A stretch of 64,000 nt of DNA from Bacillota bacterium (GTDB lineage: Bacteria; Bacillota; Sulfobacillia; JAJYWN01): assembly GCA_021791495.1 (NCBI GenBank), contig JAJYWN010000060.1, positions 141,591 through 205,590 of the forward strand, given 5' to 3'. The notes under the pieces were generated by a model, which was not told where the DNA came from, did no database searches, and saw only the letters and a list, made by a program, of their open reading frames with translations. Both the position numbers and the translations under genes were made by a program. Each line of letters begins with the position of its first letter. Position 1 is the stretch's first letter. Shown piece by piece: positions 1 through 64,000 of the stretch.

Positions 1-311
1 GCACCTTGAGCGGCGGCGAGCAGCAGATGCTGGCTATCGGGCGCGCGCTGATGGCCAAACCGAAGATCCTTCTTCTCGATGAGCCGTCTCTGGGATTGGC
101 CCCCCAAGTGGTCACTCAGGTACTTGATCTCATAAGGCGGATTCGCCAATCGGGTGTCGGAGTACTCTTGGTGGAGCAAAACGTCCACCAGGCATTAGAA
201 GTAGCGGATACGGCTTACGTCTTGGAGAACGGGCGGGTGGTCCTTTCGGGCAGAGCTGGTGAGATCAGGGAGAACCCAGCCGTCCGGTCCGCATATCTGG
301 GACCGGCTTGA
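1..311 (+). CDS. livF: Branched-chain amino acid ABC transporter ATP-binding protein (LivF-type), C-terminal part; 5' end lies outside the window
   Basis: ORF 6..311 is open to the window edge. It shows the ABC signature LSGGEQQM and Walker [14 protein letters not shown]. The C-terminal stretch ([16 protein letters not shown]...[10 protein letters not shown]) is typical of LivF. Confidence 0.8.
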
Positions 312-362
312 TGCCAAGCTGAGTGGGTCCGGCCGGAATGAGGCCGGCCTAACCCGCAGACG

Positions 363-716
363 TCAACGCAAAGCCTCGCAGAAGCATTGGAAACTCCGCG
401 AACGGTTGCGTTCAGGCTCCATGTACGCTGATACTCTCTCAGAGACCTTGATCTTGGGAAGGCCTGTCCGGTAATACGGGTGGAGCACTCTCTCTAACGC
501 CTCGCAAGTGCCCCCCGCTACGGAGTCTGGGTCGCGAAACCCCGCCCTCTCACCCAATGTTAGGGGCACTCTAGGGTACGCGGCGGCAAGCGCAGGAACG
601 TCCCCCAAAAGCCAGGCTTCCAGCTCCTCACAGGCAATGCGATTGACAACGGAAAACTGGGGAAGAGCCCCCAGTCTGGCGGCAACCAGTGACGGTAACC
701 TGCAAGCCGCTTTCAA
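363..716 (-). pseudogene. DUF4276-like C-terminal fragment, the usual partner of the AAA ATPase above
   Basis: The 117-aa ORF in a different frame abuts the ATPase remnant (..[22 protein letters not shown]...NRSRSFQCFCEAL). The region is too short to hold both full-length genes. Confidence 0.3.
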
Positions 717-1137
717 ACTCGAGAAACCGAAATGGCTTCCCTTTAGGCTTGCGCCTCCACTGTAGCCACTCCTCAGAAACGTAAGGGCCGCGCTGGTTCT
801 CCTCTATGGCCAAGTGATAGGTCAGTAGCGGTGTTCCTGGGCACTCCCTGTACTTGACCTCAATCTCTATCGGACCGGAAGCTCCCCGGCTCCGCAGTTC
901 CTTGAACCTTCCTCGCCTATCCCAAGCTTTCCTGAGGCCACTAGTAAAGCATTCCGACAGAAACGCAAACACGTCAAAGACCGTCGATTTGCCACTGCCG
1001 TTAGGTCCGATCAGGGTCGCCAACGGCAGGAGGTCTCTGAGCTCGAAATCCTTGAGGACTCGGTAGTTCCGCACGTGAACGTACTCAATCCGAGGGACAG
1101 AGGCGTTGCTTTCGAGATCATCCTGCCACAAGCTCAT
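628..1137 (-). pseudogene. AAA_15/AAA_21-type (abortive-infection/OLD-like) ATPase, N-terminal remnant only
   Basis: The 169-aa ORF starts [46 protein letters not shown] (Walker A) and then runs into out-of-frame-looking sequence. Full-length family members are about 350-450 aa. Family assignment is by motif memory only. Confidence 0.45.
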
Positions 1138-1356
1138 GGCCGCCCTCCCAATCCTGACCAGTGCCTCTACAACTAGACGCGGTGATTACTTAGACCTTTT
1201 GCGGTCCCAAGTCGGTTTATGCCGTGAAGGCCGACGTGGTAAGGAGGAGCCTGGTCCCAAGGACTGAGGGAATGGTCCGTCGAACATGAAGCGGAACATA
1301 GACTGACAAAGATTCACGGCCATCTTGGCCGATGGATGTGAAAGGATGGTCGGGCC

Positions 1357-3249
1357 ATGGCTGCAGCGGAAGACTCTTTCCTCGACGGCATGAGGACCTT
1401 CATTCAGGAGAAGATGCAAGTCTGGAAGGTACCCGGCGTTGCCGTGGTCATCGTCCGCAACGGTGAGGTGGTCCTCCAGGAGGGATTCGGCTTCCGCGAT
1501 GTGGAACGCGGGCTGCCGGCGACACCGAACACCTTGTTCGCCATCGGTTCGTCCACCAAGGCGTTCACTGCCGCCGTGGTCGCAGCCCTGGTAGACGAGG
1601 GCAAGCTGGAATGGGACCGTCCCGTTCGGGACTACCTGCCCGGTTTCCGCCTACACGACCCCTTCGCCAGTGAGCGCATCACTCTCCGCGACATGCTCTG
1701 CCACCGCTCAGGGTTGCCCCGCCACGACCTCTTCTGGTACTCCTCCACCCTGACCCGCGAGGAAATCATCGCCCGGCTGCGCTACTTGCCGGCCAGCCGC
1801 GACTTCCGTACGGTCTGGCAGTACCAGAACCTGATGTTCATGACCGCCGGGTACATAGCGGGTCACGTGGCGGGTGGGACCTGGGAGGATGCCGTCCACA
1901 ACCGCCTGTTCGGCCCCCTCGGAATGGCATCCAGCAACTTCTCGGTGACCGAGTCGCAGCGCACGGGCGACTTCGCCCTCCCCTACCTGAAGAAGAATGG
2001 TGCAAGCAGTGACCGTGGTGGCGGCGGCGGCAGCGGTGGCAGAAGTGGCAGCGGCGGCGGCAGTGGCGGCAGTGGCGGGGACGGGAACGCCAAGGTTATC
2101 CCCATCCCCTTCCGCAACATTGACACCGTGGGCCCCGCCGGTTCCATTAACTCCTGCGCCCGTGACATGGCCAAATGGCTGCAACTCCACATAAATGAGG
2201 GGAGGCTGGGAGGCCGGGAGATCATCTCGGCCGCCGCCCTCCGTGAGATGCACTCACCGCAGATGGTCATCCAGCAGCCCGTCCAATACGCGGAACTGCC
2301 CCTCTCCACCTACGGCATGGGCTGGTTCATCGGCCCGTATCGCGGCGCCATCGAAGTCCAGCACGGCGGCAATATCGACGGTTTCAGCGCCTTGGTGAGC
2401 TTCCTCCCGGCCCACAAGACCGGAGTCGTGGTGTTGACGAACTTGGGCGGTAACCCCTTGTCGGCCATCATCTCCCGCTACGTCTACGACCAGGTGCTTG
2501 GCCTGGAGCCGGTGGATTGGAGCGGCCGGCTGCTGGAGGCGGCAGCAAAGGTCGAGGAGGGTATCAAGGAAAAGAAGAGGGCGGAGGCCGCGGCGAAGCG
2601 CAAGGCTTCGGGCGCGCGGTCGATGGAGCGATCAACGGCGGGGTCGACTGGGCGCGGCAGAGCGCGGGTGGCCAAGCCAACGCACCCCTTGGCCGACTAT
2701 GTCGGAGATTACGAGCACCCTGGGTACGGTACGGTGACGGTGGCCTGGAGCGATGAAACTGAGAAGGACGCCCTGGAGCTGCGCTATAACGCCCTGACCT
2801 GCCCTCTGACCCACAAGCACTACGACGTCTTCGAGGCCAGGTACGACCTGTTCGACATGGTCTTGGTTGTCAATTTCCAGATCGGCCTGAAGGGTGAGAT
2901 CGCTTCGCTGTCCGTTCCGCTGGAGGCGGCCCTGGAACCGCAGCCTTTCACCAAGGTCCCACCCAAGCCCTCCGCCGCCCTGGAAGAACGCCTGATGGGG
3001 CGGTACATGCTGAACGGGACCATCCCCGTGGATATCGCCCGCCGGGGCGCCGTCCTGAGCCTGGTCATTCCCGGGCAACCCGCCTTCGACCTGACCCTGC
3101 GCGGAGGAACAACCGCCACCTTCGACGTCAAGGGTTTCCCGCTGTCCCTGGCTTTCACCTTCGACGAAGCCGGGCGGCCGACCGGTTTCGCCCTAACGCA
3201 ACCCAACGCCGTGTTCCAGGCAACGCGAGCGAGCACAGCGAGCACGTAG
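1357..3249 (+). CDS. Serine hydrolase with beta-lactamase/PBP fold and a C-terminal DUF3471-like domain; carries Gly-rich and Lys/Ala-rich inserts
   Basis: The 630-aa ORF has an SxxK motif (AIGSSTKAF), a YxN motif (WQYQNLM) and an HGG in place of the third box. The RBS is AGGATGG. Inserts are SDRGGGGGSGGRSGSGGGSGGSGGDGN and KVEEGIKEKKRAEAAAKRKASGARS. Confidence 0.85.
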   Translation: MAAAEDSFLDGMRTFIQEKMQVWKVPGVAVVIVRNGEVVLQEGFGFRDVERGLPATPNTLFAIGSSTKAFTAAVVAALVDEGKLEWDRPVRDYLPGFRLHDPFASERITLRDMLCHRSGLPRHDLFWYSSTLTREEIIARLRYLPASRDFRTVWQYQNLMFMTAGYIAGHVAGGTWEDAVHNRLFGPLGMASSNFSVTESQRTGDFALPYLKKNGASSDRGGGGGSGGRSGSGGGSGGSGGDGNAKVIPIPFRNIDTVGPAGSINSCARDMAKWLQLHINEGRLGGREIISAAALREMHSPQMVIQQPVQYAELPLSTYGMGWFIGPYRGAIEVQHGGNIDGFSALVSFLPAHKTGVVVLTNLGGNPLSAIISRYVYDQVLGLEPVDWSGRLLEAAAKVEEGIKEKKRAEAAAKRKASGARSMERSTAGSTGRGRARVAKPTHPLADYVGDYEHPGYGTVTVAWSDETEKDALELRYNALTCPLTHKHYDVFEARYDLFDMVLVVNFQIGLKGEIASLSVPLEAALEPQPFTKVPPKPSAALEERLMGRYMLNGTIPVDIARRGAVLSLVIPGQPAFDLTLRGGTTATFDVKGFPLSLAFTFDEAGRPTGFALTQPNAVFQATRASTAST

Positions 3250-3271
3250 AGGGATTCCAAAGCCCGGGGCC

Positions 3272-3333
3272 TACCGTTCTCCGGCCCGTTCTCCGGCCCG
3301 TTCTCCAGCCCGTTCTCCAGCCCGTTCTCCGCC
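3272..3333. repeat. Intergenic 12-bp direct tandem repeat (CCGTTCTCCGGC and variants), 5 copies
   Basis: Read directly: ccgttctccggc / ccgttctccggc / ccgttctccagc / ccgttctccagc / ccgttctccgcc. It lies between the hydrolase stop and the next gene. Confidence 0.8.
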
Positions 3334-3397
3334 CTATTGTCTCCCGCCCCAACGTTCGATAGTGTTGGATAGGGGAAAGGGAAAGCGGGGTTGGGGT

Positions 3398-4645
3398 ATG
3401 GTTTGTCCGGATGGTGGCGACCAGGCGGGTCGCCTTGATGTCGCGCGCCGCGGACGCGCCATCAGGAAATCTGTCTCGGTGGTGGCGTCCGTGGTCATCT
3501 TGCTGACGGCGGTCCAGCTCTACCCCCGTGTCAAAGCCACCTACAGGTCGCGCGTCCCCGAGGAGTTCGGGCCCGATCCTCTGACCGATGGCATCACTTA
3601 CACCTTGCCGGCGGACGCCTCAAAGACGGTACTGAGCCTGCCCAACGACTTGGCGGATATCTTCGCCGGCGGACTTACGGGAGCGTCGGGCTTCGGTCTG
3701 CATGCCTTGGACCACGTCGAAGGATTGGACCACATCGTCCTAGACCTTAGACAGGGGGTGCCTGTCGGGAGCTGGGCGGAAGGGGTCGTCACCCAGGTGT
3801 ATTGGACCGGTGAGGATTACCAGATCACTATCGACTACGGCGGCGGTCTGGTGGGCACGTACATGGAGATCACCACTCCTTACGTGAAGAGAGGCCAGCG
3901 CGTCGCGCGCGGCCAGCCCGTGGGCCTTGGCATGGGTGCCGAAAGAGAGGTGTCCAGCGCCGAGTTCGCCCTCTTGGACCGTAATCGCCACAAGGGCGTG
4001 GCGGCAAGTGACGGCCAGGGCGGGGTCTACGTTTCTCCCTACGATTACCTGGAGTACTCGCAGAAGATGAAGCTGGTGGAGGTGTACAGGAGGAACGTCC
4101 TCGACCGGATGGCTGTGACGGCGGGCGGCTCGCCCTTGGAACCAACCCAGTCGGAAAAGGGCAAGTCGCCCGCGCTCTTCCCCTACCAGCCCTACCTCAC
4201 CAACCAAATCATGCTTCACGAAGGCAACCAGGGCCGCTTAACCGGCGAGTGGTACAGTACTCGGAAATGGGGCCCCGGGCTACCGGTGGACATCCTCACG
4301 TTCATCGAAGCGTCGAACCCCTATTTCCGGGGAAACGTCCTTCTTTCGAACGACGACGGCACTCCCACCGGTTCCGGGCTGAGTCTAAAGGGGACGTTCG
4401 AAGTGGACTACGCGAAGAAACAGGTCAAGATCAACGCGCTCGCCACCACCGACTTGCCGCCCACGACCTACTACGGGATCTTCGAAATCGATGAGTCGGG
4501 GAAGACCGCAACGCTGAAACTGGAATACCAGACAGGGAGCTACCCCACAGTTTTCTCCGACAGGGCCGTCACCTACGTGACCAAGCCTCCCATGCGGCGG
4601 CGCCCCGCCGGCAAACTGCTGGGGGTAAGGGATTCAGATAAGTGA
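3398..4645 (+). CDS. Membrane-anchored protein with a degenerate LytM/M23 peptidase domain (HxxxD retained, HxH lost); start uncertain (3362-3398)
   Basis: ORF 3362..4645. There is an N-terminal signal-anchor VVASVVILLTAVQLY. The M23-like block reads LHALDHVEGLDHIV...ITIDYGGGLVGTYMEI..VKRGQRVARGQPVGLG, where the IDHG and HLH histidines are replaced. Confidence 0.5.
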   Translation: MVCPDGGDQAGRLDVARRGRAIRKSVSVVASVVILLTAVQLYPRVKATYRSRVPEEFGPDPLTDGITYTLPADASKTVLSLPNDLADIFAGGLTGASGFGLHALDHVEGLDHIVLDLRQGVPVGSWAEGVVTQVYWTGEDYQITIDYGGGLVGTYMEITTPYVKRGQRVARGQPVGLGMGAEREVSSAEFALLDRNRHKGVAASDGQGGVYVSPYDYLEYSQKMKLVEVYRRNVLDRMAVTAGGSPLEPTQSEKGKSPALFPYQPYLTNQIMLHEGNQGRLTGEWYSTRKWGPGLPVDILTFIEASNPYFRGNVLLSNDDGTPTGSGLSLKGTFEVDYAKKQVKINALATTDLPPTTYYGIFEIDESGKTATLKLEYQTGSYPTVFSDRAVTYVTKPPMRRRPAGKLLGVRDSDK

Positions 4646-4680
4646 GGTGGGCGCCGGCAAGCGCCGGCAAGCGCCCTGGG

Positions 4681-5667
4681 CTATGAAACCAGGGCCTCTT
4701 GCACCGACCTCATGGCCTGCAGCACCCGGCGGTGGTGACTGAACACCGACCGGTTATGCCGGAGCCGCGCTTCCGCTCCGGCCGTGGAGTTCACCAGGTC
4801 GCCGAAGGTTCTGACCATGGACACGACTGGATGGGGGTGCCAATCCCGGACGGACGTCCGCCCGCCTGCCCCGACCACCGTCACGACCTGGCGGCCCGGT
4901 TCCACCCGTAGCGCCCCGCGCCGCCCCACGATGTCGATGTCTATGTCCGGACCTTCCGATGGATAGTCGGCCGGCAAGCAGGCCGAAATCTCGGCCGAGA
5001 CGATGAAATCGTCCGTGAACCGTATCGTCAGGACCAAGGTGTCCATGCTCTCAACCGCAGCGCGTCTCGTCTCGCCGGCGAGCCCGCCGGTGCCGACGCC
5101 GCCCCCGAAAAGACGCCCCCCAGCGGCATGGACTCGGGCCATGGGCGCCGGCGTGCAGCCGAGGGCGAAGTCCAAGACATGCCAAATGGGGTCTTCGAGA
5201 ACGCTGCTTCCTACCTGCCGCTCGCCACCGGCCGCCGCTCCAACCCTTGTCCTGTATCCCACGTAGGCATGGAGCCCCGGACCTATCCCTCCCCCGGCCA
5301 TGGCGTCGAGGGCGTGTCCCACGGCAGCCATGTGCCGCAGGTCGGTCGGGGTGTAGAGGAGACCCGGCTCCGGTGTCCCTTCGCACGTCCGCTCCAGCTG
5401 ATCCAACTCGGCTTCGGTTAGGGCGCAGGGCATTGGGCACAACACCGACCTCCCAGCGCCGAGGGCCGCGGCGGCGGCCGCCGCCCGCCCACTGGGTGCG
5501 CCGCCGACGAAGACGGCATTGACCGTCTGCTCGCGGGCCGGGGCCGCCAGTTGCACCGGTCCCAAGGTGAATGGGCTTTCATTCCCGAGTCGCTCCACCA
5601 AAGCCGCAGCCCGATCGTCCGAACCTATTACTCCCAGCTCAAGCACTTTCGCCGACACCCCCCACAT
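4681..5667 (-). CDS. Gfo/Idh/MocA-like oxidoreductase, divergent
   Basis: The 328-aa ORF has a Rossmann-like N-terminus (LELGVIGSDDRAAALVERL..AVFVGGAPSGRAAAAAAAL.AGRSVLCPMP), consistent with the family. Confidence 0.4.
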   Translation of the reverse strand: MWGVSAKVLELGVIGSDDRAAALVERLGNESPFTLGPVQLAAPAREQTVNAVFVGGAPSGRAAAAAAALGAGRSVLCPMPCALTEAELDQLERTCEGTPEPGLLYTPTDLRHMAAVGHALDAMAGGGIGPGLHAYVGYRTRVGAAAGGERQVGSSVLEDPIWHVLDFALGCTPAPMARVHAAGGRLFGGGVGTGGLAGETRRAAVESMDTLVLTIRFTDDFIVSAEISACLPADYPSEGPDIDIDIVGRRGALRVEPGRQVVTVVGAGGRTSVRDWHPHPVVSMVRTFGDLVNSTAGAEARLRHNRSVFSHHRRVLQAMRSVQEALVS

Positions 5668-6712
5668 TAGCCGCCCCCGTCTCGTCCAACCAGACCACGC
5701 GCCCTTCCTTGGCGCTCTTCACCGCCGCCAAGGCGAAGCGTAGCGCCGCCCGGCTCTCTTCGGCCGCCAGAGGCACTGGCTCATCGCGCCGCAGTGCCCC
5801 CACGAACTCCGAAAGCTCCAGCGCATAGGCGTCGGGGATGTGCAGGAGCCTCTCGTACGTGCCGGGATACTTGGCGCCGCCGTCCCCGAACTGGATCAAG
5901 CCCTGCTGGTCGGTGTCCCGGGCGCGGATGAAGCCGCGCGTCCCGCAAATGTCCAGTTGGTGGTAACTGGGGTAGCCCGGGGGCAGACTGTTCGTGACCT
6001 CGGACGAACCCAGCGCGCCGTTGGCGAAGGTGGCCGTGAACGTGATGAAGTCGGGTACCAGGTTGCCTTCCCGTTGGACGGCCGTCTCGGCGAACACCTT
6101 GACCGGCTCGGTCCCCACAAACCACCGTAGCAGGTCGAACTCGTGGATCCCGTTCAGCAGGACCGCGCCCAAAGACAGCTCGGGGTTCCCCGTCCAATGG
6201 TCGGGCCGCCAGTAAGCGCCACGCCGCCCCGGTTCCGGACGCATGCGTCGCTCGTTTTCCCTCGCCAGGCGCACCTCGCCCACCTCGCCGGCATCAATGG
6301 CCTGGCGGATCTCCTGATAACGCCGGGTGAACCGCCGGCTGTGGGCGACCATCAGCCGGACCCCCGCGCACCGGCACGCGGCGATCATGGCGTCGGCATC
6401 CTCAAGGGACGGGGCCATCGGCTTCTCACAAAGGACGTGTTTCCCCGAGGCGGCGGCCGCCTCCACGATCTGCCGGTGGGCGAATTCCGGCGCCGCCACC
6501 ACCACCATTTCCACGTCGGGCCGCTCTGTGACCCGCCGGAAGTCCCCATAGGCATCGGCCCCGAAAGGCCGGGCCGCCGCCTCCGCGGCCGCCGGGGACA
6601 CATCGGCCGTGGCCACCAGACGGACGAGACCGGGTAGGCTACGGATGGCTGGGAGATGGGCGCTGTTGGCGATGCCGCCGCACCCGATCAGTCCGAGACG
6701 AACAGGTTCCAC
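5639..6712 (-). CDS. Gfo/Idh/MocA family NAD(P)-dependent oxidoreductase
   Basis: RLGLIGCGGIANSAHLPAI...VVVAAPEFAHRQIVEAAAASGKHVLCEKPMA is the canonical N-terminal fold and the EKP motif. Confidence 0.85.
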   Translation of the reverse strand: MEPVRLGLIGCGGIANSAHLPAIRSLPGLVRLVATADVSPAAAEAAARPFGADAYGDFRRVTERPDVEMVVVAAPEFAHRQIVEAAAASGKHVLCEKPMAPSLEDADAMIAACRCAGVRLMVAHSRRFTRRYQEIRQAIDAGEVGEVRLARENERRMRPEPGRRGAYWRPDHWTGNPELSLGAVLLNGIHEFDLLRWFVGTEPVKVFAETAVQREGNLVPDFITFTATFANGALGSSEVTNSLPPGYPSYHQLDICGTRGFIRARDTDQQGLIQFGDGGAKYPGTYERLLHIPDAYALELSEFVGALRRDEPVPLAAEESRAALRFALAAVKSAKEGRVVWLDETGAANVGGVGESA

Positions 6713-6769
6713 GGTGTCGTTACCCCTTTCCAGATTACCCGCATCCGGCCTCGGGTCGGGCCGGCGCTA

Positions 6770-8332
6770 TCAGACCTTGGCCGTCTTCCAGCGCCCGCTC
6801 TTCCACCGCATGTAGATCACAAGCGATCGCGTGAGCTGGTCGACGAGCATGGCCAGCCAGGCCCCGGCCAGGCCCCAGTGGAGGACGTTCACGAACAGAA
6901 GACACAGAGTGACGCGGAAGCCCCAGACCCCGGCGAAGGCGGCGTAGAGGGGCCAGGTGGTATCCCCTGCCCCGCGTAGGCCTCCGGCCAGAACGAATTG
7001 GTTGACCTGAGCCGGCTGGGCCAGGGCCGCGATCCTTAGGGCGACGGCGCCGAAGGCGATGACCCCGGCGTCCGAGGTGTACATCCGCACGATCCAGGGG
7101 GCTCCGAGGAAGAAGAGCGCCCCCAAACTCACGCCCATGATCAGGCCCAGGCGCCGGGTCTCCCACCCGCAACGCTCGGCCCAGTCCGGCCGCTTGGCCC
7201 CCAGGTTCTGCCCGACCAGGGTGGTGGCGGCGACGGCGAAGCCCTGGCTGGGCATGAAGGACAGGCTCAGGACGTTCATGGCGATTTGGTGGGCCGCCAC
7301 CGTCACTGTACCCAATCCGGCCACCGTCCGCGTAAAGATGACCATCCCCCCGCGCATGACGAACTGCTCCAGGGCAGCCGGCAGACCGATGCGCACCATT
7401 CGGGCGATGATGGCGCCGTTCCAACGCCACCGGTCCCGCAGACCCACCTTGATGACGTACTTCCCGCTCACCACGGCGGACAGTGAAAGGGCGAAGGCGG
7501 CGAACCGGGCCATGGCCGAGGCCACCGCCGCGCCCAGCACACCCAGAGCGGGCAGACCGAAGGCGCCGTAGATCAAGGGGTAACCGAGGATGACGGCGAG
7601 GACGTTAGCGATCAGGCTCACCCGCATGGGAGTCTTCGTGTCGCCCGCCCCGCGCAGGGCCGAGTTCAAGCTCATGCTGAGGGTATTGAAGGACAGAGTC
7701 ATAGCGATGACCTGGAAATAGCTGAGGCCGGCGGAGATCACCTCGTCCTCGGCACCCATGAAAGCCAGGATCTGAGCGGCGAAGATGTACCCCAGGGCGG
7801 CCATGACCGCGGACAAGACGACGTTGATGAGGAGGGTCTGGCGGGTGACCTCGTTGGCTTCTTCCGGATGCCCGGCGCCAACGGCGCGGGCCACCAGGGC
7901 GGTAGCGCCAACGTTCAGCGCCTGGAAGGCGGAGATGGCGAAGAAAACCGGCTGGTTGGTGAGGCCGACGGCGGCCACGGCTACGGGGCCGAGGTGGCCC
8001 ACCAGGACCATGTTCAAAACCTGAATCATGCTGGAGAACGTCATTTCGGCGATGGCCGGCCCGGCCAACTGGATCACTTTCTGCCGGATGGCGGCCGGGG
8101 TGGCTTCGCCGATACCCACGGCAGCGGATAGGCGGGCGCGGCCCAGTAAGGCGCCACCGGGCAGGGCAGCACCGGGCGGGGAAGCACCGGGCGGGGAAGC
8201 ACCGGGTACGGCGGCACCGGGTGGGGTCGCACCAGGAGCCGCCGCCATGGTCGCGGCAGTGGGGGCCGCGGCGGCGGCGGCAATGAGGGCTTCCTCCGCC
8301 TCTTCCGGAGGGCCACTGGGCCGGTCAGTCAT
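6770..8332 (-). CDS. MATE family multidrug/efflux transporter; the N-terminal ~70 aa are Pro/Ala/Gly-rich low complexity and the true start may be internal (GTG ~8119)
   Basis: The 520-aa ORF contains a MATE core, IRQKVIQLAGPAIAEMTFSSMIQVLNMVLVGHLGPVAVAAVG, across twelve predicted transmembrane segments. Confidence 0.8.
   Translation of the reverse strand: MTDRPSGPPEEAEEALIAAAAAAPTAATMAAAPGATPPGAAVPGASPPGASPPGAALPGGALLGRARLSAAVGIGEATPAAIRQKVIQLAGPAIAEMTFSSMIQVLNMVLVGHLGPVAVAAVGLTNQPVFFAISAFQALNVGATALVARAVGAGHPEEANEVTRQTLLINVVLSAVMAALGYIFAAQILAFMGAEDEVISAGLSYFQVIAMTLSFNTLSMSLNSALRGAGDTKTPMRVSLIANVLAVILGYPLIYGAFGLPALGVLGAAVASAMARFAAFALSLSAVVSGKYVIKVGLRDRWRWNGAIIARMVRIGLPAALEQFVMRGGMVIFTRTVAGLGTVTVAAHQIAMNVLSLSFMPSQGFAVAATTLVGQNLGAKRPDWAERCGWETRRLGLIMGVSLGALFFLGAPWIVRMYTSDAGVIAFGAVALRIAALAQPAQVNQFVLAGGLRGAGDTTWPLYAAFAGVWGFRVTLCLLFVNVLHWGLAGAWLAMLVDQLTRSLVIYMRWKSGRWKTAKV
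8169..8240. repeat. 15-bp tandem repeat (GCACCGGGCGGGGAA-like), about 5 copies, at the 5' end of the MATE ORF
   Basis: Read directly: gcaccgggcggggaa gcaccgggcggggaa gcaccgggtacggcg gcaccgggtggggtc gcaccaggagcc. On the minus strand it encodes PGASPPGASPPGAALPG. Confidence 0.6.
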
Positions 8333-8359
8333 GGGGCGAATCCTGCTTTCTTCTGCTAC

Positions 8360-10135
8360 CTATTGCCTATCGAAGCCCAAGGCCACTCCATCCCGTCGGG
8401 GGTCGGCTCCACCGTAAAAAAGCCCACCGGCACCATCGAACAGGACGCCCTGAGACCCTCCGAAGAAGAGGTCATATTCCTTGCGCACGTTCACCTCGTG
8501 GCCCAGCGCCTTCAGCCCTTCGGCGACCACGGCCGGCACACGTCCCTCCACGTTCAGCACGTCCCCATCAATATGCACGCGGGGCGCGGCAATGGCATCC
8601 TGAAGGCGCATGCCGTGGTCGATCACATTCGAGATGACCTGAGCCACAGCGGTGATGATGCGTTTGCTCCCCGGAGAGCCGACGGTCATGACGGGCCTTC
8701 CGTCCTTCAGGACCAAGGTGGGGGACATGCTGGACAAGGGTTTCTTCCCGGGGGCGATGCTATTCGGCCCACCCGGCTTGGGGTCCAGGTCGTGCATCTC
8801 GTCGTTCAAGATGAACCCGTAGCCGGGCACGACGATCCCCGACCCGAAGAAGCACTCGATGGTCTGAGTCAGGGCGACCATATTCAGTTCCTCATCCATG
8901 ACCGAGAGATGGGTTGTGCTGTTGCCTTCGTGCAGCCTCGGCCGGCCCGGTCCGACGCCACCGGGCGGGGTGGCCGCCGCCGGGTCAATCTCGCGGACCC
9001 GTTCGGCGGCATAACCCTTGGTGGTGAGACCTTTCAAGGGGATGTCTCGCACGAAGCCCGGATCGCCCATGAAGGCGTCGCGGTCGCGGAAGGCCCGCTT
9101 CTGGACCTCCGCCAAGAGGTGCAGGTGGCGGACGCTGTTATGGCCCATCGCCCCGATGTCGAATTGCTCCAGCATATTGAGGATCTCGATGACATGAGCC
9201 CCTCCCGAACTGGGCGGGCAGGTGGCGATGAGGTCGTAGCCGCGGTAAGTTCCGGCAATGGGGGTCCGGACGGTCGGCCGGTAGGCGGCGAGGTCCTCCT
9301 CGTCCAGGATACCGCCGCCCGCCCCGATCTCGTCCGCGATGGCTCGGGCGACCTCGCCCCGGTAGAAGACGTCGGGACCGTGAGCGGCCACAAGGCGAAG
9401 AGTGCGCCCGTAATCGGGGTTCCGCAGCGTGTCACCGACGTCAAGGAGGTCGCCATTCCTCTTCAGGTAAATGCGGGCTATTTCCGGGAAGGCCCGTAGT
9501 TTCTCGTGCTGGGACTGGGCGTTATTCCGGAAGTTCTGGGTGACGATGATGCCCTCTTCGGCGGCGCGGATGGCGGGGGCCAGCACCTCGGCCAGGGAGA
9601 GGCGGCCGAACTGTTCCAAGGCGAGGCATAGCCCGGCAACGCTACCAGGGACCGCTACGGCCCGGTGCCCTAGCTGGTTCGCGCGACCGACGACCTCACC
9701 GCCCCGCATGGGGTACATGTCGGCCGCGGCCCTTCTCGGGGCGACCTCTCTGTAGTCGATGAAGGTGGTCTCGCCGGTGCGGCTCAGGCGGAGGAGTAAG
9801 AAACCGCCACCACCGATTCCCGAGCAGAACGGCTCCGCCACTCCGATGGTGAAAGCTGCGGCGACGGCGGCATCCACCGCGTTCCCGCCCCGGCGGAGCA
9901 TCTCCACCCCAGCTTGTGAAGCCAGGGGGTGCGCGGTGGCGACCATGCCGTTCCTTGAGGTGACTTCAGGTTTTCCACCCAATGCCCGAGACCTCCCACT
10001 CCTGCGTCCCTTGCTCCAGCCTGTAGCGCGGGCCGTGTGCCGTGTGCCGTCTGCCATATGCAGTCTGCCGGTCCAATCCCACTGGAAGTCACAGGTCCAT
10101 TGTGCAAATGCTGGAACTGTTCTGGAGTTCGGCAT
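8360..10135 (-). CDS. ggt: Gamma-glutamyltransferase
   Basis: Contains AHPLASQAGVEMLRRGGNAVDAAVAAAFTIGVAEPFCSGIGGGGF and the catalytic-Thr motif GNSTTHLSVMD, with the small-subunit region following. The exact start is uncertain. Confidence 0.9.
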   Translation of the reverse strand: MPNSRTVPAFAQWTCDFQWDWTGRLHMADGTRHTARATGWSKGRRSGRSRALGGKPEVTSRNGMVATAHPLASQAGVEMLRRGGNAVDAAVAAAFTIGVAEPFCSGIGGGGFLLLRLSRTGETTFIDYREVAPRRAAADMYPMRGGEVVGRANQLGHRAVAVPGSVAGLCLALEQFGRLSLAEVLAPAIRAAEEGIIVTQNFRNNAQSQHEKLRAFPEIARIYLKRNGDLLDVGDTLRNPDYGRTLRLVAAHGPDVFYRGEVARAIADEIGAGGGILDEEDLAAYRPTVRTPIAGTYRGYDLIATCPPSSGGAHVIEILNMLEQFDIGAMGHNSVRHLHLLAEVQKRAFRDRDAFMGDPGFVRDIPLKGLTTKGYAAERVREIDPAAATPPGGVGPGRPRLHEGNSTTHLSVMDEELNMVALTQTIECFFGSGIVVPGYGFILNDEMHDLDPKPGGPNSIAPGKKPLSSMSPTLVLKDGRPVMTVGSPGSKRIITAVAQVISNVIDHGMRLQDAIAAPRVHIDGDVLNVEGRVPAVVAEGLKALGHEVNVRKEYDLFFGGSQGVLFDGAGGLFYGGADPRRDGVALGFDRQ

Positions 10136-10248
10136 TCCTCTCGCCTAACTCCTTTTTCGGAACCAGTAAGAATGAGGAAGAACGCAGGTGAGCGCGGAGT
10201 GTGGGCATCGATGAGGGCGCCGCCACCGACCTGCGGTGGGCCACCCCG

Positions 10249-11022
10249 TTACCACATGCGGTCGTGAGCGTGATAGTAGCGGTGGTGGTGACCGTGACCG
10301 AGGTGGTGGCACTCATGATGATGGTGGTGGTGATGGTCGTGATGTTGGTGGTCGTCGTCGTGCTCGTGCCCGCAGACCGCATCTCCCGACTCCAGTGTTC
10401 CCGAGGCAAGTTTGGGAAGCACCTCATCCAACGATCCGGACACGCCCGAGATGATCTCCAGGCCGTTGGCCCGCAGAGCCTGCTGGGCCGGGCCACCGAT
10501 CCCGCCCACGACTACCACGGACACCTGATGGTCGCGCAAGAAACCGGCCAGAGTCCCGTGCTGGTGTGGTCCGGGGTTTGGGTAGTCCCGACGGCTGACG
10601 ACCGAGCCTCCGGCGATCTCGACGATGGCGAAACCCGGCGCCCGTCCGAAGTGCTGGGATACTTCGTTACCTTCTAAAGCGATAGCTGCGATCACTGGGT
10701 CATTCTCCTCCTTTTTTCTGGCCGGGGGCTCGACGAACTCGTAGTTGCCGCCCCCGATACGAATGGCTTTCCCCGTTACCAGGGCTGTAGCCACTTTGCC
10801 CCGGGCGGAGCTAACGATACGCTGGAAAGTGCTCTGGGCTACATTCATGCGCCGGGCGCAGGCCTCTTGATCGAGGCCGTCCATGTCGCTCAGGCGAAGG
10901 GCCTCCAACTCATCGACGCACAGGCATTCCTCCTCCAACTCCCGAAGAGGGGTACCGGCGGGTTTGTAGTAGGTCACTTCCGGTCGAAACGCCACGGACC
11001 TGGTCTTAGGCGGCCTTGGCAT
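10249..11022 (-). CDS. Fusion of DUF134 (UPF0251, predicted sigma-70 region-4-like DNA-binding) with a NifX/NifB-like dinitrogenase FeMo-cofactor-binding domain and a His-rich C-terminal tail
   Basis: The N-terminus [25 protein letters not shown] matches DUF134 and starts at an ATG. The middle region ([47 protein letters not shown]) is Nitro_FeMo-Co-like. The tail reads [36 protein letters not shown]. Confidence 0.8.
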
Positions 11023-11105
11023 TCCTTCTGCGCACCTCGCGTTCCGGGTTATTATCGATAACTATTCTAGTGGGTTTTTGGGTATTTATCAATAACAGTT
11101 TTCTC

Positions 11106-11924
11106 CTACAGCCTCAAGTCTCTTCGTCTGAAGATCAGCACTGCCGCAGTCAGGAAGACGATGGTCGTGGCGGCCAAGATCGCGGCATGCTCCCAGACCC
11201 CGGACGCCGACTCCACGAGTTTGGCCGGGTCGTAGTGCCCAAAGATAGTCCAGGCCGTGAGCGCGTTCTCCCGGCCCGAAGCCCGGAGCGCCACCGTCAG
11301 GACATACAGGGCTGTGGATACTCCCAAACCCGTGAAAAGGGTTCGGGTGTAGTCTGGCACAAACACGGAGATGAGCAGGAGCAGCGCGGCAACGGCCATG
11401 ACGGCGAGCCAGGCCACCGAAACCGTGCGCAGCGCCACCCAGGCGGGGAACTCCTCGCCGATGCTGGCGATGCCCACCCAGGCCCCGCCGAAGACGACCA
11501 GGTGCAGGATGGCCAGGTTCAGTGCCAACCCGACGAAGCGGGTGAGCACCAGGCGGGCTCGGCTGATGGGTTGGGCGAAGAGGAACTCGGCCGTGCCCCG
11601 CTCGATTTCCTTACTGATGATGCCCGCCACGACGATGGAAACGTAAATGGAGGCCAGCATCGGGAGATAGCTGAGCAGTTCCAGGCGGAGCCACCCCGCC
11701 ACCGTCCGGCTGGACAGTTCCCCACCCACTAGGGCTTTCAGGCCGGCCGGCATGTGGTTCAGATACTCCAGCAGGGGCTGCCAATCGTGCTCCGTGCTCT
11801 TGTAGAAGGCGGAGATGTAATAGGCGTAGGCCGCCAAGCCGACAGCCCAGCCCACCAGGGCGCCGCGCTCGGCCCGCCAGTAGTTCCGGAACACGGTCAG
11901 GGTCTTCATGAAGGTCAGCTTCAT
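11106..11924 (-). CDS. ABC-2 type transporter permease
   Basis: A 272-aa protein with six transmembrane segments. Its start overlaps the ATPase stop by 4 nt. Confidence 0.7.
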   Translation of the reverse strand: MKLTFMKTLTVFRNYWRAERGALVGWAVGLAAYAYYISAFYKSTEHDWQPLLEYLNHMPAGLKALVGGELSSRTVAGWLRLELLSYLPMLASIYVSIVVAGIISKEIERGTAEFLFAQPISRARLVLTRFVGLALNLAILHLVVFGGAWVGIASIGEEFPAWVALRTVSVAWLAVMAVAALLLLISVFVPDYTRTLFTGLGVSTALYVLTVALRASGRENALTAWTIFGHYDPAKLVESASGVWEHAAILAATTIVFLTAAVLIFRRRDLRL

Positions 11925-12913
11925 CTCTGCTCACCTCCGACGCCAGCACCGGAATCGCCGCTGTAGAACTGCATGAACACCTCTTCCAGGGTCGGGTCCT
12001 CCACGCGCAGGTCCTGAAGAGAAGAGGAAGCCAGCCTCTCAAGGAGCGGACGGAGGTCGCCCGTCACCTTCAAGGTGATCCAACCGCTCTGGGCGGCGCC
12101 GCCGGCGTGGTCACGAACCCCGGCTGCCGGCCCCGACCCGTTTTCCACCAAGCGTACGCCGGGGATGGTCAAGAAATTGGGCCGGCCGCCGGAACCGGGC
12201 TCACCTCCTCCGGAGCCCGCAGCCGTGCCAAACCGGGCAGTGACCGTCTTGAAGTGCATTCCGCGCAGGGACGACACCTCGTCGACCTTGACGACCACCC
12301 CTTCGCGGATAATAGCCACACGGTTGCACAAGGATTCGACCTCGGCCAGGTTATGAGACGACAGGAAGACGGTCTTCCCACGCGCCGTCTCCTCGCGCAG
12401 CAGGTCGGCCAGCACATGCTGTACCAGAGGGTCTAGACCGGTGCTGGGCTCGTCCAGGACCAACAGTTCGGGGTCGTGGGCCAGGGTGGCGACGATGGCG
12501 ATCTTCTGCCGCATTCCCCTGGAGCACTGTTTCACTCGGAGGCCAAGGTCAACTCCGAGTCGGCCGGCCAGGGAGCGGGCCCGCGAGCGGTCGCGTAGCC
12601 CCCGGGTGGCGAGGACGAAGTCCACCAGGTCCCAGCCGCGCAGATGGGGGTACAAACTGGCGTCGCTGGGGAGGTACCCGGTCCGGGCTCGGATGGCCAG
12701 CGTATCCCGGTCGACGTTCAGACCGAAGACGTGGGCGGTGCCGCCGGTCCGGAGCAACATCCCCAGGAGGAGGCGGATGGTCGTTGTCTTGCCGGCACCG
12801 TTGGGGCCCAGGAAACCGAAGATCTCGCCCTTTTCCACGGTAAGGGTCACATCCTCAATACCACGCTGGCGCCCATAGCTCTTGCTCAGCTTGACGGTCG
12901 CTATGACTGCCAT
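11921..12913 (-). CDS. ABC transporter ATP-binding protein, partner of the ABC-2 permease
   Basis: Contains Walker A GPNGAGKTTT, the signature CSRGMRQK and Walker B LLVLDEPSTGLD. The preferred start is ATG at 12913, which has a GGAGGAGG RBS 10 nt upstream. The longer GTG-start ORF reaching 13051 is rejected. Confidence 0.85.
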   Translation of the reverse strand: MAVIATVKLSKSYGRQRGIEDVTLTVEKGEIFGFLGPNGAGKTTTIRLLLGMLLRTGGTAHVFGLNVDRDTLAIRARTGYLPSDASLYPHLRGWDLVDFVLATRGLRDRSRARSLAGRLGVDLGLRVKQCSRGMRQKIAIVATLAHDPELLVLDEPSTGLDPLVQHVLADLLREETARGKTVFLSSHNLAEVESLCNRVAIIREGVVVKVDEVSSLRGMHFKTVTARFGTAAGSGGGEPGSGGRPNFLTIPGVRLVENGSGPAAGVRDHAGGAAQSGWITLKVTGDLRPLLERLASSSLQDLRVEDPTLEEVFMQFYSGDSGAGVGGEQR

Positions 12914-12939
12914 GGCTCTGACCTCCTCCTGAAACACAA

Positions 12940-12978
12940 ACAAAAGGACCTCACAGGGAGGTCCCTCACGCCCGTACT
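12940..12978 (-). terminator. Rho-independent terminator/attenuator hairpin inside the 5' leader of the ABC-2/DUF134 operon
   Basis: Minus strand: GGGACCUCCCUGUGAGGUCC (7-bp stem) followed by UUUUGUUUGUGUUUC. It sits about 25 nt upstream of the ATPase RBS. Confidence 0.45.
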
Positions 12979-13367
12979 GCTTGAACCCGGGAGCCTCCGA
13001 TGATTGGGGTTTGGCACAGCACGACCTGGTCCTGAACTGCGGTCCTGCCACATTAGGTACGCCTTGCGGCGGTATCTGCTACACCCGTTGGAGTCTCTCG
13101 ACCTTTCCGGGCAGTGGCTTTAGCCAGTACTGGAGCCTCACTTAACAAGGGAGCGGTATTCTGTTTTGCTTCCAGTGTCTGGACATTATACGAGGGTCCG
13201 CGGGCGAAGTTCCATAGGGTCTCGACTCTATTGCGTTTCCGCACCATCAGGGCGTCTACGCTACTTCCCTTGTGCCTGCCGTCAATCCATCAGCCCCGAC
13301 AAGGAAGCTAATTCCACTCCTGGAAAGGGATTCTCTTTGGTTCTCCCCTAATCTTTATCGGGAGGGC

Positions 13368-13399
13368 TTGACCTTCCCCTTAGGGCAAGGCTTTACGAT
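13368..13399 (+). promoter_or_regulatory. MerR-type promoter: -35 TTGACC, ~19-bp spacer containing an imperfect dyad, -10 TACGAT
   Basis: Sequence is cTTGACC ttcCCTTcCCCTtAGGGcAAGGct TTACGAT. Inside it is a 9-bp inverted repeat (CCTTCCCCT / AGGGCAAGG, one mismatch). It lies 35 nt upstream of the MerR-family gene RBS GGAAGGAGG. Confidence 0.4.
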
Positions 13400-13432
13400 G
13401 ATGGCGGATGCGGAAGGAGGCGCCGGTTAGAA

Positions 13433-14233
13433 ATGTACACGGTCGGTCAGATGGCGCGGATCTGCAATGTCTCCACGAAGACCCTCCGCCACTACGACGA
13501 AATCGGCCTGTTCCGGCCGGCCGCCGTGGGGGCGGACAACCAGTACCGGTATTACACGCACGAGCAGATCCCCGTGATCCGGAAAGTCCTGTTCCTGCGC
13601 GATCTCGGAGTACCCTTGGATGACGCCAAGGGGTTGATCGAGGACGGCTCTATGGATGATCCGGCACGGCTGGCCGCTTTCCTCCAGGAACGGGCCGGTG
13701 TGGTGCGTGGCGAGATCGACTCCCGGCTGCATCTCCTTTCGCGCATCGAACAAGCCACCGCCCAGTTGGGGCGGGAGAAGGAGTGGATGAGGGTGGAACA
13801 GCAAGCGGTTACCTTGAAAGACCTTCCCGAAGTGCAAGTCGTCGGGGTCCGGAAGACGATCCCCATCGGCGAGATCGGCGGGCTGTTCGGGCAGGCGGCG
13901 AGACAGATGCGGTCGCGGCCGGCGGGGCCGCCCATGACCCTTTACTATGACCAGGATTTCGACCCGGAGAAGGCCGATGTCGAAGTCCTGTTCCCGGTAG
14001 TGGCGCGTGGGCAGCGTACGCTTCCGGCCACCAAAGTGGTGTCTACCGTTCACGTCGGTCCTTACGACCGAATCAGCGGGAGCTACGCCGCCATCTTCGA
14101 CTGGGTGAACCGTAACGGCTGGCGGCAAGCTGGGCCGCCGCGCGAGATCTACTTGGTGGGACCGGAGTCCAAAAAGCGCCCGGAAGAGTACGCTACGGAG
14201 ATACAGATTCCGGTCGAGTCCTCTGACAGGTGA
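13433..14233 (+). CDS. MerR family transcriptional regulator with a C-terminal GyrI-like (BmrR/AraC-effector-type) ligand-binding domain
   Basis: MYTVGQMARICNVSTKTLRHYDEIGLFRPA..YRYYTHEQI is the MerR HTH plus coiled coil. The 160-aa C-terminus is GyrI-like. Confidence 0.85.
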   Translation: MYTVGQMARICNVSTKTLRHYDEIGLFRPAAVGADNQYRYYTHEQIPVIRKVLFLRDLGVPLDDAKGLIEDGSMDDPARLAAFLQERAGVVRGEIDSRLHLLSRIEQATAQLGREKEWMRVEQQAVTLKDLPEVQVVGVRKTIPIGEIGGLFGQAARQMRSRPAGPPMTLYYDQDFDPEKADVEVLFPVVARGQRTLPATKVVSTVHVGPYDRISGSYAAIFDWVNRNGWRQAGPPREIYLVGPESKKRPEEYATEIQIPVESSDR

Positions 14234-14296
14234 GCGGACGGCGGGCGAGCCGAATTCGTTCGGCAAGCATAACGACGTGTGAGTGGTCATCTGTAC

Positions 14297-14323
14297 GGGA
14301 GGGGGGCGCCGCGCCCCCCTCCC
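14297..14323 (+). terminator. GC-rich perfect hairpin downstream of the MerR-family gene, with no U-tract
   Basis: gggaggggggcg ccg cgcccccctccc forms a 12-bp perfect stem. Confidence 0.35.
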
Positions 14324-14464
14324 TGTGTGAGTGAGTAGCCGCGCCACTCTTGGGACACGAGTGGGATGTTGATTCCTGGCAAATTCCTGGAAGGTCTCTG
14401 TCCAGTGGGGGAGAATTGAAGTATGTTCTGGACATAGCGTTATCGCTCGAAGGAAGGCTAGTAC

Positions 14465-15805
14465 ATGATCACGGTGGAGTCAGGTAGAAGCGCACGGGGG
14501 TGGCTCCCGCGCATCGCCGCCGGTGCCGTTTGGCTTCTGCCCCTGGCCGCCCTCTATGCAGTGGCTCGGGTTAGCTATCTCCTTTTTCACATCTCCGCGG
14601 AGATCTTTGCGATCCTGGTGGCCATACTCATCCACATCCTGGCCACGCGCACGTACAAGCACTCCAACAGTGACTTCCTCCTGTTTTTGGGACTGTCGTA
14701 CATCTGCATCGCCTTCCTCGACTTTGCCCACACCCTTACCTATAGCGGGATGAACGTCATCGCCGTCGACTCGCCCAACGTCCCCACGCAGCTGTGGATC
14801 GCCGCCCGATCCCTTCAAGCGGCGGTTCTGCTGGCAGCCACGTTCGTCATGCGACACCGCGTCCGACGCGGTCCGGCGTTGGTCGTGCTGAGCCTGGTTA
14901 CCTTGGGCCTCGGCCTCTCCATCCTGGTCTTCCGGAACTTCCCGACCTGTTACGTGGTGGGTAAGGGACTGACGCCCTTCAAGGTGACGGCCGAAGGTGT
15001 CATCATGGTCGCGATGGCGGCGGCCATGCTCCGCCTCAGAGGGCAGAAGGTGGCTCTGGGTGAGTCGCTGTACGGAGCAATGATGGTCTCCACGGGACTG
15101 GCCATCCTATCCGAATTGGCCTTCACCTTTTATGTGGACGTCTACGGCATACTTAACTTCATTGGGCATGTTCTAAGGATCCTGTCGTCTTTCGTGCTCC
15201 TTTCGGAGGTTGTGGTCCGTGGTATTGACCTGCCGTACCAGACCATCTCCGACGAGTTGAAAGTCGCTTCGACCACGGATTACCTCACCGGCCTTCTGAA
15301 CCGACGTGGGTTCATGGAACTGGCGGCGCGGCGCGTGGACCTGGCCCGGCGCCAGATGAAGGCCGCCGGCCTCCTGCTAATCGATCTGGACGATTTCAAG
15401 GGGGTGAACGATACACTGGGCCACGCTCGCGGGGATGCCGTGTTACGCGGGTTTGCCGACGTCCTCCGGAACTGCGTGCGTGAGTCGGACCTTCTGTCAA
15501 GGCTGGGCGGGGACGAGTTCGTGGTACTGGCAATCACCGATGCGGCCGGAGCGGGGTTAGTGGTCGAACGCCTGAGGGCGGCGGTGGGCGAATGGCAGAG
15601 GGCTGACGACGCCGCGGCCCTCACCAACCTCAGCATAGGTACGGCTGTGTGGGAGGCGGCGCCGGCCGGCGCGATGGAGGCCGAGCTGGACGTGGCACCG
15701 GATGCAGAAGCAAAGGCAGTGGTCGAACGCCTGCTGAAGGCCGCCGATGATCACATGTATCTGGAGAAAAGAGCAAAGCCGGATGTCATCGCCGCGGGCC
15801 GGTGA
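14465..15805 (+). CDS. Integral-membrane sensor diguanylate cyclase (GGDEF domain)
   Basis: About 7-8 N-terminal transmembrane segments are followed by RRGFMELAARRVDLARRQMK..IDLDDFKGVNDTLGHARGD..RLGGDEFVVL, an intact GGDEF motif. Confidence 0.85.
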   Translation: MITVESGRSARGWLPRIAAGAVWLLPLAALYAVARVSYLLFHISAEIFAILVAILIHILATRTYKHSNSDFLLFLGLSYICIAFLDFAHTLTYSGMNVIAVDSPNVPTQLWIAARSLQAAVLLAATFVMRHRVRRGPALVVLSLVTLGLGLSILVFRNFPTCYVVGKGLTPFKVTAEGVIMVAMAAAMLRLRGQKVALGESLYGAMMVSTGLAILSELAFTFYVDVYGILNFIGHVLRILSSFVLLSEVVVRGIDLPYQTISDELKVASTTDYLTGLLNRRGFMELAARRVDLARRQMKAAGLLLIDLDDFKGVNDTLGHARGDAVLRGFADVLRNCVRESDLLSRLGGDEFVVLAITDAAGAGLVVERLRAAVGEWQRADDAAALTNLSIGTAVWEAAPAGAMEAELDVAPDAEAKAVVERLLKAADDHMYLEKRAKPDVIAAGR

Positions 15806-16508
15806 TCTCTTTCTCAACCACTCCCTCACTCACTCCCTCACTCATTCTCTCTCCCACTCTCTCTCCCACTCTCTCTCCCACTCTCTCTCCCACGTCCTAT
15901 GGGTTGGCGGGTCACCCTGCGCCGGCAAGACTTCGGTCGCCGGTGAACTGGGCCGACGGCATGGAGTGCACCTGTACAGCGCCGACGACCACCTGGCGGA
16001 TCACGCCCGGCAGGCCGACCCAGGGAGGCAGCCGTCGCTGCACTCCTTCATGAACCCGGACTGGGACCAGTTCTTGGTCCGGCGTTCCGTTCCCGAGCAA
16101 GTGGAAGAACTACTCGGCGCTTACCGCGAGGAGTGGCCCTACATCGTCCGGGATCTCTTGGCCATGCCCACCGATCACTTGATCCTGGCTGAGGGGGTGG
16201 CTCTTTTGCCCGAACTGGTCACTGCCGTCATCCGCCGACCGAGCCAGGCCCTTTGGATGGTCCCCACCAGCGAATTCGTGCACGACACCTACCCCGCGCG
16301 GCGCTCAGCACTGGTCCGAGACGTGGTGGGGCAGTGCAGTGATCCTGCTTTGGCTTTTGAGAACTGGATGGACCGCGACATGGAGTTCGGATGTCGAGTG
16401 GCGGAGGAAGCCACCAGGCGCGGGCTTCGGGTCATCGTAGTGGACGGAGTCCTCACCATCGAGGAGTTGACGCGGACCGTGGAAACCCATTTCGGGTTGG
16501 ACATATGA
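15783..16508 (+). CDS. P-loop NTPase/kinase-like protein with an N-terminal (His-Ser-Leu-Thr/Ser)n repeat
   Basis: The ATG at 15783 overlaps the GGDEF stop (ATGtcatcgccgcgggccggTGA), implying translational coupling. No other in-frame start lies between the repeat and Walker A (VGGSPCAGKTSV). Confidence 0.6.
   Translation: MSSPRAGDLFLNHSLTHSLTHSLSHSLSHSLSHSLSHVLWVGGSPCAGKTSVAGELGRRHGVHLYSADDHLADHARQADPGRQPSLHSFMNPDWDQFLVRRSVPEQVEELLGAYREEWPYIVRDLLAMPTDHLILAEGVALLPELVTAVIRRPSQALWMVPTSEFVHDTYPARRSALVRDVVGQCSDPALAFENWMDRDMEFGCRVAEEATRRGLRVIVVDGVLTIEELTRTVETHFGLDI
15821..15894 (+). repeat. In-frame 12-bp tandem repeats (CACTCCCTCACT x2, then CACTCTCTCTCC x4-5) encoding HSLT/HSLS
   Basis: Read directly in the sequence. 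Confidence 0.8.
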
Positions 16509-16541
16509 CCGGGCACTCCGTGGCGCGAAGCGGTCGAGTGC

Positions 16542-17780
16542 TTAGGCTCTACGCGAGTCGGTCGTCCCTTCGGCCTGGCCCGTCTCCATGGTCTCGGTGA
16601 TAGTGATGCCCCTTTTCCGCAGTTCGTCCAGGAAGCGGCGGGGCGGGATGTCCCGCACCGCTTGGAGCAGCCCCCGCCCCTTAATCTCGCCGCGGGCCAG
16701 CATTTGGGCGCAGATGCTGACCGAGAAGCCGACCGTCCGGTTCATGGCCATGAAGCCGGTCGCCAGGTCACGGCTGTCCACCAGGTCGAAAGTGAGGCGC
16801 GCCGGCTCCCCACCCTTGACGCCGCCGACGATGGTCCGCATCACGACCATATCGCGTTCCTGCGGGCCGTACTGGAGCCGGGGCCCAAGGTGATGGACCA
16901 TGAATTCGTGGGGCGTTACCCCGCCACCCAACCCCGGCACGGGTTCGTCACTAAGAAAGCCCAGGTCGTAGAAGGTCTTCCACAGGTAGCTGTGGCCGGG
17001 CCAGCGCAGGGTCGAGCGAGTGGTGTTCCTCAGCGCGCGTGCCACGCCCAGTTGTTCGGCGAATTCCATGGCATCGCCGTTCAGGATGCTCTCCAGCTTC
17101 CCCACGCCGGGGATGATGGTGGTGGCCACCCAGCCTGGTGCGTGCTGGTCCTTCGGGTCGACGGTGATGACCTCCCCGTCGCGCATCATGACCGCCGGTC
17201 GCTTGTAGGAGAGCAGCACTCCGTTCCAGGTCCAGGAGATCTTATATTTCAAGGGGTTGTCGATGGCCGCCGGTTCTGGGATGCCACCGCACATGGAATG
17301 CAGCTCGTGGACCTCATCCAACTGGCTGCACCCGTACCGGCACAGCACCAGGTCGATGCCGGGGTCCAGTCCGGCCTCGGGCAGGAAAGCGATGCCTCGC
17401 TCCACCGCCTTCGCGTGGAACCAGTCCGGCACCTGGTGGCCGTACATGGTGTTCACCACATTGACGCCGGCCTCCAGGGCGGCGGCGCAAACGTTCGGCA
17501 GATACCGGACGGGCAGGACGTCGATGACTACGTCGAAAGCGCTGGCAGTGCTCGAGCTACCGGCGACACAACCTTTCATCAAGGAGGTCAGAGCGGCCGT
17601 ATCAGAGGCGTCCACCTTGGCGAAGAATATCTTGGAGGCGTCCATCAGGTGGAGGTAGGGCTTTAAGGCGTCCGGATTCTGGTCGGCGCATACGATTCGC
17701 TCTACGCTGAAGCTCTTCGACAGGTCGTAGATGGCGGCTTTCCCCTGGAGCCCGGCGCCGCCCAGGACAAGAACGTTCAT
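16542..17780 (-). CDS. Saccharopine dehydrogenase family protein (NAD(P)-binding)
   Basis: MNVLVLGGAGLQGKAAIYDL matches the family. The chosen start is ATG at 17780, which has an AAGGGGG RBS. The longer ORF reaching 17960 is rejected. Confidence 0.85.
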   Translation of the reverse strand: MNVLVLGGAGLQGKAAIYDLSKSFSVERIVCADQNPDALKPYLHLMDASKIFFAKVDASDTAALTSLMKGCVAGSSSTASAFDVVIDVLPVRYLPNVCAAALEAGVNVVNTMYGHQVPDWFHAKAVERGIAFLPEAGLDPGIDLVLCRYGCSQLDEVHELHSMCGGIPEPAAIDNPLKYKISWTWNGVLLSYKRPAVMMRDGEVITVDPKDQHAPGWVATTIIPGVGKLESILNGDAMEFAEQLGVARALRNTTRSTLRWPGHSYLWKTFYDLGFLSDEPVPGLGGGVTPHEFMVHHLGPRLQYGPQERDMVVMRTIVGGVKGGEPARLTFDLVDSRDLATGFMAMNRTVGFSVSICAQMLARGEIKGRGLLQAVRDIPPRRFLDELRKRGITITETMETGQAEGTTDSRRA

Positions 17781-18194
17781 GCCGATTTCCGCCCCCTTAA
17801 GACTGACCGACTTGGTTATCGGTTTCGGTATTCGGCAGTCCAACCCTCCCTCGGCCGGCCTTCTCCCCACAATCCTTGTAATCCCACCCCGCTTTTCGCG
17901 CGCCCGATCGCCGTGCCGGGAATGTGGTGGCCGAAGGTCGGAAAAGCGGATACTTGCCAAGGGTAAACCGTCCGGAAACCCGGACAGAATCGGTAGTTAT
18001 GTAAACTCGTTTCGCCTCCGAGGGGTCTATTCCCGCGATGGGGAAGGGAACTGTCCGGCTTTCCGACGTTTGGATACACATGAGTGTCCGAAAAACCGAC
18101 CTTTTGCCCCTGGACTTTGTGCCTTTTCAGTACAATGAGCCGGCCTCCGGCCATCCGCAAGTCAGAGGCTTCGTATCTATCAAGCCAAGTCCGC

Positions 18195-18300
18195 TCGGGG
18201 CGGCGGTCGACGGCAGGCGACGGCGGGCGGTGGAGGGGGGGCGGCGGAGGGGGACGGAGGGGGGCGGTTGGGGGGCGGTGGAGGTGATCGGCGGTGGCGA
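18195..18300 (+). repeat. G-tract-dense block (GGGGGGG / GGGGG / GGGGGG / GGGGGG ...) that could form a G-quadruplex
   Basis: ggtggagggggggcggcggagggggacggaggggggcggttggggggcggtggagg. The short ORFs across it are Gly/Arg-rich artefacts. Confidence 0.5.
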
Positions 18301-18959
18301 CAGGCATATCAATGGACGAAGCTGGCCTTTTAGCGCTCCTGCGTGAAGTCTTGGGGTCTCGGGTTCAGCTCGCTAGCTTAGACGTCAAGAAGAGAGCCGA
18401 GGACTACCTGGTCTTCACCGCGCACCTAAGCCGCTGTACGCCCGGCGAAGTCCTCGTCAAGGTGGCCGGACCGCGCGCCCCCCTTTCCTGCCCCTTCGAA
18501 CGGACGGCTGCCATCAGCCGTCTGGTCCGGCAAGCCGGAGTGCCCACCTTCGAGGTAGTCGCCGCCGACGAATCGATGGGCAGAACCTTCTGGTGGACCG
18601 GGGTCCGGATGGGCGTTGGAGGCTTTCTGGAATCGTGGACTTCGACAGCGCCTGGTTCGGGTGTGGCGAGTCAGACCTGGCCAGGCTGGAGATATGGAGA
18701 GGTCTGCTTCGCGGAGCGGGTGGCGGCGCGAGTGATAGCCTTGGCCCTGATGTGCCGGCAGCCGCGTTCTGGAGGGCGTACGAGTCGGTTCGGCATCTTC
18801 ATAGCGGTTATGCTGGGCGCCGACCCGTTTTCCAGCTACTCTGGTGCCTGGAGTACGCTGCGCCAACCCCGGAGCACCGAGCCGACACGGCCAAGGTCTG
18901 CGTGGAACTGGGGATTCCGGCTGTTACCTTTCCCAACCACTCCCGTTAGCGCCCAGTGA
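18294..18959 (+). pseudogene. APH/choline-kinase-family phosphotransferase, frameshifted and degenerate
   Basis: The N-terminal part is in frame 1 up to ~18600. The Brenner-motif region is in the +2 frame (..RIDGQNLLVDRGPDGRWRLSGIVDFDSAWFGCGESDLARLEIW). The HGD triad is not preserved and the total length is too short. Confidence 0.4.
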
Positions 18960-19932
18960 GCCCCTGGGTGGCTCCCAAGGCCGCCCGCATTACCTGGTCA
19001 AGGGTCCGGCCATCCTCGTCGCGCTCGGCACCGTAGGAGACCAGCGCCAGTGCGCCGACCTTCGGGTAGGAGAGCAGCCGCCGCAGGCCTTCTCCCAGCT
19101 GATCGCCGGAGATGCCTCCCGGCGCGGGCAAACCCGCCGCCGGCGCCAGCGTGGGGTCAAGAATGTCCAGGTCCACGTGCACGTAGACCACATCCTCGCG
19201 CGCGCACAGGCGGTCCATGGCCCACTTCAGCCGGGGAGACCATGCAGACCCGTCGGACCCCGCCTCCCCTTGTAACAGGTCATCCACGGTCAAGGTGACG
19301 ATGCCGTCCTCCTTGATCGCTTCCTGCTCCGGCGGATCGACGTCGCGGAGCCCCACCATTAGCACGTCGGGCGCCTGTAGCGGGACGCGCAGGCCGCTGG
19401 CGCGGCGCAGCCGCGGTAAGCACTTCCCGCAGGCGGTGGCCACCGGCATCCCGCCCAGCATGCCGCTGGGACTGGTCTCGGGGGTGTTGTAGTCGGCATG
19501 GGCGTCGATCCAGACCAGCCCGACGCGGCGGGGCCACTCCGGCTCCACGCTCCTGGCCAGCCCGCCAAGGATGCCCAGCACCGAGTTGCAGTCGGCGCCG
19601 AGGGCTACGACGAAAGGCTGGGCATTCACGCTGTCGCAGGCCCTGGTGTCGCGGGCGACCCCGCTGCCGCCAGCCTCGACGCCACCCGGCCTCAGTCTGG
19701 CCGCCGCCACCAGGCCCGCCAGACAACCATTGGCCATCCCCACCCGGTTCCATCCGCCGTAACGGGCTTCCTCATCGGGCGTCAGGGTGACGGTGGCGGG
19801 CCCTTGGACGGTGTGTCCCTGGGCGGTCAGTCTATCGGCGATACCGGCTCGTATCAGGGCTTCAGGACCGGAACCGTGGCCCTGACCTTTGCCTTGGACA
19901 TTGTAAGGTTGGGCAATCAAGGCGACGCGCAA
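18946..19932 (-). CDS. Arginase/agmatinase/formiminoglutamase family ureohydrolase
   Basis: Metal-binding motifs LVWIDAHADYNTPETSPSGMLGGMP, GLRDVDPPE and VHVDLDILDP are present. The start is TTG. Confidence 0.8.
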   Translation of the reverse strand: MRVALIAQPYNVQGKGQGHGSGPEALIRAGIADRLTAQGHTVQGPATVTLTPDEEARYGGWNRVGMANGCLAGLVAAARLRPGGVEAGGSGVARDTRACDSVNAQPFVVALGADCNSVLGILGGLARSVEPEWPRRVGLVWIDAHADYNTPETSPSGMLGGMPVATACGKCLPRLRRASGLRVPLQAPDVLMVGLRDVDPPEQEAIKEDGIVTLTVDDLLQGEAGSDGSAWSPRLKWAMDRLCAREDVVYVHVDLDILDPTLAPAAGLPAPGGISGDQLGEGLRRLLSYPKVGALALVSYGAERDEDGRTLDQVMRAALGATQGLTGR

Positions 19933-20049
19933 GGGAAACCGCCCTCCATCCCAGATCGATCACAAGGTTTCGCAGTCACCGGAGTCGATTCCTTGGGGAA
20001 GGAAGTGGCAGAGGCACATGGAAATGGCGCAAGCAAGGTGCGAGGGGGG

Positions 20050-21231
20050 GTGCGGTGGTTGCACAGGAGTATCGCTCTGGCGATTGCCGAGGTGGCGCTA
20101 ATACTGGTGCTGATGCCGGTGCTTATGCTTTCCGGAGGGTGCGCCGGCAAGGGCAAACCGTCCGGCGGCACCATGTCGCCATCCTTCTCCTCCCAGCCAA
20201 CGCAACCCTCCCAGGCCACCCAGCCAACATCCAAGCCAAGCGAGCAACCGACTACCCAGCCAACCGCGCCATCGACTACATCCGTCAGCCGTGGGCAGTC
20301 CATCCCCGCGACAAGGGCGAAGGCACTCCCGTCGGCCGACCCCTTTCCTCCGGTCCTCCGTTCGGACCAGTGGCAGGCCCCCATACCCCTGCCCGGCCCC
20401 ATCAATACGGCGGGCGCCGAGGATTCCCCGTTCGTGTCCCCCGACGGCAAGGAGTTCTATGTCTTCTTCACGCCCGACCCAAACGTCCCACCGCAGAAGC
20501 AGCTTCTGGATGGTGTAACCGGGATCTGGCGGGCGACCAGATCCGGCGAGACGTGGACCGAACCAGAACGAGTGCTGCTCTCTGATACGCTGGCCCTGGA
20601 CGGGTGTCCGACGCTGCAAGGCGAGACGCTGTGGTTCGCGTCGGTCCGCGCGGGGAGCATGGGCGAGATCGACGTCTTCACGGCACGCCGAGGAGCCGCC
20701 GCAGGACCTACGAGCGGCGCCGGTGCCGCGACGGGTGGTGGGGGTGGCGCGGGGGGCGGAGCCTGGACGAAGTGGGAAAACGCCGGTGCCCAGTTGAACA
20801 AGGATTTCGATATCGACGAGTTCCACGTCACCGCAGACGGCATGACCTTGTACTTCCACTCATCGCGTCCGGGCGGTTACGGCGGGCTGGACATCTGGAT
20901 GACCCAGAAGACGGAGAACGGGACCTGGGGTACTCCAGCGAACCTGGGTCCCGGAGTCAACACCGCCGCGGACGAGGGCCGGCCCTTTCTGACCTCCGAC
21001 GGCAGAGAGTTGTGGTTCGACCGGCCCGGATCGAAGGACCCGGGGCCCGCTGTGTACCGTTCCGTCAAGGCTGCCGACGGCAAGTGGGGCATCGCGCAGG
21101 AGGTAATCTCACGCTTCGCGGCCGAACCCACCTTGGACGACCGCGGGAACATCTACTTCGTGCACCATTACTTCACGCCGGACGGGAAAACCATGGTTGA
21201 GGCCGACATCTATGTCGCCTATCGCAAGTGA
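20050..21231 (+). CDS. Lipoprotein with TolB-like PD40 beta-propeller repeats and a Thr/Pro/Gln-rich linker
   Basis: The GTG at 20050 gives MRWLHRSIALAIAEVALILVLMPVLMLSGGC, a signal peptide with lipobox. The linker is SQPTQPSQATQPTSKPSEQPTTQPTAPSTT. PD40-type repeats include SPDGKEFYVF, TADGMTLYFHSSR and TSDGRELWFDR. The upstream part of the ORF overlaps the arginase gene and is rejected. Confidence 0.7.
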   Translation: MRWLHRSIALAIAEVALILVLMPVLMLSGGCAGKGKPSGGTMSPSFSSQPTQPSQATQPTSKPSEQPTTQPTAPSTTSVSRGQSIPATRAKALPSADPFPPVLRSDQWQAPIPLPGPINTAGAEDSPFVSPDGKEFYVFFTPDPNVPPQKQLLDGVTGIWRATRSGETWTEPERVLLSDTLALDGCPTLQGETLWFASVRAGSMGEIDVFTARRGAAAGPTSGAGAATGGGGGAGGGAWTKWENAGAQLNKDFDIDEFHVTADGMTLYFHSSRPGGYGGLDIWMTQKTENGTWGTPANLGPGVNTAADEGRPFLTSDGRELWFDRPGSKDPGPAVYRSVKAADGKWGIAQEVISRFAAEPTLDDRGNIYFVHHYFTPDGKTMVEADIYVAYRK

Positions 21232-21304
21232 TTCCGGAGCTGAGGAGCCGAGGCTGAGGGGCCAAGGCGCAGGAACCGAAACCGAGGAGCCAGAGAGTGG
21301 GGCA

Positions 21305-21637
21305 TCATCGGAGGAGGCCACCCGCCAAGGAGGCTACCAGTAGCGCCACCAACCCACCACCGACCACCGCAAGCAAAGCCGCGGTGAAATGGGCTTTTCC
21401 CAGAATCCTGGCGCGCCATTGGTACAGTTGCACCGCCAGGCCACTTCCGATGACGATCCCCAGGAGGTCCCAGGCAGGATCTTTCAGGAAGAAGGACCGA
21501 CGGGCCACCGCCAGTAGCAGGGCAAACATGGCCAAGAGGTAACCCAGCCGGTAACTGGCGTTTTCCACCGCTATCGTGCGCTCGTCCCTTTCCGGCGGCT
21601 CCTGCCGCGGGCTTTGGCTCTTGTGACTTGCGGGCAT
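21305..21637 (-). CDS. Small three-TM membrane protein, translationally coupled to the XRE regulator (yozG/yoaS-like module)
   Basis: The ATG at 21637 sits 1 nt after the XRE stop. Hydrophobic helices are YLLAMFALLLAVA, LLGIVIGSGLAV and ALLAVVGGGLVALLVA. Confidence 0.5.
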   Translation of the reverse strand: MPASHKSQSPRQEPPERDERTIAVENASYRLGYLLAMFALLLAVARRSFFLKDPAWDLLGIVIGSGLAVQLYQWRARILGKAHFTAALLAVVGGGLVALLVASLAGGLLR

Positions 21638-21638
21638 C

Positions 21639-21854
21639 TCACATCTCCTCCAGTTGGAAAAGCTCTTCGACCTTCTTCTCCAAAACCCGTGCAAGGATGA
21701 GGGCCAGTTTCGCCGACGGGGCATACTGGCCATTCTCAATGTAGCTGATGGTCTGACGGGTCACGCCCGCCATGGCCGCCAGATGCTCTTGGGACAGATC
21801 CTTCTCGGCTCTTACCACTCGAAGCCGGTTCCTCAGCCGGTACGCTTCTGACAT
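21639..21854 (-). CDS. XRE family HTH transcriptional regulator (Cro/CI-type)
   Basis: MSEAYRLRNRLRVVRAEKDLSQEHLAAMAGVTRQTISYIENGQYAPS. The RBS is GGGAGGG. Confidence 0.8.
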   Translation of the reverse strand: MSEAYRLRNRLRVVRAEKDLSQEHLAAMAGVTRQTISYIENGQYAPSAKLALILARVLEKKVEELFQLEEM

Positions 21855-21900
21855 CCTCGTTCGACCCTCCCGGCTCAAAGGTAAAATACATTTGTCGTTT

Positions 21901-21918
21901 TGTCAAGTATACTTGACA
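21901..21918. promoter_or_regulatory. Perfect 18-bp palindrome TGTCAAGTATACTTGACA, a candidate operator flanked by divergent promoters
   Basis: It lies between the XRE gene and pepF paralog 1. It carries TTGACA on both strands. Confidence 0.5.
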
Positions 21919-21999
21919 CCCTGGATCGGTTAGGTGGGAGGTGCGGGCTTCCCGGAATAGAAACTGTGGATAGGTCCCCACGATGGGAGGCAATCTGTG

Positions 22000-23787
22000 A
22001 TGCCTGCTCCGATACGGCCCCCTTCTGAAGCGTCACCTACTTGGAGACGCCTGACCCGTGCCGAAGTCCACGTGGAAATGACCTGGAACCTGGCCGACAT
22101 CTTCCCCACCCCCGAAGCCTGGGAGACGGAGATGGCGGCGGTGGAAGCCGACATTCCGACAGTGACGACATACCGGGGCAAGCTTGGGGAAGGCACGTCG
22201 GTGATCCTGGCCTGCTTGGAGGCCTACGAGAATCTCGCCGCTCGCACCGGCCGGGTTTCCAGCTACAGCTTCCTGAACTGCGCGGTCGACGCCACTTCCG
22301 CAGCCAAACAGGAGGCCTACGCCAGGGCCCAGACCCTTATGGCGAAAGTGCAGGCCGCCGCATCATTCATTAGGTCGGAAATCCTCACCCTCCATCCCTG
22401 CACCGTAGAAGGCTTGTTGGCAGACGGTGATCTGGAAGGTGACGGCGGCCTCAGCTCGTACCGCCCATATCTAAGGGGTCTCCTTCGGCAGAGACCTCAC
22501 CAACTGAGTCAACAAACGGAGGAAGCTCTCGTGGCGTTCGGAGAAGTGCTGGGCGCCAGCAAAACCATCTATGACCAATCCAAGATGCTGGATATGTCTT
22601 TCCCGCCGGCCACCGACAGTGAATGCCACCAGCATCCACTGTCCTTTGGCGCCTATGAAGCCCGCTACCAGAACACATCCGATCAGACCCTGCGTCGCAG
22701 CGCCTGGGCTTCATTCACGGCCGGCTTGAAAGGTTACCGGCACACCTACGCCGCCACTTGGTCGACGATGGTCCGTCGGAACATCGTCCACGCCAGCCTC
22801 CGCCGGTACGAGTCGGCCCGCGATATGTTCCTCGACGAACAGGGAGTACCGCTTAAGGTTTACGACAGCCTCCACGACGTCATTCTGGCTGAGCTGGCCC
22901 CCCACATGCGACGTTATGCCGAACTGCGGCGGCAAGTGTTGGGCCTGGACCGATTGCTTTATTGTGATCTTGAGGTTCCCCTGGACCCCGGTTACCTCCC
23001 GGCCGTGACCGTCGAAGAAGGCCGGGAGATGCTCCTCCGGGCCCTGGGTGCGCTCGGCGGAGAGTACCGTCAGATAATCGCCGATAGCTTTAGCCACCGG
23101 TGGATAGATTGGGCCGAGAACATTGGGAAATCCCCGCACGGCACCGCGGGCATGGTTCCCGGCGTTCACCCCTATGTAATGGTTACGTGGACGGGTAGCA
23201 TGCGTAATACGTTCACTCTGGCACATGAACTCGGGCATGCCGCCCAGATGTTCTTAAGCTATATCCATCAGGAACCGTTGAATAGCATTCCCTCTCGCTT
23301 CTTCATGGAGGCACCGTCCACGGCGAACGAGGCCATCCTCGGCCTTGACGCCTTATCCTCCAGCACCGGTGAACGCAGGCGCTTGTGGGTTTTGACCTAC
23401 CTGCTCGCCAGCTACCACCACAACTTCGTCCGTCACCTAATAGAGGGAGAGCTGGAGAGGCGGATATACGCTCTGGCCGAGCGCGAGCAGGCCATCACTG
23501 AGCGGGAGCTGTCGGGGGTGCAGGGCGATATCTTAAGGGAGTTCTGGGGCGACATTCTTGAAATCGATGATGGCGCCCGCCTGACCTGGATGCGTCAGCC
23601 CCATTATTACCGTGGCCTCTACTCGTATGCCTACGCGGCCGGCCTCACCATCGGGACCGCTGTGGCTCTGGCCCTCCGGGACGAGGGCGAACCGGCCGCC
23701 GTTCGCTGGGTAAACGCGCTGAAAGCCTGCGGGGCCAAAGGCCCCCTCGAACTGGCGCAGATCGCCGGGGTGGACCTGATCGCCTGA
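22000..23787 (+). CDS. pepF: Oligoendopeptidase F (M3B family), paralog 1; its C-terminus is truncated/frameshifted relative to paralogs 2 and 3
   Basis: The zinc motif HELGHAAQ is present. The protein is about 55-70% identical to the other two copies over the full length. The RBS is GGGAGG. Confidence 0.88.
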   Translation: MPAPIRPPSEASPTWRRLTRAEVHVEMTWNLADIFPTPEAWETEMAAVEADIPTVTTYRGKLGEGTSVILACLEAYENLAARTGRVSSYSFLNCAVDATSAAKQEAYARAQTLMAKVQAAASFIRSEILTLHPCTVEGLLADGDLEGDGGLSSYRPYLRGLLRQRPHQLSQQTEEALVAFGEVLGASKTIYDQSKMLDMSFPPATDSECHQHPLSFGAYEARYQNTSDQTLRRSAWASFTAGLKGYRHTYAATWSTMVRRNIVHASLRRYESARDMFLDEQGVPLKVYDSLHDVILAELAPHMRRYAELRRQVLGLDRLLYCDLEVPLDPGYLPAVTVEEGREMLLRALGALGGEYRQIIADSFSHRWIDWAENIGKSPHGTAGMVPGVHPYVMVTWTGSMRNTFTLAHELGHAAQMFLSYIHQEPLNSIPSRFFMEAPSTANEAILGLDALSSSTGERRRLWVLTYLLASYHHNFVRHLIEGELERRIYALAEREQAITERELSGVQGDILREFWGDILEIDDGARLTWMRQPHYYRGLYSYAYAAGLTIGTAVALALRDEGEPAAVRWVNALKACGAKGPLELAQIAGVDLIA

Positions 23788-23935
23788 CCCGATCCATAAA
23801 GCGGTCACCTTCGTCGGCACCCTCGTGGATGACGTGGAGCGGCAGGTACAAAACCTTCGGGCGTGGAAACTTCAGGGGATAGAGGAAAACCGCGAACCTA
23901 CTAAACGATAGGCTCAAGACAGGAGGTAGCCCCAG

Positions 23936-25744
23936 ATGCCCGAACCTGCTCAGCGGCGCCTGACCCGCGCCGAAGTCCCCGTGGACATGACCTGGAACCT
24001 GGCCGACATCTTCCCCACCCCCGAAGCCTGGGAGGCGGAGATGGCGGCGGTGGAGGCCGACATCCCCAGCGTGACCCAGTACAAGGGAAAGTTCGCCGAA
24101 GGCCCCTCCGCCCTTCTGGCCTGCCTGGAAGCCCAGGAGAAGCTGCAGGCCCGCTTCAGTCGCGTGATGTCCTACGCTTCCCTGAACAATTCGGCCGACG
24201 GCAGCTCGCCCGCTAACCAGGCGGCCACCTCCCGCGCCGGGGCCCTAGCGGCGAAGATCCACGCCGCCACCACCTTCATCCAATCGGAGGCCCTCGCCCT
24301 CCCGGCCGGCATCCTTGAAGGGTATCTGGCGTCCGAACCGGGTCTCGCCTCCTTCCGGCATACCATCGAACGGATGGTGAAGGAGAAACCGCACACCTTG
24401 AGCCAGGAGACCGAGGCGGCCCTAGCGGCGTTAGGCGAGGTTCTGGATGCTCCTAGCATGATCTACCGCCTCTCGAAGGTGTCTGATATGACCTTCCAGC
24501 CGGCGACCGACAGCAAGGGGAACGCGCACCACATATCCCCCGCGGGATATGAGGGACGCTTCCGTGACACCGACCAAACGCTTCACCACAACGCCTGGGC
24601 CTCTTTCACCAAGGGGCTCGCCGCCTACAAGAACACCTACGCCGCCACCTGGGCGACCACGGTGAAGAAAAATGTGGTGGAGGCCAGGTTGCGGGGATAC
24701 GCCTCGGCGCGGGACATGATCTTGTCGCGGCAGGAGGTCACGCCGGAGGTCTACAACAACCTCCACGACATCATCCTAAAAGAACTGGCGCCGCATATGC
24801 GCCGCTATGCCGAGCTGCGGAAACGCGTGCTGGGGATGGACAAGATACTCTACTGCGATCTCGAAGCCCCGCTGGACCCCGACTATACTCCCACCATCAC
24901 CTTCGAAGAAGCCGGCGAGATTTTGCTGCACGGTCTGGCGGTGCTCGGAGACGAGTACCTCGACATCATTCGCACCGCCCTGAAGAACCGTTGGATCGAC
25001 CGGTCCGATAACGTGGGTAAGTCCACCGGCGCTTTCTGTAACACCGTTCCCGATGTTCATCCCTACGTCATGATGACCTGGACGGGGAGCATGCGCAACG
25101 CTTTCACCCTGGCCCACGAGTTGGGTCACGGCGGGCAGGGAGTGTTGAGCCACCGGTACCAGCGGCTTTCAAACACACGGCCTTCGATGTTCTTCATTGA
25201 GGCGCCCTCAACGATCAACGAGATCATCGTCGGCACCGATATCCTGGCCAACAGTACCGACAAGCGCCGGCGGCGGTGGGTCATCATGATGATGCTGGCC
25301 AGCTACCACCATAACTTCGTGCGCCACCTGATCGAAGGCGAGCTGCAGCGCCGGATCTACGCCATGGCCGAGCAGGGCCGCCCCATCACGGAGCAGACGA
25401 TCTCGAAGACTCAGGGCGAGATCTTGAGCGAGTTCTGGGGCGACGTCCTGGAAGTCGACGACGGCGCGAGGCTCACCTGGATGCGGCAGCCCCACTACTA
25501 CCGTGGGCTTTACCCCTACACCTACTCCGCGGGACTCACCATCGGGACCACGGTGGGGCAGGCCATCCGCCAGGAGGGACAACCGGCGGTGGACCGCTGG
25601 CTGACTGTGCTCAAAGCCGGCGGGACCAAGGGGCCCATCGAACTGGCGAAGATGGCGGGCGTGGACATGAGCGCGCCCGATCCCATCCGCAAGGCGGTGG
25701 CTTTCGTCGGCTCGCTGGTGGATGAGGTTGTCGCCAGCTTCTAA
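23936..25744 (+). CDS. pepF: Oligoendopeptidase F (M3B family), paralog 2
   Basis: The 602-aa protein has HELGHGGQ and an AGGAGGT RBS. Confidence 0.92.
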   Translation: MPEPAQRRLTRAEVPVDMTWNLADIFPTPEAWEAEMAAVEADIPSVTQYKGKFAEGPSALLACLEAQEKLQARFSRVMSYASLNNSADGSSPANQAATSRAGALAAKIHAATTFIQSEALALPAGILEGYLASEPGLASFRHTIERMVKEKPHTLSQETEAALAALGEVLDAPSMIYRLSKVSDMTFQPATDSKGNAHHISPAGYEGRFRDTDQTLHHNAWASFTKGLAAYKNTYAATWATTVKKNVVEARLRGYASARDMILSRQEVTPEVYNNLHDIILKELAPHMRRYAELRKRVLGMDKILYCDLEAPLDPDYTPTITFEEAGEILLHGLAVLGDEYLDIIRTALKNRWIDRSDNVGKSTGAFCNTVPDVHPYVMMTWTGSMRNAFTLAHELGHGGQGVLSHRYQRLSNTRPSMFFIEAPSTINEIIVGTDILANSTDKRRRRWVIMMMLASYHHNFVRHLIEGELQRRIYAMAEQGRPITEQTISKTQGEILSEFWGDVLEVDDGARLTWMRQPHYYRGLYPYTYSAGLTIGTTVGQAIRQEGQPAVDRWLTVLKAGGTKGPIELAKMAGVDMSAPDPIRKAVAFVGSLVDEVVASF

Positions 25745-25771
25745 GGCCTGACAAAGAACAAGACCAAAACC

Positions 25772-25812
25772 AAGACCCTTCCCCAGTCGGTCCGGGGAGG
25801 GGTCTTGTCTTA
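25772..25812. terminator. Bidirectional rho-independent terminator between pepF-2 (+) and the XRE gene (-)
   Basis: AAGACCCUUCCCC agucggucc GGGGAGGGGUCUU is a 13-bp stem, followed by a U-rich tail. Confidence 0.5.
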
Positions 25813-26265
25813 CGGTGTTCCGGGATCCCCGCCGCCGTCGGGGTAGTCGGGAAAGGCGGCTACCTTGATCAGGCGGAGCAGCTTCCTCTTCTCCTCGGGA
25901 GACAGGGTGAGGGCGGCCCGGCGGATGAGGGCGAGCCCTTCGGGCCAGGCAGAGTCGTCCTGGCCGCCTGCGCCTGGGCCGTAGGCGGTCCCTGGCTCGG
26001 TCACCGCGTCGGCACGCCCCAGAAGATAGTCCGTGGAAACAGAGAAGTAGTCGGCCAGGGCCTGGAGCGTTTCGTACGTGGGCATTCGCTTGCCGATCTC
26101 GTAGTGGGCCAAGGTCCCCCGGGGAATGTGGAGACGTGACGCCAGGTCCACCTGACGCAACCCCGCGTCCAACCTCAGTCTCCGCAACCTGTCGCCAAAG
26201 CCGCCTGACAATCTCTTGCCCCCCAACCGAGCCCATCGCCCATCCCGGGTGCGGTCGTTTCCCAT
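25810..26265 (-). CDS. XRE family transcriptional regulator
   Basis: The HTH is LRRLRLDAGLRQVDLASRLHIPRGTLAHYEIGKRMPTYETLQALADYFSVSTDYLL. Confidence 0.7.
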   Translation of the reverse strand: MGNDRTRDGRWARLGGKRLSGGFGDRLRRLRLDAGLRQVDLASRLHIPRGTLAHYEIGKRMPTYETLQALADYFSVSTDYLLGRADAVTEPGTAYGPGAGGQDDSAWPEGLALIRRAALTLSPEEKRKLLRLIKVAAFPDYPDGGGDPGTP

Positions 26266-26377
26266 CTATGCCTCTATTCTAACTGCGGAATGTGGCTCTG
26301 CGCTACCTCGATTAGGCCTCAGGGCAGCCGAATCGTAAAGGTCGAGTGCGGGAACCGCACATTTCCCGGCGAAGAAG

Positions 26378-26410
26378 CTTGACGTGTAGCGCATCGCTAC
26401 AATATACTTC
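26378..26410 (+). promoter_or_regulatory. Putative promoter (TTGACG, 18 bp, TATACT) overlapping the inverted repeat TGTAGCG-cat-CGCTACA
   Basis: It lies between the divergent XRE genes and was read directly. Confidence 0.35.
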
Positions 26411-26452
26411 TACCTAAAGAGACTTGCCCGGAGGACCGGAGGTAGCCAGGCC

Positions 26453-26653
26453 ATGGTCGTCAGACGCCGGCTCATCGCTCTCCGTCAGTCCAAAGGTATG
26501 ACCCAAGCCCAAGTGGCCCAAGCGCTGGGCCTGTCACGCGCATACTACACGCAGTTGGAGACGGGGCGACGGACCCCATCTCTGGACGTTGGGCTCCGAC
26601 TCGCCCGGTTCTTCGGAGTGTCTTTTGAAGAGCTTTTCGCCCCGCGGATGTAG
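26453..26653 (+). CDS. Small XRE family HTH regulator
   Basis: LIALRQSKGMTQAQVAQALGLSRAYYTQLETGRRTPS. The RBS is GGAGGT. Confidence 0.75.
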   Translation: MVVRRRLIALRQSKGMTQAQVAQALGLSRAYYTQLETGRRTPSLDVGLRLARFFGVSFEELFAPRM

Positions 26654-26702
26654 CGGTGGCGCGCGTGCCCCTTTCCACCACGAACAGGGGACGGAAATAG
26701 CC

Positions 26703-27374
26703 ATGCGTCAAGCCGTGACCCGGAAAGTCATAGAGGAATTGTCCCTTGCCCGTCTTTGGCCCAGAGACATCATCGAGGAATTCGCCGACTCCTACGTTGA
26801 GGCCGTCACGACCAAGCCCTTGGTCCTACTGGTCGGGTCGGCCGGAACTGGGAAGATGATGTGGACTTCGGTGGTAGCCCAGGCCCTTGGAGATGCCTGG
26901 CGGGCCGTGTCCGCGCGGCCGGCCTGTGACGGAGGCAAGAGTCTCTTCGGCGCCTACGATGCCTTCCTGCACAGGTACCGCCGGACAGAGGCTCTCGATT
27001 TCACCATAGACGCCCTGAACGAGTTTCGAGCCCACGGGCTTGCGGCGCAGCGCTACCACCTTTGCCTCTGCGGACTGCGCACGGCTGTGGCAGCCCCCTG
27101 CCTGGCGCCCGTGTTGCGTGCCCTGGAGACCCCGGAACGTCAGATTCGGCTGCACGATCAGCGCGACGAACTGAAAGTTGGGGTGGCCCGCACGCTGTTC
27201 CTGCCGACGAACCTGGTCATTGTGGCTTGCATTGATGACATGCCCGGTGGCGCGATCACCCACCCCACGGAGGGTAACCTCACGGAGGGTAACCTCGCTA
27301 AACTGGCCTTGAGGTTCCCCGACCTCCACCTCTCGCCAAACCTTTTTGCAGGAGGGGATGGGCGGCTCTGGTAG
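26703..27374 (+). CDS. P-loop (AAA-like) protein of unknown function with a 15-bp in-frame duplication (TEGNL x2)
   Basis: The ATG at 26703 gives MRQAVTRKVIEEL... Walker A is LVLLVGSAGTGKM and Walker-B-like is LVIVACIDD. The part of the ORF overlapping the upstream XRE gene is rejected. Confidence 0.45.
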   Translation: MRQAVTRKVIEELSLARLWPRDIIEEFADSYVEAVTTKPLVLLVGSAGTGKMMWTSVVAQALGDAWRAVSARPACDGGKSLFGAYDAFLHRYRRTEALDFTIDALNEFRAHGLAAQRYHLCLCGLRTAVAAPCLAPVLRALETPERQIRLHDQRDELKVGVARTLFLPTNLVIVACIDDMPGGAITHPTEGNLTEGNLAKLALRFPDLHLSPNLFAGGDGRLW

Positions 27375-27401
27375 AAGTGCCTCCCCGGAGAGGTGAGCGT
27401 C

Positions 27402-28784
27402 ATGCATTCCGTGGAGGCGACGTGCCGCGCCGTCTTAGATAAGTACAAAGTCCCCGACGATGTAGTCTTGCACTCTCTGGCCGTCAGGGACGTAGCGCTC
27501 TTCCTGGCCGATCGGCTGATAGCCGCCGGCGAGGAAGTCGACCGGGCGGTGGTGGAGGCAGCCGCCCTCCTACACGATGCAGACAAAGGGTCGCTGGCGC
27601 GGACCCGTTTCCCGGGACTACCGCACGGCCAGGGGTCCGCCAAGATAGCGGAGGCCGAGGGTTTCGCCGAGGCGGCGGCGCCTTGTGTCAGACACGCCAC
27701 CCACGCTCCCTTGCGCCCGGAGATGCGCCCGACCTCCTGGGAGGAGAAGCTCCTCTGGTACGCTGACAAGTCCACCTCCTACCGGTACCTGGGGCTGGAG
27801 CGCCGCCTATGGGAGTTCGAGCCCCCCGCCCCCGCGGGCACCGTGGCGCGGGTCATGCCCCACGCCCTTGAGATGGAGCGGGAAATCTTCCGCGCCCCGA
27901 CCTTGGCCCCCGCCGGGATCAGGCCGACGGATCTCCGTCGGCTGGTGGCCCGCCGTCCCGCCGGTGACCTTGACCTCGCCATCGGGACGACTTATGACTA
28001 TGGCGTGGAAATCGGGGAGATGTTCCGGCACGTGGCGGCCGCCGGGTTTACCTCTGTTTCGTTGGCGGGCGGAAATGTCGGGCATTCGGGCTACGACGCT
28101 CCCGCTGGGCGCGCCCGGCTGCTCCGCCTCTGCGCGGAGACGGGCCTGTCCATTTCGTCGGTACACGCTCCTTTTGCCAAGGGAATGACTTCGCCCGATG
28201 ATGGCGAGCGCCTGGCGGCGGTGGAGGGCGCCATCATGGCCTGCCACGCCGCGGCCGAACTCGGCGCGCCGGTGGTGGTGGTCCACACCTGGTCGTGGAC
28301 GCCGCGCCCCCTGGATGAGGCGGTCCAGGCGGCGGTGGACTCGGTGGGGCGGGTGTTGGCCGGCTGTCCGGATGGAGTGATGGTGGCCGTTGAGAATCTG
28401 CCCGTACCTGGCACGGAAACAGTGCTGGACGCCATTCTGAAGGCCTTTCCCCCGGACCGGGTTGGTTTCTGCTACGACACGTCCCATCACCACCTGCGTC
28501 CACGAGACTTCGATCTCCTCGGGGCCTTCGGCGACAGGCTCATCGCCACGCATGTGTCGGATAACCGCGGCGAGCGGGATGATCACCAGATCCCTTGGGA
28601 GGGGGCTATCGACTGGCGGGCCTTCGCCGCGTCTTTCGGTGCCACCGACTTTAGCGGCCCCTTCCTTCTTGAGGTCGAAACGCGGGAATCGCGCTTCAAA
28701 GACTCGCAGGCCTTCCTCAGGGCGGCCTTCGATGCGGCCCAGCGACTTCTGGGCTTGGCGGACCGGCTGGGCAACATGCCATAG
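27402..28784 (+). CDS. Fusion protein: N-terminal HD-domain phosphohydrolase (YqeK-like) plus C-terminal xylose-isomerase-like TIM barrel (sugar-phosphate isomerase/epimerase)
   Basis: The HD part has HSLAVRDVA..LLHDADK..WYADK. The TIM part has SISSVHAPFAK...ELGAPVVVVHTW..AVENL..CYDTSHHHL. The RBS is GGAGAGGTGA. Confidence 0.75.
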   Translation: MHSVEATCRAVLDKYKVPDDVVLHSLAVRDVALFLADRLIAAGEEVDRAVVEAAALLHDADKGSLARTRFPGLPHGQGSAKIAEAEGFAEAAAPCVRHATHAPLRPEMRPTSWEEKLLWYADKSTSYRYLGLERRLWEFEPPAPAGTVARVMPHALEMEREIFRAPTLAPAGIRPTDLRRLVARRPAGDLDLAIGTTYDYGVEIGEMFRHVAAAGFTSVSLAGGNVGHSGYDAPAGRARLLRLCAETGLSISSVHAPFAKGMTSPDDGERLAAVEGAIMACHAAAELGAPVVVVHTWSWTPRPLDEAVQAAVDSVGRVLAGCPDGVMVAVENLPVPGTETVLDAILKAFPPDRVGFCYDTSHHHLRPRDFDLLGAFGDRLIATHVSDNRGERDDHQIPWEGAIDWRAFAASFGATDFSGPFLLEVETRESRFKDSQAFLRAAFDAAQRLLGLADRLGNMP

Positions 28785-28863
28785 CCGACCTCTCCGGCGA
28801 GAACGGTGGTCGATTGCTATCGGCTCTCCGGTCGGATGGGCCGAATACTGGGAGGATTCCAGC

Positions 28864-30423
28864 GTGGAAAGCCCGTACATCTGCCGGTGCGAACGCATTA
28901 CTCTGGAGGACGTCTTGAGCGCGGTCCGCGGGGGCGCCACTTCGGTGGACGGCGTGAAGCGGCGTACGCGGGCCGGAATGGGGCCGTGCCAGGGGAAGAC
29001 GTGCAGCCGGATCATCGCCCGCATCATCGCCGCCGAGACGGCGATGTCCAGGGAAGAGGTGCTGCCGGCCAGGGTGCGTCCTCCCTTGCGCCCGTTGACT
29101 CTCAGGGAGCTGGCCCTGGCCGGATCCGAACCCAGCGACATGTTGGCGGTTCCGCCGCCGGTTTCCGCTCCGCCCGCCTTCGGCCTTCTGGCTGATGCCG
29201 GCGACGCCAACGACGCCGGCCGCCCGGACGGTACGGTCGTACACGGGGCGATGGCCGGCGAGGGCAGCCTAGCCGAGCGAAGCTACGAGTTTGTTGTCAT
29301 AGGCGGCGGCGCCGTGGGTTCGTCAATCACCTATCACCTGGCCCGCGCCGGTCGCGACGTCGCCCTCCTTGAAGCAAATGACCTGGCCACCGGTACTTCT
29401 GGTGCCACCCAGGCCTGGGTCTGGGTCCATAGCAAAACTCCACGCTACTATATGGAGCTGAACTGGCGGGGCGCCCGCCGGTATCCTGGGCTGTCCGAGG
29501 AGCTTGGGATCGACCTGGAGTACCGCCGCACCGGCGGGATGGTCGGCCTGTTCACTCAGGAAGAGGTCGACGCCTCCCGGAGGATGATGGAGTCAAACCA
29601 AGCCGCGGGCGTCGAGATACACCTCCTCACGAGGGAAGAAGCTCTCTCTATGGAACCGCGGCTGAGCCCGGAGATTCTGGCGGCTACCTATAGCCCGGTG
29701 GATGGGAACGTGAACCCATTCCGAGTCGTTCAAGGGTTTGCCGGGAAGGCAGCCTCTTTGGGAGCCCGTATTCACCTACGCACGGCGGTCAAGGCCTTGG
29801 AACCCGATGACGGCGGGAGCGCCAGCGGCCCCAGTCCTGGTGGCAACCGTGTAAACCGTAGTGGTTGGCTGGTTCGCACCAACCGGGGAGCCCTCCGTTG
29901 CCGCACCCTGGTAATTGCCGCCGGTTTCTACACACCGTCTGTGGCGCGCCTGGCGGGAGTGGACGTCCCTGTCCAGCCCGTACGCGGGCAGGTCCTTCTC
30001 ACCGAGGCGATGCCGCCCACGGTCCGGTTCACCCACCAGGGAGTGCGCCAGAACCCCACCGGCCAAGTAATGTTGGGCTACCTCAGCGAGAACGCCGGCT
30101 TCGACAAGTCCACCACCCTTTCCGGGTTGAGCCAGGTGGCGGATTGGGCCATACACTACATGCCTTCCTTCGCGGAGACGAAGGTTATCCACGCCTTCTC
30201 GGGCTTGCGTCCCATGCCAAAGGACAAGCTTTCTATCCTGTCTTGGGCGCGCCGAGACCCACCCCTGTTCGTGGCGGTGACGCATAGTGGAATCACCTTG
30301 TCGCCGGTCATAGGGGAACTGGTCTCGGAGGCGCTTATGAAGCAGGCAGACGGCGGCGCCGAGGCCGGTGTGCCACCCGCCGGTCTGGAGCCGTACGACC
30401 TGCGGCGTTTCGCGGCGAAGTAG
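28864..30423 (+). CDS. BFD-like [2Fe-2S] domain fused to an FAD-dependent DAO-family oxidoreductase (HcnA+HcnC / OoxB / SoxB-like)
   Basis: The GTG at 28864 follows a GGGAGGA RBS. The BFD-like block is YICRCERITLEDVLSAV..GMGPCQGKTC. The FAD-binding fingerprint is YEFVVIGGGAVGSSITYHLARAGRDVALLE. Confidence 0.8.
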   Translation: MESPYICRCERITLEDVLSAVRGGATSVDGVKRRTRAGMGPCQGKTCSRIIARIIAAETAMSREEVLPARVRPPLRPLTLRELALAGSEPSDMLAVPPPVSAPPAFGLLADAGDANDAGRPDGTVVHGAMAGEGSLAERSYEFVVIGGGAVGSSITYHLARAGRDVALLEANDLATGTSGATQAWVWVHSKTPRYYMELNWRGARRYPGLSEELGIDLEYRRTGGMVGLFTQEEVDASRRMMESNQAAGVEIHLLTREEALSMEPRLSPEILAATYSPVDGNVNPFRVVQGFAGKAASLGARIHLRTAVKALEPDDGGSASGPSPGGNRVNRSGWLVRTNRGALRCRTLVIAAGFYTPSVARLAGVDVPVQPVRGQVLLTEAMPPTVRFTHQGVRQNPTGQVMLGYLSENAGFDKSTTLSGLSQVADWAIHYMPSFAETKVIHAFSGLRPMPKDKLSILSWARRDPPLFVAVTHSGITLSPVIGELVSEALMKQADGGAEAGVPPAGLEPYDLRRFAAK

Positions 30424-30437
30424 AGAGGAGCTTTCCA

Positions 30438-32075
30438 GTGGGCCGGGACCTACGAATTATCAACCACCCTGCTCTGGGTGCCAGAACCGAGAAGCGGGTG
30501 GTCTTTTCTTTTGACGGCCGCGAAATAGAAGGTATTGAGGGCGAGCCCATCGCTGTGGCCTTGTATGCGGCAGGCATCAGGAAACTGGGCGCCCACGAGT
30601 ACACCGGAGAGCCTCGGGGCCTGTTCTGTGGGATCGGCCATTGTTTCGGCTGCCGGGTCACGGTAGATGGCGAGCCCAATGTCCGCTCCTGCATCGCCCC
30701 TCTGAGAGCGGGGATGGAGGTTCAGAGCCAGGGAAAGTTCCCCGGGGAGCCGGTAGCGTGGCAAGCCCCAGAGCAGACTCGTCAACGTCCAGAGGAGCCT
30801 CCGGCTCCCAGGCGGCACGTAGATGTGGTGGTCATCGGCGGTGGTCCGGCCGGCTTGTCCGCCGCTCTGGCCGCCGCTAACCAGGGCGCCAAGGTCATGG
30901 TCGTGGATGAACAGCATGAACTCGGCGGTCGTCTGCTGTCTCAAGTCCACGAAAACCCGCTGCGCAAAGGGGAGTGGTTCAATGGGCCGCGGATCGCCGC
31001 CGACTTGGCGGAGAACCTGGCTGCGGCCGGCGTGGAGTTCCGCCGTGAAACCCAAGCCTGGGGGGTGTGGCCACGATGGTTGGTGTCGATCACCGGACCG
31101 GGTGCCGAAGACGGCGAGTCGGTGGAAGCCTCCGCCGTAATCGTCGCTACCGGGGCGGCCCAAGCCTGCCAGCCTTTCCCGGGCTGGACTCTGCCGGGAG
31201 TCATTTCAGTGGGAGCCGCGCAGACCATGATGCACCGCTTCCGGCTACGCCCGGGTCACCGCTGCCTGGTGGTAGGCGCCGACCCCTTGGCCCTGGCCGT
31301 CGCCAGCGAATTGGCGACGCTGGGGTCCGAAGTCCTCAGCGCGGTGCTTCCGCCGCCTGGCCCAGCGGCAGGCGAACTGGCTGAGCCGAAGGAAGCCATC
31401 ACCTCCGTCAGCCGCCTCGCCGACATGGCCCCCAGCCCCTTCTTGCGGGGCGCGGGACGGGTCGTGTCGCGCGCGGCCGCGGCCGGGGCCATGAGCGCCA
31501 TGCTCTTCCCGAAACAGGGCATCAAGGTGCAGGGCGTTCCCTTGGCCTTACGGCGCTGCATCGTCCGAGCCGTGGGGGATGAAGAAGTCAAAGGGGCCGT
31601 CGTGGCCGACCTCACGGCGGACGGTAAGGCTGTCACGGGCAGCGAGACCACTGTGGATGTCGACTCCATCTGCGTCTCCGGGGACCTCTATCCCTTGGTG
31701 GAAGCGCTGGAGATGACGGGACAGTGCGCTTTTGCCTACGTCGAAGCTCTGGGTGGACGGGTGCCTCTCTATGGCCCCGACCTGCGGACCGGTAGCAGCG
31801 CGGGCGGACCCGGCAACGACGGCGCCCAAGGCAGTGGCCTGTTCGTGGCCGGAAGCGCCTCCGGTGTGGAGGGCGCCCAGGTAGCGATGGCCCAAGGGAG
31901 GCTGGCGGGACTCGGCGCCGCCGCATTCGCTGGGCGGGTCGCCCCCTCCGAACTGGTCGGCATGCTCGAACAGGCCGCGCGGGACGTGGCGACGGCAAGG
32001 CGCGAAGCGTTCCTGACCTTCCGGCCAGGCATACCCGAGGGGCGGGATTTCATGGCCAGGCATTGGCTGGCCTGA
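30438..32075 (+). CDS. HcnB/OoxA-like subunit: N-terminal 2Fe-2S (Fer2_4-type) plus FAD/NAD(P)-binding oxidoreductase
   Basis: FCGIGHCFGCRVTVDGEPNVRSCIAP and VDVVVIGGGPAGLSAALAAANQGAKVMVVDE. The GTG start has a GAGAGGAG RBS. Confidence 0.8.
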   Translation: MGRDLRIINHPALGARTEKRVVFSFDGREIEGIEGEPIAVALYAAGIRKLGAHEYTGEPRGLFCGIGHCFGCRVTVDGEPNVRSCIAPLRAGMEVQSQGKFPGEPVAWQAPEQTRQRPEEPPAPRRHVDVVVIGGGPAGLSAALAAANQGAKVMVVDEQHELGGRLLSQVHENPLRKGEWFNGPRIAADLAENLAAAGVEFRRETQAWGVWPRWLVSITGPGAEDGESVEASAVIVATGAAQACQPFPGWTLPGVISVGAAQTMMHRFRLRPGHRCLVVGADPLALAVASELATLGSEVLSAVLPPPGPAAGELAEPKEAITSVSRLADMAPSPFLRGAGRVVSRAAAAGAMSAMLFPKQGIKVQGVPLALRRCIVRAVGDEEVKGAVVADLTADGKAVTGSETTVDVDSICVSGDLYPLVEALEMTGQCAFAYVEALGGRVPLYGPDLRTGSSAGGPGNDGAQGSGLFVAGSASGVEGAQVAMAQGRLAGLGAAAFAGRVAPSELVGMLEQAARDVATARREAFLTFRPGIPEGRDFMARHWLA

Positions 32076-32274
32076 TGGCGGCACAGCGCCGGCAGGACGT
32101 CCGGTGCGCCATCAATCGGTGGAATCCATGTCAAAACCATGTATCACTTGCAAGCTGGCGATAATGGTGGTAATCTTGTAACGGTCTAAAATGTGTTTAG
32201 TGGTTACACGATTTCACGATAGGCCCAAACTAACAAGGCAGCAAACACGGTCAACCGGGGAGGAAGGTCGGAAC

Positions 32275-33243
32275 ATGAAAGAGCTACGCCATGCCACAAT
32301 TGACTGGGCTGGGAAACAGGGCTACGGGGTGGCCATCGTAGACCCCGCGGTGGTCGACGCGGCAGTCGCGGAGAACGCGGCTCGCCACCGCCGCGGCGAG
32401 ATCGCCGACGCGCTCTTTCAAACCTACTTGTCGAGTCACCCCGACTCTCTCCGCGCGGCAAAACCGTGGGTGTCCGCCGTTCTCGTCTTCTCCATGCCCA
32501 GCCCGGCCCAGCAGGTTACGTTCCGCACCAAGGGCCGGGCTTTCAAGGCCACTATCCCTCCCACCTACGCCGACGACGCCCCACCCAAGGCCGGCTTGGC
32601 CGAGAGGCTCGCAGCCCCCAGCGGCCCCCTTCAGGGGTGGAGGGTCGAACCTGTCCGTATACCTTTGAAGAACGTGGCCACCCGGACGGGGTTGGTGACC
32701 TACGGGCGGAATAACGTTACCTACTCCGGTAAGCTTGGCAGCTATCACCGGCTGGTGGCAGTGGCGACGGACGCCGACCTTGGAGGGGCGGCCCAGGCGG
32801 GCCAGGTGGCCTTGTCCGTCGAACCGGCCCGGACCCTCGCTCCGGAGTGCGAAGGCTGCGGCGTCTGCCTGGCCGTCTGCCCTACGGGCGCTATCAATGA
32901 GGACCGATTCGTCGTCCACGCCGAGCGCTGCCTGACCTTCCATAACGAGAAGACCGACCCCTGGGAGCCTTGGTTGAAACCGGCGTTTCACAACTGCCTG
33001 GTAGGCTGCATGGTCTGCCAGGATGGCTGTCCCAGGAACGCGGGCGCCCTGTCGTTCCTCGAGTCCCCGGCGGAGTTCTCGGAGGAAGAGACGGAATGCC
33101 TGTTGGCCAGCGCCGGCCGCGGCATTCCAGCAGGTGACCCGGTCTGGAACCGGGTGGTAGCGAAGATTCAGCAGATTGGATTGGGCGGGTACGAATCCGT
33201 CCTGGGCAGGAACCTGGCGGCGTTGCTTCAGGCAGGAAAATGA
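32275..33243 (+). CDS. QueG-family (epoxyqueuosine-reductase-like) Fe-S protein lacking the C-terminal HEAT domain
   Basis: LKNVATRTGLVTYGRNNVTYSGKLGSY matches the QueG cobalamin-proximal block. Two 4Fe-4S motifs are present: CEGCGVCLAVCPTGAI and CLVGCMVCQDGCPRN. The ATG at 32275 has a GGGAGGAAGG RBS. Confidence 0.6.
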   Translation: MKELRHATIDWAGKQGYGVAIVDPAVVDAAVAENAARHRRGEIADALFQTYLSSHPDSLRAAKPWVSAVLVFSMPSPAQQVTFRTKGRAFKATIPPTYADDAPPKAGLAERLAAPSGPLQGWRVEPVRIPLKNVATRTGLVTYGRNNVTYSGKLGSYHRLVAVATDADLGGAAQAGQVALSVEPARTLAPECEGCGVCLAVCPTGAINEDRFVVHAERCLTFHNEKTDPWEPWLKPAFHNCLVGCMVCQDGCPRNAGALSFLESPAEFSEEETECLLASAGRGIPAGDPVWNRVVAKIQQIGLGGYESVLGRNLAALLQAGK

Positions 33244-34232
33244 CCGTGGACGATCCGCCCCTGAGCCTCCAGGGGTCCAACCCAGTCCGTAGCCACGTCC
33301 ACCAGGAGCGGCGGCTGGCCGAGTTCCGCGAGAGTGAAATCGCGGAACTTCTGGCGCCCGAGTTTCACGACGGCACGTTCCATTAGGTTCTGTCCGAACA
33401 TTAGTCCTACGGTCGCGTCGACCGCCGTCAGTTCGCGCCCGGCCACCGCGATGCCCAAGTCCTTTATGACGTCGAAGTGACTCCAAGCCGTCGCGAAACG
33501 GCCGCCCTCCCAGAACACGACGGTGTGCCGGATCCCTTCGCACAGCCCAACCACGTCGAAGAGCGCCCGGTAGACCATGTCCACGTCAATGATACTTACC
33601 GCCAGATCGTCGTGGTAACGCAGGCGGGAGGGATGGGGGATCAAACCGAACAAGTTCTTCATTGTGAGACTGAAGTCACGGGAAGTCGGTGAGGTCATCT
33701 TGATCCGGGCCAGGTCGATGAGGGTGGACCCGCGCAGGTCAAACAGCCTCTGCGGTACTTGGCTGTACAATTCCGGGTGGGCGACGGGACCAAAGCGGTT
33801 CTCCACCAGTGCCCGGACCGACGACTCGTCCGCCGTGCGCCGGGCCCAGAAATCCTCCGTGATGTTAAGGTACTCCACCCCGTGCCGGTCGAGCACCTCG
33901 GCCAGGCCGGTACGATCCAGATAGGCTTTTTCCTGAGCGCGGATCCATTCCCGTTGCGCGTCCATGTTCTCGGGCGTTATCCGTTGCGATAGATCATTTC
34001 GCGAATGGGAGTGCCCTTCGATCACCAGCTTCTTCCCCGGCAAGGCGGAAAGAACCATGTCCAAGATGAACGGGTCCGTGAAGCTCCCCGGGCGCGGGTC
34101 GAACCAGTTGGGTTTGACGATGAAGAAGTCACCGGAAACGCCGGCGGTGTCAAGAACAGTCGCCAGCTCTCTTGGGCCATTGACAGTTCCCCACGTCACT
34201 AAGCCGGCGTTGTGCCCATTAGCGTCCGTCAT
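33228..34232 (-). CDS. DUF362 domain protein
   Basis: FIVKPNWFDPRPGSFTDPFILDMVL and IDLARIKMTSPTSRDFSLTMKNLFGLIPHPSRLRYHDD match DUF362 conserved blocks. Confidence 0.6.
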   Translation of the reverse strand: MTDANGHNAGLVTWGTVNGPRELATVLDTAGVSGDFFIVKPNWFDPRPGSFTDPFILDMVLSALPGKKLVIEGHSHSRNDLSQRITPENMDAQREWIRAQEKAYLDRTGLAEVLDRHGVEYLNITEDFWARRTADESSVRALVENRFGPVAHPELYSQVPQRLFDLRGSTLIDLARIKMTSPTSRDFSLTMKNLFGLIPHPSRLRYHDDLAVSIIDVDMVYRALFDVVGLCEGIRHTVVFWEGGRFATAWSHFDVIKDLGIAVAGRELTAVDATVGLMFGQNLMERAVVKLGRQKFRDFTLAELGQPPLLVDVATDWVGPLEAQGRIVHGHFPA

Positions 34233-34233
34233 G

Positions 34234-34524
34234 TCAGTCCTCGGCCACTATCTTGAAAACCACAGGCTTATTCGGGTCCGGGCACGAGACGAAAGTGGTG
34301 CCGGCTACCGCATCCCAAGGATGCCGACCCCCGAGTTCTACCACGCGCAAGTGCGGCCACAGGCTGTGGAAGGCCGCGGCGCAAAAATCGCTGGGGCAGC
34401 GTTCGAAATCGAAGGTGAATTCCTGCCCTTCGGTGTGCATGTGGCAGACCCCATGCTCTGGGTGGTCGGTCAGTTTGTGGACGATGATCTTGATTTTCTT
34501 GGGCTTGTTCAAAGAGTGTTCCAC
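34234..34524 (-). CDS. TIGR04076 family small protein
   Basis: KIKIIVHKLTDHPEHGV...EFTFDFERCPSDFCAAAFHSLWPHLRVVELGG..PWDA...FVSCPDPNKPVVFKIV is the family's pattern. The gene is 1 nt downstream of the DUF362 gene. Confidence 0.6.
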   Translation of the reverse strand: MEHSLNKPKKIKIIVHKLTDHPEHGVCHMHTEGQEFTFDFERCPSDFCAAAFHSLWPHLRVVELGGRHPWDAVAGTTFVSCPDPNKPVVFKIVAED

Positions 34525-34570
34525 GTCTCCAATTCCTCCATGTCCTTGGCATGAATCCTGGTGTCGCCAA

Positions 34571-35506
34571 TCAGTTCTTCTTGTATGCCGATCCCAAGGC
34601 CGCCGGCGCGGTGGTCTTCCCCGCCATCACCATGGCCGCCAAAGTCAAGACGTAGGGAAACATCAATAGGAACTCGTAGGGTACGGGCACCCCGGCGACC
34701 TGTAGCTTCAGCTGCAGGGCATCGGCCAGACCGAAGAGGAGCGAAGCACCCATGGCTCCCCAGGGATTGTACTTACCGAAGATGATGATGGCGAAAGCCA
34801 TGTATCCTCTCTCCGCGGTCATCATCTCAATGAACGTATTGGCGTGGGCCAAGGATAGATAAGCGCCGCCCAGACCACCCAGGGCCCCGCTTACGAGCAC
34901 GCAGGCGTACCGGGTGAGCGTCACGTTCAGGCCGACCGTGTCGGCGGCCTTGGCGTGTTCACCGACGGAGCGGATTTGCAGACCCAGCGCCGTGCGGTAC
35001 AGGATGAACCAGGTCAGCGGCACTAGAGCAAAGGCCAGATAGACCAGAACATTCTGGGTGAACAGGACCTGCCCGATGATTGGCAGACGGCTGAGCCCCG
35101 GAATGGCCACGGGCTGGAAGGGAGTCACCCGGACAAAGTTCCCGCTGGAACGAAACAGGACTCGGTTGAGGAACCCCGTCGCACCGGCCGCCAGCATGAC
35201 CAGACCCGTACCGGCCACTGCTTGGCTGGATCCGACCGAAACCGAGAAATAGGCGTACACGAAAGCCAGAAGCATGCCGGCTATCAAGGCCGCCGCGATG
35301 CCGATCCAGAGGTTCCCGCTGTAGAAGGCGCCGACGAAACCCGCGAAGGCTCCAGCCAACATGAAGCCTTCCAAGCCGATGCTGAGCACGCCAGAGCGGT
35401 CGGAGAACAGCCCTCCGATGGCCGCCAGGAGCACCGGCGCCGTAGTGCGCATGGTCGAGGAAAGCAGTGCGATGATCGAAGTTAGGCTAAATAGGGGTTC
35501 AAGCAT
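34571..35506 (-). CDS. ABC transporter permease (BMP/nucleoside-type, second permease)
   Basis: Starts at ATG 35506 (MLEPLFSLTSIIAL...), 2 nt after the upstream permease stop. Confidence 0.8.
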   Translation of the reverse strand: MLEPLFSLTSIIALLSSTMRTTAPVLLAAIGGLFSDRSGVLSIGLEGFMLAGAFAGFVGAFYSGNLWIGIAAALIAGMLLAFVYAYFSVSVGSSQAVAGTGLVMLAAGATGFLNRVLFRSSGNFVRVTPFQPVAIPGLSRLPIIGQVLFTQNVLVYLAFALVPLTWFILYRTALGLQIRSVGEHAKAADTVGLNVTLTRYACVLVSGALGGLGGAYLSLAHANTFIEMMTAERGYMAFAIIIFGKYNPWGAMGASLLFGLADALQLKLQVAGVPVPYEFLLMFPYVLTLAAMVMAGKTTAPAALGSAYKKN

Positions 35507-36623
35507 TGCTGCCGGCCGCCTCCTTTCCCGCGGCGGCGGCGTGCGGGCCTCTGTCCCGGGGCTTGCGCTCCGCCCAATAGCGGGCAAACCGGTCTTCGTA
35601 AACAGCGTAGCCGAGTACGAAGAAGATGACCAACGCCTGCATGACCGAAGCCAACATGGCCGGCACCTCGGCGGCCCGCTGCATGTTGTTGGCGCCCGTG
35701 GCCAGCGCCCCGAACAGAAGCGACGTCAGGATTACGGCGAGGGGGTTGCGCTTAGCAAGAAGCGCTACGGCGATGGCGCTGTAGCCATACCCCGGGGAGA
35801 AGTTGCTGTAGAGTTTCCATGTAACTCCCAATAGTTCCACGGCGCCCCCCATGCCGGCCAGACCGCCACTGATCGCCATGGCCAGGACCACATTACGTCG
35901 GACGTTGATCCCGGCGTACTCGGCGGCCAACGCGCCTGAGCCAACAGCGCGGATCTGGAAACCCAGGACCGTCTTGAAAATCAGGATGTAGGCGGCCACA
36001 GCCATCGCCAGACCGATGACCAGACCCAAGTGCAGCCTGGTGCCGGGCACTAACACGGGCAGCTTGGCGGCGTTTACGATCTCCGCCGTCTCCGGATAGA
36101 AGTGCCGCGGTTCTTGCAAGGGGCCCTTGATGATCCAGGAGACTATCTGAACCGCGATGGAGTTCATCATCACCGTCGTGACGATCTCCGAGGCCCCCAC
36201 CTTGGCTTTCAGGTATCCCGGTATCGCTCCGTACGCGCCGCCGGCCACGAAAGCCGCCGCCAAGAGCAGCGGGATCAGGATGAAGGAAGGAAGACCCGTG
36301 ATGGCCACGCCCAGCCAACTGACCGCCAAAGCCCCCATGTAGAACTGCCCTTCGGCACCGATGTTGAAGGAGCGGCTACGGAAGGCAATGGCCACTCCCA
36401 AGCCCGTAAATAGGTAAGGAGTGCTCTTCACCAGAGTCTCGGTGAAGTTGATGCCACTTCCAAAAGCCCCGTCGAGCAAGGCGGCGAAAGTTTGGACCGG
36501 GTTGAAACCGGCCGCGGCTACCACCACCGCGCCCGCCACGAAGGCGGATAGCACCGCCAATGAAGGGATGATGAGCTGCCGCGCGGCCGCAAGTACGCTA
36601 TCCAAATGCGGGCGAGCTTTCAC
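35499..36623 (-). CDS. ABC transporter permease (first permease)
   Basis: The GTG start overlaps the ATPase stop (GTGA). The protein is polytopic. Confidence 0.8.
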   Translation of the reverse strand: MKARPHLDSVLAAARQLIIPSLAVLSAFVAGAVVVAAAGFNPVQTFAALLDGAFGSGINFTETLVKSTPYLFTGLGVAIAFRSRSFNIGAEGQFYMGALAVSWLGVAITGLPSFILIPLLLAAAFVAGGAYGAIPGYLKAKVGASEIVTTVMMNSIAVQIVSWIIKGPLQEPRHFYPETAEIVNAAKLPVLVPGTRLHLGLVIGLAMAVAAYILIFKTVLGFQIRAVGSGALAAEYAGINVRRNVVLAMAISGGLAGMGGAVELLGVTWKLYSNFSPGYGYSAIAVALLAKRNPLAVILTSLLFGALATGANNMQRAAEVPAMLASVMQALVIFFVLGYAVYEDRFARYWAERKPRDRGPHAAAAGKEAAGSNA

Positions 36624-38170
36624 TGTTCGCCGCCCCCTCTCGGCCCAAGGGCGCTCAGCATGGTTTTGGCTCCGGTCATCAATTGCCCAAGGTCCTCCTC
36701 GCTGACGTCTGGCCATACCAGTCCGGTGACAGCCCCACGGTGCATGACCGCGATACGATCGCTGAGACCTTTTATCTCTTCCAGTTCGGATGACACCAGG
36801 AGGATGGCTTTCCCTTTCGCGCGTTCCTCCAGAAGCCTTCGGTGCACGTATTCCGTGGCGCCCACGTCCAGGCCGCGGGTGGGTTTCATGACCACCAGCA
36901 CCTTGGGCTCCCTGGATATCTCGCGCGCCAGGACCACCTTCTGTTGGTTGCCTCCGGACAGGGACGATGCCGGCGCGGAGGCCCCGCCGCCCGACCGAAT
37001 GTCGAAAGTCTGGATCATGCCGGCCGCGAACCGGTTCACCTGCGCCTCATCGATGAAGAAACCTCGACGGAAGGGAGCGGCGCGGTGTGATTCGAGGATA
37101 AGGTTCTCGGCGATGGAGAAGTCCATAATGAGGCCCCGGGTCTGCCGGTCTTCCGGTACCAGCGCCAGACCGGCGTCGATGGCCCGCGCCGGGCCCTTTC
37201 CCGTGATGTCGCGGCCGTCCAGGATGACCCGTCCGGAAGCCACAGGGGCGGTTCCCAGGATGGCCTCCACCAGTTCGTTCTGGCCGTTGCCGTCCACCCC
37301 CGCGATGCCCAGGACTTCTCCCCCCCAGACATCAAGGGATATGCCTGAACAGGCCTCTTTCCCTTCACGCCTGACTGTCAGCCCCTGTAACGAGAGAGTT
37401 GGCCCCGTGTAGCCGCCGGTGCGCGGGCTCGATGGAGCAGCCAGGTCCCGCCCGATCATCATTTTCGCCAGCTCTGCCGGGGAAGTGGCCGACGTCTCCA
37501 CCGTGCCCTGGACCTTGCCCAGCCGCAATACCGTGACGCGCTGACTTATCTCCATGACTTCGTTCAGCTTGTGGCTGATGAAGATGACCGACTTGCCTTC
37601 TCCTTGAAGGTGACGGATCACCCGGAAGAGGTCTCCGGTTTCCTGCGGCGTGAGCACGGCCGTGGGTTCGTCCAGAATTAGGATCTGAGCCCCGCGATAG
37701 AGGCTCTTTAGTATCTCTACCCGCTGCTGAAGGCCTACCGGCAGATCCCCGACCCGCGCGTCCGGATCAAGGTCGAAGTTATAGCGGTGCGAGAACTCCC
37801 GAATGGACGAGCGGAGCCGGGTCCGGGAAATGACCGCGCCGGTCTTCTTGCGCATACCGAGGACCACATTCTCCGCGACCGAGAAAGCAGGTATCAGCAT
37901 GAAGTGCTGATGGACCATGCCTACGCCCAAGTCGATAGCCTGGCGGGGCGACCGGAACTCGACCGGTCGCCCCCCCACCAGGATCTGTCCCTCATCCGGC
38001 CGCAGGAGGCCATAGAGGATGTTCATTAATGTCGTTTTTCCCGCGCCGTTTTCACCGAGTAGCGACAGGACCTCGCCCGGCTTGACTGTCAGGTCGATCT
38101 GGTCATTGGCGATCAGGGCGCCGAACCGCTTGGTGATGCCGCGGGTTTCAAGGGCGTACAGGGGTACCAA
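36620..38170 (-). CDS. ABC transporter ATP-binding protein with two fused ATPase domains (sugar/nucleoside type)
   Basis: Two Walker A/signature/Walker B sets are present (GENGAGKTT..LSGGNQQKV..LILDEP, and a second set). The start is TTG, with low confidence. Confidence 0.85.
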   Translation of the reverse strand: MVPLYALETRGITKRFGALIANDQIDLTVKPGEVLSLLGENGAGKTTLMNILYGLLRPDEGQILVGGRPVEFRSPRQAIDLGVGMVHQHFMLIPAFSVAENVVLGMRKKTGAVISRTRLRSSIREFSHRYNFDLDPDARVGDLPVGLQQRVEILKSLYRGAQILILDEPTAVLTPQETGDLFRVIRHLQGEGKSVIFISHKLNEVMEISQRVTVLRLGKVQGTVETSATSPAELAKMMIGRDLAAPSSPRTGGYTGPTLSLQGLTVRREGKEACSGISLDVWGGEVLGIAGVDGNGQNELVEAILGTAPVASGRVILDGRDITGKGPARAIDAGLALVPEDRQTRGLIMDFSIAENLILESHRAAPFRRGFFIDEAQVNRFAAGMIQTFDIRSGGGASAPASSLSGGNQQKVVLAREISREPKVLVVMKPTRGLDVGATEYVHRRLLEERAKGKAILLVSSELEEIKGLSDRIAVMHRGAVTGLVWPDVSEEDLGQLMTGAKTMLSALGPRGGGEQ

Positions 38171-38188
38171 CCTCCCGCGGAGCCGGCC

Positions 38189-39187
38189 TTAGTACGCTCC
38201 GATATTGATCTTGATCTTGCCGGCCTGGATATCCTTCAGGGCTTTGTCGTAGGCGTCCTTGGCTTCTTGGGGAATGGTCATCTTGTCGTTCCACACGAAT
38301 TTGACCACGTTATCTTTCGTCCCGACCCTGATCTCGCCCGGCTTCCATGTGCCGTCCTTGACCTGCTTGACGACTACACTGAAGGCGTTGGAGAAGTCAA
38401 TGTACCCGTCGGCGATAACCACATCGGGAGCATCCTTCGACCACTGTGAGTAGGCGCCGAAGATCTTCACGCCCTTCTTGGCGTTCTCCCGGACGGCCTG
38501 CAGAGCGCCCTGGCCGGCGGCGTTGGCGCTGACCCAGAAGATGTCGGCCCCGGAGTTGATCATGGTGATGGTGGCTTCCTTGGCCTTACCCACATCATCC
38601 TGAGTCCCGATGTAGGTCCGCAGTACCTTGACGCTGGGGTTGGTGTCTTTCACGCCCTGTTCGAAGCTGATCAGGGTCTTGGAGATGGCCGGCATTTCCT
38701 GGCTACCGATGGTCCCCACGACTCCGGTCTTGGTCATCTTCGCGGCGACCACGCCCATGAGATATGTCGCCTGCTCGAACTCGGTGTAGATGGGCGAGAC
38801 GTTGTCCATCACGGTCGTGCCGCCGCTGGTGATGAAGATGGTCTTCTTGAAGTCGGGCGCCACTCGCTTCGCGGCATCCTGGTAGTCATAGCTGTGGCCG
38901 AAAACAATGCGATAGCCCTTCTGGGCATAGTCGCGGAAGGCTTCCACGACATCGGAGGGCGACTTGATCTGCACATAGCTAACTTCCGCGCCGAAGTCGG
39001 TCTCGACCTTTTTGAGACCTTTGTATGCGGATTCGCTCCAACCGCCGTCGGTGATGGAGCCGGGCACCAGCAGGGCGATCTTCAGCTTGCCGGAGTTTCC
39101 CGTTTTCGCTCCGCAACCGGCGGTGGCGGTCACGATCACCAAAGTTAAGATAGCAATCCAGGTGAGGACGGGCCATTTCCTTCTCAC
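38189..39187 (-). CDS. BMP family (PnrA-like) ABC transporter substrate-binding lipoprotein
   Basis: The GTG start has an AAGGGGG RBS. The signal peptide plus lipobox reads LTLVIVTATAGCG. The body matches BMP-family substrate-binding proteins. Confidence 0.85.
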   Translation of the reverse strand: MRRKWPVLTWIAILTLVIVTATAGCGAKTGNSGKLKIALLVPGSITDGGWSESAYKGLKKVETDFGAEVSYVQIKSPSDVVEAFRDYAQKGYRIVFGHSYDYQDAAKRVAPDFKKTIFITSGGTTVMDNVSPIYTEFEQATYLMGVVAAKMTKTGVVGTIGSQEMPAISKTLISFEQGVKDTNPSVKVLRTYIGTQDDVGKAKEATITMINSGADIFWVSANAAGQGALQAVRENAKKGVKIFGAYSQWSKDAPDVVIADGYIDFSNAFSVVVKQVKDGTWKPGEIRVGTKDNVVKFVWNDKMTIPQEAKDAYDKALKDIQAGKIKINIGAY

Positions 39188-39302
39188 GATAGTACCCCCT
39201 TGTGAACTGTTTTGCGCTGGGAGCACCCCCCGGAAGGGGCATTCCCCGGTGTTGTCAACGGTTGATGCCTTGGGCGATAGGGACACTGGTTCTCTGGAAG
39301 GA

Positions 39303-40649
39303 TCAGCGGGTCAGCGTTTCTGCCGCGGAGGTGAGCTCCCGCAGCAGCGTCTCCTCGTCGATCCCGTTGACCACTCCTCCTTCCATGACCACACGACCGG
39401 CAATCACCGTTGTGTCGATGTTCCCTTCGGTAGACGACAGCACCAGCGATGAGACTGGATCCAACACTGGTGCCGACTTCGGCTTTAGAGGGTCATACAC
39501 GAAAAGGTCGGCCGCTTTGCCCACTTCCAAAGAACCGGTCACATCCCCAATTCCCAGCACGTCGGCGCCGCACTTGGTCGCCATTCTCAGAACGTCCACG
39601 GATGCCAGTACACTGGGGTCTTCCGCCGCCACCTTCTGAAGCAGAGCTGTCAACTTCATGGCCTCGATCATGTCTTGACCGTCGTTGGAGCCGGCTCCGT
39701 CGGTGGCCAGACCCACTCTCACCCCATGCCGCCATAGCTTGGCGATCGGTGCGATCCCCGAACCTAGTAGCATGTTACTGGCTGGGTTGTGACTGACGCC
39801 GACGTCAAACCGCCGGAGGAGATCCACGTCTTCATCCCGCAGATGCACCGCGTGCACCGCGAGGAAGTGTGCGTCCAGAAAGCCCAGGTCGGCCAGGAAA
39901 GGCACCGCCCGCCGGCCGAAACGTGCCAGGGTGGTCTCGTCGTCCCGCGGCGTTTCGCAAAGGTGCATCGTTACCGGCATGCCGTGGCTCCTCGCGAACT
40001 CCGCTGTCAGCCGCAACCCTTCATCAGTCAGGTTCCAGATGGCTGTGGGCGCCAGCCAGACGCGGAGGAGAGGGTTACCGGCGTGGTCGCGGGCCAGCCT
40101 CTCCACATCAAGGAGCACCTTGTCGATGGGTTCCACCAGACGGCGCTGGGCCTCGTCCCCATAGGCGCGGTCGGAGAATCCCCGCGCCAGGATCCCACGG
40201 AACCCGGTGTCGGAGAAGGCCCGGATGACGGCATCAGAGAGCCCCGGGCTGGTCTGAGCGTACATATAGTCGAGCACGGTGGTGACGCCGGAATGCATGG
40301 CCTCGACGCACCCTGCCATGGCGGCCAGGTAGCAAAGCTCTTCGTTCAGACGGGGAACCAGCGGGCGAACATGCTCCTCCAGCCAACCGACCAGGGACTT
40401 GTCCTTACCGAGCCCCTTTACGTAGACTTGGAACATGTGGGCATGCGTGTTTATCAGGCCGGGAAAGACGTACTTGCCAGATGCGTCAATCCGCCGGGAT
40501 GGGTTGTAGCGACCGTGTAACCGGTCGTCAGGTCCGATCGCCAGGATGATGCCGCGGCGCACGGCAATGCTTCCCGACCGGATCTGTGTGCCCAGGTCGT
40601 CCATGGTGATGATGTAGCCGTGTTCGATGAGAAGGTCTACTTCTTCCAT
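39303..40649 (-). CDS. Amidohydrolase-superfamily nucleobase/nucleoside deaminase (MtaD/SsnA/chlorohydrolase-like)
   Basis: PGLINTHAHMFQ is the metal-binding HxH block. The overall architecture is a TIM-barrel amidohydrolase. Confidence 0.85.
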   Translation of the reverse strand: MEEVDLLIEHGYIITMDDLGTQIRSGSIAVRRGIILAIGPDDRLHGRYNPSRRIDASGKYVFPGLINTHAHMFQVYVKGLGKDKSLVGWLEEHVRPLVPRLNEELCYLAAMAGCVEAMHSGVTTVLDYMYAQTSPGLSDAVIRAFSDTGFRGILARGFSDRAYGDEAQRRLVEPIDKVLLDVERLARDHAGNPLLRVWLAPTAIWNLTDEGLRLTAEFARSHGMPVTMHLCETPRDDETTLARFGRRAVPFLADLGFLDAHFLAVHAVHLRDEDVDLLRRFDVGVSHNPASNMLLGSGIAPIAKLWRHGVRVGLATDGAGSNDGQDMIEAMKLTALLQKVAAEDPSVLASVDVLRMATKCGADVLGIGDVTGSLEVGKAADLFVYDPLKPKSAPVLDPVSSLVLSSTEGNIDTTVIAGRVVMEGGVVNGIDEETLLRELTSAAETLTR

Positions 40650-41536
40650 CCGTTGGCCCTGCTCCCGAAATAGGTGGCCAGCAGGCTCTCGGTCTCTGTC
40701 ACGCGGTCCAGGGACCGGTCTTTCACCTTCGTGGTCACCTGGTACAGCAGGGCGTCGATCAAGGCCATGCAGGCGGCATAGGAGATGAACTCACCGGTGG
40801 TGCGAACGACGAATGTGCGATCGGCGGTCTGGGAAATGGGCGCGACGGCGCTGTCAGTGATGGCGATGACCTGACAACCCCGCTCCCTGGCAAAGCGCAT
40901 CACATCCAGAGTGAAGTTCCGGCTCATGAGGAAACTGGCTCCGATAATCAGGTCCTGCGGTCCCCAGAAACGCAGGTAGTCGAAGACGTCTCCGATGTCG
41001 GGGATGATCAGCCTGGCGTTACCCAGGATCTCGTTCAGAAAGGTGTACAGGACTAAGCCCGGCGCCACCGCACTGCGCAATCCCACGATGCCAATCTTCC
41101 CGGCCTTGACGATCATCTCCGCCGCCTGGTCGAGGTCAGCGCAGGTGACACCGGCCATCGAAGCCCGAATGTTCTCGATGTCCCGTTCAAAAACCAGCTG
41201 GCAACCGTCCACAGTCTTCGGGGCCTCGGACAGCGACTGACGAAGGCGTTCGGCAACCACAAGGCGGTTCCGGAGAATGTGTTGGCTGGCTTCCTGAAGT
41301 TCACGAAACCCCGCAAAGCCAATGTCGGTACAGAAACGAGTCACGACGGACTCGCTTATGCCCACATCCTTCGCGATCATGGCCGCGGAGTAGAAGGCAG
41401 CTTCCTCGGTGTTCCGAAGAATCCACTCCGCAATCCTGCGCTTGCCGGGACTGAGACCGGGGTAGGCCTCGCGGATCCGGGCATCAAGGTCAGGTTTCTG
41501 GACGCCATTCGAGGACGGGTGCCGAGGAGATTCCAT
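40637..41536 (-). CDS. MurR/RpiR family transcriptional regulator (HTH plus SIS domain)
   Basis: RRIAEWILRNTEEAAFYSAAMIAKDVGISESVVTRFC is followed by an SIS fold. Confidence 0.85.
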   Translation of the reverse strand: MESPRHPSSNGVQKPDLDARIREAYPGLSPGKRRIAEWILRNTEEAAFYSAAMIAKDVGISESVVTRFCTDIGFAGFRELQEASQHILRNRLVVAERLRQSLSEAPKTVDGCQLVFERDIENIRASMAGVTCADLDQAAEMIVKAGKIGIVGLRSAVAPGLVLYTFLNEILGNARLIIPDIGDVFDYLRFWGPQDLIIGASFLMSRNFTLDVMRFARERGCQVIAITDSAVAPISQTADRTFVVRTTGEFISYAACMALIDALLYQVTTKVKDRSLDRVTETESLLATYFGSRANGWKK

Positions 41537-41762
41537 CAGGAGACACCGCCTTCGCCAAGACCAATGAATTAGCAGTCAACTGGTCGGCAAGAACGCTTCA
41601 ACGGAAAGTAGGCTCTTCCTGCAAGAAAACTTGTTGCCAAATAAAGAAATGGCAAGAAACCAACTTTGGAAACTACTCCCGGCGGTTTCTTACTGGAGGA
41701 TCGCCGCCGCCGAGCTAACGGGCCCCTCTTGCGCGGGCCCCTCCTGCCCTCTTGCGCCGCCG

Positions 41763-41791
41763 TTGACAGCCCGCGAGTCAGGTGTTAGCAT
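41763..41791 (+). promoter_or_regulatory. Putative sigma-70 promoter (TTGACA, 17 bp, TAGCAT) driving the SAM riboswitch
   Basis: Read directly, about 20 nt upstream of the riboswitch P1. Confidence 0.35.
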
Positions 41792-41810
41792 TGTGGCAAC
41801 TTCATAGCAC

Positions 41811-41930
41811 CTCTTTCATCCAGAGGCGGCGGAGGGACAGGCCCGATGATGCCACGGCAACCACTCCCACATTCGGAGGACGGTGCCAATTCCTGCGGAT
41901 CGGCGACCACGGCGGTCCCAAAGATGAGAG
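41811..41930 (+). ncRNA. SAM-I riboswitch (S-box)
   Basis: CUCUUUCAUCcAGAGGCGGcGGAGGGAcaGGCCCGAUGAuGCCacGGCAACC...GGUGCCAAUUCCUGCgG...AAAGAUGAGAG matches the S-box consensus blocks. P1 is CUCUUUCAUC/GAUGAGAG. Confidence 0.9.
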
Positions 41931-41953
41931 TGAAGGTGTGTCGCGCCTGTCAG

Positions 41954-41986
41954 CGGCCCTTCATTCGAAGGGCCGTTTCCTTTTCG
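41954..41986 (+). terminator. Riboswitch expression-platform terminator
   Basis: CGGCCCUUC auuc GAAGGGCCG followed by UUUCCUUUUCG. Confidence 0.65.
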
Positions 41987-42044
41987 CCCGTCCGGTTCGG
42001 CGGAGGGCGGCCGGACAGAAACACACGTTTCGGGGGGATTTGCT

Positions 42045-43214
42045 TTGAGCGTCAAGACCTTCGAGGAGATTAACGAGAAGATCCGCTCCAAGAAGGCGGT
42101 GGTCGTCACCGCCGAAGAGATCATCGGCATCGTCGAGGAGAAAGGCGCCGCCGAAGCGGCCAAGCAGGTAGACGTGGTCACGACGGCCACCTTCGGCCCC
42201 ATGTGCTCTTCGGGTGCCTTCCTGAACTTCGGCCACGCCGACCCGCCCATCCGCATGAACTACATCCGCCTGAACGATGTGCCGGCCTCTGGCGGTCTGG
42301 CGGCGGTGGACACCTACATCGGCGCCACGGAGGCTTCCGAGACCCGTGGCATGGAATACGGCGGAGCCCACGTCATCGAAGACCTCATCGCCGGCAAGAA
42401 GGTACACCTGCGCGCTACCTCCTACGGCACCGACTGCTACCCGCGGACGGAGATCGACACCTTCATCACCAAGGATTCCATCAACGAAGCCTACCTCTAC
42501 AACCCGAGGAACGCTTACCAGAACTACGCCGCCGCCACCAACGGTTCGGACCGGACCATCTACACGTACATGGGCGTGCTCCTGCCCCGCTTCCGGAACG
42601 TGACCTACAGCACGGCCGGAGAGCTTTCGCCGCTCCTGAACGATCCGTACCTGCGCACCATCGGCATTGGAACCCGCATCTTCCTGGGCGGCGCCCAAGG
42701 CTACGTGACCTGGAACGGCACGCAGCATAACCCGTCGCGCCTGCGCTCCGAAAACGGCGTGCCCATGCAGAACGCCGCCACCCTGGCGGTGGCGGGCGAC
42801 CTGAAGCAGATGAGCACCCGGTACATCCGCGCCGCCACCTTCGAGAAGTACGGCGTCTCCATGTTCGTCGGCATCGGCATTCCGATCCCCATCCTTGATG
42901 AGGAGATGCTCCGCTACGTTTCGGTCCGGAACCGCGACATCTATACCTTCATCTACGACTACAGCATCCCGTCGCGTTCGCGCCCGCCCCTGACCAAGGT
43001 CAGCTACGAGGAGCTTCAGAGCGGCACGGTGCGGCTGAACGACCGCGATGTGCCCACGGCGCCGCTATCCAGCCTGAGGGTGGCACGGGAGATCGCGGGG
43101 GTGTTGAAGGAATGGATCGCGGCCGGCCAGTTTCTGCTGACCCAGCCGGTGGCCCCGCTGCCGTCGACCGCCAGTCCGAAGGGGCTGGACGTCGTGGGAG
43201 GTGACGAGAGATGA
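42045..43214 (+). CDS. DUF39 (COG1900) homocysteine-biosynthesis protein (sulfide-dependent route from aspartate semialdehyde)
   Basis: Full-length DUF39 architecture. The TTG start has a GGGGGGA RBS. Confidence 0.85.
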   Translation: MSVKTFEEINEKIRSKKAVVVTAEEIIGIVEEKGAAEAAKQVDVVTTATFGPMCSSGAFLNFGHADPPIRMNYIRLNDVPASGGLAAVDTYIGATEASETRGMEYGGAHVIEDLIAGKKVHLRATSYGTDCYPRTEIDTFITKDSINEAYLYNPRNAYQNYAAATNGSDRTIYTYMGVLLPRFRNVTYSTAGELSPLLNDPYLRTIGIGTRIFLGGAQGYVTWNGTQHNPSRLRSENGVPMQNAATLAVAGDLKQMSTRYIRAATFEKYGVSMFVGIGIPIPILDEEMLRYVSVRNRDIYTFIYDYSIPSRSRPPLTKVSYEELQSGTVRLNDRDVPTAPLSSLRVAREIAGVLKEWIAAGQFLLTQPVAPLPSTASPKGLDVVGGDER

Positions 43215-43666
43215 AGCCCGAGCTGAAATCAGCGACTAAGCGCATCAAGGTCTTCCTTCGTTTTCCGCCGGGCCGCGCCGGCCGCCCTGTCACCTACCAC
43301 CTGGTCAAGGATTTCGACCTGAAGATCAACATCCTGCGGGCCGAGGTCTCGGTGAACAAGGGCGAGCTGGTGCTGGACATCGAAGGCCGCTCGGAGGACA
43401 TCGAGGGCGCCGCTCGTTTCTGCGGCGAGGAGGGCGTGGAGTTCCACACCATCGATAACGCCGTGGAGTGGAACCGCGACCGGTGCGTGCATTGCGGCGC
43501 CTGCACGGCGGTCTGCCCATCGGGGGCTCTGTCCCTGGACAGACGTGATTGGAGTCTGGTTTTCAGCGCCGCCGACTGCTACGCCTGCAACGTTTGCCTG
43601 AAGGCGTGCCCGGTGCGGGCCTTGTCCCCCGGTTTCGACGGCGACCCCATCGCGGCCACAGACTGA
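43211..43666 (+). CDS. NIL domain plus 2x[4Fe-4S] ferredoxin protein, partner of DUF39
   Basis: CVHCGACTAVCPSG and CYACNVCLKACP are present. It overlaps the DUF39 gene by 4 nt. Confidence 0.8.
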   Translation: MKPELKSATKRIKVFLRFPPGRAGRPVTYHLVKDFDLKINILRAEVSVNKGELVLDIEGRSEDIEGAARFCGEEGVEFHTIDNAVEWNRDRCVHCGACTAVCPSGALSLDRRDWSLVFSAADCYACNVCLKACPVRALSPGFDGDPIAATD

Positions 43667-43709
43667 GGGCTGGCGGCCACCCGCCGACCATGGGCAAAGC
43701 AGGGGCTGA

Positions 43710-44441
43710 GTGACGGAATTGTACGAGCCACGGACATACCGAGAGCTATTCAAGGGCGAGAATCTCGTCTTCTTCAACTGCACCCTAAAAGAGACCGACC
43801 TCCAGATCGGCGCCCACCGTTCCCTGGCTTTCGAAGCCATGGAGCAGGTGTGCGAACTGCGCCTGCAGCTGGACGACTACATCCGCTCCTATCCGGAATT
43901 CCTGACCAGCCTGGTGCCGGTCCCCGCCACACCGGGTGCGCCGGCCATCGTCCGGCGCATGTGCTGGGCGGGGTGGCAGGCGCATGTGGGCCCCATGGCG
44001 GCGGTGGCGGGTGCGGTGGGTGAGTTTGTTGGACGCAAGCTCCTTGAGTTCTCCCCCGAGGTCATCGTGGAAAACGGCGGCGACATTTTCCTGAAGTCCG
44101 ATGTCCCGCGGCGGATCGGGATCTATGCCGGTCAGTCGCCCTTAAGCCTGAAAGTGGCCCTGGAGATCGCCCCGGAAGACACGCCGCTGGGCGTGTGCAC
44201 CTCTGCCGCGACCGTCGGCCCTTCGCTCAGCTTCGGCCGGACCGACGCCACGGTTATCGTAGCCAAGGACACCGCCCTGGCCGACGCCGCCGCCACGGCC
44301 GTGGGCAACCGGGTCAAGGTCCCGGCCGACTTGGAGGCGGGGCTTCACCTAGCGTCCCAGATTCCGGGCGTCTTGGGGGCGGTCATTGTCATCGGCGACA
44401 AGATGGGTGCCTGGGGTCAGGTCAAGCTCGCAAGGCTCTAA
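43710..44441 (+). CDS. UPF0280/ApbE-like family protein
   Basis: The 243-aa protein from a GTG start has an ApbE-like C-terminal region. It is co-oriented with the two upstream genes. Confidence 0.55.
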   Translation: MTELYEPRTYRELFKGENLVFFNCTLKETDLQIGAHRSLAFEAMEQVCELRLQLDDYIRSYPEFLTSLVPVPATPGAPAIVRRMCWAGWQAHVGPMAAVAGAVGEFVGRKLLEFSPEVIVENGGDIFLKSDVPRRIGIYAGQSPLSLKVALEIAPEDTPLGVCTSAATVGPSLSFGRTDATVIVAKDTALADAAATAVGNRVKVPADLEAGLHLASQIPGVLGAVIVIGDKMGAWGQVKLARL

Positions 44442-44589
44442 CCCATCGCCACTTGCGATCAGCCGGCGGCCGACCGGTCGTCAGGCTCGAAAAAAATGCC
44501 GGATTGATCCGACAAATTCATGGCTGCGGTCCCGGTCTCGGACAAGTCCATACTTTAAGGACAAATGTCAAGACTCAGAAATCAACCTA

Positions 44590-45327
44590 CTAAAGCCTCA
44601 TATACTTGAAAACCCTCTCGGGGATCATCCGAATGCCCAACATGATCCAATACCAGAAGCCAGGCACGTAGAATACGTCTCTTCCGGACTGGATCCCGCG
44701 CACAACTCTCTCTGCAACCCGTTCAGGGGTAGCGACCAATGGTCCCGGACGGACAACCCCGTAGGTCATCTTGGTATCTACAACGCCGAGGAGAACTGTC
44801 ACGACCCGGACCTGTGATCGGGCCATACGGCTTCGGAGACCTTGCAGGAAAGTGACCAATGCAGCTTTAGCTGAGCCATACATGTAGTTGCTCTGTCGCC
44901 CCCGGAGTGCCGCGACAGATGCCAGCGCGCAAATGAAACCTGCATCACGTTCTCCCAGATAACTGGCGGCAAGGTGAAGCACAGAGACATAGGACGAATA
45001 GTTCACGTCGATTACCTTTCGGGCTTCCTTTATACTGCTCTCCGCCTCATTCTGGCTACCCATGTAGCCGTGGCATACGATGACCCCAGTCAAACTAACA
45101 CCCCATGGCTCATCCTCAAACAGAAGATGGTGGGATTCGTACGCGTCGGCCTCAAACGCGCGTACGGCAGTCCGCACACCAAACCGGATGGCCAGATCCG
45201 CCGCAAGGCATTTCAAGTCTGCCGTATCCCTACCAGCCAGGACAAGGTCCCACTTCCGCCGGGCGAACGAAACCGCGATCGCCCGGGCAATCCCAGATGT
45301 CGCTCCCACTATCAGAACGCTGCCCAC
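44590..45327 (-). CDS. SDR family oxidoreductase; DprE2-like by context (follows DprE1 with a 1-nt stop/start overlap)
   Basis: VLIVGATSGIARAIAVSFARR is a TGxxxGxG-type NAD(P)-binding motif. The protein is 245 aa. Confidence 0.75.
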   Translation of the reverse strand: MGSVLIVGATSGIARAIAVSFARRKWDLVLAGRDTADLKCLAADLAIRFGVRTAVRAFEADAYESHHLLFEDEPWGVSLTGVIVCHGYMGSQNEAESSIKEARKVIDVNYSSYVSVLHLAASYLGERDAGFICALASVAALRGRQSNYMYGSAKAALVTFLQGLRSRMARSQVRVVTVLLGVVDTKMTYGVVRPGPLVATPERVAERVVRGIQSGRDVFYVPGFWYWIMLGIRMIPERVFKYMRL

Positions 45328-46727
45328 TATGCCTCCATGATTCCAAGCCTTCGTGCCATCGACGAAGAGAATAGATGGTTCGGGTCTACATGGCTCTTGA
45401 TCTCCTGAAACTGCCCCAGGCGCGGATACATCTCGCGAAACACATCGCGTTTCAGCACGGAATCCTTTGCGAGGTAGACTCGCCCGCCGTTTTCCAGGAC
45501 AACCCCGTCCAGGCGGTTCAGAAGCGCCTCCACTTCCGGTCCGCGAAACGGAAGGTCCAGAGCCAGCGTAAAACCACGCTTCGGAAAACTGAGGAGGCCC
45601 TGCCCCTCCGGACCAAGACTCTTCAGAACAGCGAGGAAGGAGGATGCTCTCGCTGCCGAAAGCATCTCTAGGATGCGGGTCATCCCGCGGAGACTGGTTT
45701 CCGGAGGCAGAACAACCTGGTACTGAACGAATCCACTCCGTCCATACATGCGGTTCCAGTCCAGAATGGCGTCAAGCGGGTAGAAGAATGACTCAAGATG
45801 AACCAGTCGCTGGCCACTACCGTGTCTTCTGAAGTAGACCTCGTTGAATGCCCCGATAGTTGCGGAGTTCAAAGTTCCTGCAGGCAGATAGAAAGGGATC
45901 CGCAGGAACGGGTTCCGGCTGGGTTTCAGCGTCTCGGGAGCGGGATCCGGAGCCGGGTTTCCAAGCATCAGCACGGAACGGCCCAGGCTTCTGCCACCCT
46001 TGAGGCAGTCAATCCAGGCGACAGAGTACTGATACTCCTTCTCCGTAGTCGTGAACATCTCCAACGCCTCATCCAGGTTCCTTGCTCGTAGATACTTGAC
46101 CGAAAACAGAGCCGAGTGGATGCGGACTAAGCGTAGACGGACTGTCAGGATGAACCCTGTCAGGCCGATCCCGCCGACGGTCGCCCAGAATAGGTACGGG
46201 TGGGACTCGCGGGAACAGGTGAGGATTTCACCAGAGGCCAACATCAACCGAAAACTGATGATGCAGTTGGAAAAGGCACCGTCTCGATGGTGGTTCTTGC
46301 CGTGAACATCGTTAGCCACAGCGCCACCCACCGTGACGTGCTTGGTTCCCGGCGTAACGGGCAAGAAGAAACCCCGCGGCAAGAACGTCTGTAGGATGTG
46401 GGCCAGGCTGACGCCGGCCTCGCATTCCAGAACTCCCGTTTCCGGGTCAAAGGACAAGAACCGGTTCAGGTGGGTCAGGAGGACCGTGGCGCCGTCACCG
46501 TTCACCGCTGAGTCGCCATAGCTCCTCCCGAGACCGCGTGCCAAGAGGGAGGAGATCCGGTCATAGGTCAAGAGCTGCTCGGTCTCAGTGGCACTTTCAG
46601 GACGGTAGATCTCGGAGGTCTGCCGCGAGTGGTTTCCCCACCCGGAGATCTCGGCTGTGACAGATCTCAGCACCGGCAACACTCCCTTTTGCACAGTGTT
46701 AGGCATATACGAGACAAATGACGGCAA
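45327..46727 (-). CDS. dprE1: Decaprenylphosphoryl-beta-D-ribose 2'-oxidase-like FAD-dependent oxidoreductase (DprE1 family)
   Basis: The DprE1 signature is VTPGTKHVTVGGAVANDVHGKNHH, with an FAD_binding_4 N-terminus (RGLGRSYGDSA). The start is probably at an internal ATG near 46706. Confidence 0.8.
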   Translation of the reverse strand: MPSFVSYMPNTVQKGVLPVLRSVTAEISGWGNHSRQTSEIYRPESATETEQLLTYDRISSLLARGLGRSYGDSAVNGDGATVLLTHLNRFLSFDPETGVLECEAGVSLAHILQTFLPRGFFLPVTPGTKHVTVGGAVANDVHGKNHHRDGAFSNCIISFRLMLASGEILTCSRESHPYLFWATVGGIGLTGFILTVRLRLVRIHSALFSVKYLRARNLDEALEMFTTTEKEYQYSVAWIDCLKGGRSLGRSVLMLGNPAPDPAPETLKPSRNPFLRIPFYLPAGTLNSATIGAFNEVYFRRHGSGQRLVHLESFFYPLDAILDWNRMYGRSGFVQYQVVLPPETSLRGMTRILEMLSAARASSFLAVLKSLGPEGQGLLSFPKRGFTLALDLPFRGPEVEALLNRLDGVVLENGGRVYLAKDSVLKRDVFREMYPRLGQFQEIKSHVDPNHLFSSSMARRLGIMEA

Positions 46728-47586
46728 CGCCCCAGAGCAACAGGTTAGTTAGCAAAGGCCGGTCGGTGAGGATCGCTTCTTCAGGACTACCGCTCAGGTC
46801 GGTGCGATGCACGAGATAGAGATACCGGAAAAGCCCGTAGATCACGAACGGAATCGTCCACATCATGTTGTAGTTGTGGGTGGCGAAGAAGGTATACAGG
46901 GAATATGCCGTAATCGTGCTGCCGCTTAGGATGCTGAGGAACTGGTCAAGCAACTCGATGGAGTAGGAGTCCAGGACTTTACGGTGGTCACTGCCGGTTG
47001 TCAAGAGCTCTGTGCGCCGTTTGCCGAAGGCCAGGAAAAGAGAGAGAAGCAGCGTGCACACGAACAGCCAAGGGGAGATGGCAACGTTCACCGCTACGGC
47101 GCCTGCCCATGCGCGCATGATAAACCCGAACGCAACAATCATCGCATCTACAATGAAAACATGCTTCAGATGGAACGAGTAAGCCAGATTAACAAAAAAG
47201 TAGATTGCTGTGACGGCCGCAAAACGCCATGACAGAAAGGCCGCCAGAGGAACCCACACAACCGTCAAAAGAACGGCAAAGAGCAAAGCCACCCTAGGAC
47301 TGACGGCTCCTGAAGGAATCGGGCGCTTTCGCTTCTCCGGATGGAGCCGGTCCCGATCTGCATCCGCAATATCGTTGATCACGTAGACCGAGCTTGATAC
47401 GAGACAGAAGGCCAGAAAGCCCTGAAGACTGGGCGCCAGAGTCTGAAACAGAACGCCGGCGAACACCGGACCGGCAAGAAGGAACCCGTTCTTGATCCAT
47501 TGCTTCGGGCGCATTAGGCGCACTAACCCGAGCCAAGGATTGTGGAAGCGACTTATTGTGTCGGAAGTACCCTCAGGGTCGCACAC
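46699..47586 (-). CDS. UbiA-family decaprenyl-phosphate 5-phosphoribosyltransferase-like prenyltransferase (DPPR synthase, Rv3806c-type)
   Basis: LMRPKQWIKNGFLLAGPVFAG..NDIADADRDRLHPEKRKRPIPSG. The protein is polytopic. Confidence 0.75.
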   Translation of the reverse strand: MCDPEGTSDTISRFHNPWLGLVRLMRPKQWIKNGFLLAGPVFAGVLFQTLAPSLQGFLAFCLVSSSVYVINDIADADRDRLHPEKRKRPIPSGAVSPRVALLFAVLLTVVWVPLAAFLSWRFAAVTAIYFFVNLAYSFHLKHVFIVDAMIVAFGFIMRAWAGAVAVNVAISPWLFVCTLLLSLFLAFGKRRTELLTTGSDHRKVLDSYSIELLDQFLSILSGSTITAYSLYTFFATHNYNMMWTIPFVIYGLFRYLYLVHRTDLSGSPEEAILTDRPLLTNLLLWGVAVICLVYA

Positions 47587-47825
47587 CGAATCGCTGCCCC
47601 CTCAATGCCCATGGAGCAATAAGAAACTGGATGTGACGCCGGCAGCCATCTCATGAGACGGCAGTTCGGTCCCGACTCCTTTTCACCTTGCGCCTGGATT
47701 CCCCTTCAGGGTGATTCACAGGCCGGCAGACGGGTGGTGGGAAGGGATACGGTTGGAGGTCAGTTGAATCGGTTTGGCGCGCGGTCCAAACAAGTTTCGG
47801 ATGAGTCCGCGTCGAATACTCCGGT

Positions 47826-50420
47826 ATGAACGAAGACCGGTTGAAATCGGGTCCCCCCAACGGGTCAGGGCCTTTCTTTCGGGAACTCGCGGTTGCCGCG
47901 TCACTGACCGGCCTTACCATTGCCATTGCTCTGTGGCCCATCCTCTCGGCCCCCAACTCCTCGTACCCGGACACCGTGGACGCCCTGGGCCACATGGCCA
48001 AGATCAAGTACATCGCTGATTCGCTGCGGCAGTGGCACATCCCGTCCTGGTTCCCATACTGGTACTCGGGGTCGGCAGTGACCCAATACTACCCGCCGCT
48101 CTCCTACTGGCTCTTGATCCCCATCCAGTTGTTGTTCAGCAACGTGATGATCACGTTCAAGGCCTTTCTCTTCGCGTCAGTGTTCGTTGGCTCCATCGGG
48201 GTATGGTGCTTTAACTGGAGGTTTGTCGGGCCGCGCACCGGGGTAGTCGCCGCCGTCATATATGCGATCCAACCGTATCTTCTTCGCTCACTCGTCCTCC
48301 ACGGGCTGATCGCTCAGGGGCCGATCTACGCCCTTTCTCCCTGGCTCTTGGTCTTTACGATGCTTTTCCTTGAGCGCCCCGGATGGAAGCGTTGGTTGGC
48401 CGTGTGCGTCACCGTCATGCTTCTCGTGCTTTCCCACGCGATGCACGCTTTTCTCGTTGCCATTTTCACGGGACTCGTAGTCTTGGTCTTGTGCAGTCGA
48501 TGGAAAGCCGGCTTTCAGTACCTGGTGAGCTGGGCAGTGGCGGTGGCAGGGGGAGCGGGTCTGGCGGCCTTTTGGTGGGTGCCCGGAGTCACGCAACTGG
48601 ATACCCCTGGTATCCCGTTCCTTATGCCGGAAGTCGCCGAAACATTCACTGCCAATGTGTCCTGGTTTCTGCCGCAAGCACGCCGTGGTGGTGGCTTCTA
48701 CTTTAGCCTCTTGGTTCTTTTGCTCGCCGCGGCTGCCTTGTGGCCGAAGGTCTGGCCGAACAAAGACCGGCGATTGCTCATCGCTCTTGAGGTCTCTTCC
48801 GTCGGGAGCGTGGTGCTTTCTTTCGGCAAAGCGATTCCTCTTTTCCGGTTCATTCCAATGGCGTCCAGTCTTGTCCCCGGCCGCAGCCTAAGCTACGCGT
48901 CATTAGCGACCGCTCTCTTGTCGGCCGTCACCATCACCCAACTAGGCCTGGCCTCCAGGCGGACTGGAAATCGTCTTGCGGTGGGGTTCTTGGTCATTCT
49001 CGCGCTATGGGACCTGAACCCGTTCGCAATCGGCATGGCGACGGACCCGTATCTGAGCCTGCAAAAGAGCCTGGATGTCGTGTCCCCGGCAGAGAAGTCC
49101 TTCGACCGTGGAAGATTCACTTGGATCACCCCGGCCGGCTCCGAGATGACGTACTTCCCCATGATCCATAGCCTGAACATTGCCGAAGGCTGGAATATCG
49201 AAGGTACGCTACATAACCGTGCCATATGGCAACACAACATCGCCATAGCCGTCCAACAAGACGATTACGTGATCGATAACCTCCTGCAGTGGAACGTGCG
49301 TTCCCTGTTCGTGGATGAAGACTACCCTCAGCTCGTAACTGCCCTGAAGGCCCATGGCTTCCGGGAAGTGTCTAGGAACGGCATCACCGTCACCCTGGTC
49401 AGCCTCCGCCCCTCCACCTATTTCATGAAGGCTGACCGCGACGGAGTGGCCATCGGCGCGGCCGCCCGAAACCTGGTCATGTACTTCCCATGGCTTATCG
49501 AGGGCCGCTCGCCGACCTTGGAGGACTATGCCGACGCAGATCTGGCCGGCTTTCGTCTTATCTACCTGGCCGAGCCGAAGGTGAGGAATCCCCAAGCCTT
49601 CGAGGCCGCCCTCCGCAAGCTGGCGTTAGCCGGCAAGACCGTCATCGTCGAATACGGCCGCTCGCGGATCTGGTCGGTGCTGGGAACGTACGCGTATTGG
49701 GACAAGATCACCCAGGGAATCCTGGAGCCGGTCCCAGGCAGCCCTTTCAAGGCAACCGTCCCCTTGCAGCCTGACCCCTTGGGCCAGTCGCCCGTAGTGG
49801 CCGGGCTCGACGGCGTGTGGTACGAGGCCGAGATCGAAGACAGCGCTCTGCGTCCCGGTGTCGGCTACAAAACCGTCGAGAACGGTCGCGTCTTCTTCGT
49901 CAACGACGCCCTCAGCCAGTCGCTGGGCTCCCCCTACGGCAGCCCCATCAAGGAAGCGCTGGGCACCTTGATGGACCTGGTATCGCCCAATAAGGAACTG
50001 GCGCCCGCGCCCTTCCCCATCACCGGTGCCCAGTGGTCGTACAACGGGTGCACGTTCCATTACACCTCCGACAAACCCGACACCATCTGGGTATCCGTGA
50101 CCTACAGCTCCCGCTGGAAGGCCACGGTGGATGGCACCCAGATACCGGTGCGCAACCTGTCAAATCTCATCGCCCTGGATGTTCCACAAGGGGAGCATGA
50201 GGTGGTGCTGGAATACGGCATGAGTTGGGTAGCCTGGGCCGGCGTCGCTCTAAGCGGTTTCGCAGCCCTTCTGGTCCTTATGATCTGCGTCTACTTCGGG
50301 CGTCTCGGCGCCGGCGCCGACTCCGTTCAGAGGTGGTTCGACCGCTGGATCACGACCTGGGCCAACCGTGACGAACACGAGTCGCGGTCCCCCGTGGCTC
50401 GCAATGGAAAGAGGGGTTAG
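47826..50420 (+). CDS. 864-aa polytopic membrane protein with a C-terminal extracytoplasmic domain; candidate GT-C glycosyltransferase using a polyprenyl-phospho-sugar donor (inferred from membrane topology and from position beside the donor-pathway genes, not from any recognised motif)
   Basis: About 13 N-terminal transmembrane segments are followed by a 450-aa soluble region. It is divergent from the DPPR/DprE1/DprE2 operon and followed by the GT2 gene. Only the family is unassigned. Confidence 0.7.
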   Translation: MNEDRLKSGPPNGSGPFFRELAVAASLTGLTIAIALWPILSAPNSSYPDTVDALGHMAKIKYIADSLRQWHIPSWFPYWYSGSAVTQYYPPLSYWLLIPIQLLFSNVMITFKAFLFASVFVGSIGVWCFNWRFVGPRTGVVAAVIYAIQPYLLRSLVLHGLIAQGPIYALSPWLLVFTMLFLERPGWKRWLAVCVTVMLLVLSHAMHAFLVAIFTGLVVLVLCSRWKAGFQYLVSWAVAVAGGAGLAAFWWVPGVTQLDTPGIPFLMPEVAETFTANVSWFLPQARRGGGFYFSLLVLLLAAAALWPKVWPNKDRRLLIALEVSSVGSVVLSFGKAIPLFRFIPMASSLVPGRSLSYASLATALLSAVTITQLGLASRRTGNRLAVGFLVILALWDLNPFAIGMATDPYLSLQKSLDVVSPAEKSFDRGRFTWITPAGSEMTYFPMIHSLNIAEGWNIEGTLHNRAIWQHNIAIAVQQDDYVIDNLLQWNVRSLFVDEDYPQLVTALKAHGFREVSRNGITVTLVSLRPSTYFMKADRDGVAIGAAARNLVMYFPWLIEGRSPTLEDYADADLAGFRLIYLAEPKVRNPQAFEAALRKLALAGKTVIVEYGRSRIWSVLGTYAYWDKITQGILEPVPGSPFKATVPLQPDPLGQSPVVAGLDGVWYEAEIEDSALRPGVGYKTVENGRVFFVNDALSQSLGSPYGSPIKEALGTLMDLVSPNKELAPAPFPITGAQWSYNGCTFHYTSDKPDTIWVSVTYSSRWKATVDGTQIPVRNLSNLIALDVPQGEHEVVLEYGMSWVAWAGVALSGFAALLVLMICVYFGRLGAGADSVQRWFDRWITTWANRDEHESRSPVARNGKRG

Positions 50421-50446
50421 TCTTCATCGTAGTCCTAGTCCTGCCC

Positions 50447-51238
50447 ATGTACAACGAAGAGGAATCCATCCCACTCCTCCGCGCCGACCTGGCGCGGGTC
50501 CAGGGTGTCTTAGTCTCCCACATCGTTGCTGTGGACGATGGCAGTACCGACCGAACCCTCGAACTCCTGGAGGAATGGGCCCTGGACGAGCCGCGCCTGC
50601 GCGTGGTCTCTTACCACCCCAACCGTGGCCTACCCGGCGCCATCCTGGCCGGGTTCCGCGAGGCGGTGGAACTGGGAGCGGGCACCGGAGCGGAGGCTCA
50701 CGGAGGCGAAGACGTCGTCGTCACCATGGACTCCGACGCCAGCCACCCCATCTCCTTGATCCCCGAAATGGTCAGGCGGCTCGCCGCCGGCGCAGACATC
50801 GTTATCGCCTCGCGCCATGCCCCTGGGGCTGCCCAGTTCGGCCTGGCCTGGTACCGTCAGGTGTTCAGCTGGGGCGCCTCGCTCCTCATGCGCCTAGCCT
50901 ATCCCCTGCGCGGCGTACGCGATTACTCGACGAACTACCGGGCCTACCGCGGCGCCCTTCTCCTTGAAGCCCTGAACCGCAGCCCCTCCGGCCGCCTGGC
51001 CGCGGCGCGAGACTTCTCCGGCGTCGTGGAGATGCTTCTCCGCCTGTGCAGCCTGGGCCCGAAGGTGGCAGAGGTGCCCCTGGAACTCCATTACGAACGG
51101 AAGAAATCGCCCAGCAAGGCACAAGTAACGCGGATGATCACCGGCTACTTCCGGCTGGCCCTGAAGAAGAAGACCCGCTCCGCGACGGGTGTGTGCCTTC
51201 CCCTCCTCGACGGGGAGGGTAGCAAGGCTGACAGATAG
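50447..51238 (+). CDS. GT2 polyprenyl-phosphate sugar synthase (Ppm1/GtrB/ArnC-like); the first ATG lies after the beta1 strand
   Basis: PMYNEEESIP..VAVDDGSTDRT...VVTMDSDASHP are the DxD/DAD-type motifs. The upstream in-frame sequence LVFIVVLVLP looks like the missing beta1 strand but has no canonical start codon. Confidence 0.8.
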   Translation: MYNEEESIPLLRADLARVQGVLVSHIVAVDDGSTDRTLELLEEWALDEPRLRVVSYHPNRGLPGAILAGFREAVELGAGTGAEAHGGEDVVVTMDSDASHPISLIPEMVRRLAAGADIVIASRHAPGAAQFGLAWYRQVFSWGASLLMRLAYPLRGVRDYSTNYRAYRGALLLEALNRSPSGRLAAARDFSGVVEMLLRLCSLGPKVAEVPLELHYERKKSPSKAQVTRMITGYFRLALKKKTRSATGVCLPLLDGEGSKADR

Positions 51239-51272
51239 CGGGGTTGCCTGATAGCGTACCCGATAGCTGGAG

Positions 51273-51635
51273 CTACCTGATGGCGAGAATCACGCCTACC
51301 AAAATGAGTCCAATCCCCGCGACCCTGGCCAAACCCACCGTTTCACCAAGAAAGGCCCAGGAAAGAACCGGTACGAAGGCGTAGGATAGGGCGATCATGG
51401 GCTGGGCCCGTGACAGGTCCATCCGCGACAGAACACCCAGCCACAACATCATGCTGGAGGCGAACAGGACCACCCCGCCGATGATGGCGGGCTGTTGGGC
51501 CACCTTGAGGACGGTGGCCGCCCATTCGCCGCCCCCGTACCGTACGCCCCCCATCCGGTTAACGCCGATTTTCAGGAGAAACTGCCCCACACTCCCTAAA
51601 AGGACAGACAACAAAGCCGTGAGTAGCGCGCTCAT
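51273..51635 (-). CDS. ArnE/ArnF-like small EamA/SMR-type transporter, a putative lipid-linked sugar flippase subunit
   Basis: The 120-aa four-TM protein has LLSVLLGSVGQFLLKIG and MDLSRAQPMIALSYAFVPVLSWAFLGE, which align to the ArnE pattern. Confidence 0.65.
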   Translation of the reverse strand: MSALLTALLSVLLGSVGQFLLKIGVNRMGGVRYGGGEWAATVLKVAQQPAIIGGVVLFASSMMLWLGVLSRMDLSRAQPMIALSYAFVPVLSWAFLGETVGLARVAGIGLILVGVILAIR

Positions 51636-51661
51636 TTGGTCCCCCAGTTGCCTCTTTCCGC

Positions 51662-53212
51662 TTATGCTCCGACTCGTCCTTTGGCGTGCCGCCCGCCGCT
51701 GCGGCCTGCGCGACCCGGAGCGGCACCCGCCGCCGTTCGGGCGGTCTCCGACGTCTCAGCCACTCTAGCAGGTCCGCGCTTCCGAGGTGCCTTGAAGAAG
51801 CCTCTTACCCCACCGACCAGCGAGGTGAAAGCCCGGGCCACTCGCTGCCCTTCATTCTCCGCCGACCAACTGGCCGGCTCGTTTAGGGCGTAGATCATGC
51901 CCGACAGGCGCGGCCACCACAGGACGAACCGGTAAATGGGCATGGCGAAGGGCAGGAACCACCACGACCATACTCTCACACCGTATTCCTTCATCAGAAA
52001 GCCCGCCACAGACACGAGAAAACCCAAGTCAATGAGGACATACAGGAAGTAAGTGATCCATAAGGCCAAGGCCACCAGCGGCAGCGAGTACCCCAGGAAG
52101 AACATGAACGGGATAAGGAAAGTCCAGGTCAGCCGCGGGAAGGAGAGCGTATGATCGCTCAGCAGCAGCCTGCCGACGAAATCCCCCAGCGCGAACGTCC
52201 CGTCCCGCCGGTAGTGCTTCGGATACAGCGAAAGCACCTCCAGCTCGCCCCGCTGCCACCTCAGGCGCTGCGCCAAGAACCGAGTCAGGCTGGAGGTCGG
52301 CTCCACGTAGGCCCGGGCGTCCGGAACACAGACCAGGCGCCACCGTCCTCCCATCAGGTTCCTTATGTCGAAACTGACCTTGGTGTCCTCTGACACTGTG
52401 GTGTCGTCATAGCGGTGGGTTCCCAGGAGCGCCTCCCGGCGGAAGACGGAAAATGCCCCGGACAGGGTGAACAAGGTGTTCCGCAGGGACTGCACCCGCC
52501 GCCCGATGCGGAAAGCGGACAGGTACTCCATGATCTCACAAGCGTTGACGATCTTCCACCACCACCGGGTCTCGGAAGGCACCAGGTCGACCATGATGGA
52601 CCCGCAGGCGCCACCGATCTTGTCGTCGGCGTCAAAAGCCTCCACCATCCGCTGGACGGCGTCGGGGGCCAGGCGGGTGTCGGCGTCCACAGTGAAGATC
52701 AGCGAACCGCGGGCCAGGTATGCCCCTGCGTTCAGGGCTTTCGACTTGCCCTTGGCGACCAGATCGATCCAGGTGACGTTTAGTTCCGCGCATTCCTGCT
52801 GTGCCCGCCCATACATCCGGGCGCTGTGGTCGCTGACTCCGTTCCCGATGCACAGGACCTCCATGGCCCGTGCCGGATAGGTCTGGGCCGACAAGGCCTT
52901 GAGGCAGCGGAGAAGCGATTCCTCCGCGTTATAGACGGGCACCACGATGCTGATGAACCTTGGGGGTGGAGTGCTGCGACGCCGCAGGCGTTCTTGCTCC
53001 AACTCCGCCTCGGCCGCGCCACTGATCGGGGCGGCGCCACCGGCCAGGGCGGCGCCCGGCTCGGCCTCTTCCTTCTTCGGAGCCGGCGCCCGGCTGGGCC
53101 GGCGCAGCATCAGGAGCAGATACGACAAGGCCGTCAGGCCATCCACGGCCATGGGGACCAGGGCCCAGATGGCCCAGAACAGGAGAAAGCGCACGATCGC
53201 ATCGCTCAGCAC
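51662..53212 (-). CDS. Membrane-integral processive GT2 glycosyltransferase (PgaC/IcaA/NodC/cellulose-synthase-like)
   Basis: SIVVPVYNAEE, a DAD motif (FTVDADT) and the processive motif QRLRWQRG are present, with flanking transmembrane helices. The GTG start has a GGAGGAG RBS. Confidence 0.85.
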   Translation of the reverse strand: MLSDAIVRFLLFWAIWALVPMAVDGLTALSYLLLMLRRPSRAPAPKKEEAEPGAALAGGAAPISGAAEAELEQERLRRRSTPPPRFISIVVPVYNAEESLLRCLKALSAQTYPARAMEVLCIGNGVSDHSARMYGRAQQECAELNVTWIDLVAKGKSKALNAGAYLARGSLIFTVDADTRLAPDAVQRMVEAFDADDKIGGACGSIMVDLVPSETRWWWKIVNACEIMEYLSAFRIGRRVQSLRNTLFTLSGAFSVFRREALLGTHRYDDTTVSEDTKVSFDIRNLMGGRWRLVCVPDARAYVEPTSSLTRFLAQRLRWQRGELEVLSLYPKHYRRDGTFALGDFVGRLLLSDHTLSFPRLTWTFLIPFMFFLGYSLPLVALALWITYFLYVLIDLGFLVSVAGFLMKEYGVRVWSWWFLPFAMPIYRFVLWWPRLSGMIYALNEPASWSAENEGQRVARAFTSLVGGVRGFFKAPRKRGPARVAETSETARTAAGAAPGRAGRSGGRHAKGRVGA

Positions 53213-53216
53213 GCCG

Positions 53217-53807
53217 CTACTCCTCCAAGATCCGCTTGCGCAGAGTCTCCATGGTCGTCCGGGTGAAGGTATACCAGTATAAGTTGATCACCAGGGCGAA
53301 GAACACCGCCCGGCCCACAACCGTATGTGCCAGGTAGATCGCATCCTTGCCAAAATGCGAAATCATGGCTACGATGACCACGATCCGGACCACGTTGACG
53401 GCGAACGTGAAGAGCAGCCCAGCAGTCAGGTACCCCACCTTACTTATCAACGGCAGTCCCCGGTAGAACAGGACCAGACCGAGAAAGACGATGGACTCCA
53501 GGAGTCCCGAACACTCAATATCGATCTCCACCGCCGTCCACCCGGCTTTCTGGTAGACGATGAGTACCAGTAGTGTCCCGGGGGCGTTGAAGAAAACCCT
53601 GGTCGGAATACCTATCGCGTCACCGACATAGTGCGCCGCCACCGCGCCCGCCGTCTCGACCAGGGATTCCAACGCGGAACCCCGCACGAAGTAGACGAAG
53701 ATGAGAGTGAAGCCCACCGCCCCCACCACGTAGGACAAAAGCCAGGCCCTGGCCCGGCGGAGGAACAGGTAGACCGCCGCCCATAGGGCGATGGCAAGGT
53801 AAATCAT
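53217..53807 (-). CDS. Exosortase/archaeosortase-family protein (XrtG-like)
   Basis: The seven-TM protein has the Cys motif VEIDIECSGLLS and a conserved Arg (NVVRIVVIV). The start ATG overlaps the upstream stop (ATGA). Confidence 0.55.
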   Translation of the reverse strand: MIYLAIALWAAVYLFLRRARAWLLSYVVGAVGFTLIFVYFVRGSALESLVETAGAVAAHYVGDAIGIPTRVFFNAPGTLLVLIVYQKAGWTAVEIDIECSGLLESIVFLGLVLFYRGLPLISKVGYLTAGLLFTFAVNVVRIVVIVAMISHFGKDAIYLAHTVVGRAVFFALVINLYWYTFTRTTMETLRKRILEE

Positions 53808-54598
53808 GCCGCCCCACCCAGCCTTCGCCGGTGACGGGCGCGGCCCGCCGCCACCAAAGCCACCGCCAACCCCGCCAGTGCCGCCTGGGCCCACGGCGGA
53901 AGCGTCGGGATGGGGGCCCATTGGAGGTCGCCCTCGTCCGGAAGACGGTCGGCCCAGTCCTCTTCCACCATCTCCTCCCATTCCTCGAACGACGCCGGGA
54001 ACCGGCCGCCAAACTCACCCTCGGACAGGTGATTCTTGTCCGTGGCGAAGAGGACCATCCGGATGACGTACCCCGGCCCGGTCCCGATCTCATTGAAAGT
54101 CACATAGAACTCGGCCCGGCTCCCGCCGTCCTCGGCGCTTTCGCCCCAGCGACCCTGCCGTCGGCCCACCCGGACTTCTCCGCGCCAGACTTCCACCGTC
54201 ACCTGACCGCGCTCCTCAGACTTGTCGGGTTCATAGGTGATGTCCACGACGCGGTCATTGGCGTCGTCGAACCGGCCGTTATTGTCCGTGTCGATAAACA
54301 GGCAGTAGTAGACTTCCTTCTTCTGGTCCTGATGGTTCTCGGGCTCGTAGCGCTCGATCATGAAGTAGAGCCGGTCCTGGTTCGGGTTGTTCGCCCAGTA
54401 CAAGTTCTCCAGATCGTAGGTGTCGTGATGGGCGTCCCTTGGGTCTGCCAGGTGCGCCCGTCCCTCCCAGTCCTCAAAGGAGCCGTCCATCACGATGGAG
54501 CCGGCGGCGAAGGCGCGATTAGGCGCTGATGCCACGAGAAGCAGGAGCAGAGCCGCCAGAAGGGCTGCCGCTCTTCCCACGCGCCCTCTTCTTCCCAT
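53804..54598 (-). CDS. Secreted protein with an N-terminal signal peptide and a C-terminal motif-TM-Arg-cluster tail (sorting-signal-like)
   Basis: The signal peptide is MGRRGRVGRAAALLAALLLLLVASAPNRAFA. The C-terminus reads ..QWAPIPTLPPWAQAALAGLAVALVAAGRARHRRR. It is coupled to the exosortase gene. Confidence 0.55.
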   Translation of the reverse strand: MGRRGRVGRAAALLAALLLLLVASAPNRAFAAGSIVMDGSFEDWEGRAHLADPRDAHHDTYDLENLYWANNPNQDRLYFMIERYEPENHQDQKKEVYYCLFIDTDNNGRFDDANDRVVDITYEPDKSEERGQVTVEVWRGEVRVGRRQGRWGESAEDGGSRAEFYVTFNEIGTGPGYVIRMVLFATDKNHLSEGEFGGRFPASFEEWEEMVEEDWADRLPDEGDLQWAPIPTLPPWAQAALAGLAVALVAAGRARHRRRLGGAA

Positions 54599-57500
54599 GC
54601 GCCACACCTCCCCTCGCGGACTGCGCACGCAGCAGCAGGAACGCCGCCAAGGCCAGGGTCACCGCGGAAATCAGCCCACCGGCCAGCATCTCGCGGGGCG
54701 GCTCCGGCTTTACGGAGATCGTGAAGCGCCCGGGAACGAGGGCCAAGGTCAAGAGGTGTTCCCGCTCCCGGGCCGGGACCGGGTCGCCGTTCGCTTCCAC
54801 GGTCAGGTTATTCCGGAAAGCTACGGGCACAGTCACCGCCCAGGAGGAGGTGTTCTCGGGGACTGTCAGACCGAAGGAGTAGCCGTGGGCCGTGGCCGAG
54901 TATCCGTCCAGAGGCAGCAGCTTGGACTCCGGAACGGCATCGGCTTTCAAGCCCAGCAGGTCGGACAAGAGAGCGGTGGCCACCGGATCACCGGTGAGGA
55001 AGGCGTGGAAAGGCAGGTTACCTCCCACGAAATACACGTCTTTTCCTCCGACATCCTTCGTGCCTATCAGAGCCGTCTTCTCACCCAGGTGCGAGAAGTA
55101 CAGGTCAGTGCGCGTCAAACTCTGGGGCGACAGACCTTTCCAGGGATCATAGGTCGGGTCGAAGGGCGCCAGGCGCAAAGGCTCTCCCCCCTGGTCGGTG
55201 CGGTACGCTACCAAGGGTTGGTACAGGTTCACCGGCTCGCCGGTCACGCCGAAGAGCGACGGCCGCCGCGACAAGGTGTCTTCCGGCAACCCTTGGAGGT
55301 CGACAATGAGCTTCCCGCCTCCCAAGGTATACTGGCGCAGGACCTCCTCAGCCTTCGCCTTATTCCGCCAGAGGGCTCCCGACACCACGACTGTCTTATA
55401 GCGGGCCAGCGTGGCCGGCGAGTAGGAATCGACAAACATATCCGAGCCCACTTCCAGGGCGGGGAAGACCATGGCCAGGTTGGACGCGTAGCGCCCGATG
55501 GCTAACCCCTGGTAACTGGAGAGAATGGCGTAGGGTCCGGTCGCGTCGGAGGCGAGGAGGATCACCTCGCTGGAACGCCACTTTTCGCGGTATCCGAGGA
55601 TCTCCGCCTCGGCCAGGAACTCGTCCAGACGCGGTGCCACCAAATCCCGTCGGACCACCAGGTGCGTGGCGCCAAGCTCCCGCAGTTCGTTGAACATAAA
55701 GGACCAACGGTGCTCCTTCAGCGCGCGGTTTACCCACACGATGTTCTGGGCCGTGGTCGCCCCTTGCCAGGCCCATCCGAACACTTGCTCCCGGCCGCCT
55801 TCCACGCCCACCAGGTATGCGGCAGTGGAGCCGAAACCGCTGAGGTCAAGGGTGGCTTCCCGCCAGCCGCTGCCGGCGGGAAGCTCGCGCACCGCCCGCT
55901 CCACCACGGTGGGTTTGGGCCGCGTCGAGATCAGCCTGAGGGTCGGGACGGCATCGAGGACCAAGAGGGCGATGAGGAGCAGGAGAATGTAGGCCGCCGC
56001 CTTGCGCCCTCCCAGAGGGCGCCCTGAGGTGGGCTGGAGCAAAGCGAGGTAGAACATGGCCGGCGCCGCGCTGGCCATGTAAATGGGCCAGAGCAGGTGA
56101 TGCAGAGGAAGGGAGTTGTACAAGGGGCGGAGGAGCGGCGTGGTGACGGCGACGGTCAAGATGCCGGTGACCAGCGCCGCCCGGCTGAGCCCTTGGCGCT
56201 GCTTCCAGGTGATCAGGACCCAGAGGGCCACGGGGACCAGGGCCAGCCCCCAATAGAAGATCTCGGGGTTCGTCAGGCGCAGGAACGGGTTGAAGCTTTC
56301 CGTGACCGGGAAATACTGGATGGACGAGGTGACCGCCGCGGCGTCGACCGAAACGATACCGGCGCGCAAGGCGGGGAGGAGCCACCAGGCCGACGCGGCG
56401 ATGCCCGCGAAAGTCACCGCGAGGCCGCGCCCGACGTCCCTGGCCCTCAGCCCCCCCACCACGGTCCACGCCGCGGCCAGGACCGTCTGGATGACGAAAA
56501 AGCCGGCGGCGATCATGGCGTGAGTGAGCACCAGGAGGGCATCGATCCCGATAAGGACAAAGGCTGAGCGGGGCCAGTCCTGTCTCTCCAACACGTTCAG
56601 GAAGAAGTGCAGCGCCACGGGGAAAAGGGCCGTGGCCAGGGCCCGGGGCAGGTTGCCCTCGGACATGGCCACCCGCACGTGGTCGGGCCAGATCATCCAG
56701 AGGCCGGCGGCGATGAGGGCGCCCTCAGAGCCAAGGCGCTTCCGGTGCGGCAGCCAACCCAGTGCCCCGATGACCGCGGCAACGGCCACGTAGGCTCCGC
56801 CGGCCCGGAAGGGGTCGGCCAGCACGGCCATGATGGCGGCCAAGACGTAATACGGCAGGGGCGCCCAGTAACGGAAGGGTTCCACGCCATTGTACCAGGC
56901 GGGGTTGAACAAGGGGAACAGGTTCCCCCGGGCGATTTCCTCTTTCAGGAACTTGGCTTTGGCGATGTGGGCCCAGGTATCCGATCCCCAGGGGTACTGC
57001 TCCGCCGCCGGAGGCCAGATGATCTTGTGGTATAGTACCGCCCCGATCAGGGCCAGGAAGGCCCCCCAGAGCAGACGGCGCCACCTCGGAACGGGCTTGT
57101 GCCGCTCCAGAGCGCGGGACGGGATGGACAGGGGGTCGTACTCCCCGGCCCCGGGTGGCATCAGGCGCATCAGTATCTTCCGTCGCCGGCGCGACGGGAA
57201 CTTTGAGCCGGCCAGGGCGGCGCCGACCAACCTGCCGTCGGCTTCGGCTCCCGCTCCGGTCCCCGGACCGGCACTGGCTTCGGTTTCCGCGTCAGACGGT
57301 GCGGAGGCCGGCGCGGCGCTCGATACGGGGAATGAAACCGGCGCTTGAGGCGCCGGCGGTATCTCCGGGCGCGTGATGCCGGTCCCCGTCGCTGCCGGCG
57401 GACCCTCGCCGGGCTGGTCGAAGTCGCTGGACGGACGCTGGCCCGGGCTGGGTGGCACCTCACCGTAAACCGGCCGGTCGGGAGGCTCTTCGCCCTGAAC

Positions 57501-58028
57501 GGTGGTGGTCAGGCGGGTGCTGTATGGCATCTGCACCGGCGGAGCGAAAGGCGACCCCTCCGTGCTCACGCCGGTGGTGGAGACGACCAGGCCCGTCTGC
57601 GGGGTGTGAACTACCTTTACGCTACGGACGGGTGATTCACGAATAAGGACCGAACACAAGCCGGCACTATACTCAGGCAGGACCGCCAAAAGGCGGTGGT
57701 ACAGGTAAAACGCCAGGTTCTCCACGGACGGATTGACTTTCCGGAAGTTCGCCAGCTCGTTCAGGACCCGGCCGTCGAAGGGGCTGATCTGGGCCTTGAT
57801 TTCCGCTTCCAGATCGGCAAAGGGTATAGTATTATCCTCCGGTGGGACTAGTTCTACCTCCATGCTGCATGAATGCTTATGCAATGGACCAAGGTTCCCA
57901 CCAACCGCCACTTGATGCCGAAGCTCAAAGAAGACGGTGACGGTGATCCTCAGTTCCGGCCGGCCATACTCCAACCGTGCGTTCCTTCCCGTCCGTAACA
58001 ATGCCCGGAGGGGGTCGGCCAAGCCCAC
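54519..58028 (-). CDS. 1169-aa protein: N-terminal QueD/6-pyruvoyl-tetrahydropterin-synthase-fold domain, then a Pro-rich linker, then a ~13-TM domain and a large extracytoplasmic domain (PTPS-related membrane protein)
   Basis: LRITVTVFFELRHQV...GPLHKHSCSMEVEL...IPFADLEAEIKAQISPFDGRVLNEL...SVENLAFYLYHRLLAVLP aligns block-for-block with QueD (AAHRL, LHGHS, DFAELK, ENPTSE). An alternative TTG start near 57974 has a GGGAAGGAA RBS. Confidence 0.8.
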   Translation of the reverse strand: MGLADPLRALLRTGRNARLEYGRPELRITVTVFFELRHQVAVGGNLGPLHKHSCSMEVELVPPEDNTIPFADLEAEIKAQISPFDGRVLNELANFRKVNPSVENLAFYLYHRLLAVLPEYSAGLCSVLIRESPVRSVKVVHTPQTGLVVSTTGVSTEGSPFAPPVQMPYSTRLTTTVQGEEPPDRPVYGEVPPSPGQRPSSDFDQPGEGPPAATGTGITRPEIPPAPQAPVSFPVSSAAPASAPSDAETEASAGPGTGAGAEADGRLVGAALAGSKFPSRRRRKILMRLMPPGAGEYDPLSIPSRALERHKPVPRWRRLLWGAFLALIGAVLYHKIIWPPAAEQYPWGSDTWAHIAKAKFLKEEIARGNLFPLFNPAWYNGVEPFRYWAPLPYYVLAAIMAVLADPFRAGGAYVAVAAVIGALGWLPHRKRLGSEGALIAAGLWMIWPDHVRVAMSEGNLPRALATALFPVALHFFLNVLERQDWPRSAFVLIGIDALLVLTHAMIAAGFFVIQTVLAAAWTVVGGLRARDVGRGLAVTFAGIAASAWWLLPALRAGIVSVDAAAVTSSIQYFPVTESFNPFLRLTNPEIFYWGLALVPVALWVLITWKQRQGLSRAALVTGILTVAVTTPLLRPLYNSLPLHHLLWPIYMASAAPAMFYLALLQPTSGRPLGGRKAAAYILLLLIALLVLDAVPTLRLISTRPKPTVVERAVRELPAGSGWREATLDLSGFGSTAAYLVGVEGGREQVFGWAWQGATTAQNIVWVNRALKEHRWSFMFNELRELGATHLVVRRDLVAPRLDEFLAEAEILGYREKWRSSEVILLASDATGPYAILSSYQGLAIGRYASNLAMVFPALEVGSDMFVDSYSPATLARYKTVVVSGALWRNKAKAEEVLRQYTLGGGKLIVDLQGLPEDTLSRRPSLFGVTGEPVNLYQPLVAYRTDQGGEPLRLAPFDPTYDPWKGLSPQSLTRTDLYFSHLGEKTALIGTKDVGGKDVYFVGGNLPFHAFLTGDPVATALLSDLLGLKADAVPESKLLPLDGYSATAHGYSFGLTVPENTSSWAVTVPVAFRNNLTVEANGDPVPAREREHLLTLALVPGRFTISVKPEPPREMLAGGLISAVTLALAAFLLLRAQSARGGVAHGKKRARGKSGSPSGGSAPASRGISA

Positions 58029-58169
58029 CCCCCACTAACTAGTATCACGTTCATCTAACGCGGCTCTAACCGTCGACTAACACCAGCCGAGAAAGGGGAA
58101 AACCGGTGAACAAAGAACATCTCCCTAGTCGCCATATGCAAGTAGACAAAGGACAGGAGGGACCGTTAG

Positions 58170-59969
58170 ATGCAGAAACGCCTGACCCGCTCCGAAGTCC
58201 CGGTGGAACAGACCTGGAAAATCGAAGACCTTTTCCCCACTTTTGAAGCCTGGGAAGCCGGGCTCGCCGCCGTCGAGACCAAGCTGGCCACCGTGACCGC
58301 CTTCAAAGGACGGTTGGGTGAGGGCGCCGCCACTTACCTTGCGTGCCTGGAAGCTCTGGAAGCCTTACAGGGGGAGTTCATGCGTGTCGGATCGTACGCA
58401 TCCCTGAACCTGTCCGCTGATGGGACGTCCCCGGCGAACCAGGCAGCCGCCGCACGCGTGGGAGCCTTGATGGCTAAGTTCGGCGCGGCCACCGCCTTCG
58501 TCCAGACCGAGTCGCTCGCCCTTCCCGACGGTACCCTCGAAGGCTACCTGGCCTCCGAACCGAAGCTGGAGCCCTTCCGGCGCGCCATCCAGCTCACCCT
58601 GAAGGACAAGCCCCACGTCCTGAACCCCGAAACCGAGGTGGCGCTGGCCTCTCTCTCGGAAGTACTGGGTGCCCCGTCCCTCATCTACAATCGGTCGAAG
58701 AGTTCGGACATGGCTTTCGACCCCATTACGGACAGCAAGGGAACCCAACTGCCGATGTCCTTCGCGGTGTACGAGGGCCATTACGAGAAGTCACCCGACC
58801 CGGTCCTCCGCCGGAACGCCTACGCCTCTTTCACCAAGGGTTTGAAGGCCTACAAGAACACCTACGCCGCCGCCTGGGCTACGGAAGTCAAGCGGAACGT
58901 GGTCATGAGCCGGCTGCGTCACTACCCGACCACGGCCCACTTCCTTCTGCACCGTCAGGAGGTAACCTTGGATGTCTATAACAATCTACACGACATCATC
59001 TTGAAAGAACTGGCGCCCCACATGCGCCGTTATGTCGAACTCCGTCGGAAGGTGCTGGGGCTAGACAGGATCCTTTACTGTGACATCGAGGCCCCGCTGG
59101 ACCCCGACTTCAGTCCGCCCACCACCTTCGCCGAAGCGTCGGACATCATTCTGAACGGCCTGTCGGTGCTGGGTAAAGAATATACGGACATCATCGCCCA
59201 GGGCCTGAAGAACCGCTGGATCGACTGGGCCGATAACGTCGGCAAGTCCACGGGCGCCTTCTGCAACAGCGTCTACGGCGTCCATCCCTATGTCCTCATC
59301 ACCTGGACCAGCAACATGCGGGACGCGCTGGTTCTCTCGCACGAACTGGGGCACGCCGGGCACGGCGTGTTGAGCCAGCGGTATCAGCGTCTGGTGAACA
59401 CGCGGCCGTCCATGTTCTTCGTGGAGTCGCCGTCCACCATCAACGAACTCCTGGTCGGCCAGAGCATCCTGGACCGCAGCTCGGACCAGCGCATGCGGCG
59501 TTGGGTCATCATGCAGTTCCTAGCCACCTACTATCATAACTATGTCCGGCACCTCATCGAGGGCGAACTGCAGCGGCGCATCTACGCCATGGCCGAGCAG
59601 GGCCGGCCCATCACCGAGCAAGTCCTCTCGAAGGTCCAAGGCGACATCCTGGCCGAGTTCTGGGGCGATGTCCTGGAAATCGACGACGGTGCCCGCCTGA
59701 CCTGGATGCGGCAACCCCACTACTACATGGGTCTGTACCCGTACAGTTACTCGGCCGGACTAACTATCGGCACCGCCGTCTCTCAAGCCATCCGCGAGGA
59801 GGGCCAGCCGGCCGTGGACCGGTGGCTGAAGGTGCTGAAGGCCGGAGGGACGGCCACGCCCATCGAACTGGCGAAGATGGCCGGGGTCGACATGAGCAAG
59901 CCGGAGCCCATCCGGAAAGCCGTCGCCTACGTTGGGTCACTCATCGACGAAGTCGTGAAGAGCTTCTAG
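58170..59969 (+). CDS. pepF: Oligoendopeptidase F (M3B family), paralog 3
   Basis: The 599-aa protein has HELGHAGH and an AGGAGGG RBS. It is about 70% identical to paralog 2. Confidence 0.92.
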   Translation: MQKRLTRSEVPVEQTWKIEDLFPTFEAWEAGLAAVETKLATVTAFKGRLGEGAATYLACLEALEALQGEFMRVGSYASLNLSADGTSPANQAAAARVGALMAKFGAATAFVQTESLALPDGTLEGYLASEPKLEPFRRAIQLTLKDKPHVLNPETEVALASLSEVLGAPSLIYNRSKSSDMAFDPITDSKGTQLPMSFAVYEGHYEKSPDPVLRRNAYASFTKGLKAYKNTYAAAWATEVKRNVVMSRLRHYPTTAHFLLHRQEVTLDVYNNLHDIILKELAPHMRRYVELRRKVLGLDRILYCDIEAPLDPDFSPPTTFAEASDIILNGLSVLGKEYTDIIAQGLKNRWIDWADNVGKSTGAFCNSVYGVHPYVLITWTSNMRDALVLSHELGHAGHGVLSQRYQRLVNTRPSMFFVESPSTINELLVGQSILDRSSDQRMRRWVIMQFLATYYHNYVRHLIEGELQRRIYAMAEQGRPITEQVLSKVQGDILAEFWGDVLEIDDGARLTWMRQPHYYMGLYPYSYSAGLTIGTAVSQAIREEGQPAVDRWLKVLKAGGTATPIELAKMAGVDMSKPEPIRKAVAYVGSLIDEVVKSF

Positions 59970-60001
59970 ATGGTAACAAGGAGGAAGCACCCGTGCACGT
60001 C

Positions 60002-60922
60002 TTGATCGCCGGTGGTACGGGGTTCCTGGGAAAACCTCTGATCAAGGAGTTGCAGGCGGGTGGGCACCGGGTAACGGTGCTCACCCGCTCTCCCGACGGC
60101 GCCCGGCGGGCGCTGGGCCAGGCGGGACTTGTCGGAACGTTGCCTGACCACGATGTGGCCATCGCGGCCTGGACCGACCTTGCCGGGGCCCTGAGAGGGG
60201 TCGACGGTGTCGTCAACCTGGCCGGCGCGTCCATTGGCGAAGGCCGCTGGACGCCCCAGCGAAAGGCCGAGCTGGTGGACAGCCGCCTCAGTTCCACCCG
60301 GGCCATCGTCTCGGCCTTGGGGCGGGTGGAACCACGGCCCAAGGTGCTGGTGAACGCGTCGGCTGTCGGCTACTATGGGGACCGGGCGGAGAAAGTGGAC
60401 GAGGGCTCCGCTCCGGGAGGCGACTTTCTGGCGGGGCTGTGCCAAAAGTGGGAAGAGTTCGCCGAGGGCGCTACTTCCTCGGGTGTGAGGGTGGTCCGCG
60501 TCCGGACCGGAGTGGCGCTGGCAAAGGATGGTGGTGCCCTGAGCCGGATGCTTCTGCCTTTCAAGCTTTTCGCCGGGGGCCCCATGGGCTCGGGCCGGCA
60601 GGGTTTCCCCTGGGTGCACCGGGCGGACGTGGTCGGCCTGATCCGGTTCGCCCTCGAGCACGATGAGGTGTCGGGCCCCTTGAACGCCGTAGCTCCCGAT
60701 ATGGTAGACAACGCGGGCTTCTCGCGCGCCCTGGGGCGGGCCTTGCATCGCCCGTCCTGGCTGCCCCTACCCGGTTTCGCCCTGCGCCTGGCTCTGGGGG
60801 AAATGGCGGGCCCCCTTCTCCTCTCGGGTCAGTTTGTAAGGCCGGCGGCGGCCGAGAAGTTCGGCTATCACTGGCGTTTCCCGAAACTGGTCGGGGCCCT
60901 GGACGACCTGTTCAGGCAGTAG
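60002..60922 (+). CDS. TIGR01777 family epimerase (YfcH-like SDR with a DUF1731 C-terminus)
   Basis: The GTG at 60002 follows an AGGAGGAAG RBS. The sequence is MHVLIAGGTGFLGKPLIKEL...WRFPKL. Confidence 0.85.
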   Translation: MIAGGTGFLGKPLIKELQAGGHRVTVLTRSPDGARRALGQAGLVGTLPDHDVAIAAWTDLAGALRGVDGVVNLAGASIGEGRWTPQRKAELVDSRLSSTRAIVSALGRVEPRPKVLVNASAVGYYGDRAEKVDEGSAPGGDFLAGLCQKWEEFAEGATSSGVRVVRVRTGVALAKDGGALSRMLLPFKLFAGGPMGSGRQGFPWVHRADVVGLIRFALEHDEVSGPLNAVAPDMVDNAGFSRALGRALHRPSWLPLPGFALRLALGEMAGPLLLSGQFVRPAAAEKFGYHWRFPKLVGALDDLFRQ

Positions 60923-61325
60923 CAGGTGACAGCCAAAGCACCTTTAGGTCTCCCTTTCTCTCCAGGCTCCTGAACTCCGAGTCGCCGGTAACCAAGGTAG
61001 CATCGCGTTCCTGGGCTAACGCGGCTGCAAAGCAGTCGGCATAGGAAAGTCCACCGGCCACCTTGAGTCTCGCGGCCGTCTTCACTCGGTTCCAAGTCGG
61101 CTCCACGACTTCAACGTTGGGACTCCGCAGAGTTCTGGCTACGACTTCTTCGGCTATCGCTTCAGAACGGTGGCGAAGGATGATGTAGAACACTTCGCCC
61201 AAGTTGATGGCGCTGATGGCAATGAGGACGTCGTCCGAGGCTAAGATTGATGCGACTTGAGAACCACCGGGCTCACCGTTTAAGAAGGCCAACAAGGCTG
61301 AGCCGTCAAGAACATACTCATCCAT
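60912..61325 (-). CDS. vapC: PIN-domain toxin VapC
   Basis: LDGSALLAF...VLIAISAINLGEVFY..LSYADCFAAALAQERDATLVTGDSEF is the acidic quartet pattern. Confidence 0.85.
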   Translation of the reverse strand: MDEYVLDGSALLAFLNGEPGGSQVASILASDDVLIAISAINLGEVFYIILRHRSEAIAEEVVARTLRSPNVEVVEPTWNRVKTAARLKVAGGLSYADCFAAALAQERDATLVTGDSEFRSLERKGDLKVLWLSPATA

Positions 61326-61566
61326 GCCGACTATCTTCCTTCGCCCGGTCGCGTCGTCTCTCTTCTAGCAAAGCCTCTGTTAGGCTACTGCCTTCCTTTA
61401 GTGCTCCCTGGAGGGCCAACAGAGGATGGCGCTCCAACGGCTCCAGAATAATCTTGCCATCAGCCAATACGATCGATAGCTGGTCCCCTTGACGTAGGTC
61501 GAGCTTCTCCCGGACAGTCCTTGGGATCACAATCTGTCCCTTCGAGGATATCTTGATCGCCGGCAT
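61318..61566 (-). CDS. vapB: AbrB/SpoVT-type antitoxin VapB
   Basis: MPAIKISSKGQIVIPRTVREKLDLRQGDQL is a swapped-hairpin motif. The RBS is GGAGGTGG. It overlaps the vapC gene by 8 nt. Confidence 0.8.
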   Translation of the reverse strand: MPAIKISSKGQIVIPRTVREKLDLRQGDQLSIVLADGKIILEPLERHPLLALQGALKEGSSLTEALLEERRRDRAKEDSRHG

Positions 61567-61765
61567 GTACTCCACCTCCAAGGCCGTCTTACCTGACCGT
61601 GATTCTTATGCGTGGTACTCACTTACACTGTAGAGTGTAAGCCGGCCTCCGTGCTTAGGCAAGAGCCGCCAAGGGATTTTCGTCCGTAGCGCGAACCTTC
61701 TTACCCATCGTCCATGCTCGTGCTCACTTCACTACCCACAAACTCCGGGGAGGCAACGGAAAACG

Positions 61766-63205
61766 ATGACCACCAAGGACCTGACTGCCATCGACCGCGA
61801 CATCATTGCCGAGATCTGGACATCGGAAGAGGCCTATGAAAATCTCGTCTACCTGTGCGATGAGTGCGGCAGCCGCTTTGGCGGCACGGAGGGCGAGCGC
61901 CGGGCCGTGGATTTCATGGCGGCCAAGCTGCGCCAGTACGGGCTGGAGAATGTGCGCCTCGAAGAGGTGGCTTATAACTCGTGGACCCGCGGCACGGCCA
62001 AGCTCGAGGTATTGAGCCCGGTGCGCACCGAACTGCCCTGTATCGCCCTCCCCTACTGCCCGTCGGGCACCGTCGAAGCGGACCTGGCCTTCGTCGGTCA
62101 GGGCCACCCCCAAGACTACGAGGATAAGGCCGAGGCCATCAAAGGCAACATCGCCATGGTCAGCACCAAGCCCCCCGCCTTTATGCGCCGCGGCATGCAC
62201 CGCATGGAGAAATACTTCCGAGCCCTCGAGAAGGGCGCCGTGGGCTTCATCTGGATGCGCGAGGAAGGCGGGCTGCTGCCCGAGACCGGATCGCTCACCT
62301 TCAACGCCGCCGCCCCGACGCTGGGCATCGGTGTATCGAAGGAAGTGGGCGCCACGCTGCTCCGGATGGCGAAGAAAGGCAAGGTCCGCCTCCGCATCAC
62401 CGCCGAGAACACGATCAAACCCGCCGTCTCCTGGAACGTGGTGGGCGACATCCCCGGGCGGGCGGATTCCGCTCATCGCGACAGCGTCCTGGTCTTCGGT
62501 GGCCATTTCGACGGCCACGACATCTCCCAGGGCGCCATGGACGACGGGTCGGGCGCTGTGGTGGCTATGGAGGCGGCGCGTGGGCTGGCGCGCCACAAGG
62601 GGAAACTCGATCGCACCGTGCGCGTCATCTGCTTCCCCCTTGAAGAGATCGGGCTCATCGGCTCCCACTCCTACGTCGACCGACACGCCGGCGCCGGTGA
62701 CGAAATACCGAAGGTGGAGTTCATGCTGAACCTGGACGGGGCCGGGCGGGGCGGCGAGACGGCCATCGTTCTCCAAGGGTGGACCGAATTGCGCGGCCTC
62801 TTCAACGATATCGGCAAGGACATGAAGCAGCCGCTGATCGCAGTCAGCCAGATCAGCCCTTACTCCGACATGTTCCCCTTCGCCCTAGCCGGGGTGCCCT
62901 CCGCCACCATGCAGGCGATAAGCGAGGGCCCACGCACCGGACGCGGGTGGGGCCACACCGCCGCGGACACGCTCGACAAGGTTTCGCCGCGCGGGCTGCA
63001 GATGGACGCCCTAACAGTGGCGCGCGTGTTCCTGCGCCTGGCCACCCTGGAGGCGGGCACGCCGGGTGCGGGGCTGCCCAAGGCGACCTGGAAAGGCACC
63101 TGGCCGGCGGCCCGCAAAGGCCCGGCCGAGTTGAAAGCGCTCCTGGGCGAGCAGGACCTCCTAGACGTGTTAAGGGTGGAGGGCCGGTACCCGTTCAAGG
63201 ATTGA
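61766..63205 (+). CDS. M28-family zinc metallopeptidase (aminopeptidase-like)
   Basis: Metal-ligand blocks VLVFGGHFDGHD, DDGSGAVVAMEAAR and CFPLEEIGLIGSHSYVD are present. Confidence 0.85.
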   Translation: MTTKDLTAIDRDIIAEIWTSEEAYENLVYLCDECGSRFGGTEGERRAVDFMAAKLRQYGLENVRLEEVAYNSWTRGTAKLEVLSPVRTELPCIALPYCPSGTVEADLAFVGQGHPQDYEDKAEAIKGNIAMVSTKPPAFMRRGMHRMEKYFRALEKGAVGFIWMREEGGLLPETGSLTFNAAAPTLGIGVSKEVGATLLRMAKKGKVRLRITAENTIKPAVSWNVVGDIPGRADSAHRDSVLVFGGHFDGHDISQGAMDDGSGAVVAMEAARGLARHKGKLDRTVRVICFPLEEIGLIGSHSYVDRHAGAGDEIPKVEFMLNLDGAGRGGETAIVLQGWTELRGLFNDIGKDMKQPLIAVSQISPYSDMFPFALAGVPSATMQAISEGPRTGRGWGHTAADTLDKVSPRGLQMDALTVARVFLRLATLEAGTPGAGLPKATWKGTWPAARKGPAELKALLGEQDLLDVLRVEGRYPFKD

Positions 63206-63247
63206 CTGTCTGTAACCTCTAGATCGCTGGAGACAATAGATGCCGAG

Positions 63248-63841
63248 GTGATAGCCTTGGGCATCGGCGAAGTCGTCCTGCGGGTCGTCGTCGCCTTCGT
63301 TGTGTTGGCCGTGGTAGCCAGGCTGCAAGGGAACAAAGAAGCTGCCCATATGACCTTTTTCAACTTCGTTGCCGCAGCCACGCTGGCGGCGGTGGCCGGT
63401 GCCCTTTCCGTTCACGAAAACCTTCCTATCGTCACGGGAGCCACGGCCATCGTTGCCTGGGGTGTGCTGCTCGGAGGCGCCACGTATATCACGCTGAAAA
63501 GCCCCCGTTTGCGCCAAGCGCTGGACGGGGAACCTCTGATCATCATTCAGAACGGGAAGATCGTCCGGGAGAACATGGCCAAGAACCGGTACAACATGAG
63601 CGAACTCATGTCCCACCTCCGCGAGCAGGGCGTTTTCAGCCTCAAGGAAGTGGCCTACGCCATACTCGAAACCAACGGCAAGCTCAGCATCCTAAAACAC
63701 CCCGCGTACCAGCAGGTGACCCGGAAGGACCTCGGTCTTGAAGCCAAAGGCCCTTCCGGCAAGCGGGCTCTGGGCCGCGGAGGCGAGATCCTAGAGCCCA
63801 CAGTGAGCGGCAAATCGTCTCCGAAGAAGGTTGAGCGATAG
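63248..63841 (+). CDS. DUF421 (YetF-like) membrane protein
   Basis: The C-terminal block LIIIQNGKIVRENMAKNRYNMSELMSHLREQGVFSLKEVAYAILETNGKLSILK is typical DUF421. N-terminal transmembrane helices are present. Confidence 0.75.
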   Translation: MIALGIGEVVLRVVVAFVVLAVVARLQGNKEAAHMTFFNFVAAATLAAVAGALSVHENLPIVTGATAIVAWGVLLGGATYITLKSPRLRQALDGEPLIIIQNGKIVRENMAKNRYNMSELMSHLREQGVFSLKEVAYAILETNGKLSILKHPAYQQVTRKDLGLEAKGPSGKRALGRGGEILEPTVSGKSSPKKVER

Positions 63842-63844
63842 CGG

Positions 63845-64000
63845 TCACTTGGCCGTCGTGCCGGCGTTGACCTTGGAGACGACCAACAGGCCTTCCTGAC
63901 CCAGCGGTGCCAACTCGACGAAATACCCCTTGCGACCGTCGGTGAAGACCAAGGGCACCGAGGTGGCGCTGGCATTGCCGCCGACGTAAGTGGCCACCGT
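63845..64000 (-). CDS. C-terminal end of an unidentified protein; its start lies outside the window
   Basis: The minus frame is open to the window edge and ends ..VFTDGRKGYFVELAPLGQEGLLVVSKVNAGTTAK at a TGA near 63845. Confidence 0.3.
   Translation of the reverse strand, partial: TVATYVGGNASATSVPLVFTDGRKGYFVELAPLGQEGLLVVSKVNAGTTAK

Follow-up and report, generated by a model that had tools for sequence, protein, structure and literature searches.

A PTPS/QueD-fold domain fused to a GT-C membrane protein heads an XrtG exosortase cassette

In the 64,000-nucleotide stretch of DNA analysed here (the window), a gene encoding an N-terminal PTPS/QueD-fold domain joined to a GT-C-fold membrane protein heads an exosortase cassette of the XrtG type (Table 1). 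Residues 28-140 of the encoded protein are a bona fide PTPS/QueD-fold (T-fold) domain of the TIGR03112 type. New here is the observation that this domain goes with the XrtG cassette, whether it is fused to the membrane protein or encoded separately: 79 of 83 related loci carry the domain and 74 carry XrtG.

Table 1. Features of the PTPS-like/GT-C gene and of the neighbouring XrtG cassette, in window positions.
Feature	Position	Strand	Basis
Whole ORF, 1169 aa: PTPS-like domain, linker, GT-C module, outer domain, C-terminal TM anchor	54519..58028	-	
GTG, first possible start	58026-58028	-	
TTG at codon 19, likely true start, GGAAGG 9 nt upstream	57972..57974	-	
PTPS/QueD-fold (T-fold) domain, residues 28-140	57609..57947	-	PF01242, TIGR03112, AF2 + Foldseek
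Predicted zinc-ligand histidines H38 (57915-57917), H50 (57879-57881), H52 (57873-57875)	57873..57917	-	
L46, at QueD catalytic Cys27 position	57891-57893	-	
D85-G86, at QueD D70-H71 position, His lost	57771-57776	-	
Pterin-binding-type glutamates E103 (57720-57722), E131 (57636-57638), both kept	within 57636..57776	-	
Disordered Pro/Ala/Gly/Ser-rich linker, residues 143-309 (~170 residues)	57102..57602	-	AF2, composition
GT-C-fold polytopic membrane module, residues 315-700	55929..57086	-	PF10131, fold matches
First-outer-loop motif PWGSDTWAH, residues 346-354	56967-56993	-	directly after TM1
Large extracytoplasmic alpha/beta + beta-sandwich domain, residues 720-1108	54705..55871	-	AF2 pLDDT > 90
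C-terminal TM helix, then Lys/Arg-rich tail	54582..54692	-	
Secreted protein, C-terminal IPTL-CTERM-type sorting signal, presumed XrtG substrate	53804..54628	-	TIGR04174
Exosortase XrtG	53217..53981	-	TIGR03110
XrtG-associated GT2, PgaC/NodC-like synthase	51662..53212	-	TIGR03111, Pfam GT2
ArnE/ArnF-like small flippase (EamA)	51273..51755	-	NCBIfam/Pfam matches
Small GT2, resembles polyprenyl-phosphate sugar synthase (PgfS/ArnC/dolichyl-P-hexose transferase)	50447..51238	+	
Second PF10131 GT-C paralogue, without PTPS domain	47826..50420	+	PF10131 E 6e-85

A sequence-only reading of positions 57560-58028, which correspond to residues 1-156 of the ORF, had aligned this region block for block with QueD/PTPS, and the alignment was reproduced (ELRHQV with AAHRL, PLHKHS with LHGHS, PFADLEAEIKA with DFAELKAAFK and NPSVENLA with NPTSEVLA). 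Pfam PF01242 (PTPS; COG0720 superfamily) covers residues 28-138/139 with an E-value of 3e-12 when the entire protein is searched and 1e-13 when only the domain is (46.9-51.6 bits, gathering score 22.4), and a phmmer search of PDB sequences matched PH0634 (2dj6) and E. coli QueD; identity to QueD/PTPS enzymes is 22-28%. An AlphaFold2 model of residues 18-150 (pLDDT 90.3, pTM 0.83) has the topology beta-beta-alpha-alpha-beta-beta, and all 36 of its Foldseek matches in the PDB at E <= 0.001 are PTPS/QueD-family structures, among them 2dj6, 4ntk and 1gtq, with 2dj6_B at the top (TM 0.78/0.90, rmsd 1.7 Å, probability 1.00). The proposed fold is thus real. A word-index search with the 155-aa domain alone gave no matches, and homologues of the domain were gathered by exhaustive HMMER search. 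Against the QueD equivalog TIGR03367 the domain reaches 23.4-27.6 bits (cutoff 89.25); its best NCBIfam model is TIGR03112, despite a score of 57.3-61.9 bits that lies below the curated cutoff of 69.35. Three relatives pass that cutoff (P0003, 72.5 bits; P0027, 82.6; P0042, 128.6), as do stand-alone Clostridium copies (122-162 bits), and two fall below it (P0007, 58.2; P0011, 66.1). By their scores the window protein and its subclade are members at the divergent edge of TIGR03112.

When E. coli QueD is mapped onto the domain, H16, H31, H33 and E110 correspond to H38, H50, H52 and E131, C27 corresponds to L46 and D70-H71 to D85-G86. The three histidines are invariant among 40 fused homologues and 98-99% conserved among 184 family members, and the same is true of E103 and E131, which we take to be pterin-binding glutamates from the roles of the equivalent residues in known PTPS structures. 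The PTxE-type motif is kept as an invariant P100-S-V-E103, and the P-T/S-x-E-N pterin-binding motif is conserved in the family. Family sequences are only 20-30% identical, yet the metal-site and pocket residues are near-absolutely conserved; the window protein and its subclade deviate at three positions, with E35, L36 and C54 in place of the N, A and W of the family. The C27 column, in contrast to the enzyme, holds a Cys in none of 62 fusions and K, Q, L, P, R or A across the family, the H71 column holds G, N or D, and the column equivalent to D70 holds E, Q, D or N. The catalytic base motifs of PTPS-I, PTPS-II and PTPS-III are CxxxHGH, CxxxxxHGH and ExxHGH, respectively (PMC5041015). None of these signatures is present in the domain, where the segment at HxH reads G-G-N-L-G-P-L-H-K-H, with Leu at -4 and Gly at -3, so that the PTPS-III Glu is absent as well. 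Besides the two pterin-binding glutamates, no other conserved Cys, His, Asp or Glu column that might supply a replacement base was found among the 184 family members. Judged from these alignments, the Cys-Asp-His triad for proton abstraction has lost its catalytic Cys and its catalytic His family-wide; the retained zinc-ligand histidines and the missing Cys had been recognised from the window sequence, and the loss of the His (G86 here) is to be added.

As had been proposed, the domain precedes a polytopic membrane protein in the chain, and Pfam assigns PF01242 to this N-terminal domain and PF10131 to the membrane part (residues 385-1008, E 3e-127), the latter a family of the GT-C clan CL0111 (PMC7801869). 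The membrane module matches the folds of AftD, STT3, DPY19, ArnT, AftA and PglB (Foldseek probability 1.00), with AftD, STT3 and ArnT as the best matches. An Asp-containing first outer loop is typical of GT-C enzymes; in the motif found here P346-W-G-S-D350 and H354 are invariant among the 40 fused homologues, and the positive-inside rule suggests that the loop is extracytoplasmic. The outer domain shows a weak fold likeness to glycoside-hydrolase accessory domains. There is no signal peptide in the 1169-aa protein and an Arg-rich stretch precedes TM1, and a cytoplasmic location of the PTPS-like domain is consistent with this evidence. Residues 143-278 and 294-309 of the linker, whose length differs between homologues, have an AF2 pLDDT below 50; sub-threshold matches to NICE-1 and blaNDM in the low-complexity linker or TM region were dismissed as spurious. 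The deposited protein (P0001) is 100% identical and has 1114 aa, its shorter length being due to a start called at M56, the ATG at 57861-57863. This deposited gene start cuts into the PTPS-like domain, and we flag it as a mis-called start codon in the record. The TTG at codon 19, with which the homologue N-termini MEYRAGGQLRL and MVWDKPELRV align, is likely to be the true start.

The exosortase and glycosylation setting of the gene was confirmed. XrtG scores 108.7 bits against TIGR03110 (cutoff 102.75) and the sorting-signal protein 23.9 bits against TIGR04174 (cutoff 20.5), and the XrtG-associated GT2 lies just under its cutoff (TIGR03111, 351 bits, cutoff 364). The small GT2 scores far below equivalog cutoffs, so its class is a predicted one, and between the two GT-Cs identity amounts to only 25%, in the outer domain. 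By their presence in the cassette, the PgfS/ArnC-like GT2 and the ArnE/F-like flippase suggest a polyprenyl-phosphate-linked sugar as a candidate donor for the GT-C. The window comes from a high-GC MAG, and a polyprenyl-P-arabinose pathway neighbours the cassette; the UbiA/DprE1/DprE2 trio was rejected as a conserved cassette part, since no more than 2-3 of the 83 loci have it.

The related loci were retrieved using the full-length alignment, the search patterns falling in the GT-C part only. The PTPS-like domain is fused to the GT-C in 51 of them (47 fused only, four with an extra separate copy) and is a separate adjacent gene in 28, and a TIGR03111-like GT2 is present in 71/83. In one locus (L030) a single ORF comprises PTPS, GT-C, substrate domain and XrtG, and in relatives the sorting-signal protein is fused to XrtG or to the GT-C. 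Free-standing PTPS-like copies have 120-170 aa (119 aa in the Clostridium cavendishii copy, L044) and are repeatedly tethered to the membrane via C-terminal or N-terminal TM helices, and many relatives carry N-terminal extensions rich in Glu, Lys, Leu and Ala that look coiled-coil-like by eye. One putative relative (P0125) was rejected as a spurious, eukaryotic cadherin-like match, and a WAV3_C match in the N-terminal extension of another relative was spurious as well. No riboswitch or cis-regulatory RNA was found upstream of the gene in the window, where the only match was a chance snoRNA (E 0.17), nor in six related loci from cultured species. Riboswitches of any type, those for pterin and preQ1 included, and genes related to pterin, queuosine or nucleotides were not found linked to the cassette in the window and related loci.

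The PTPS-like/GT-C fusion is already catalogued and is not a new kind of protein, so that the novelty implied by the sequence-only reading was overstated, while its fold, residues, architecture and locus stand and its sensing role is plausible only. The Pfam name of PF10131 is 'PTPS_related', and existing annotations suggest that it derives from this fusion; NCBI and JGI already call homologues '6-pyruvoyl-tetrahydropterin synthase-related protein', as is C. acetobutylicum CA_C2581 (PMC4845359). NCBIfam already models the PTPS-like domain as TIGR03112. This family is presumably defined by its XrtG-cassette context, and the window domain is fused to a PF10131 membrane protein close to XrtG and a TIGR03111-like GT. 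A literature search found no paper on the function of PF10131, TIGR03112 or COG5617 and nothing on SCO6650.

We consider the chances about even that the PTPS-like domain is a cytoplasmic metal- and ligand-binding module that regulates or assembles the GT-C/XrtG machinery without QueD/PTPS activity. The domain would sit on the cytoplasmic face, bind a guanine- or pterin-like ligand in a metal-dependent manner and probably oligomerise as a trimer or hexamer, as T-fold proteins do, and the oligomer would regulate or assemble the machinery. The cassette GT2 and flippase would make and flip a lipid-linked sugar, which would then be transferred outside the cell to the secreted XrtG substrate or its polysaccharide. 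A sensing role in place of a catalytic one is plausible: the domain retains its metal site and the whole set of residues for pterin recognition but has neither the acid/base residues nor a conserved replacement for them. The coupling of domain and cassette, the locus in which all parts form one ORF and the repeated membrane tethering of free copies support this role, and the coiled-coil-like extensions fit assembly. Against it, a His3-Zn centre with nearby carboxylates (E103, D85) would also suit a divergent hydrolase or lyase, and the small free copies resemble ordinary small enzymes. As the cassette has no linked pterin, queuosine or nucleotide gene or riboswitch, the ligand class is proposed from T-fold precedent alone. 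A bolder and rather doubtful version is that the TIGR03112 domain is a repurposed T-fold pseudoenzyme, a cytoplasmic zinc-dependent receptor for a guanine- or pterin-type metabolite that would gate the GT-C/XrtG sorting complex through oligomerisation; we know of no reported case in which a PTPS fold serves signalling instead of catalysis.

That the domain is a divergent enzyme is possible but on the unlikely side. It would act through His3-Zn, with Zn-bound water and/or E103/D85 as base, on a cassette-specific cytoplasmic substrate; by analogy with ArnD in the ArnC/ArnD/ArnEF/ArnT pathway, a candidate reaction is the modification of a lipid-linked or nucleotide sugar after the small GT2 has made it and before it is flipped. 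The conservation of metal site and pocket across such dissimilar sequences, the occurrence of a free 120-170-aa protein in 28 loci and the presence of ArnC-like, ArnE/F-like and ArnT-like (GT-C) parts in the cassette all speak for it, and in other COG0720 subfamilies activity has survived a shift or exchange of the base (PMC5041015). However, beyond the metal site no Cys, His, Asp or Glu other than the two pterin-binding glutamates is conserved, the D70 column being variable, and the sequence by itself proposes no chemistry. The fusion through a very long disordered linker, like the N-terminal extensions, points rather to a regulatory or assembly module on a tether. A purely scaffolding T-fold barrel, which would only trimerise or hexamerise the GT-C on the cytoplasmic side with a structural zinc and no bound small molecule, seems improbable to us. 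PTPS/QueD proteins of solved structure form hexamers from two trimers, with active sites at the subunit interfaces, the PTPS/QueD entries matched by the domain have 6-12 chains, and both the extensions of many relatives and a long flexible linker are compatible with clustering; but a scaffold would have no need for the invariant E103 and E131 and the P-T/S-x-E-N motif, and zinc in PTPS is catalytic, not structural. We give hardly any credence to a working QueD/PTPS for queuosine or pterin biosynthesis that was fused by chance: the Pfam match and the fold would agree with it, but such a function is effectively refuted by a TIGR03367 score of 23-28 bits against a cutoff of 89, by the missing PTPS-I/-II/-III signatures and lost catalytic His, and by constant neighbours that are XrtG and glycosyltransferases rather than queC, queE or folE.

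The residue pattern, with metal site and glutamates invariant and the proton-abstraction residues gone, predicts binding without PTPS/QueD chemistry, and '6-pyruvoyl-tetrahydropterin synthase' should not be propagated as the function of these genes. Many Clostridia and lactobacilli carry XrtG cassettes. Among the cassette parts only the PTPS-like domain is soluble, easy to purify and furnished with a recognisable small-molecule pocket; its ligand or reaction, once identified, would open the whole XrtG system to direct experiment. If true, the receptor or gating reading would add an undescribed class of regulatory domains to envelope glycosylation in Clostridia.

Compared with known systems, the window protein shares its two-domain architecture, XrtG-cassette context and H...HxH...E signature without Cys with TIGR03112/PTPS-related homologues, and differs from typical members (70-162 bits, against 57-62 here) in its high-GC MAG origin, its IPTL-type sorting-signal partner and its neighbouring polyprenyl-P-arabinose pathway. 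E. coli QueD (4NTK/4NTM/3QN0) and P. horikoshii PH0634 (2DJ6) have in common with the domain the T-fold (TM 0.72-0.90), the three zinc histidines, the E110-equivalent Glu and the NPTxE motif, whereas the domain occurs either as a fusion to a membrane glycosyltransferase or in a gene cluster with one, and has no queuosine or folate gene neighbours in the loci examined. The PTPS-I/II/III enzymes of COG0720 have a catalytic Cys (or the PTPS-III Glu) and a His, and the domain has neither. AftD, ArnT, STT3/PglB, DPY19 and AftA share the GT-C fold and first-outer-loop Asp with the window protein at only 10-16% sequence identity to its membrane module, AftD and STT3 also having a large outer domain after the TM bundle, and the T-fold domain was not covered by any solved GT-C structure that the fold search matched. 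Three-part lipid-linked glycosylation is represented by ArnC/ArnEF/ArnT and by the S. mutans Pgf system, with the GT2 PgfS and the membrane GTs PgfM1/M2; ArnC and PgfS are the best NCBIfam matches of the small GT2, ArnF and ArnE match the EamA protein and PgfM1 weakly matches the second GT-C, all so far under equivalog cutoffs that the analogy is one of working principle only. The XrtG system of Lactiplantibacillus plantarum comprises a Firmicu-CTERM protein, XrtG and two associated GTs, and Lactobacillaceae XrtG systems are described without a PTPS-like domain (PMC12854382), which indicates that XrtG function does not in general depend on the domain. Both that system and the window cassette have XrtG, an associated GT2 and an adjacent sorting-signal protein, of the IPTL-CTERM type in the window and the Firmicu-CTERM type in L. 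plantarum, and the Clostridia-type cassette adds to this set the PTPS-like domain, one or two PF10131 GT-Cs and a flippase.

The sequence-only reading, which placed a QueD/PTPS-fold domain at the N-terminus of a large membrane protein, is confirmed. Pfam PF01242 (PTPS) matches residues 28-138 of the 1169-codon ORF at twice the gathering score (E 3e-12 in the whole protein, 1e-13 when the domain is taken by itself), and a PDB sequence search retrieved P. horikoshii PH0634 and E. coli QueD and reproduced every alignment block proposed earlier. AlphaFold2, given 28 homologous domains, models residues 18-150 in the beta-beta-alpha-alpha-beta-beta T-fold topology (pLDDT 90.3). All 36 Foldseek matches in the PDB at E ≤ 0.001 are PTPS/QueD-family structures, the top one being 2dj6_B (TM 0.78/0.90, rmsd 1.7 Å), and remoter T-fold enzymes (QueF-like, DHNA) score far weaker. 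Since a T-fold is predicted, the observation stands.

Residue conservation was analyzed in 190 domains aligned with E. coli QueD, gathered in an exhaustive HMMER run against 1.84 billion representatives (298 matches at E ≤ 1e-3). QueD H16, H31 and H33 correspond to H38, H50 and H52 of the subject protein, E86 to E103, and E110 to E131; these five residues are without variation among 40 fused homologues and 98-99% conserved in 184 family members, so that the zinc histidines are indeed kept. The catalytic cysteine (C27) is replaced by L46, in agreement with the loss noted earlier, and its column holds K/Q/L/P/R/A in the family: cysteine occurs in 0/62 fusions, in 1/71 mid-length proteins and in five short rows that look like canonical QueD-type sequences, the QueD reference among them. 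Beyond this loss, the catalytic histidine is gone as well (D70-H71 corresponds to D85-G86, with G/N/D in the H71 column), while both glutamates are retained. Position -3 before HxH is a conserved Gly in the family, and the alternative ExxHGH motif of PTPS-III (PMC5041015) is therefore missing too; no further conserved Cys, His, Asp or Glu columns were found in the 184 members. Judged from this pattern, the family retains its metal site along with the complete set of pterin-recognition residues, and the proton-abstraction machinery is lost. The subject's subclade has 'HxHSCS' at the position of 'HxHSW' in the rest of the family; by strand alternation this Cys54 shares a strand face with H50 and H52, and it could be a residue of the pocket or near the metal that is specific to the subclade.

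An identical deposited protein (P0001; GCA_027335225.1, contig DAHWPC010000084.1) starts at M56 (ATG), which removes the first beta-strands together with H38, H50 and H52. Because homologues with 42-74% identity retain the upstream strand and the histidines, with 37 or more upstream codons coding, this start lies too far downstream. The likeliest start by sequence is a TTG at codon 19, preceded 9 nt upstream by a GGAAGG Shine-Dalgarno sequence; it yields 'MEYGRPELRITV', in agreement with the N-termini of homologues.

PF10131 ('PTPS_related ... membrane protein'), which belongs to Pfam clan GT-C (PMC7801869), covers residues 385-1008 (E 3e-127). In the full-length model (pLDDT 80) the helical bundle is a GT-C fold, with Foldseek matches to AftD, yeast and human STT3, DPY19, ArnT, AftA and PglB (probability 1.00 each). 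An invariant motif, PWGSD(350)TWxH, follows immediately after TM1, where GT-C enzymes have their catalytic acidic loop. Since an Arg-rich stretch precedes TM1 and the C-terminal tail is basic, both termini, including the T-fold domain, are probably cytoplasmic by the positive-inside rule.

Features of the subject protein and its surroundings (window coordinates unless stated; residues counted from the GTG at 58026-58028)
Feature	Position	Strand	Remarks
Subject ORF	54519-58028	-	1169 codons
PTPS-like region	57560-58028	-	residues 1-156, 5' end of ORF
Likeliest start, TTG	57972-57974	-	codon 19
Cys54	57867-57869	-	
T-fold domain	N-terminal		full-length model
Disordered linker	residues 143-309		Pro/Ala/Gly/Ser-rich; pLDDT below 50
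Helical bundle	residues 315-700		full-length model
Soluble domain	residues 720-1108		confidently modelled, full-length model
Last TM helix, Lys/Arg tail	C-terminus		full-length model
Secreted protein, IPTL-CTERM-type sorting signal	53804-54628	-	downstream of subject gene; TIGR04174 above cutoff
Exosortase XrtG	downstream	-	TIGR03110, 108.7 vs 102.75
PgaC/NodC-like GT2	downstream	-	near TIGR03111 'XrtG-associated glycosyltransferase', below cutoff (351 vs 364)
ArnE/F-like flippase	downstream	-	
Small GT2		+	PgfS/ArnC/dolichyl-P-hexose-transferase-like
Second PF10131 GT-C	47826-50420	+	864 aa, no T-fold domain
UbiA/DprE1/DprE2-like trio	44590-47586	-	
SAM-I riboswitch	41813-41930	+	76 bits, full-length, above gathering score
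M-box (Mg) riboswitch	12988-13156	-	77.6 bits, full-length, above gathering score
PIN-domain protein	60912-61325	-	within 60912-61581
Gas-vesicle genes GvpA, GvpK, GvpL/F, GvpO	1-2900 of locus L001		just past window 3' end

The proposed exosortase/glycosylation locus is borne out by the XrtG, GT2, GT-C and flippase genes, and a 50%-identical relative has the same cassette gene order. The sorting-signal protein adjoins XrtG and consists of a ~180-aa secreted domain, 'WAPIPTLPPW', a TM helix and a terminal RHRRR. The second GT-C, common to many related cassettes, carries a YfhO-like C-terminal stretch, and its outer domain is ~25% identical to that of the first.

When 185,579 species genomes were scanned with two GT-C peptide motifs rather than with the PTPS domain, 80 loci were retrieved, nearly all in Clostridia, with cultured carriers including Syntrophomonas wolfei, Clostridium cavendishii, C. 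guangxiense, C. neuense, Anaerosporobacter mobilis, Ruminiclostridium sufflavum, Wukongibacter and Caloranaerobacter. The PTPS-like domain is found in 79 of the 83 related loci (in 47 by fusion alone, in 4 both fused and as an additional separate copy, in 28 encoded by a gene of its own), XrtG in 74, a TIGR03111-like GT2 in 71 and the small GT2 in 55. Among the four remaining loci, L010, L015 and L058 appear from match positions to lie on short or truncated contigs, and L043, where the match starts at query residue 55, may hold part of it. Separate copies (120-170 aa, two with a C-terminal TM helix) score 122-162 bits on TIGR03112 and share the signature 'FYLNAxH...HPHTWE...NPTLEN...SETPTR'. 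In many Syntrophomonas/Peptococcaceae loci the sorting-signal protein and XrtG form one ORF; in L037 and L038 the sorting-signal domain is fused to the GT-C C-terminus, and in L030 (9455-14146) PTPS, GT-C, sorting-signal domain and XrtG share one stop-free ORF of 1564 aa. This fusion/fission pattern argues that T-fold domain, GT-C, substrate and XrtG work together. It is unusual for a sortase to be joined to its own presumed substrate, and this suggests that cleavage occurs in cis; ~25 relatives show such translational fusions (~400-aa ORFs, e.g., L006, L012, L039).

Many fused and many stand-alone (300-475 aa) relatives, among them P0012-P0032 and the 'mid' class P0054-P0194, carry an extension of 100-340 residues ahead of the PTPS-like domain, which abounds in Glu/Lys/Leu/Ala, looks coiled-coil-like by eye and has no Pfam match; in others, TM helices are present at the N- or C-terminus.

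The trio comprises a UbiA-type decaprenyl-phosphate phosphoribosyltransferase that exceeds the NCBIfam cutoff, a DprE1-like FAD oxidase (456 bits, cutoff 500) and a DprE2-like SDR, and makes up a polyprenyl-phospho-arabinose-type donor pathway. Such pathways are best known from Actinobacteria; judged by its closest relatives, the host here appears to be a Bacillota MAG. The trio occurs in just 2-3 of the 83 loci; it adjoins two PF10131 GT-Cs, for which the arabinofuranosyltransferase AftD is the best structural match. Precomputed Pfam confirms the PIN domain, and an overlapping upstream 87-aa ORF looks AbrB/SpoVT-like, so that the two would by arrangement be a VapBC-type toxin-antitoxin pair, with Pfam confirmation for PIN only. 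The gas-vesicle cluster lies on the same contig, a few kb from the XrtG cassette.

That the domain is a genuine QueD is very improbable: fold and PDB matches point to that family, but the QueD equivalog TIGR03367 reaches just 23-28 bits on the subject domain, against a cutoff of 89, and from the lost catalytic residues we infer that it is not a QueD/PTPS. Binding of a metal and of a guanine- or pterin-like ligand is probably preserved, since the conserved Glu is the very residue by which T-fold proteins hold rings of this kind. We see about an even chance that it is a regulatory and/or oligomerizing module for the GT-C/XrtG complex at the cytoplasmic face. A divergent zinc enzyme acting on a cassette-specific precursor is a doubtful alternative, given the invariant metal site on one side and the missing proton-abstraction residues on the other, and a ligand-free oligomerization scaffold, which leaves the conserved pocket to be explained, is clearly less likely still. 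No riboswitch or pterin/queuosine gene pointing to a specific ligand was found; the M-box and SAM-I riboswitches have no relation to the domain. The earlier interpretation holds in part, as to a role non-catalytic in the QueD sense, a likely cytoplasmic position and the type of locus; a sensing role is plausible, and the implied novelty was overstated.

The architecture was in fact already known: NCBIfam TIGR03112 models the PTPS-like domain, homologues go by '6-pyruvoyl-tetrahydropterin synthase-related protein' at NCBI and JGI, and these annotations suggest that the Pfam name 'PTPS_related' derives from this fusion. The XrtG system is likewise a named entity (PMC12854382), and the review of COG0720 lists subfamilies PTPS-I to -VI, none membrane-linked (PMC5041015). 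Our literature search turned up no paper on what the PTPS-like domain or PF10131 does. The subject protein sits at the divergent edge of a known, uncharacterized family; what is added here, incrementally, is the residue analysis, the quantified linkage to the cassette and the correction of the start codon. The neighboring genes, through weak profile matches, suggest a scheme in which the small GT2 would put a sugar onto polyprenyl phosphate, the ArnE/F-like protein would flip it, and the GT-C, acting outside the cell, would pass it on either to the substrate protein of XrtG or to a polymer made by the PgaC-like GT2, on the model of ArnC/EF/T and the Pgf system of S. mutans.
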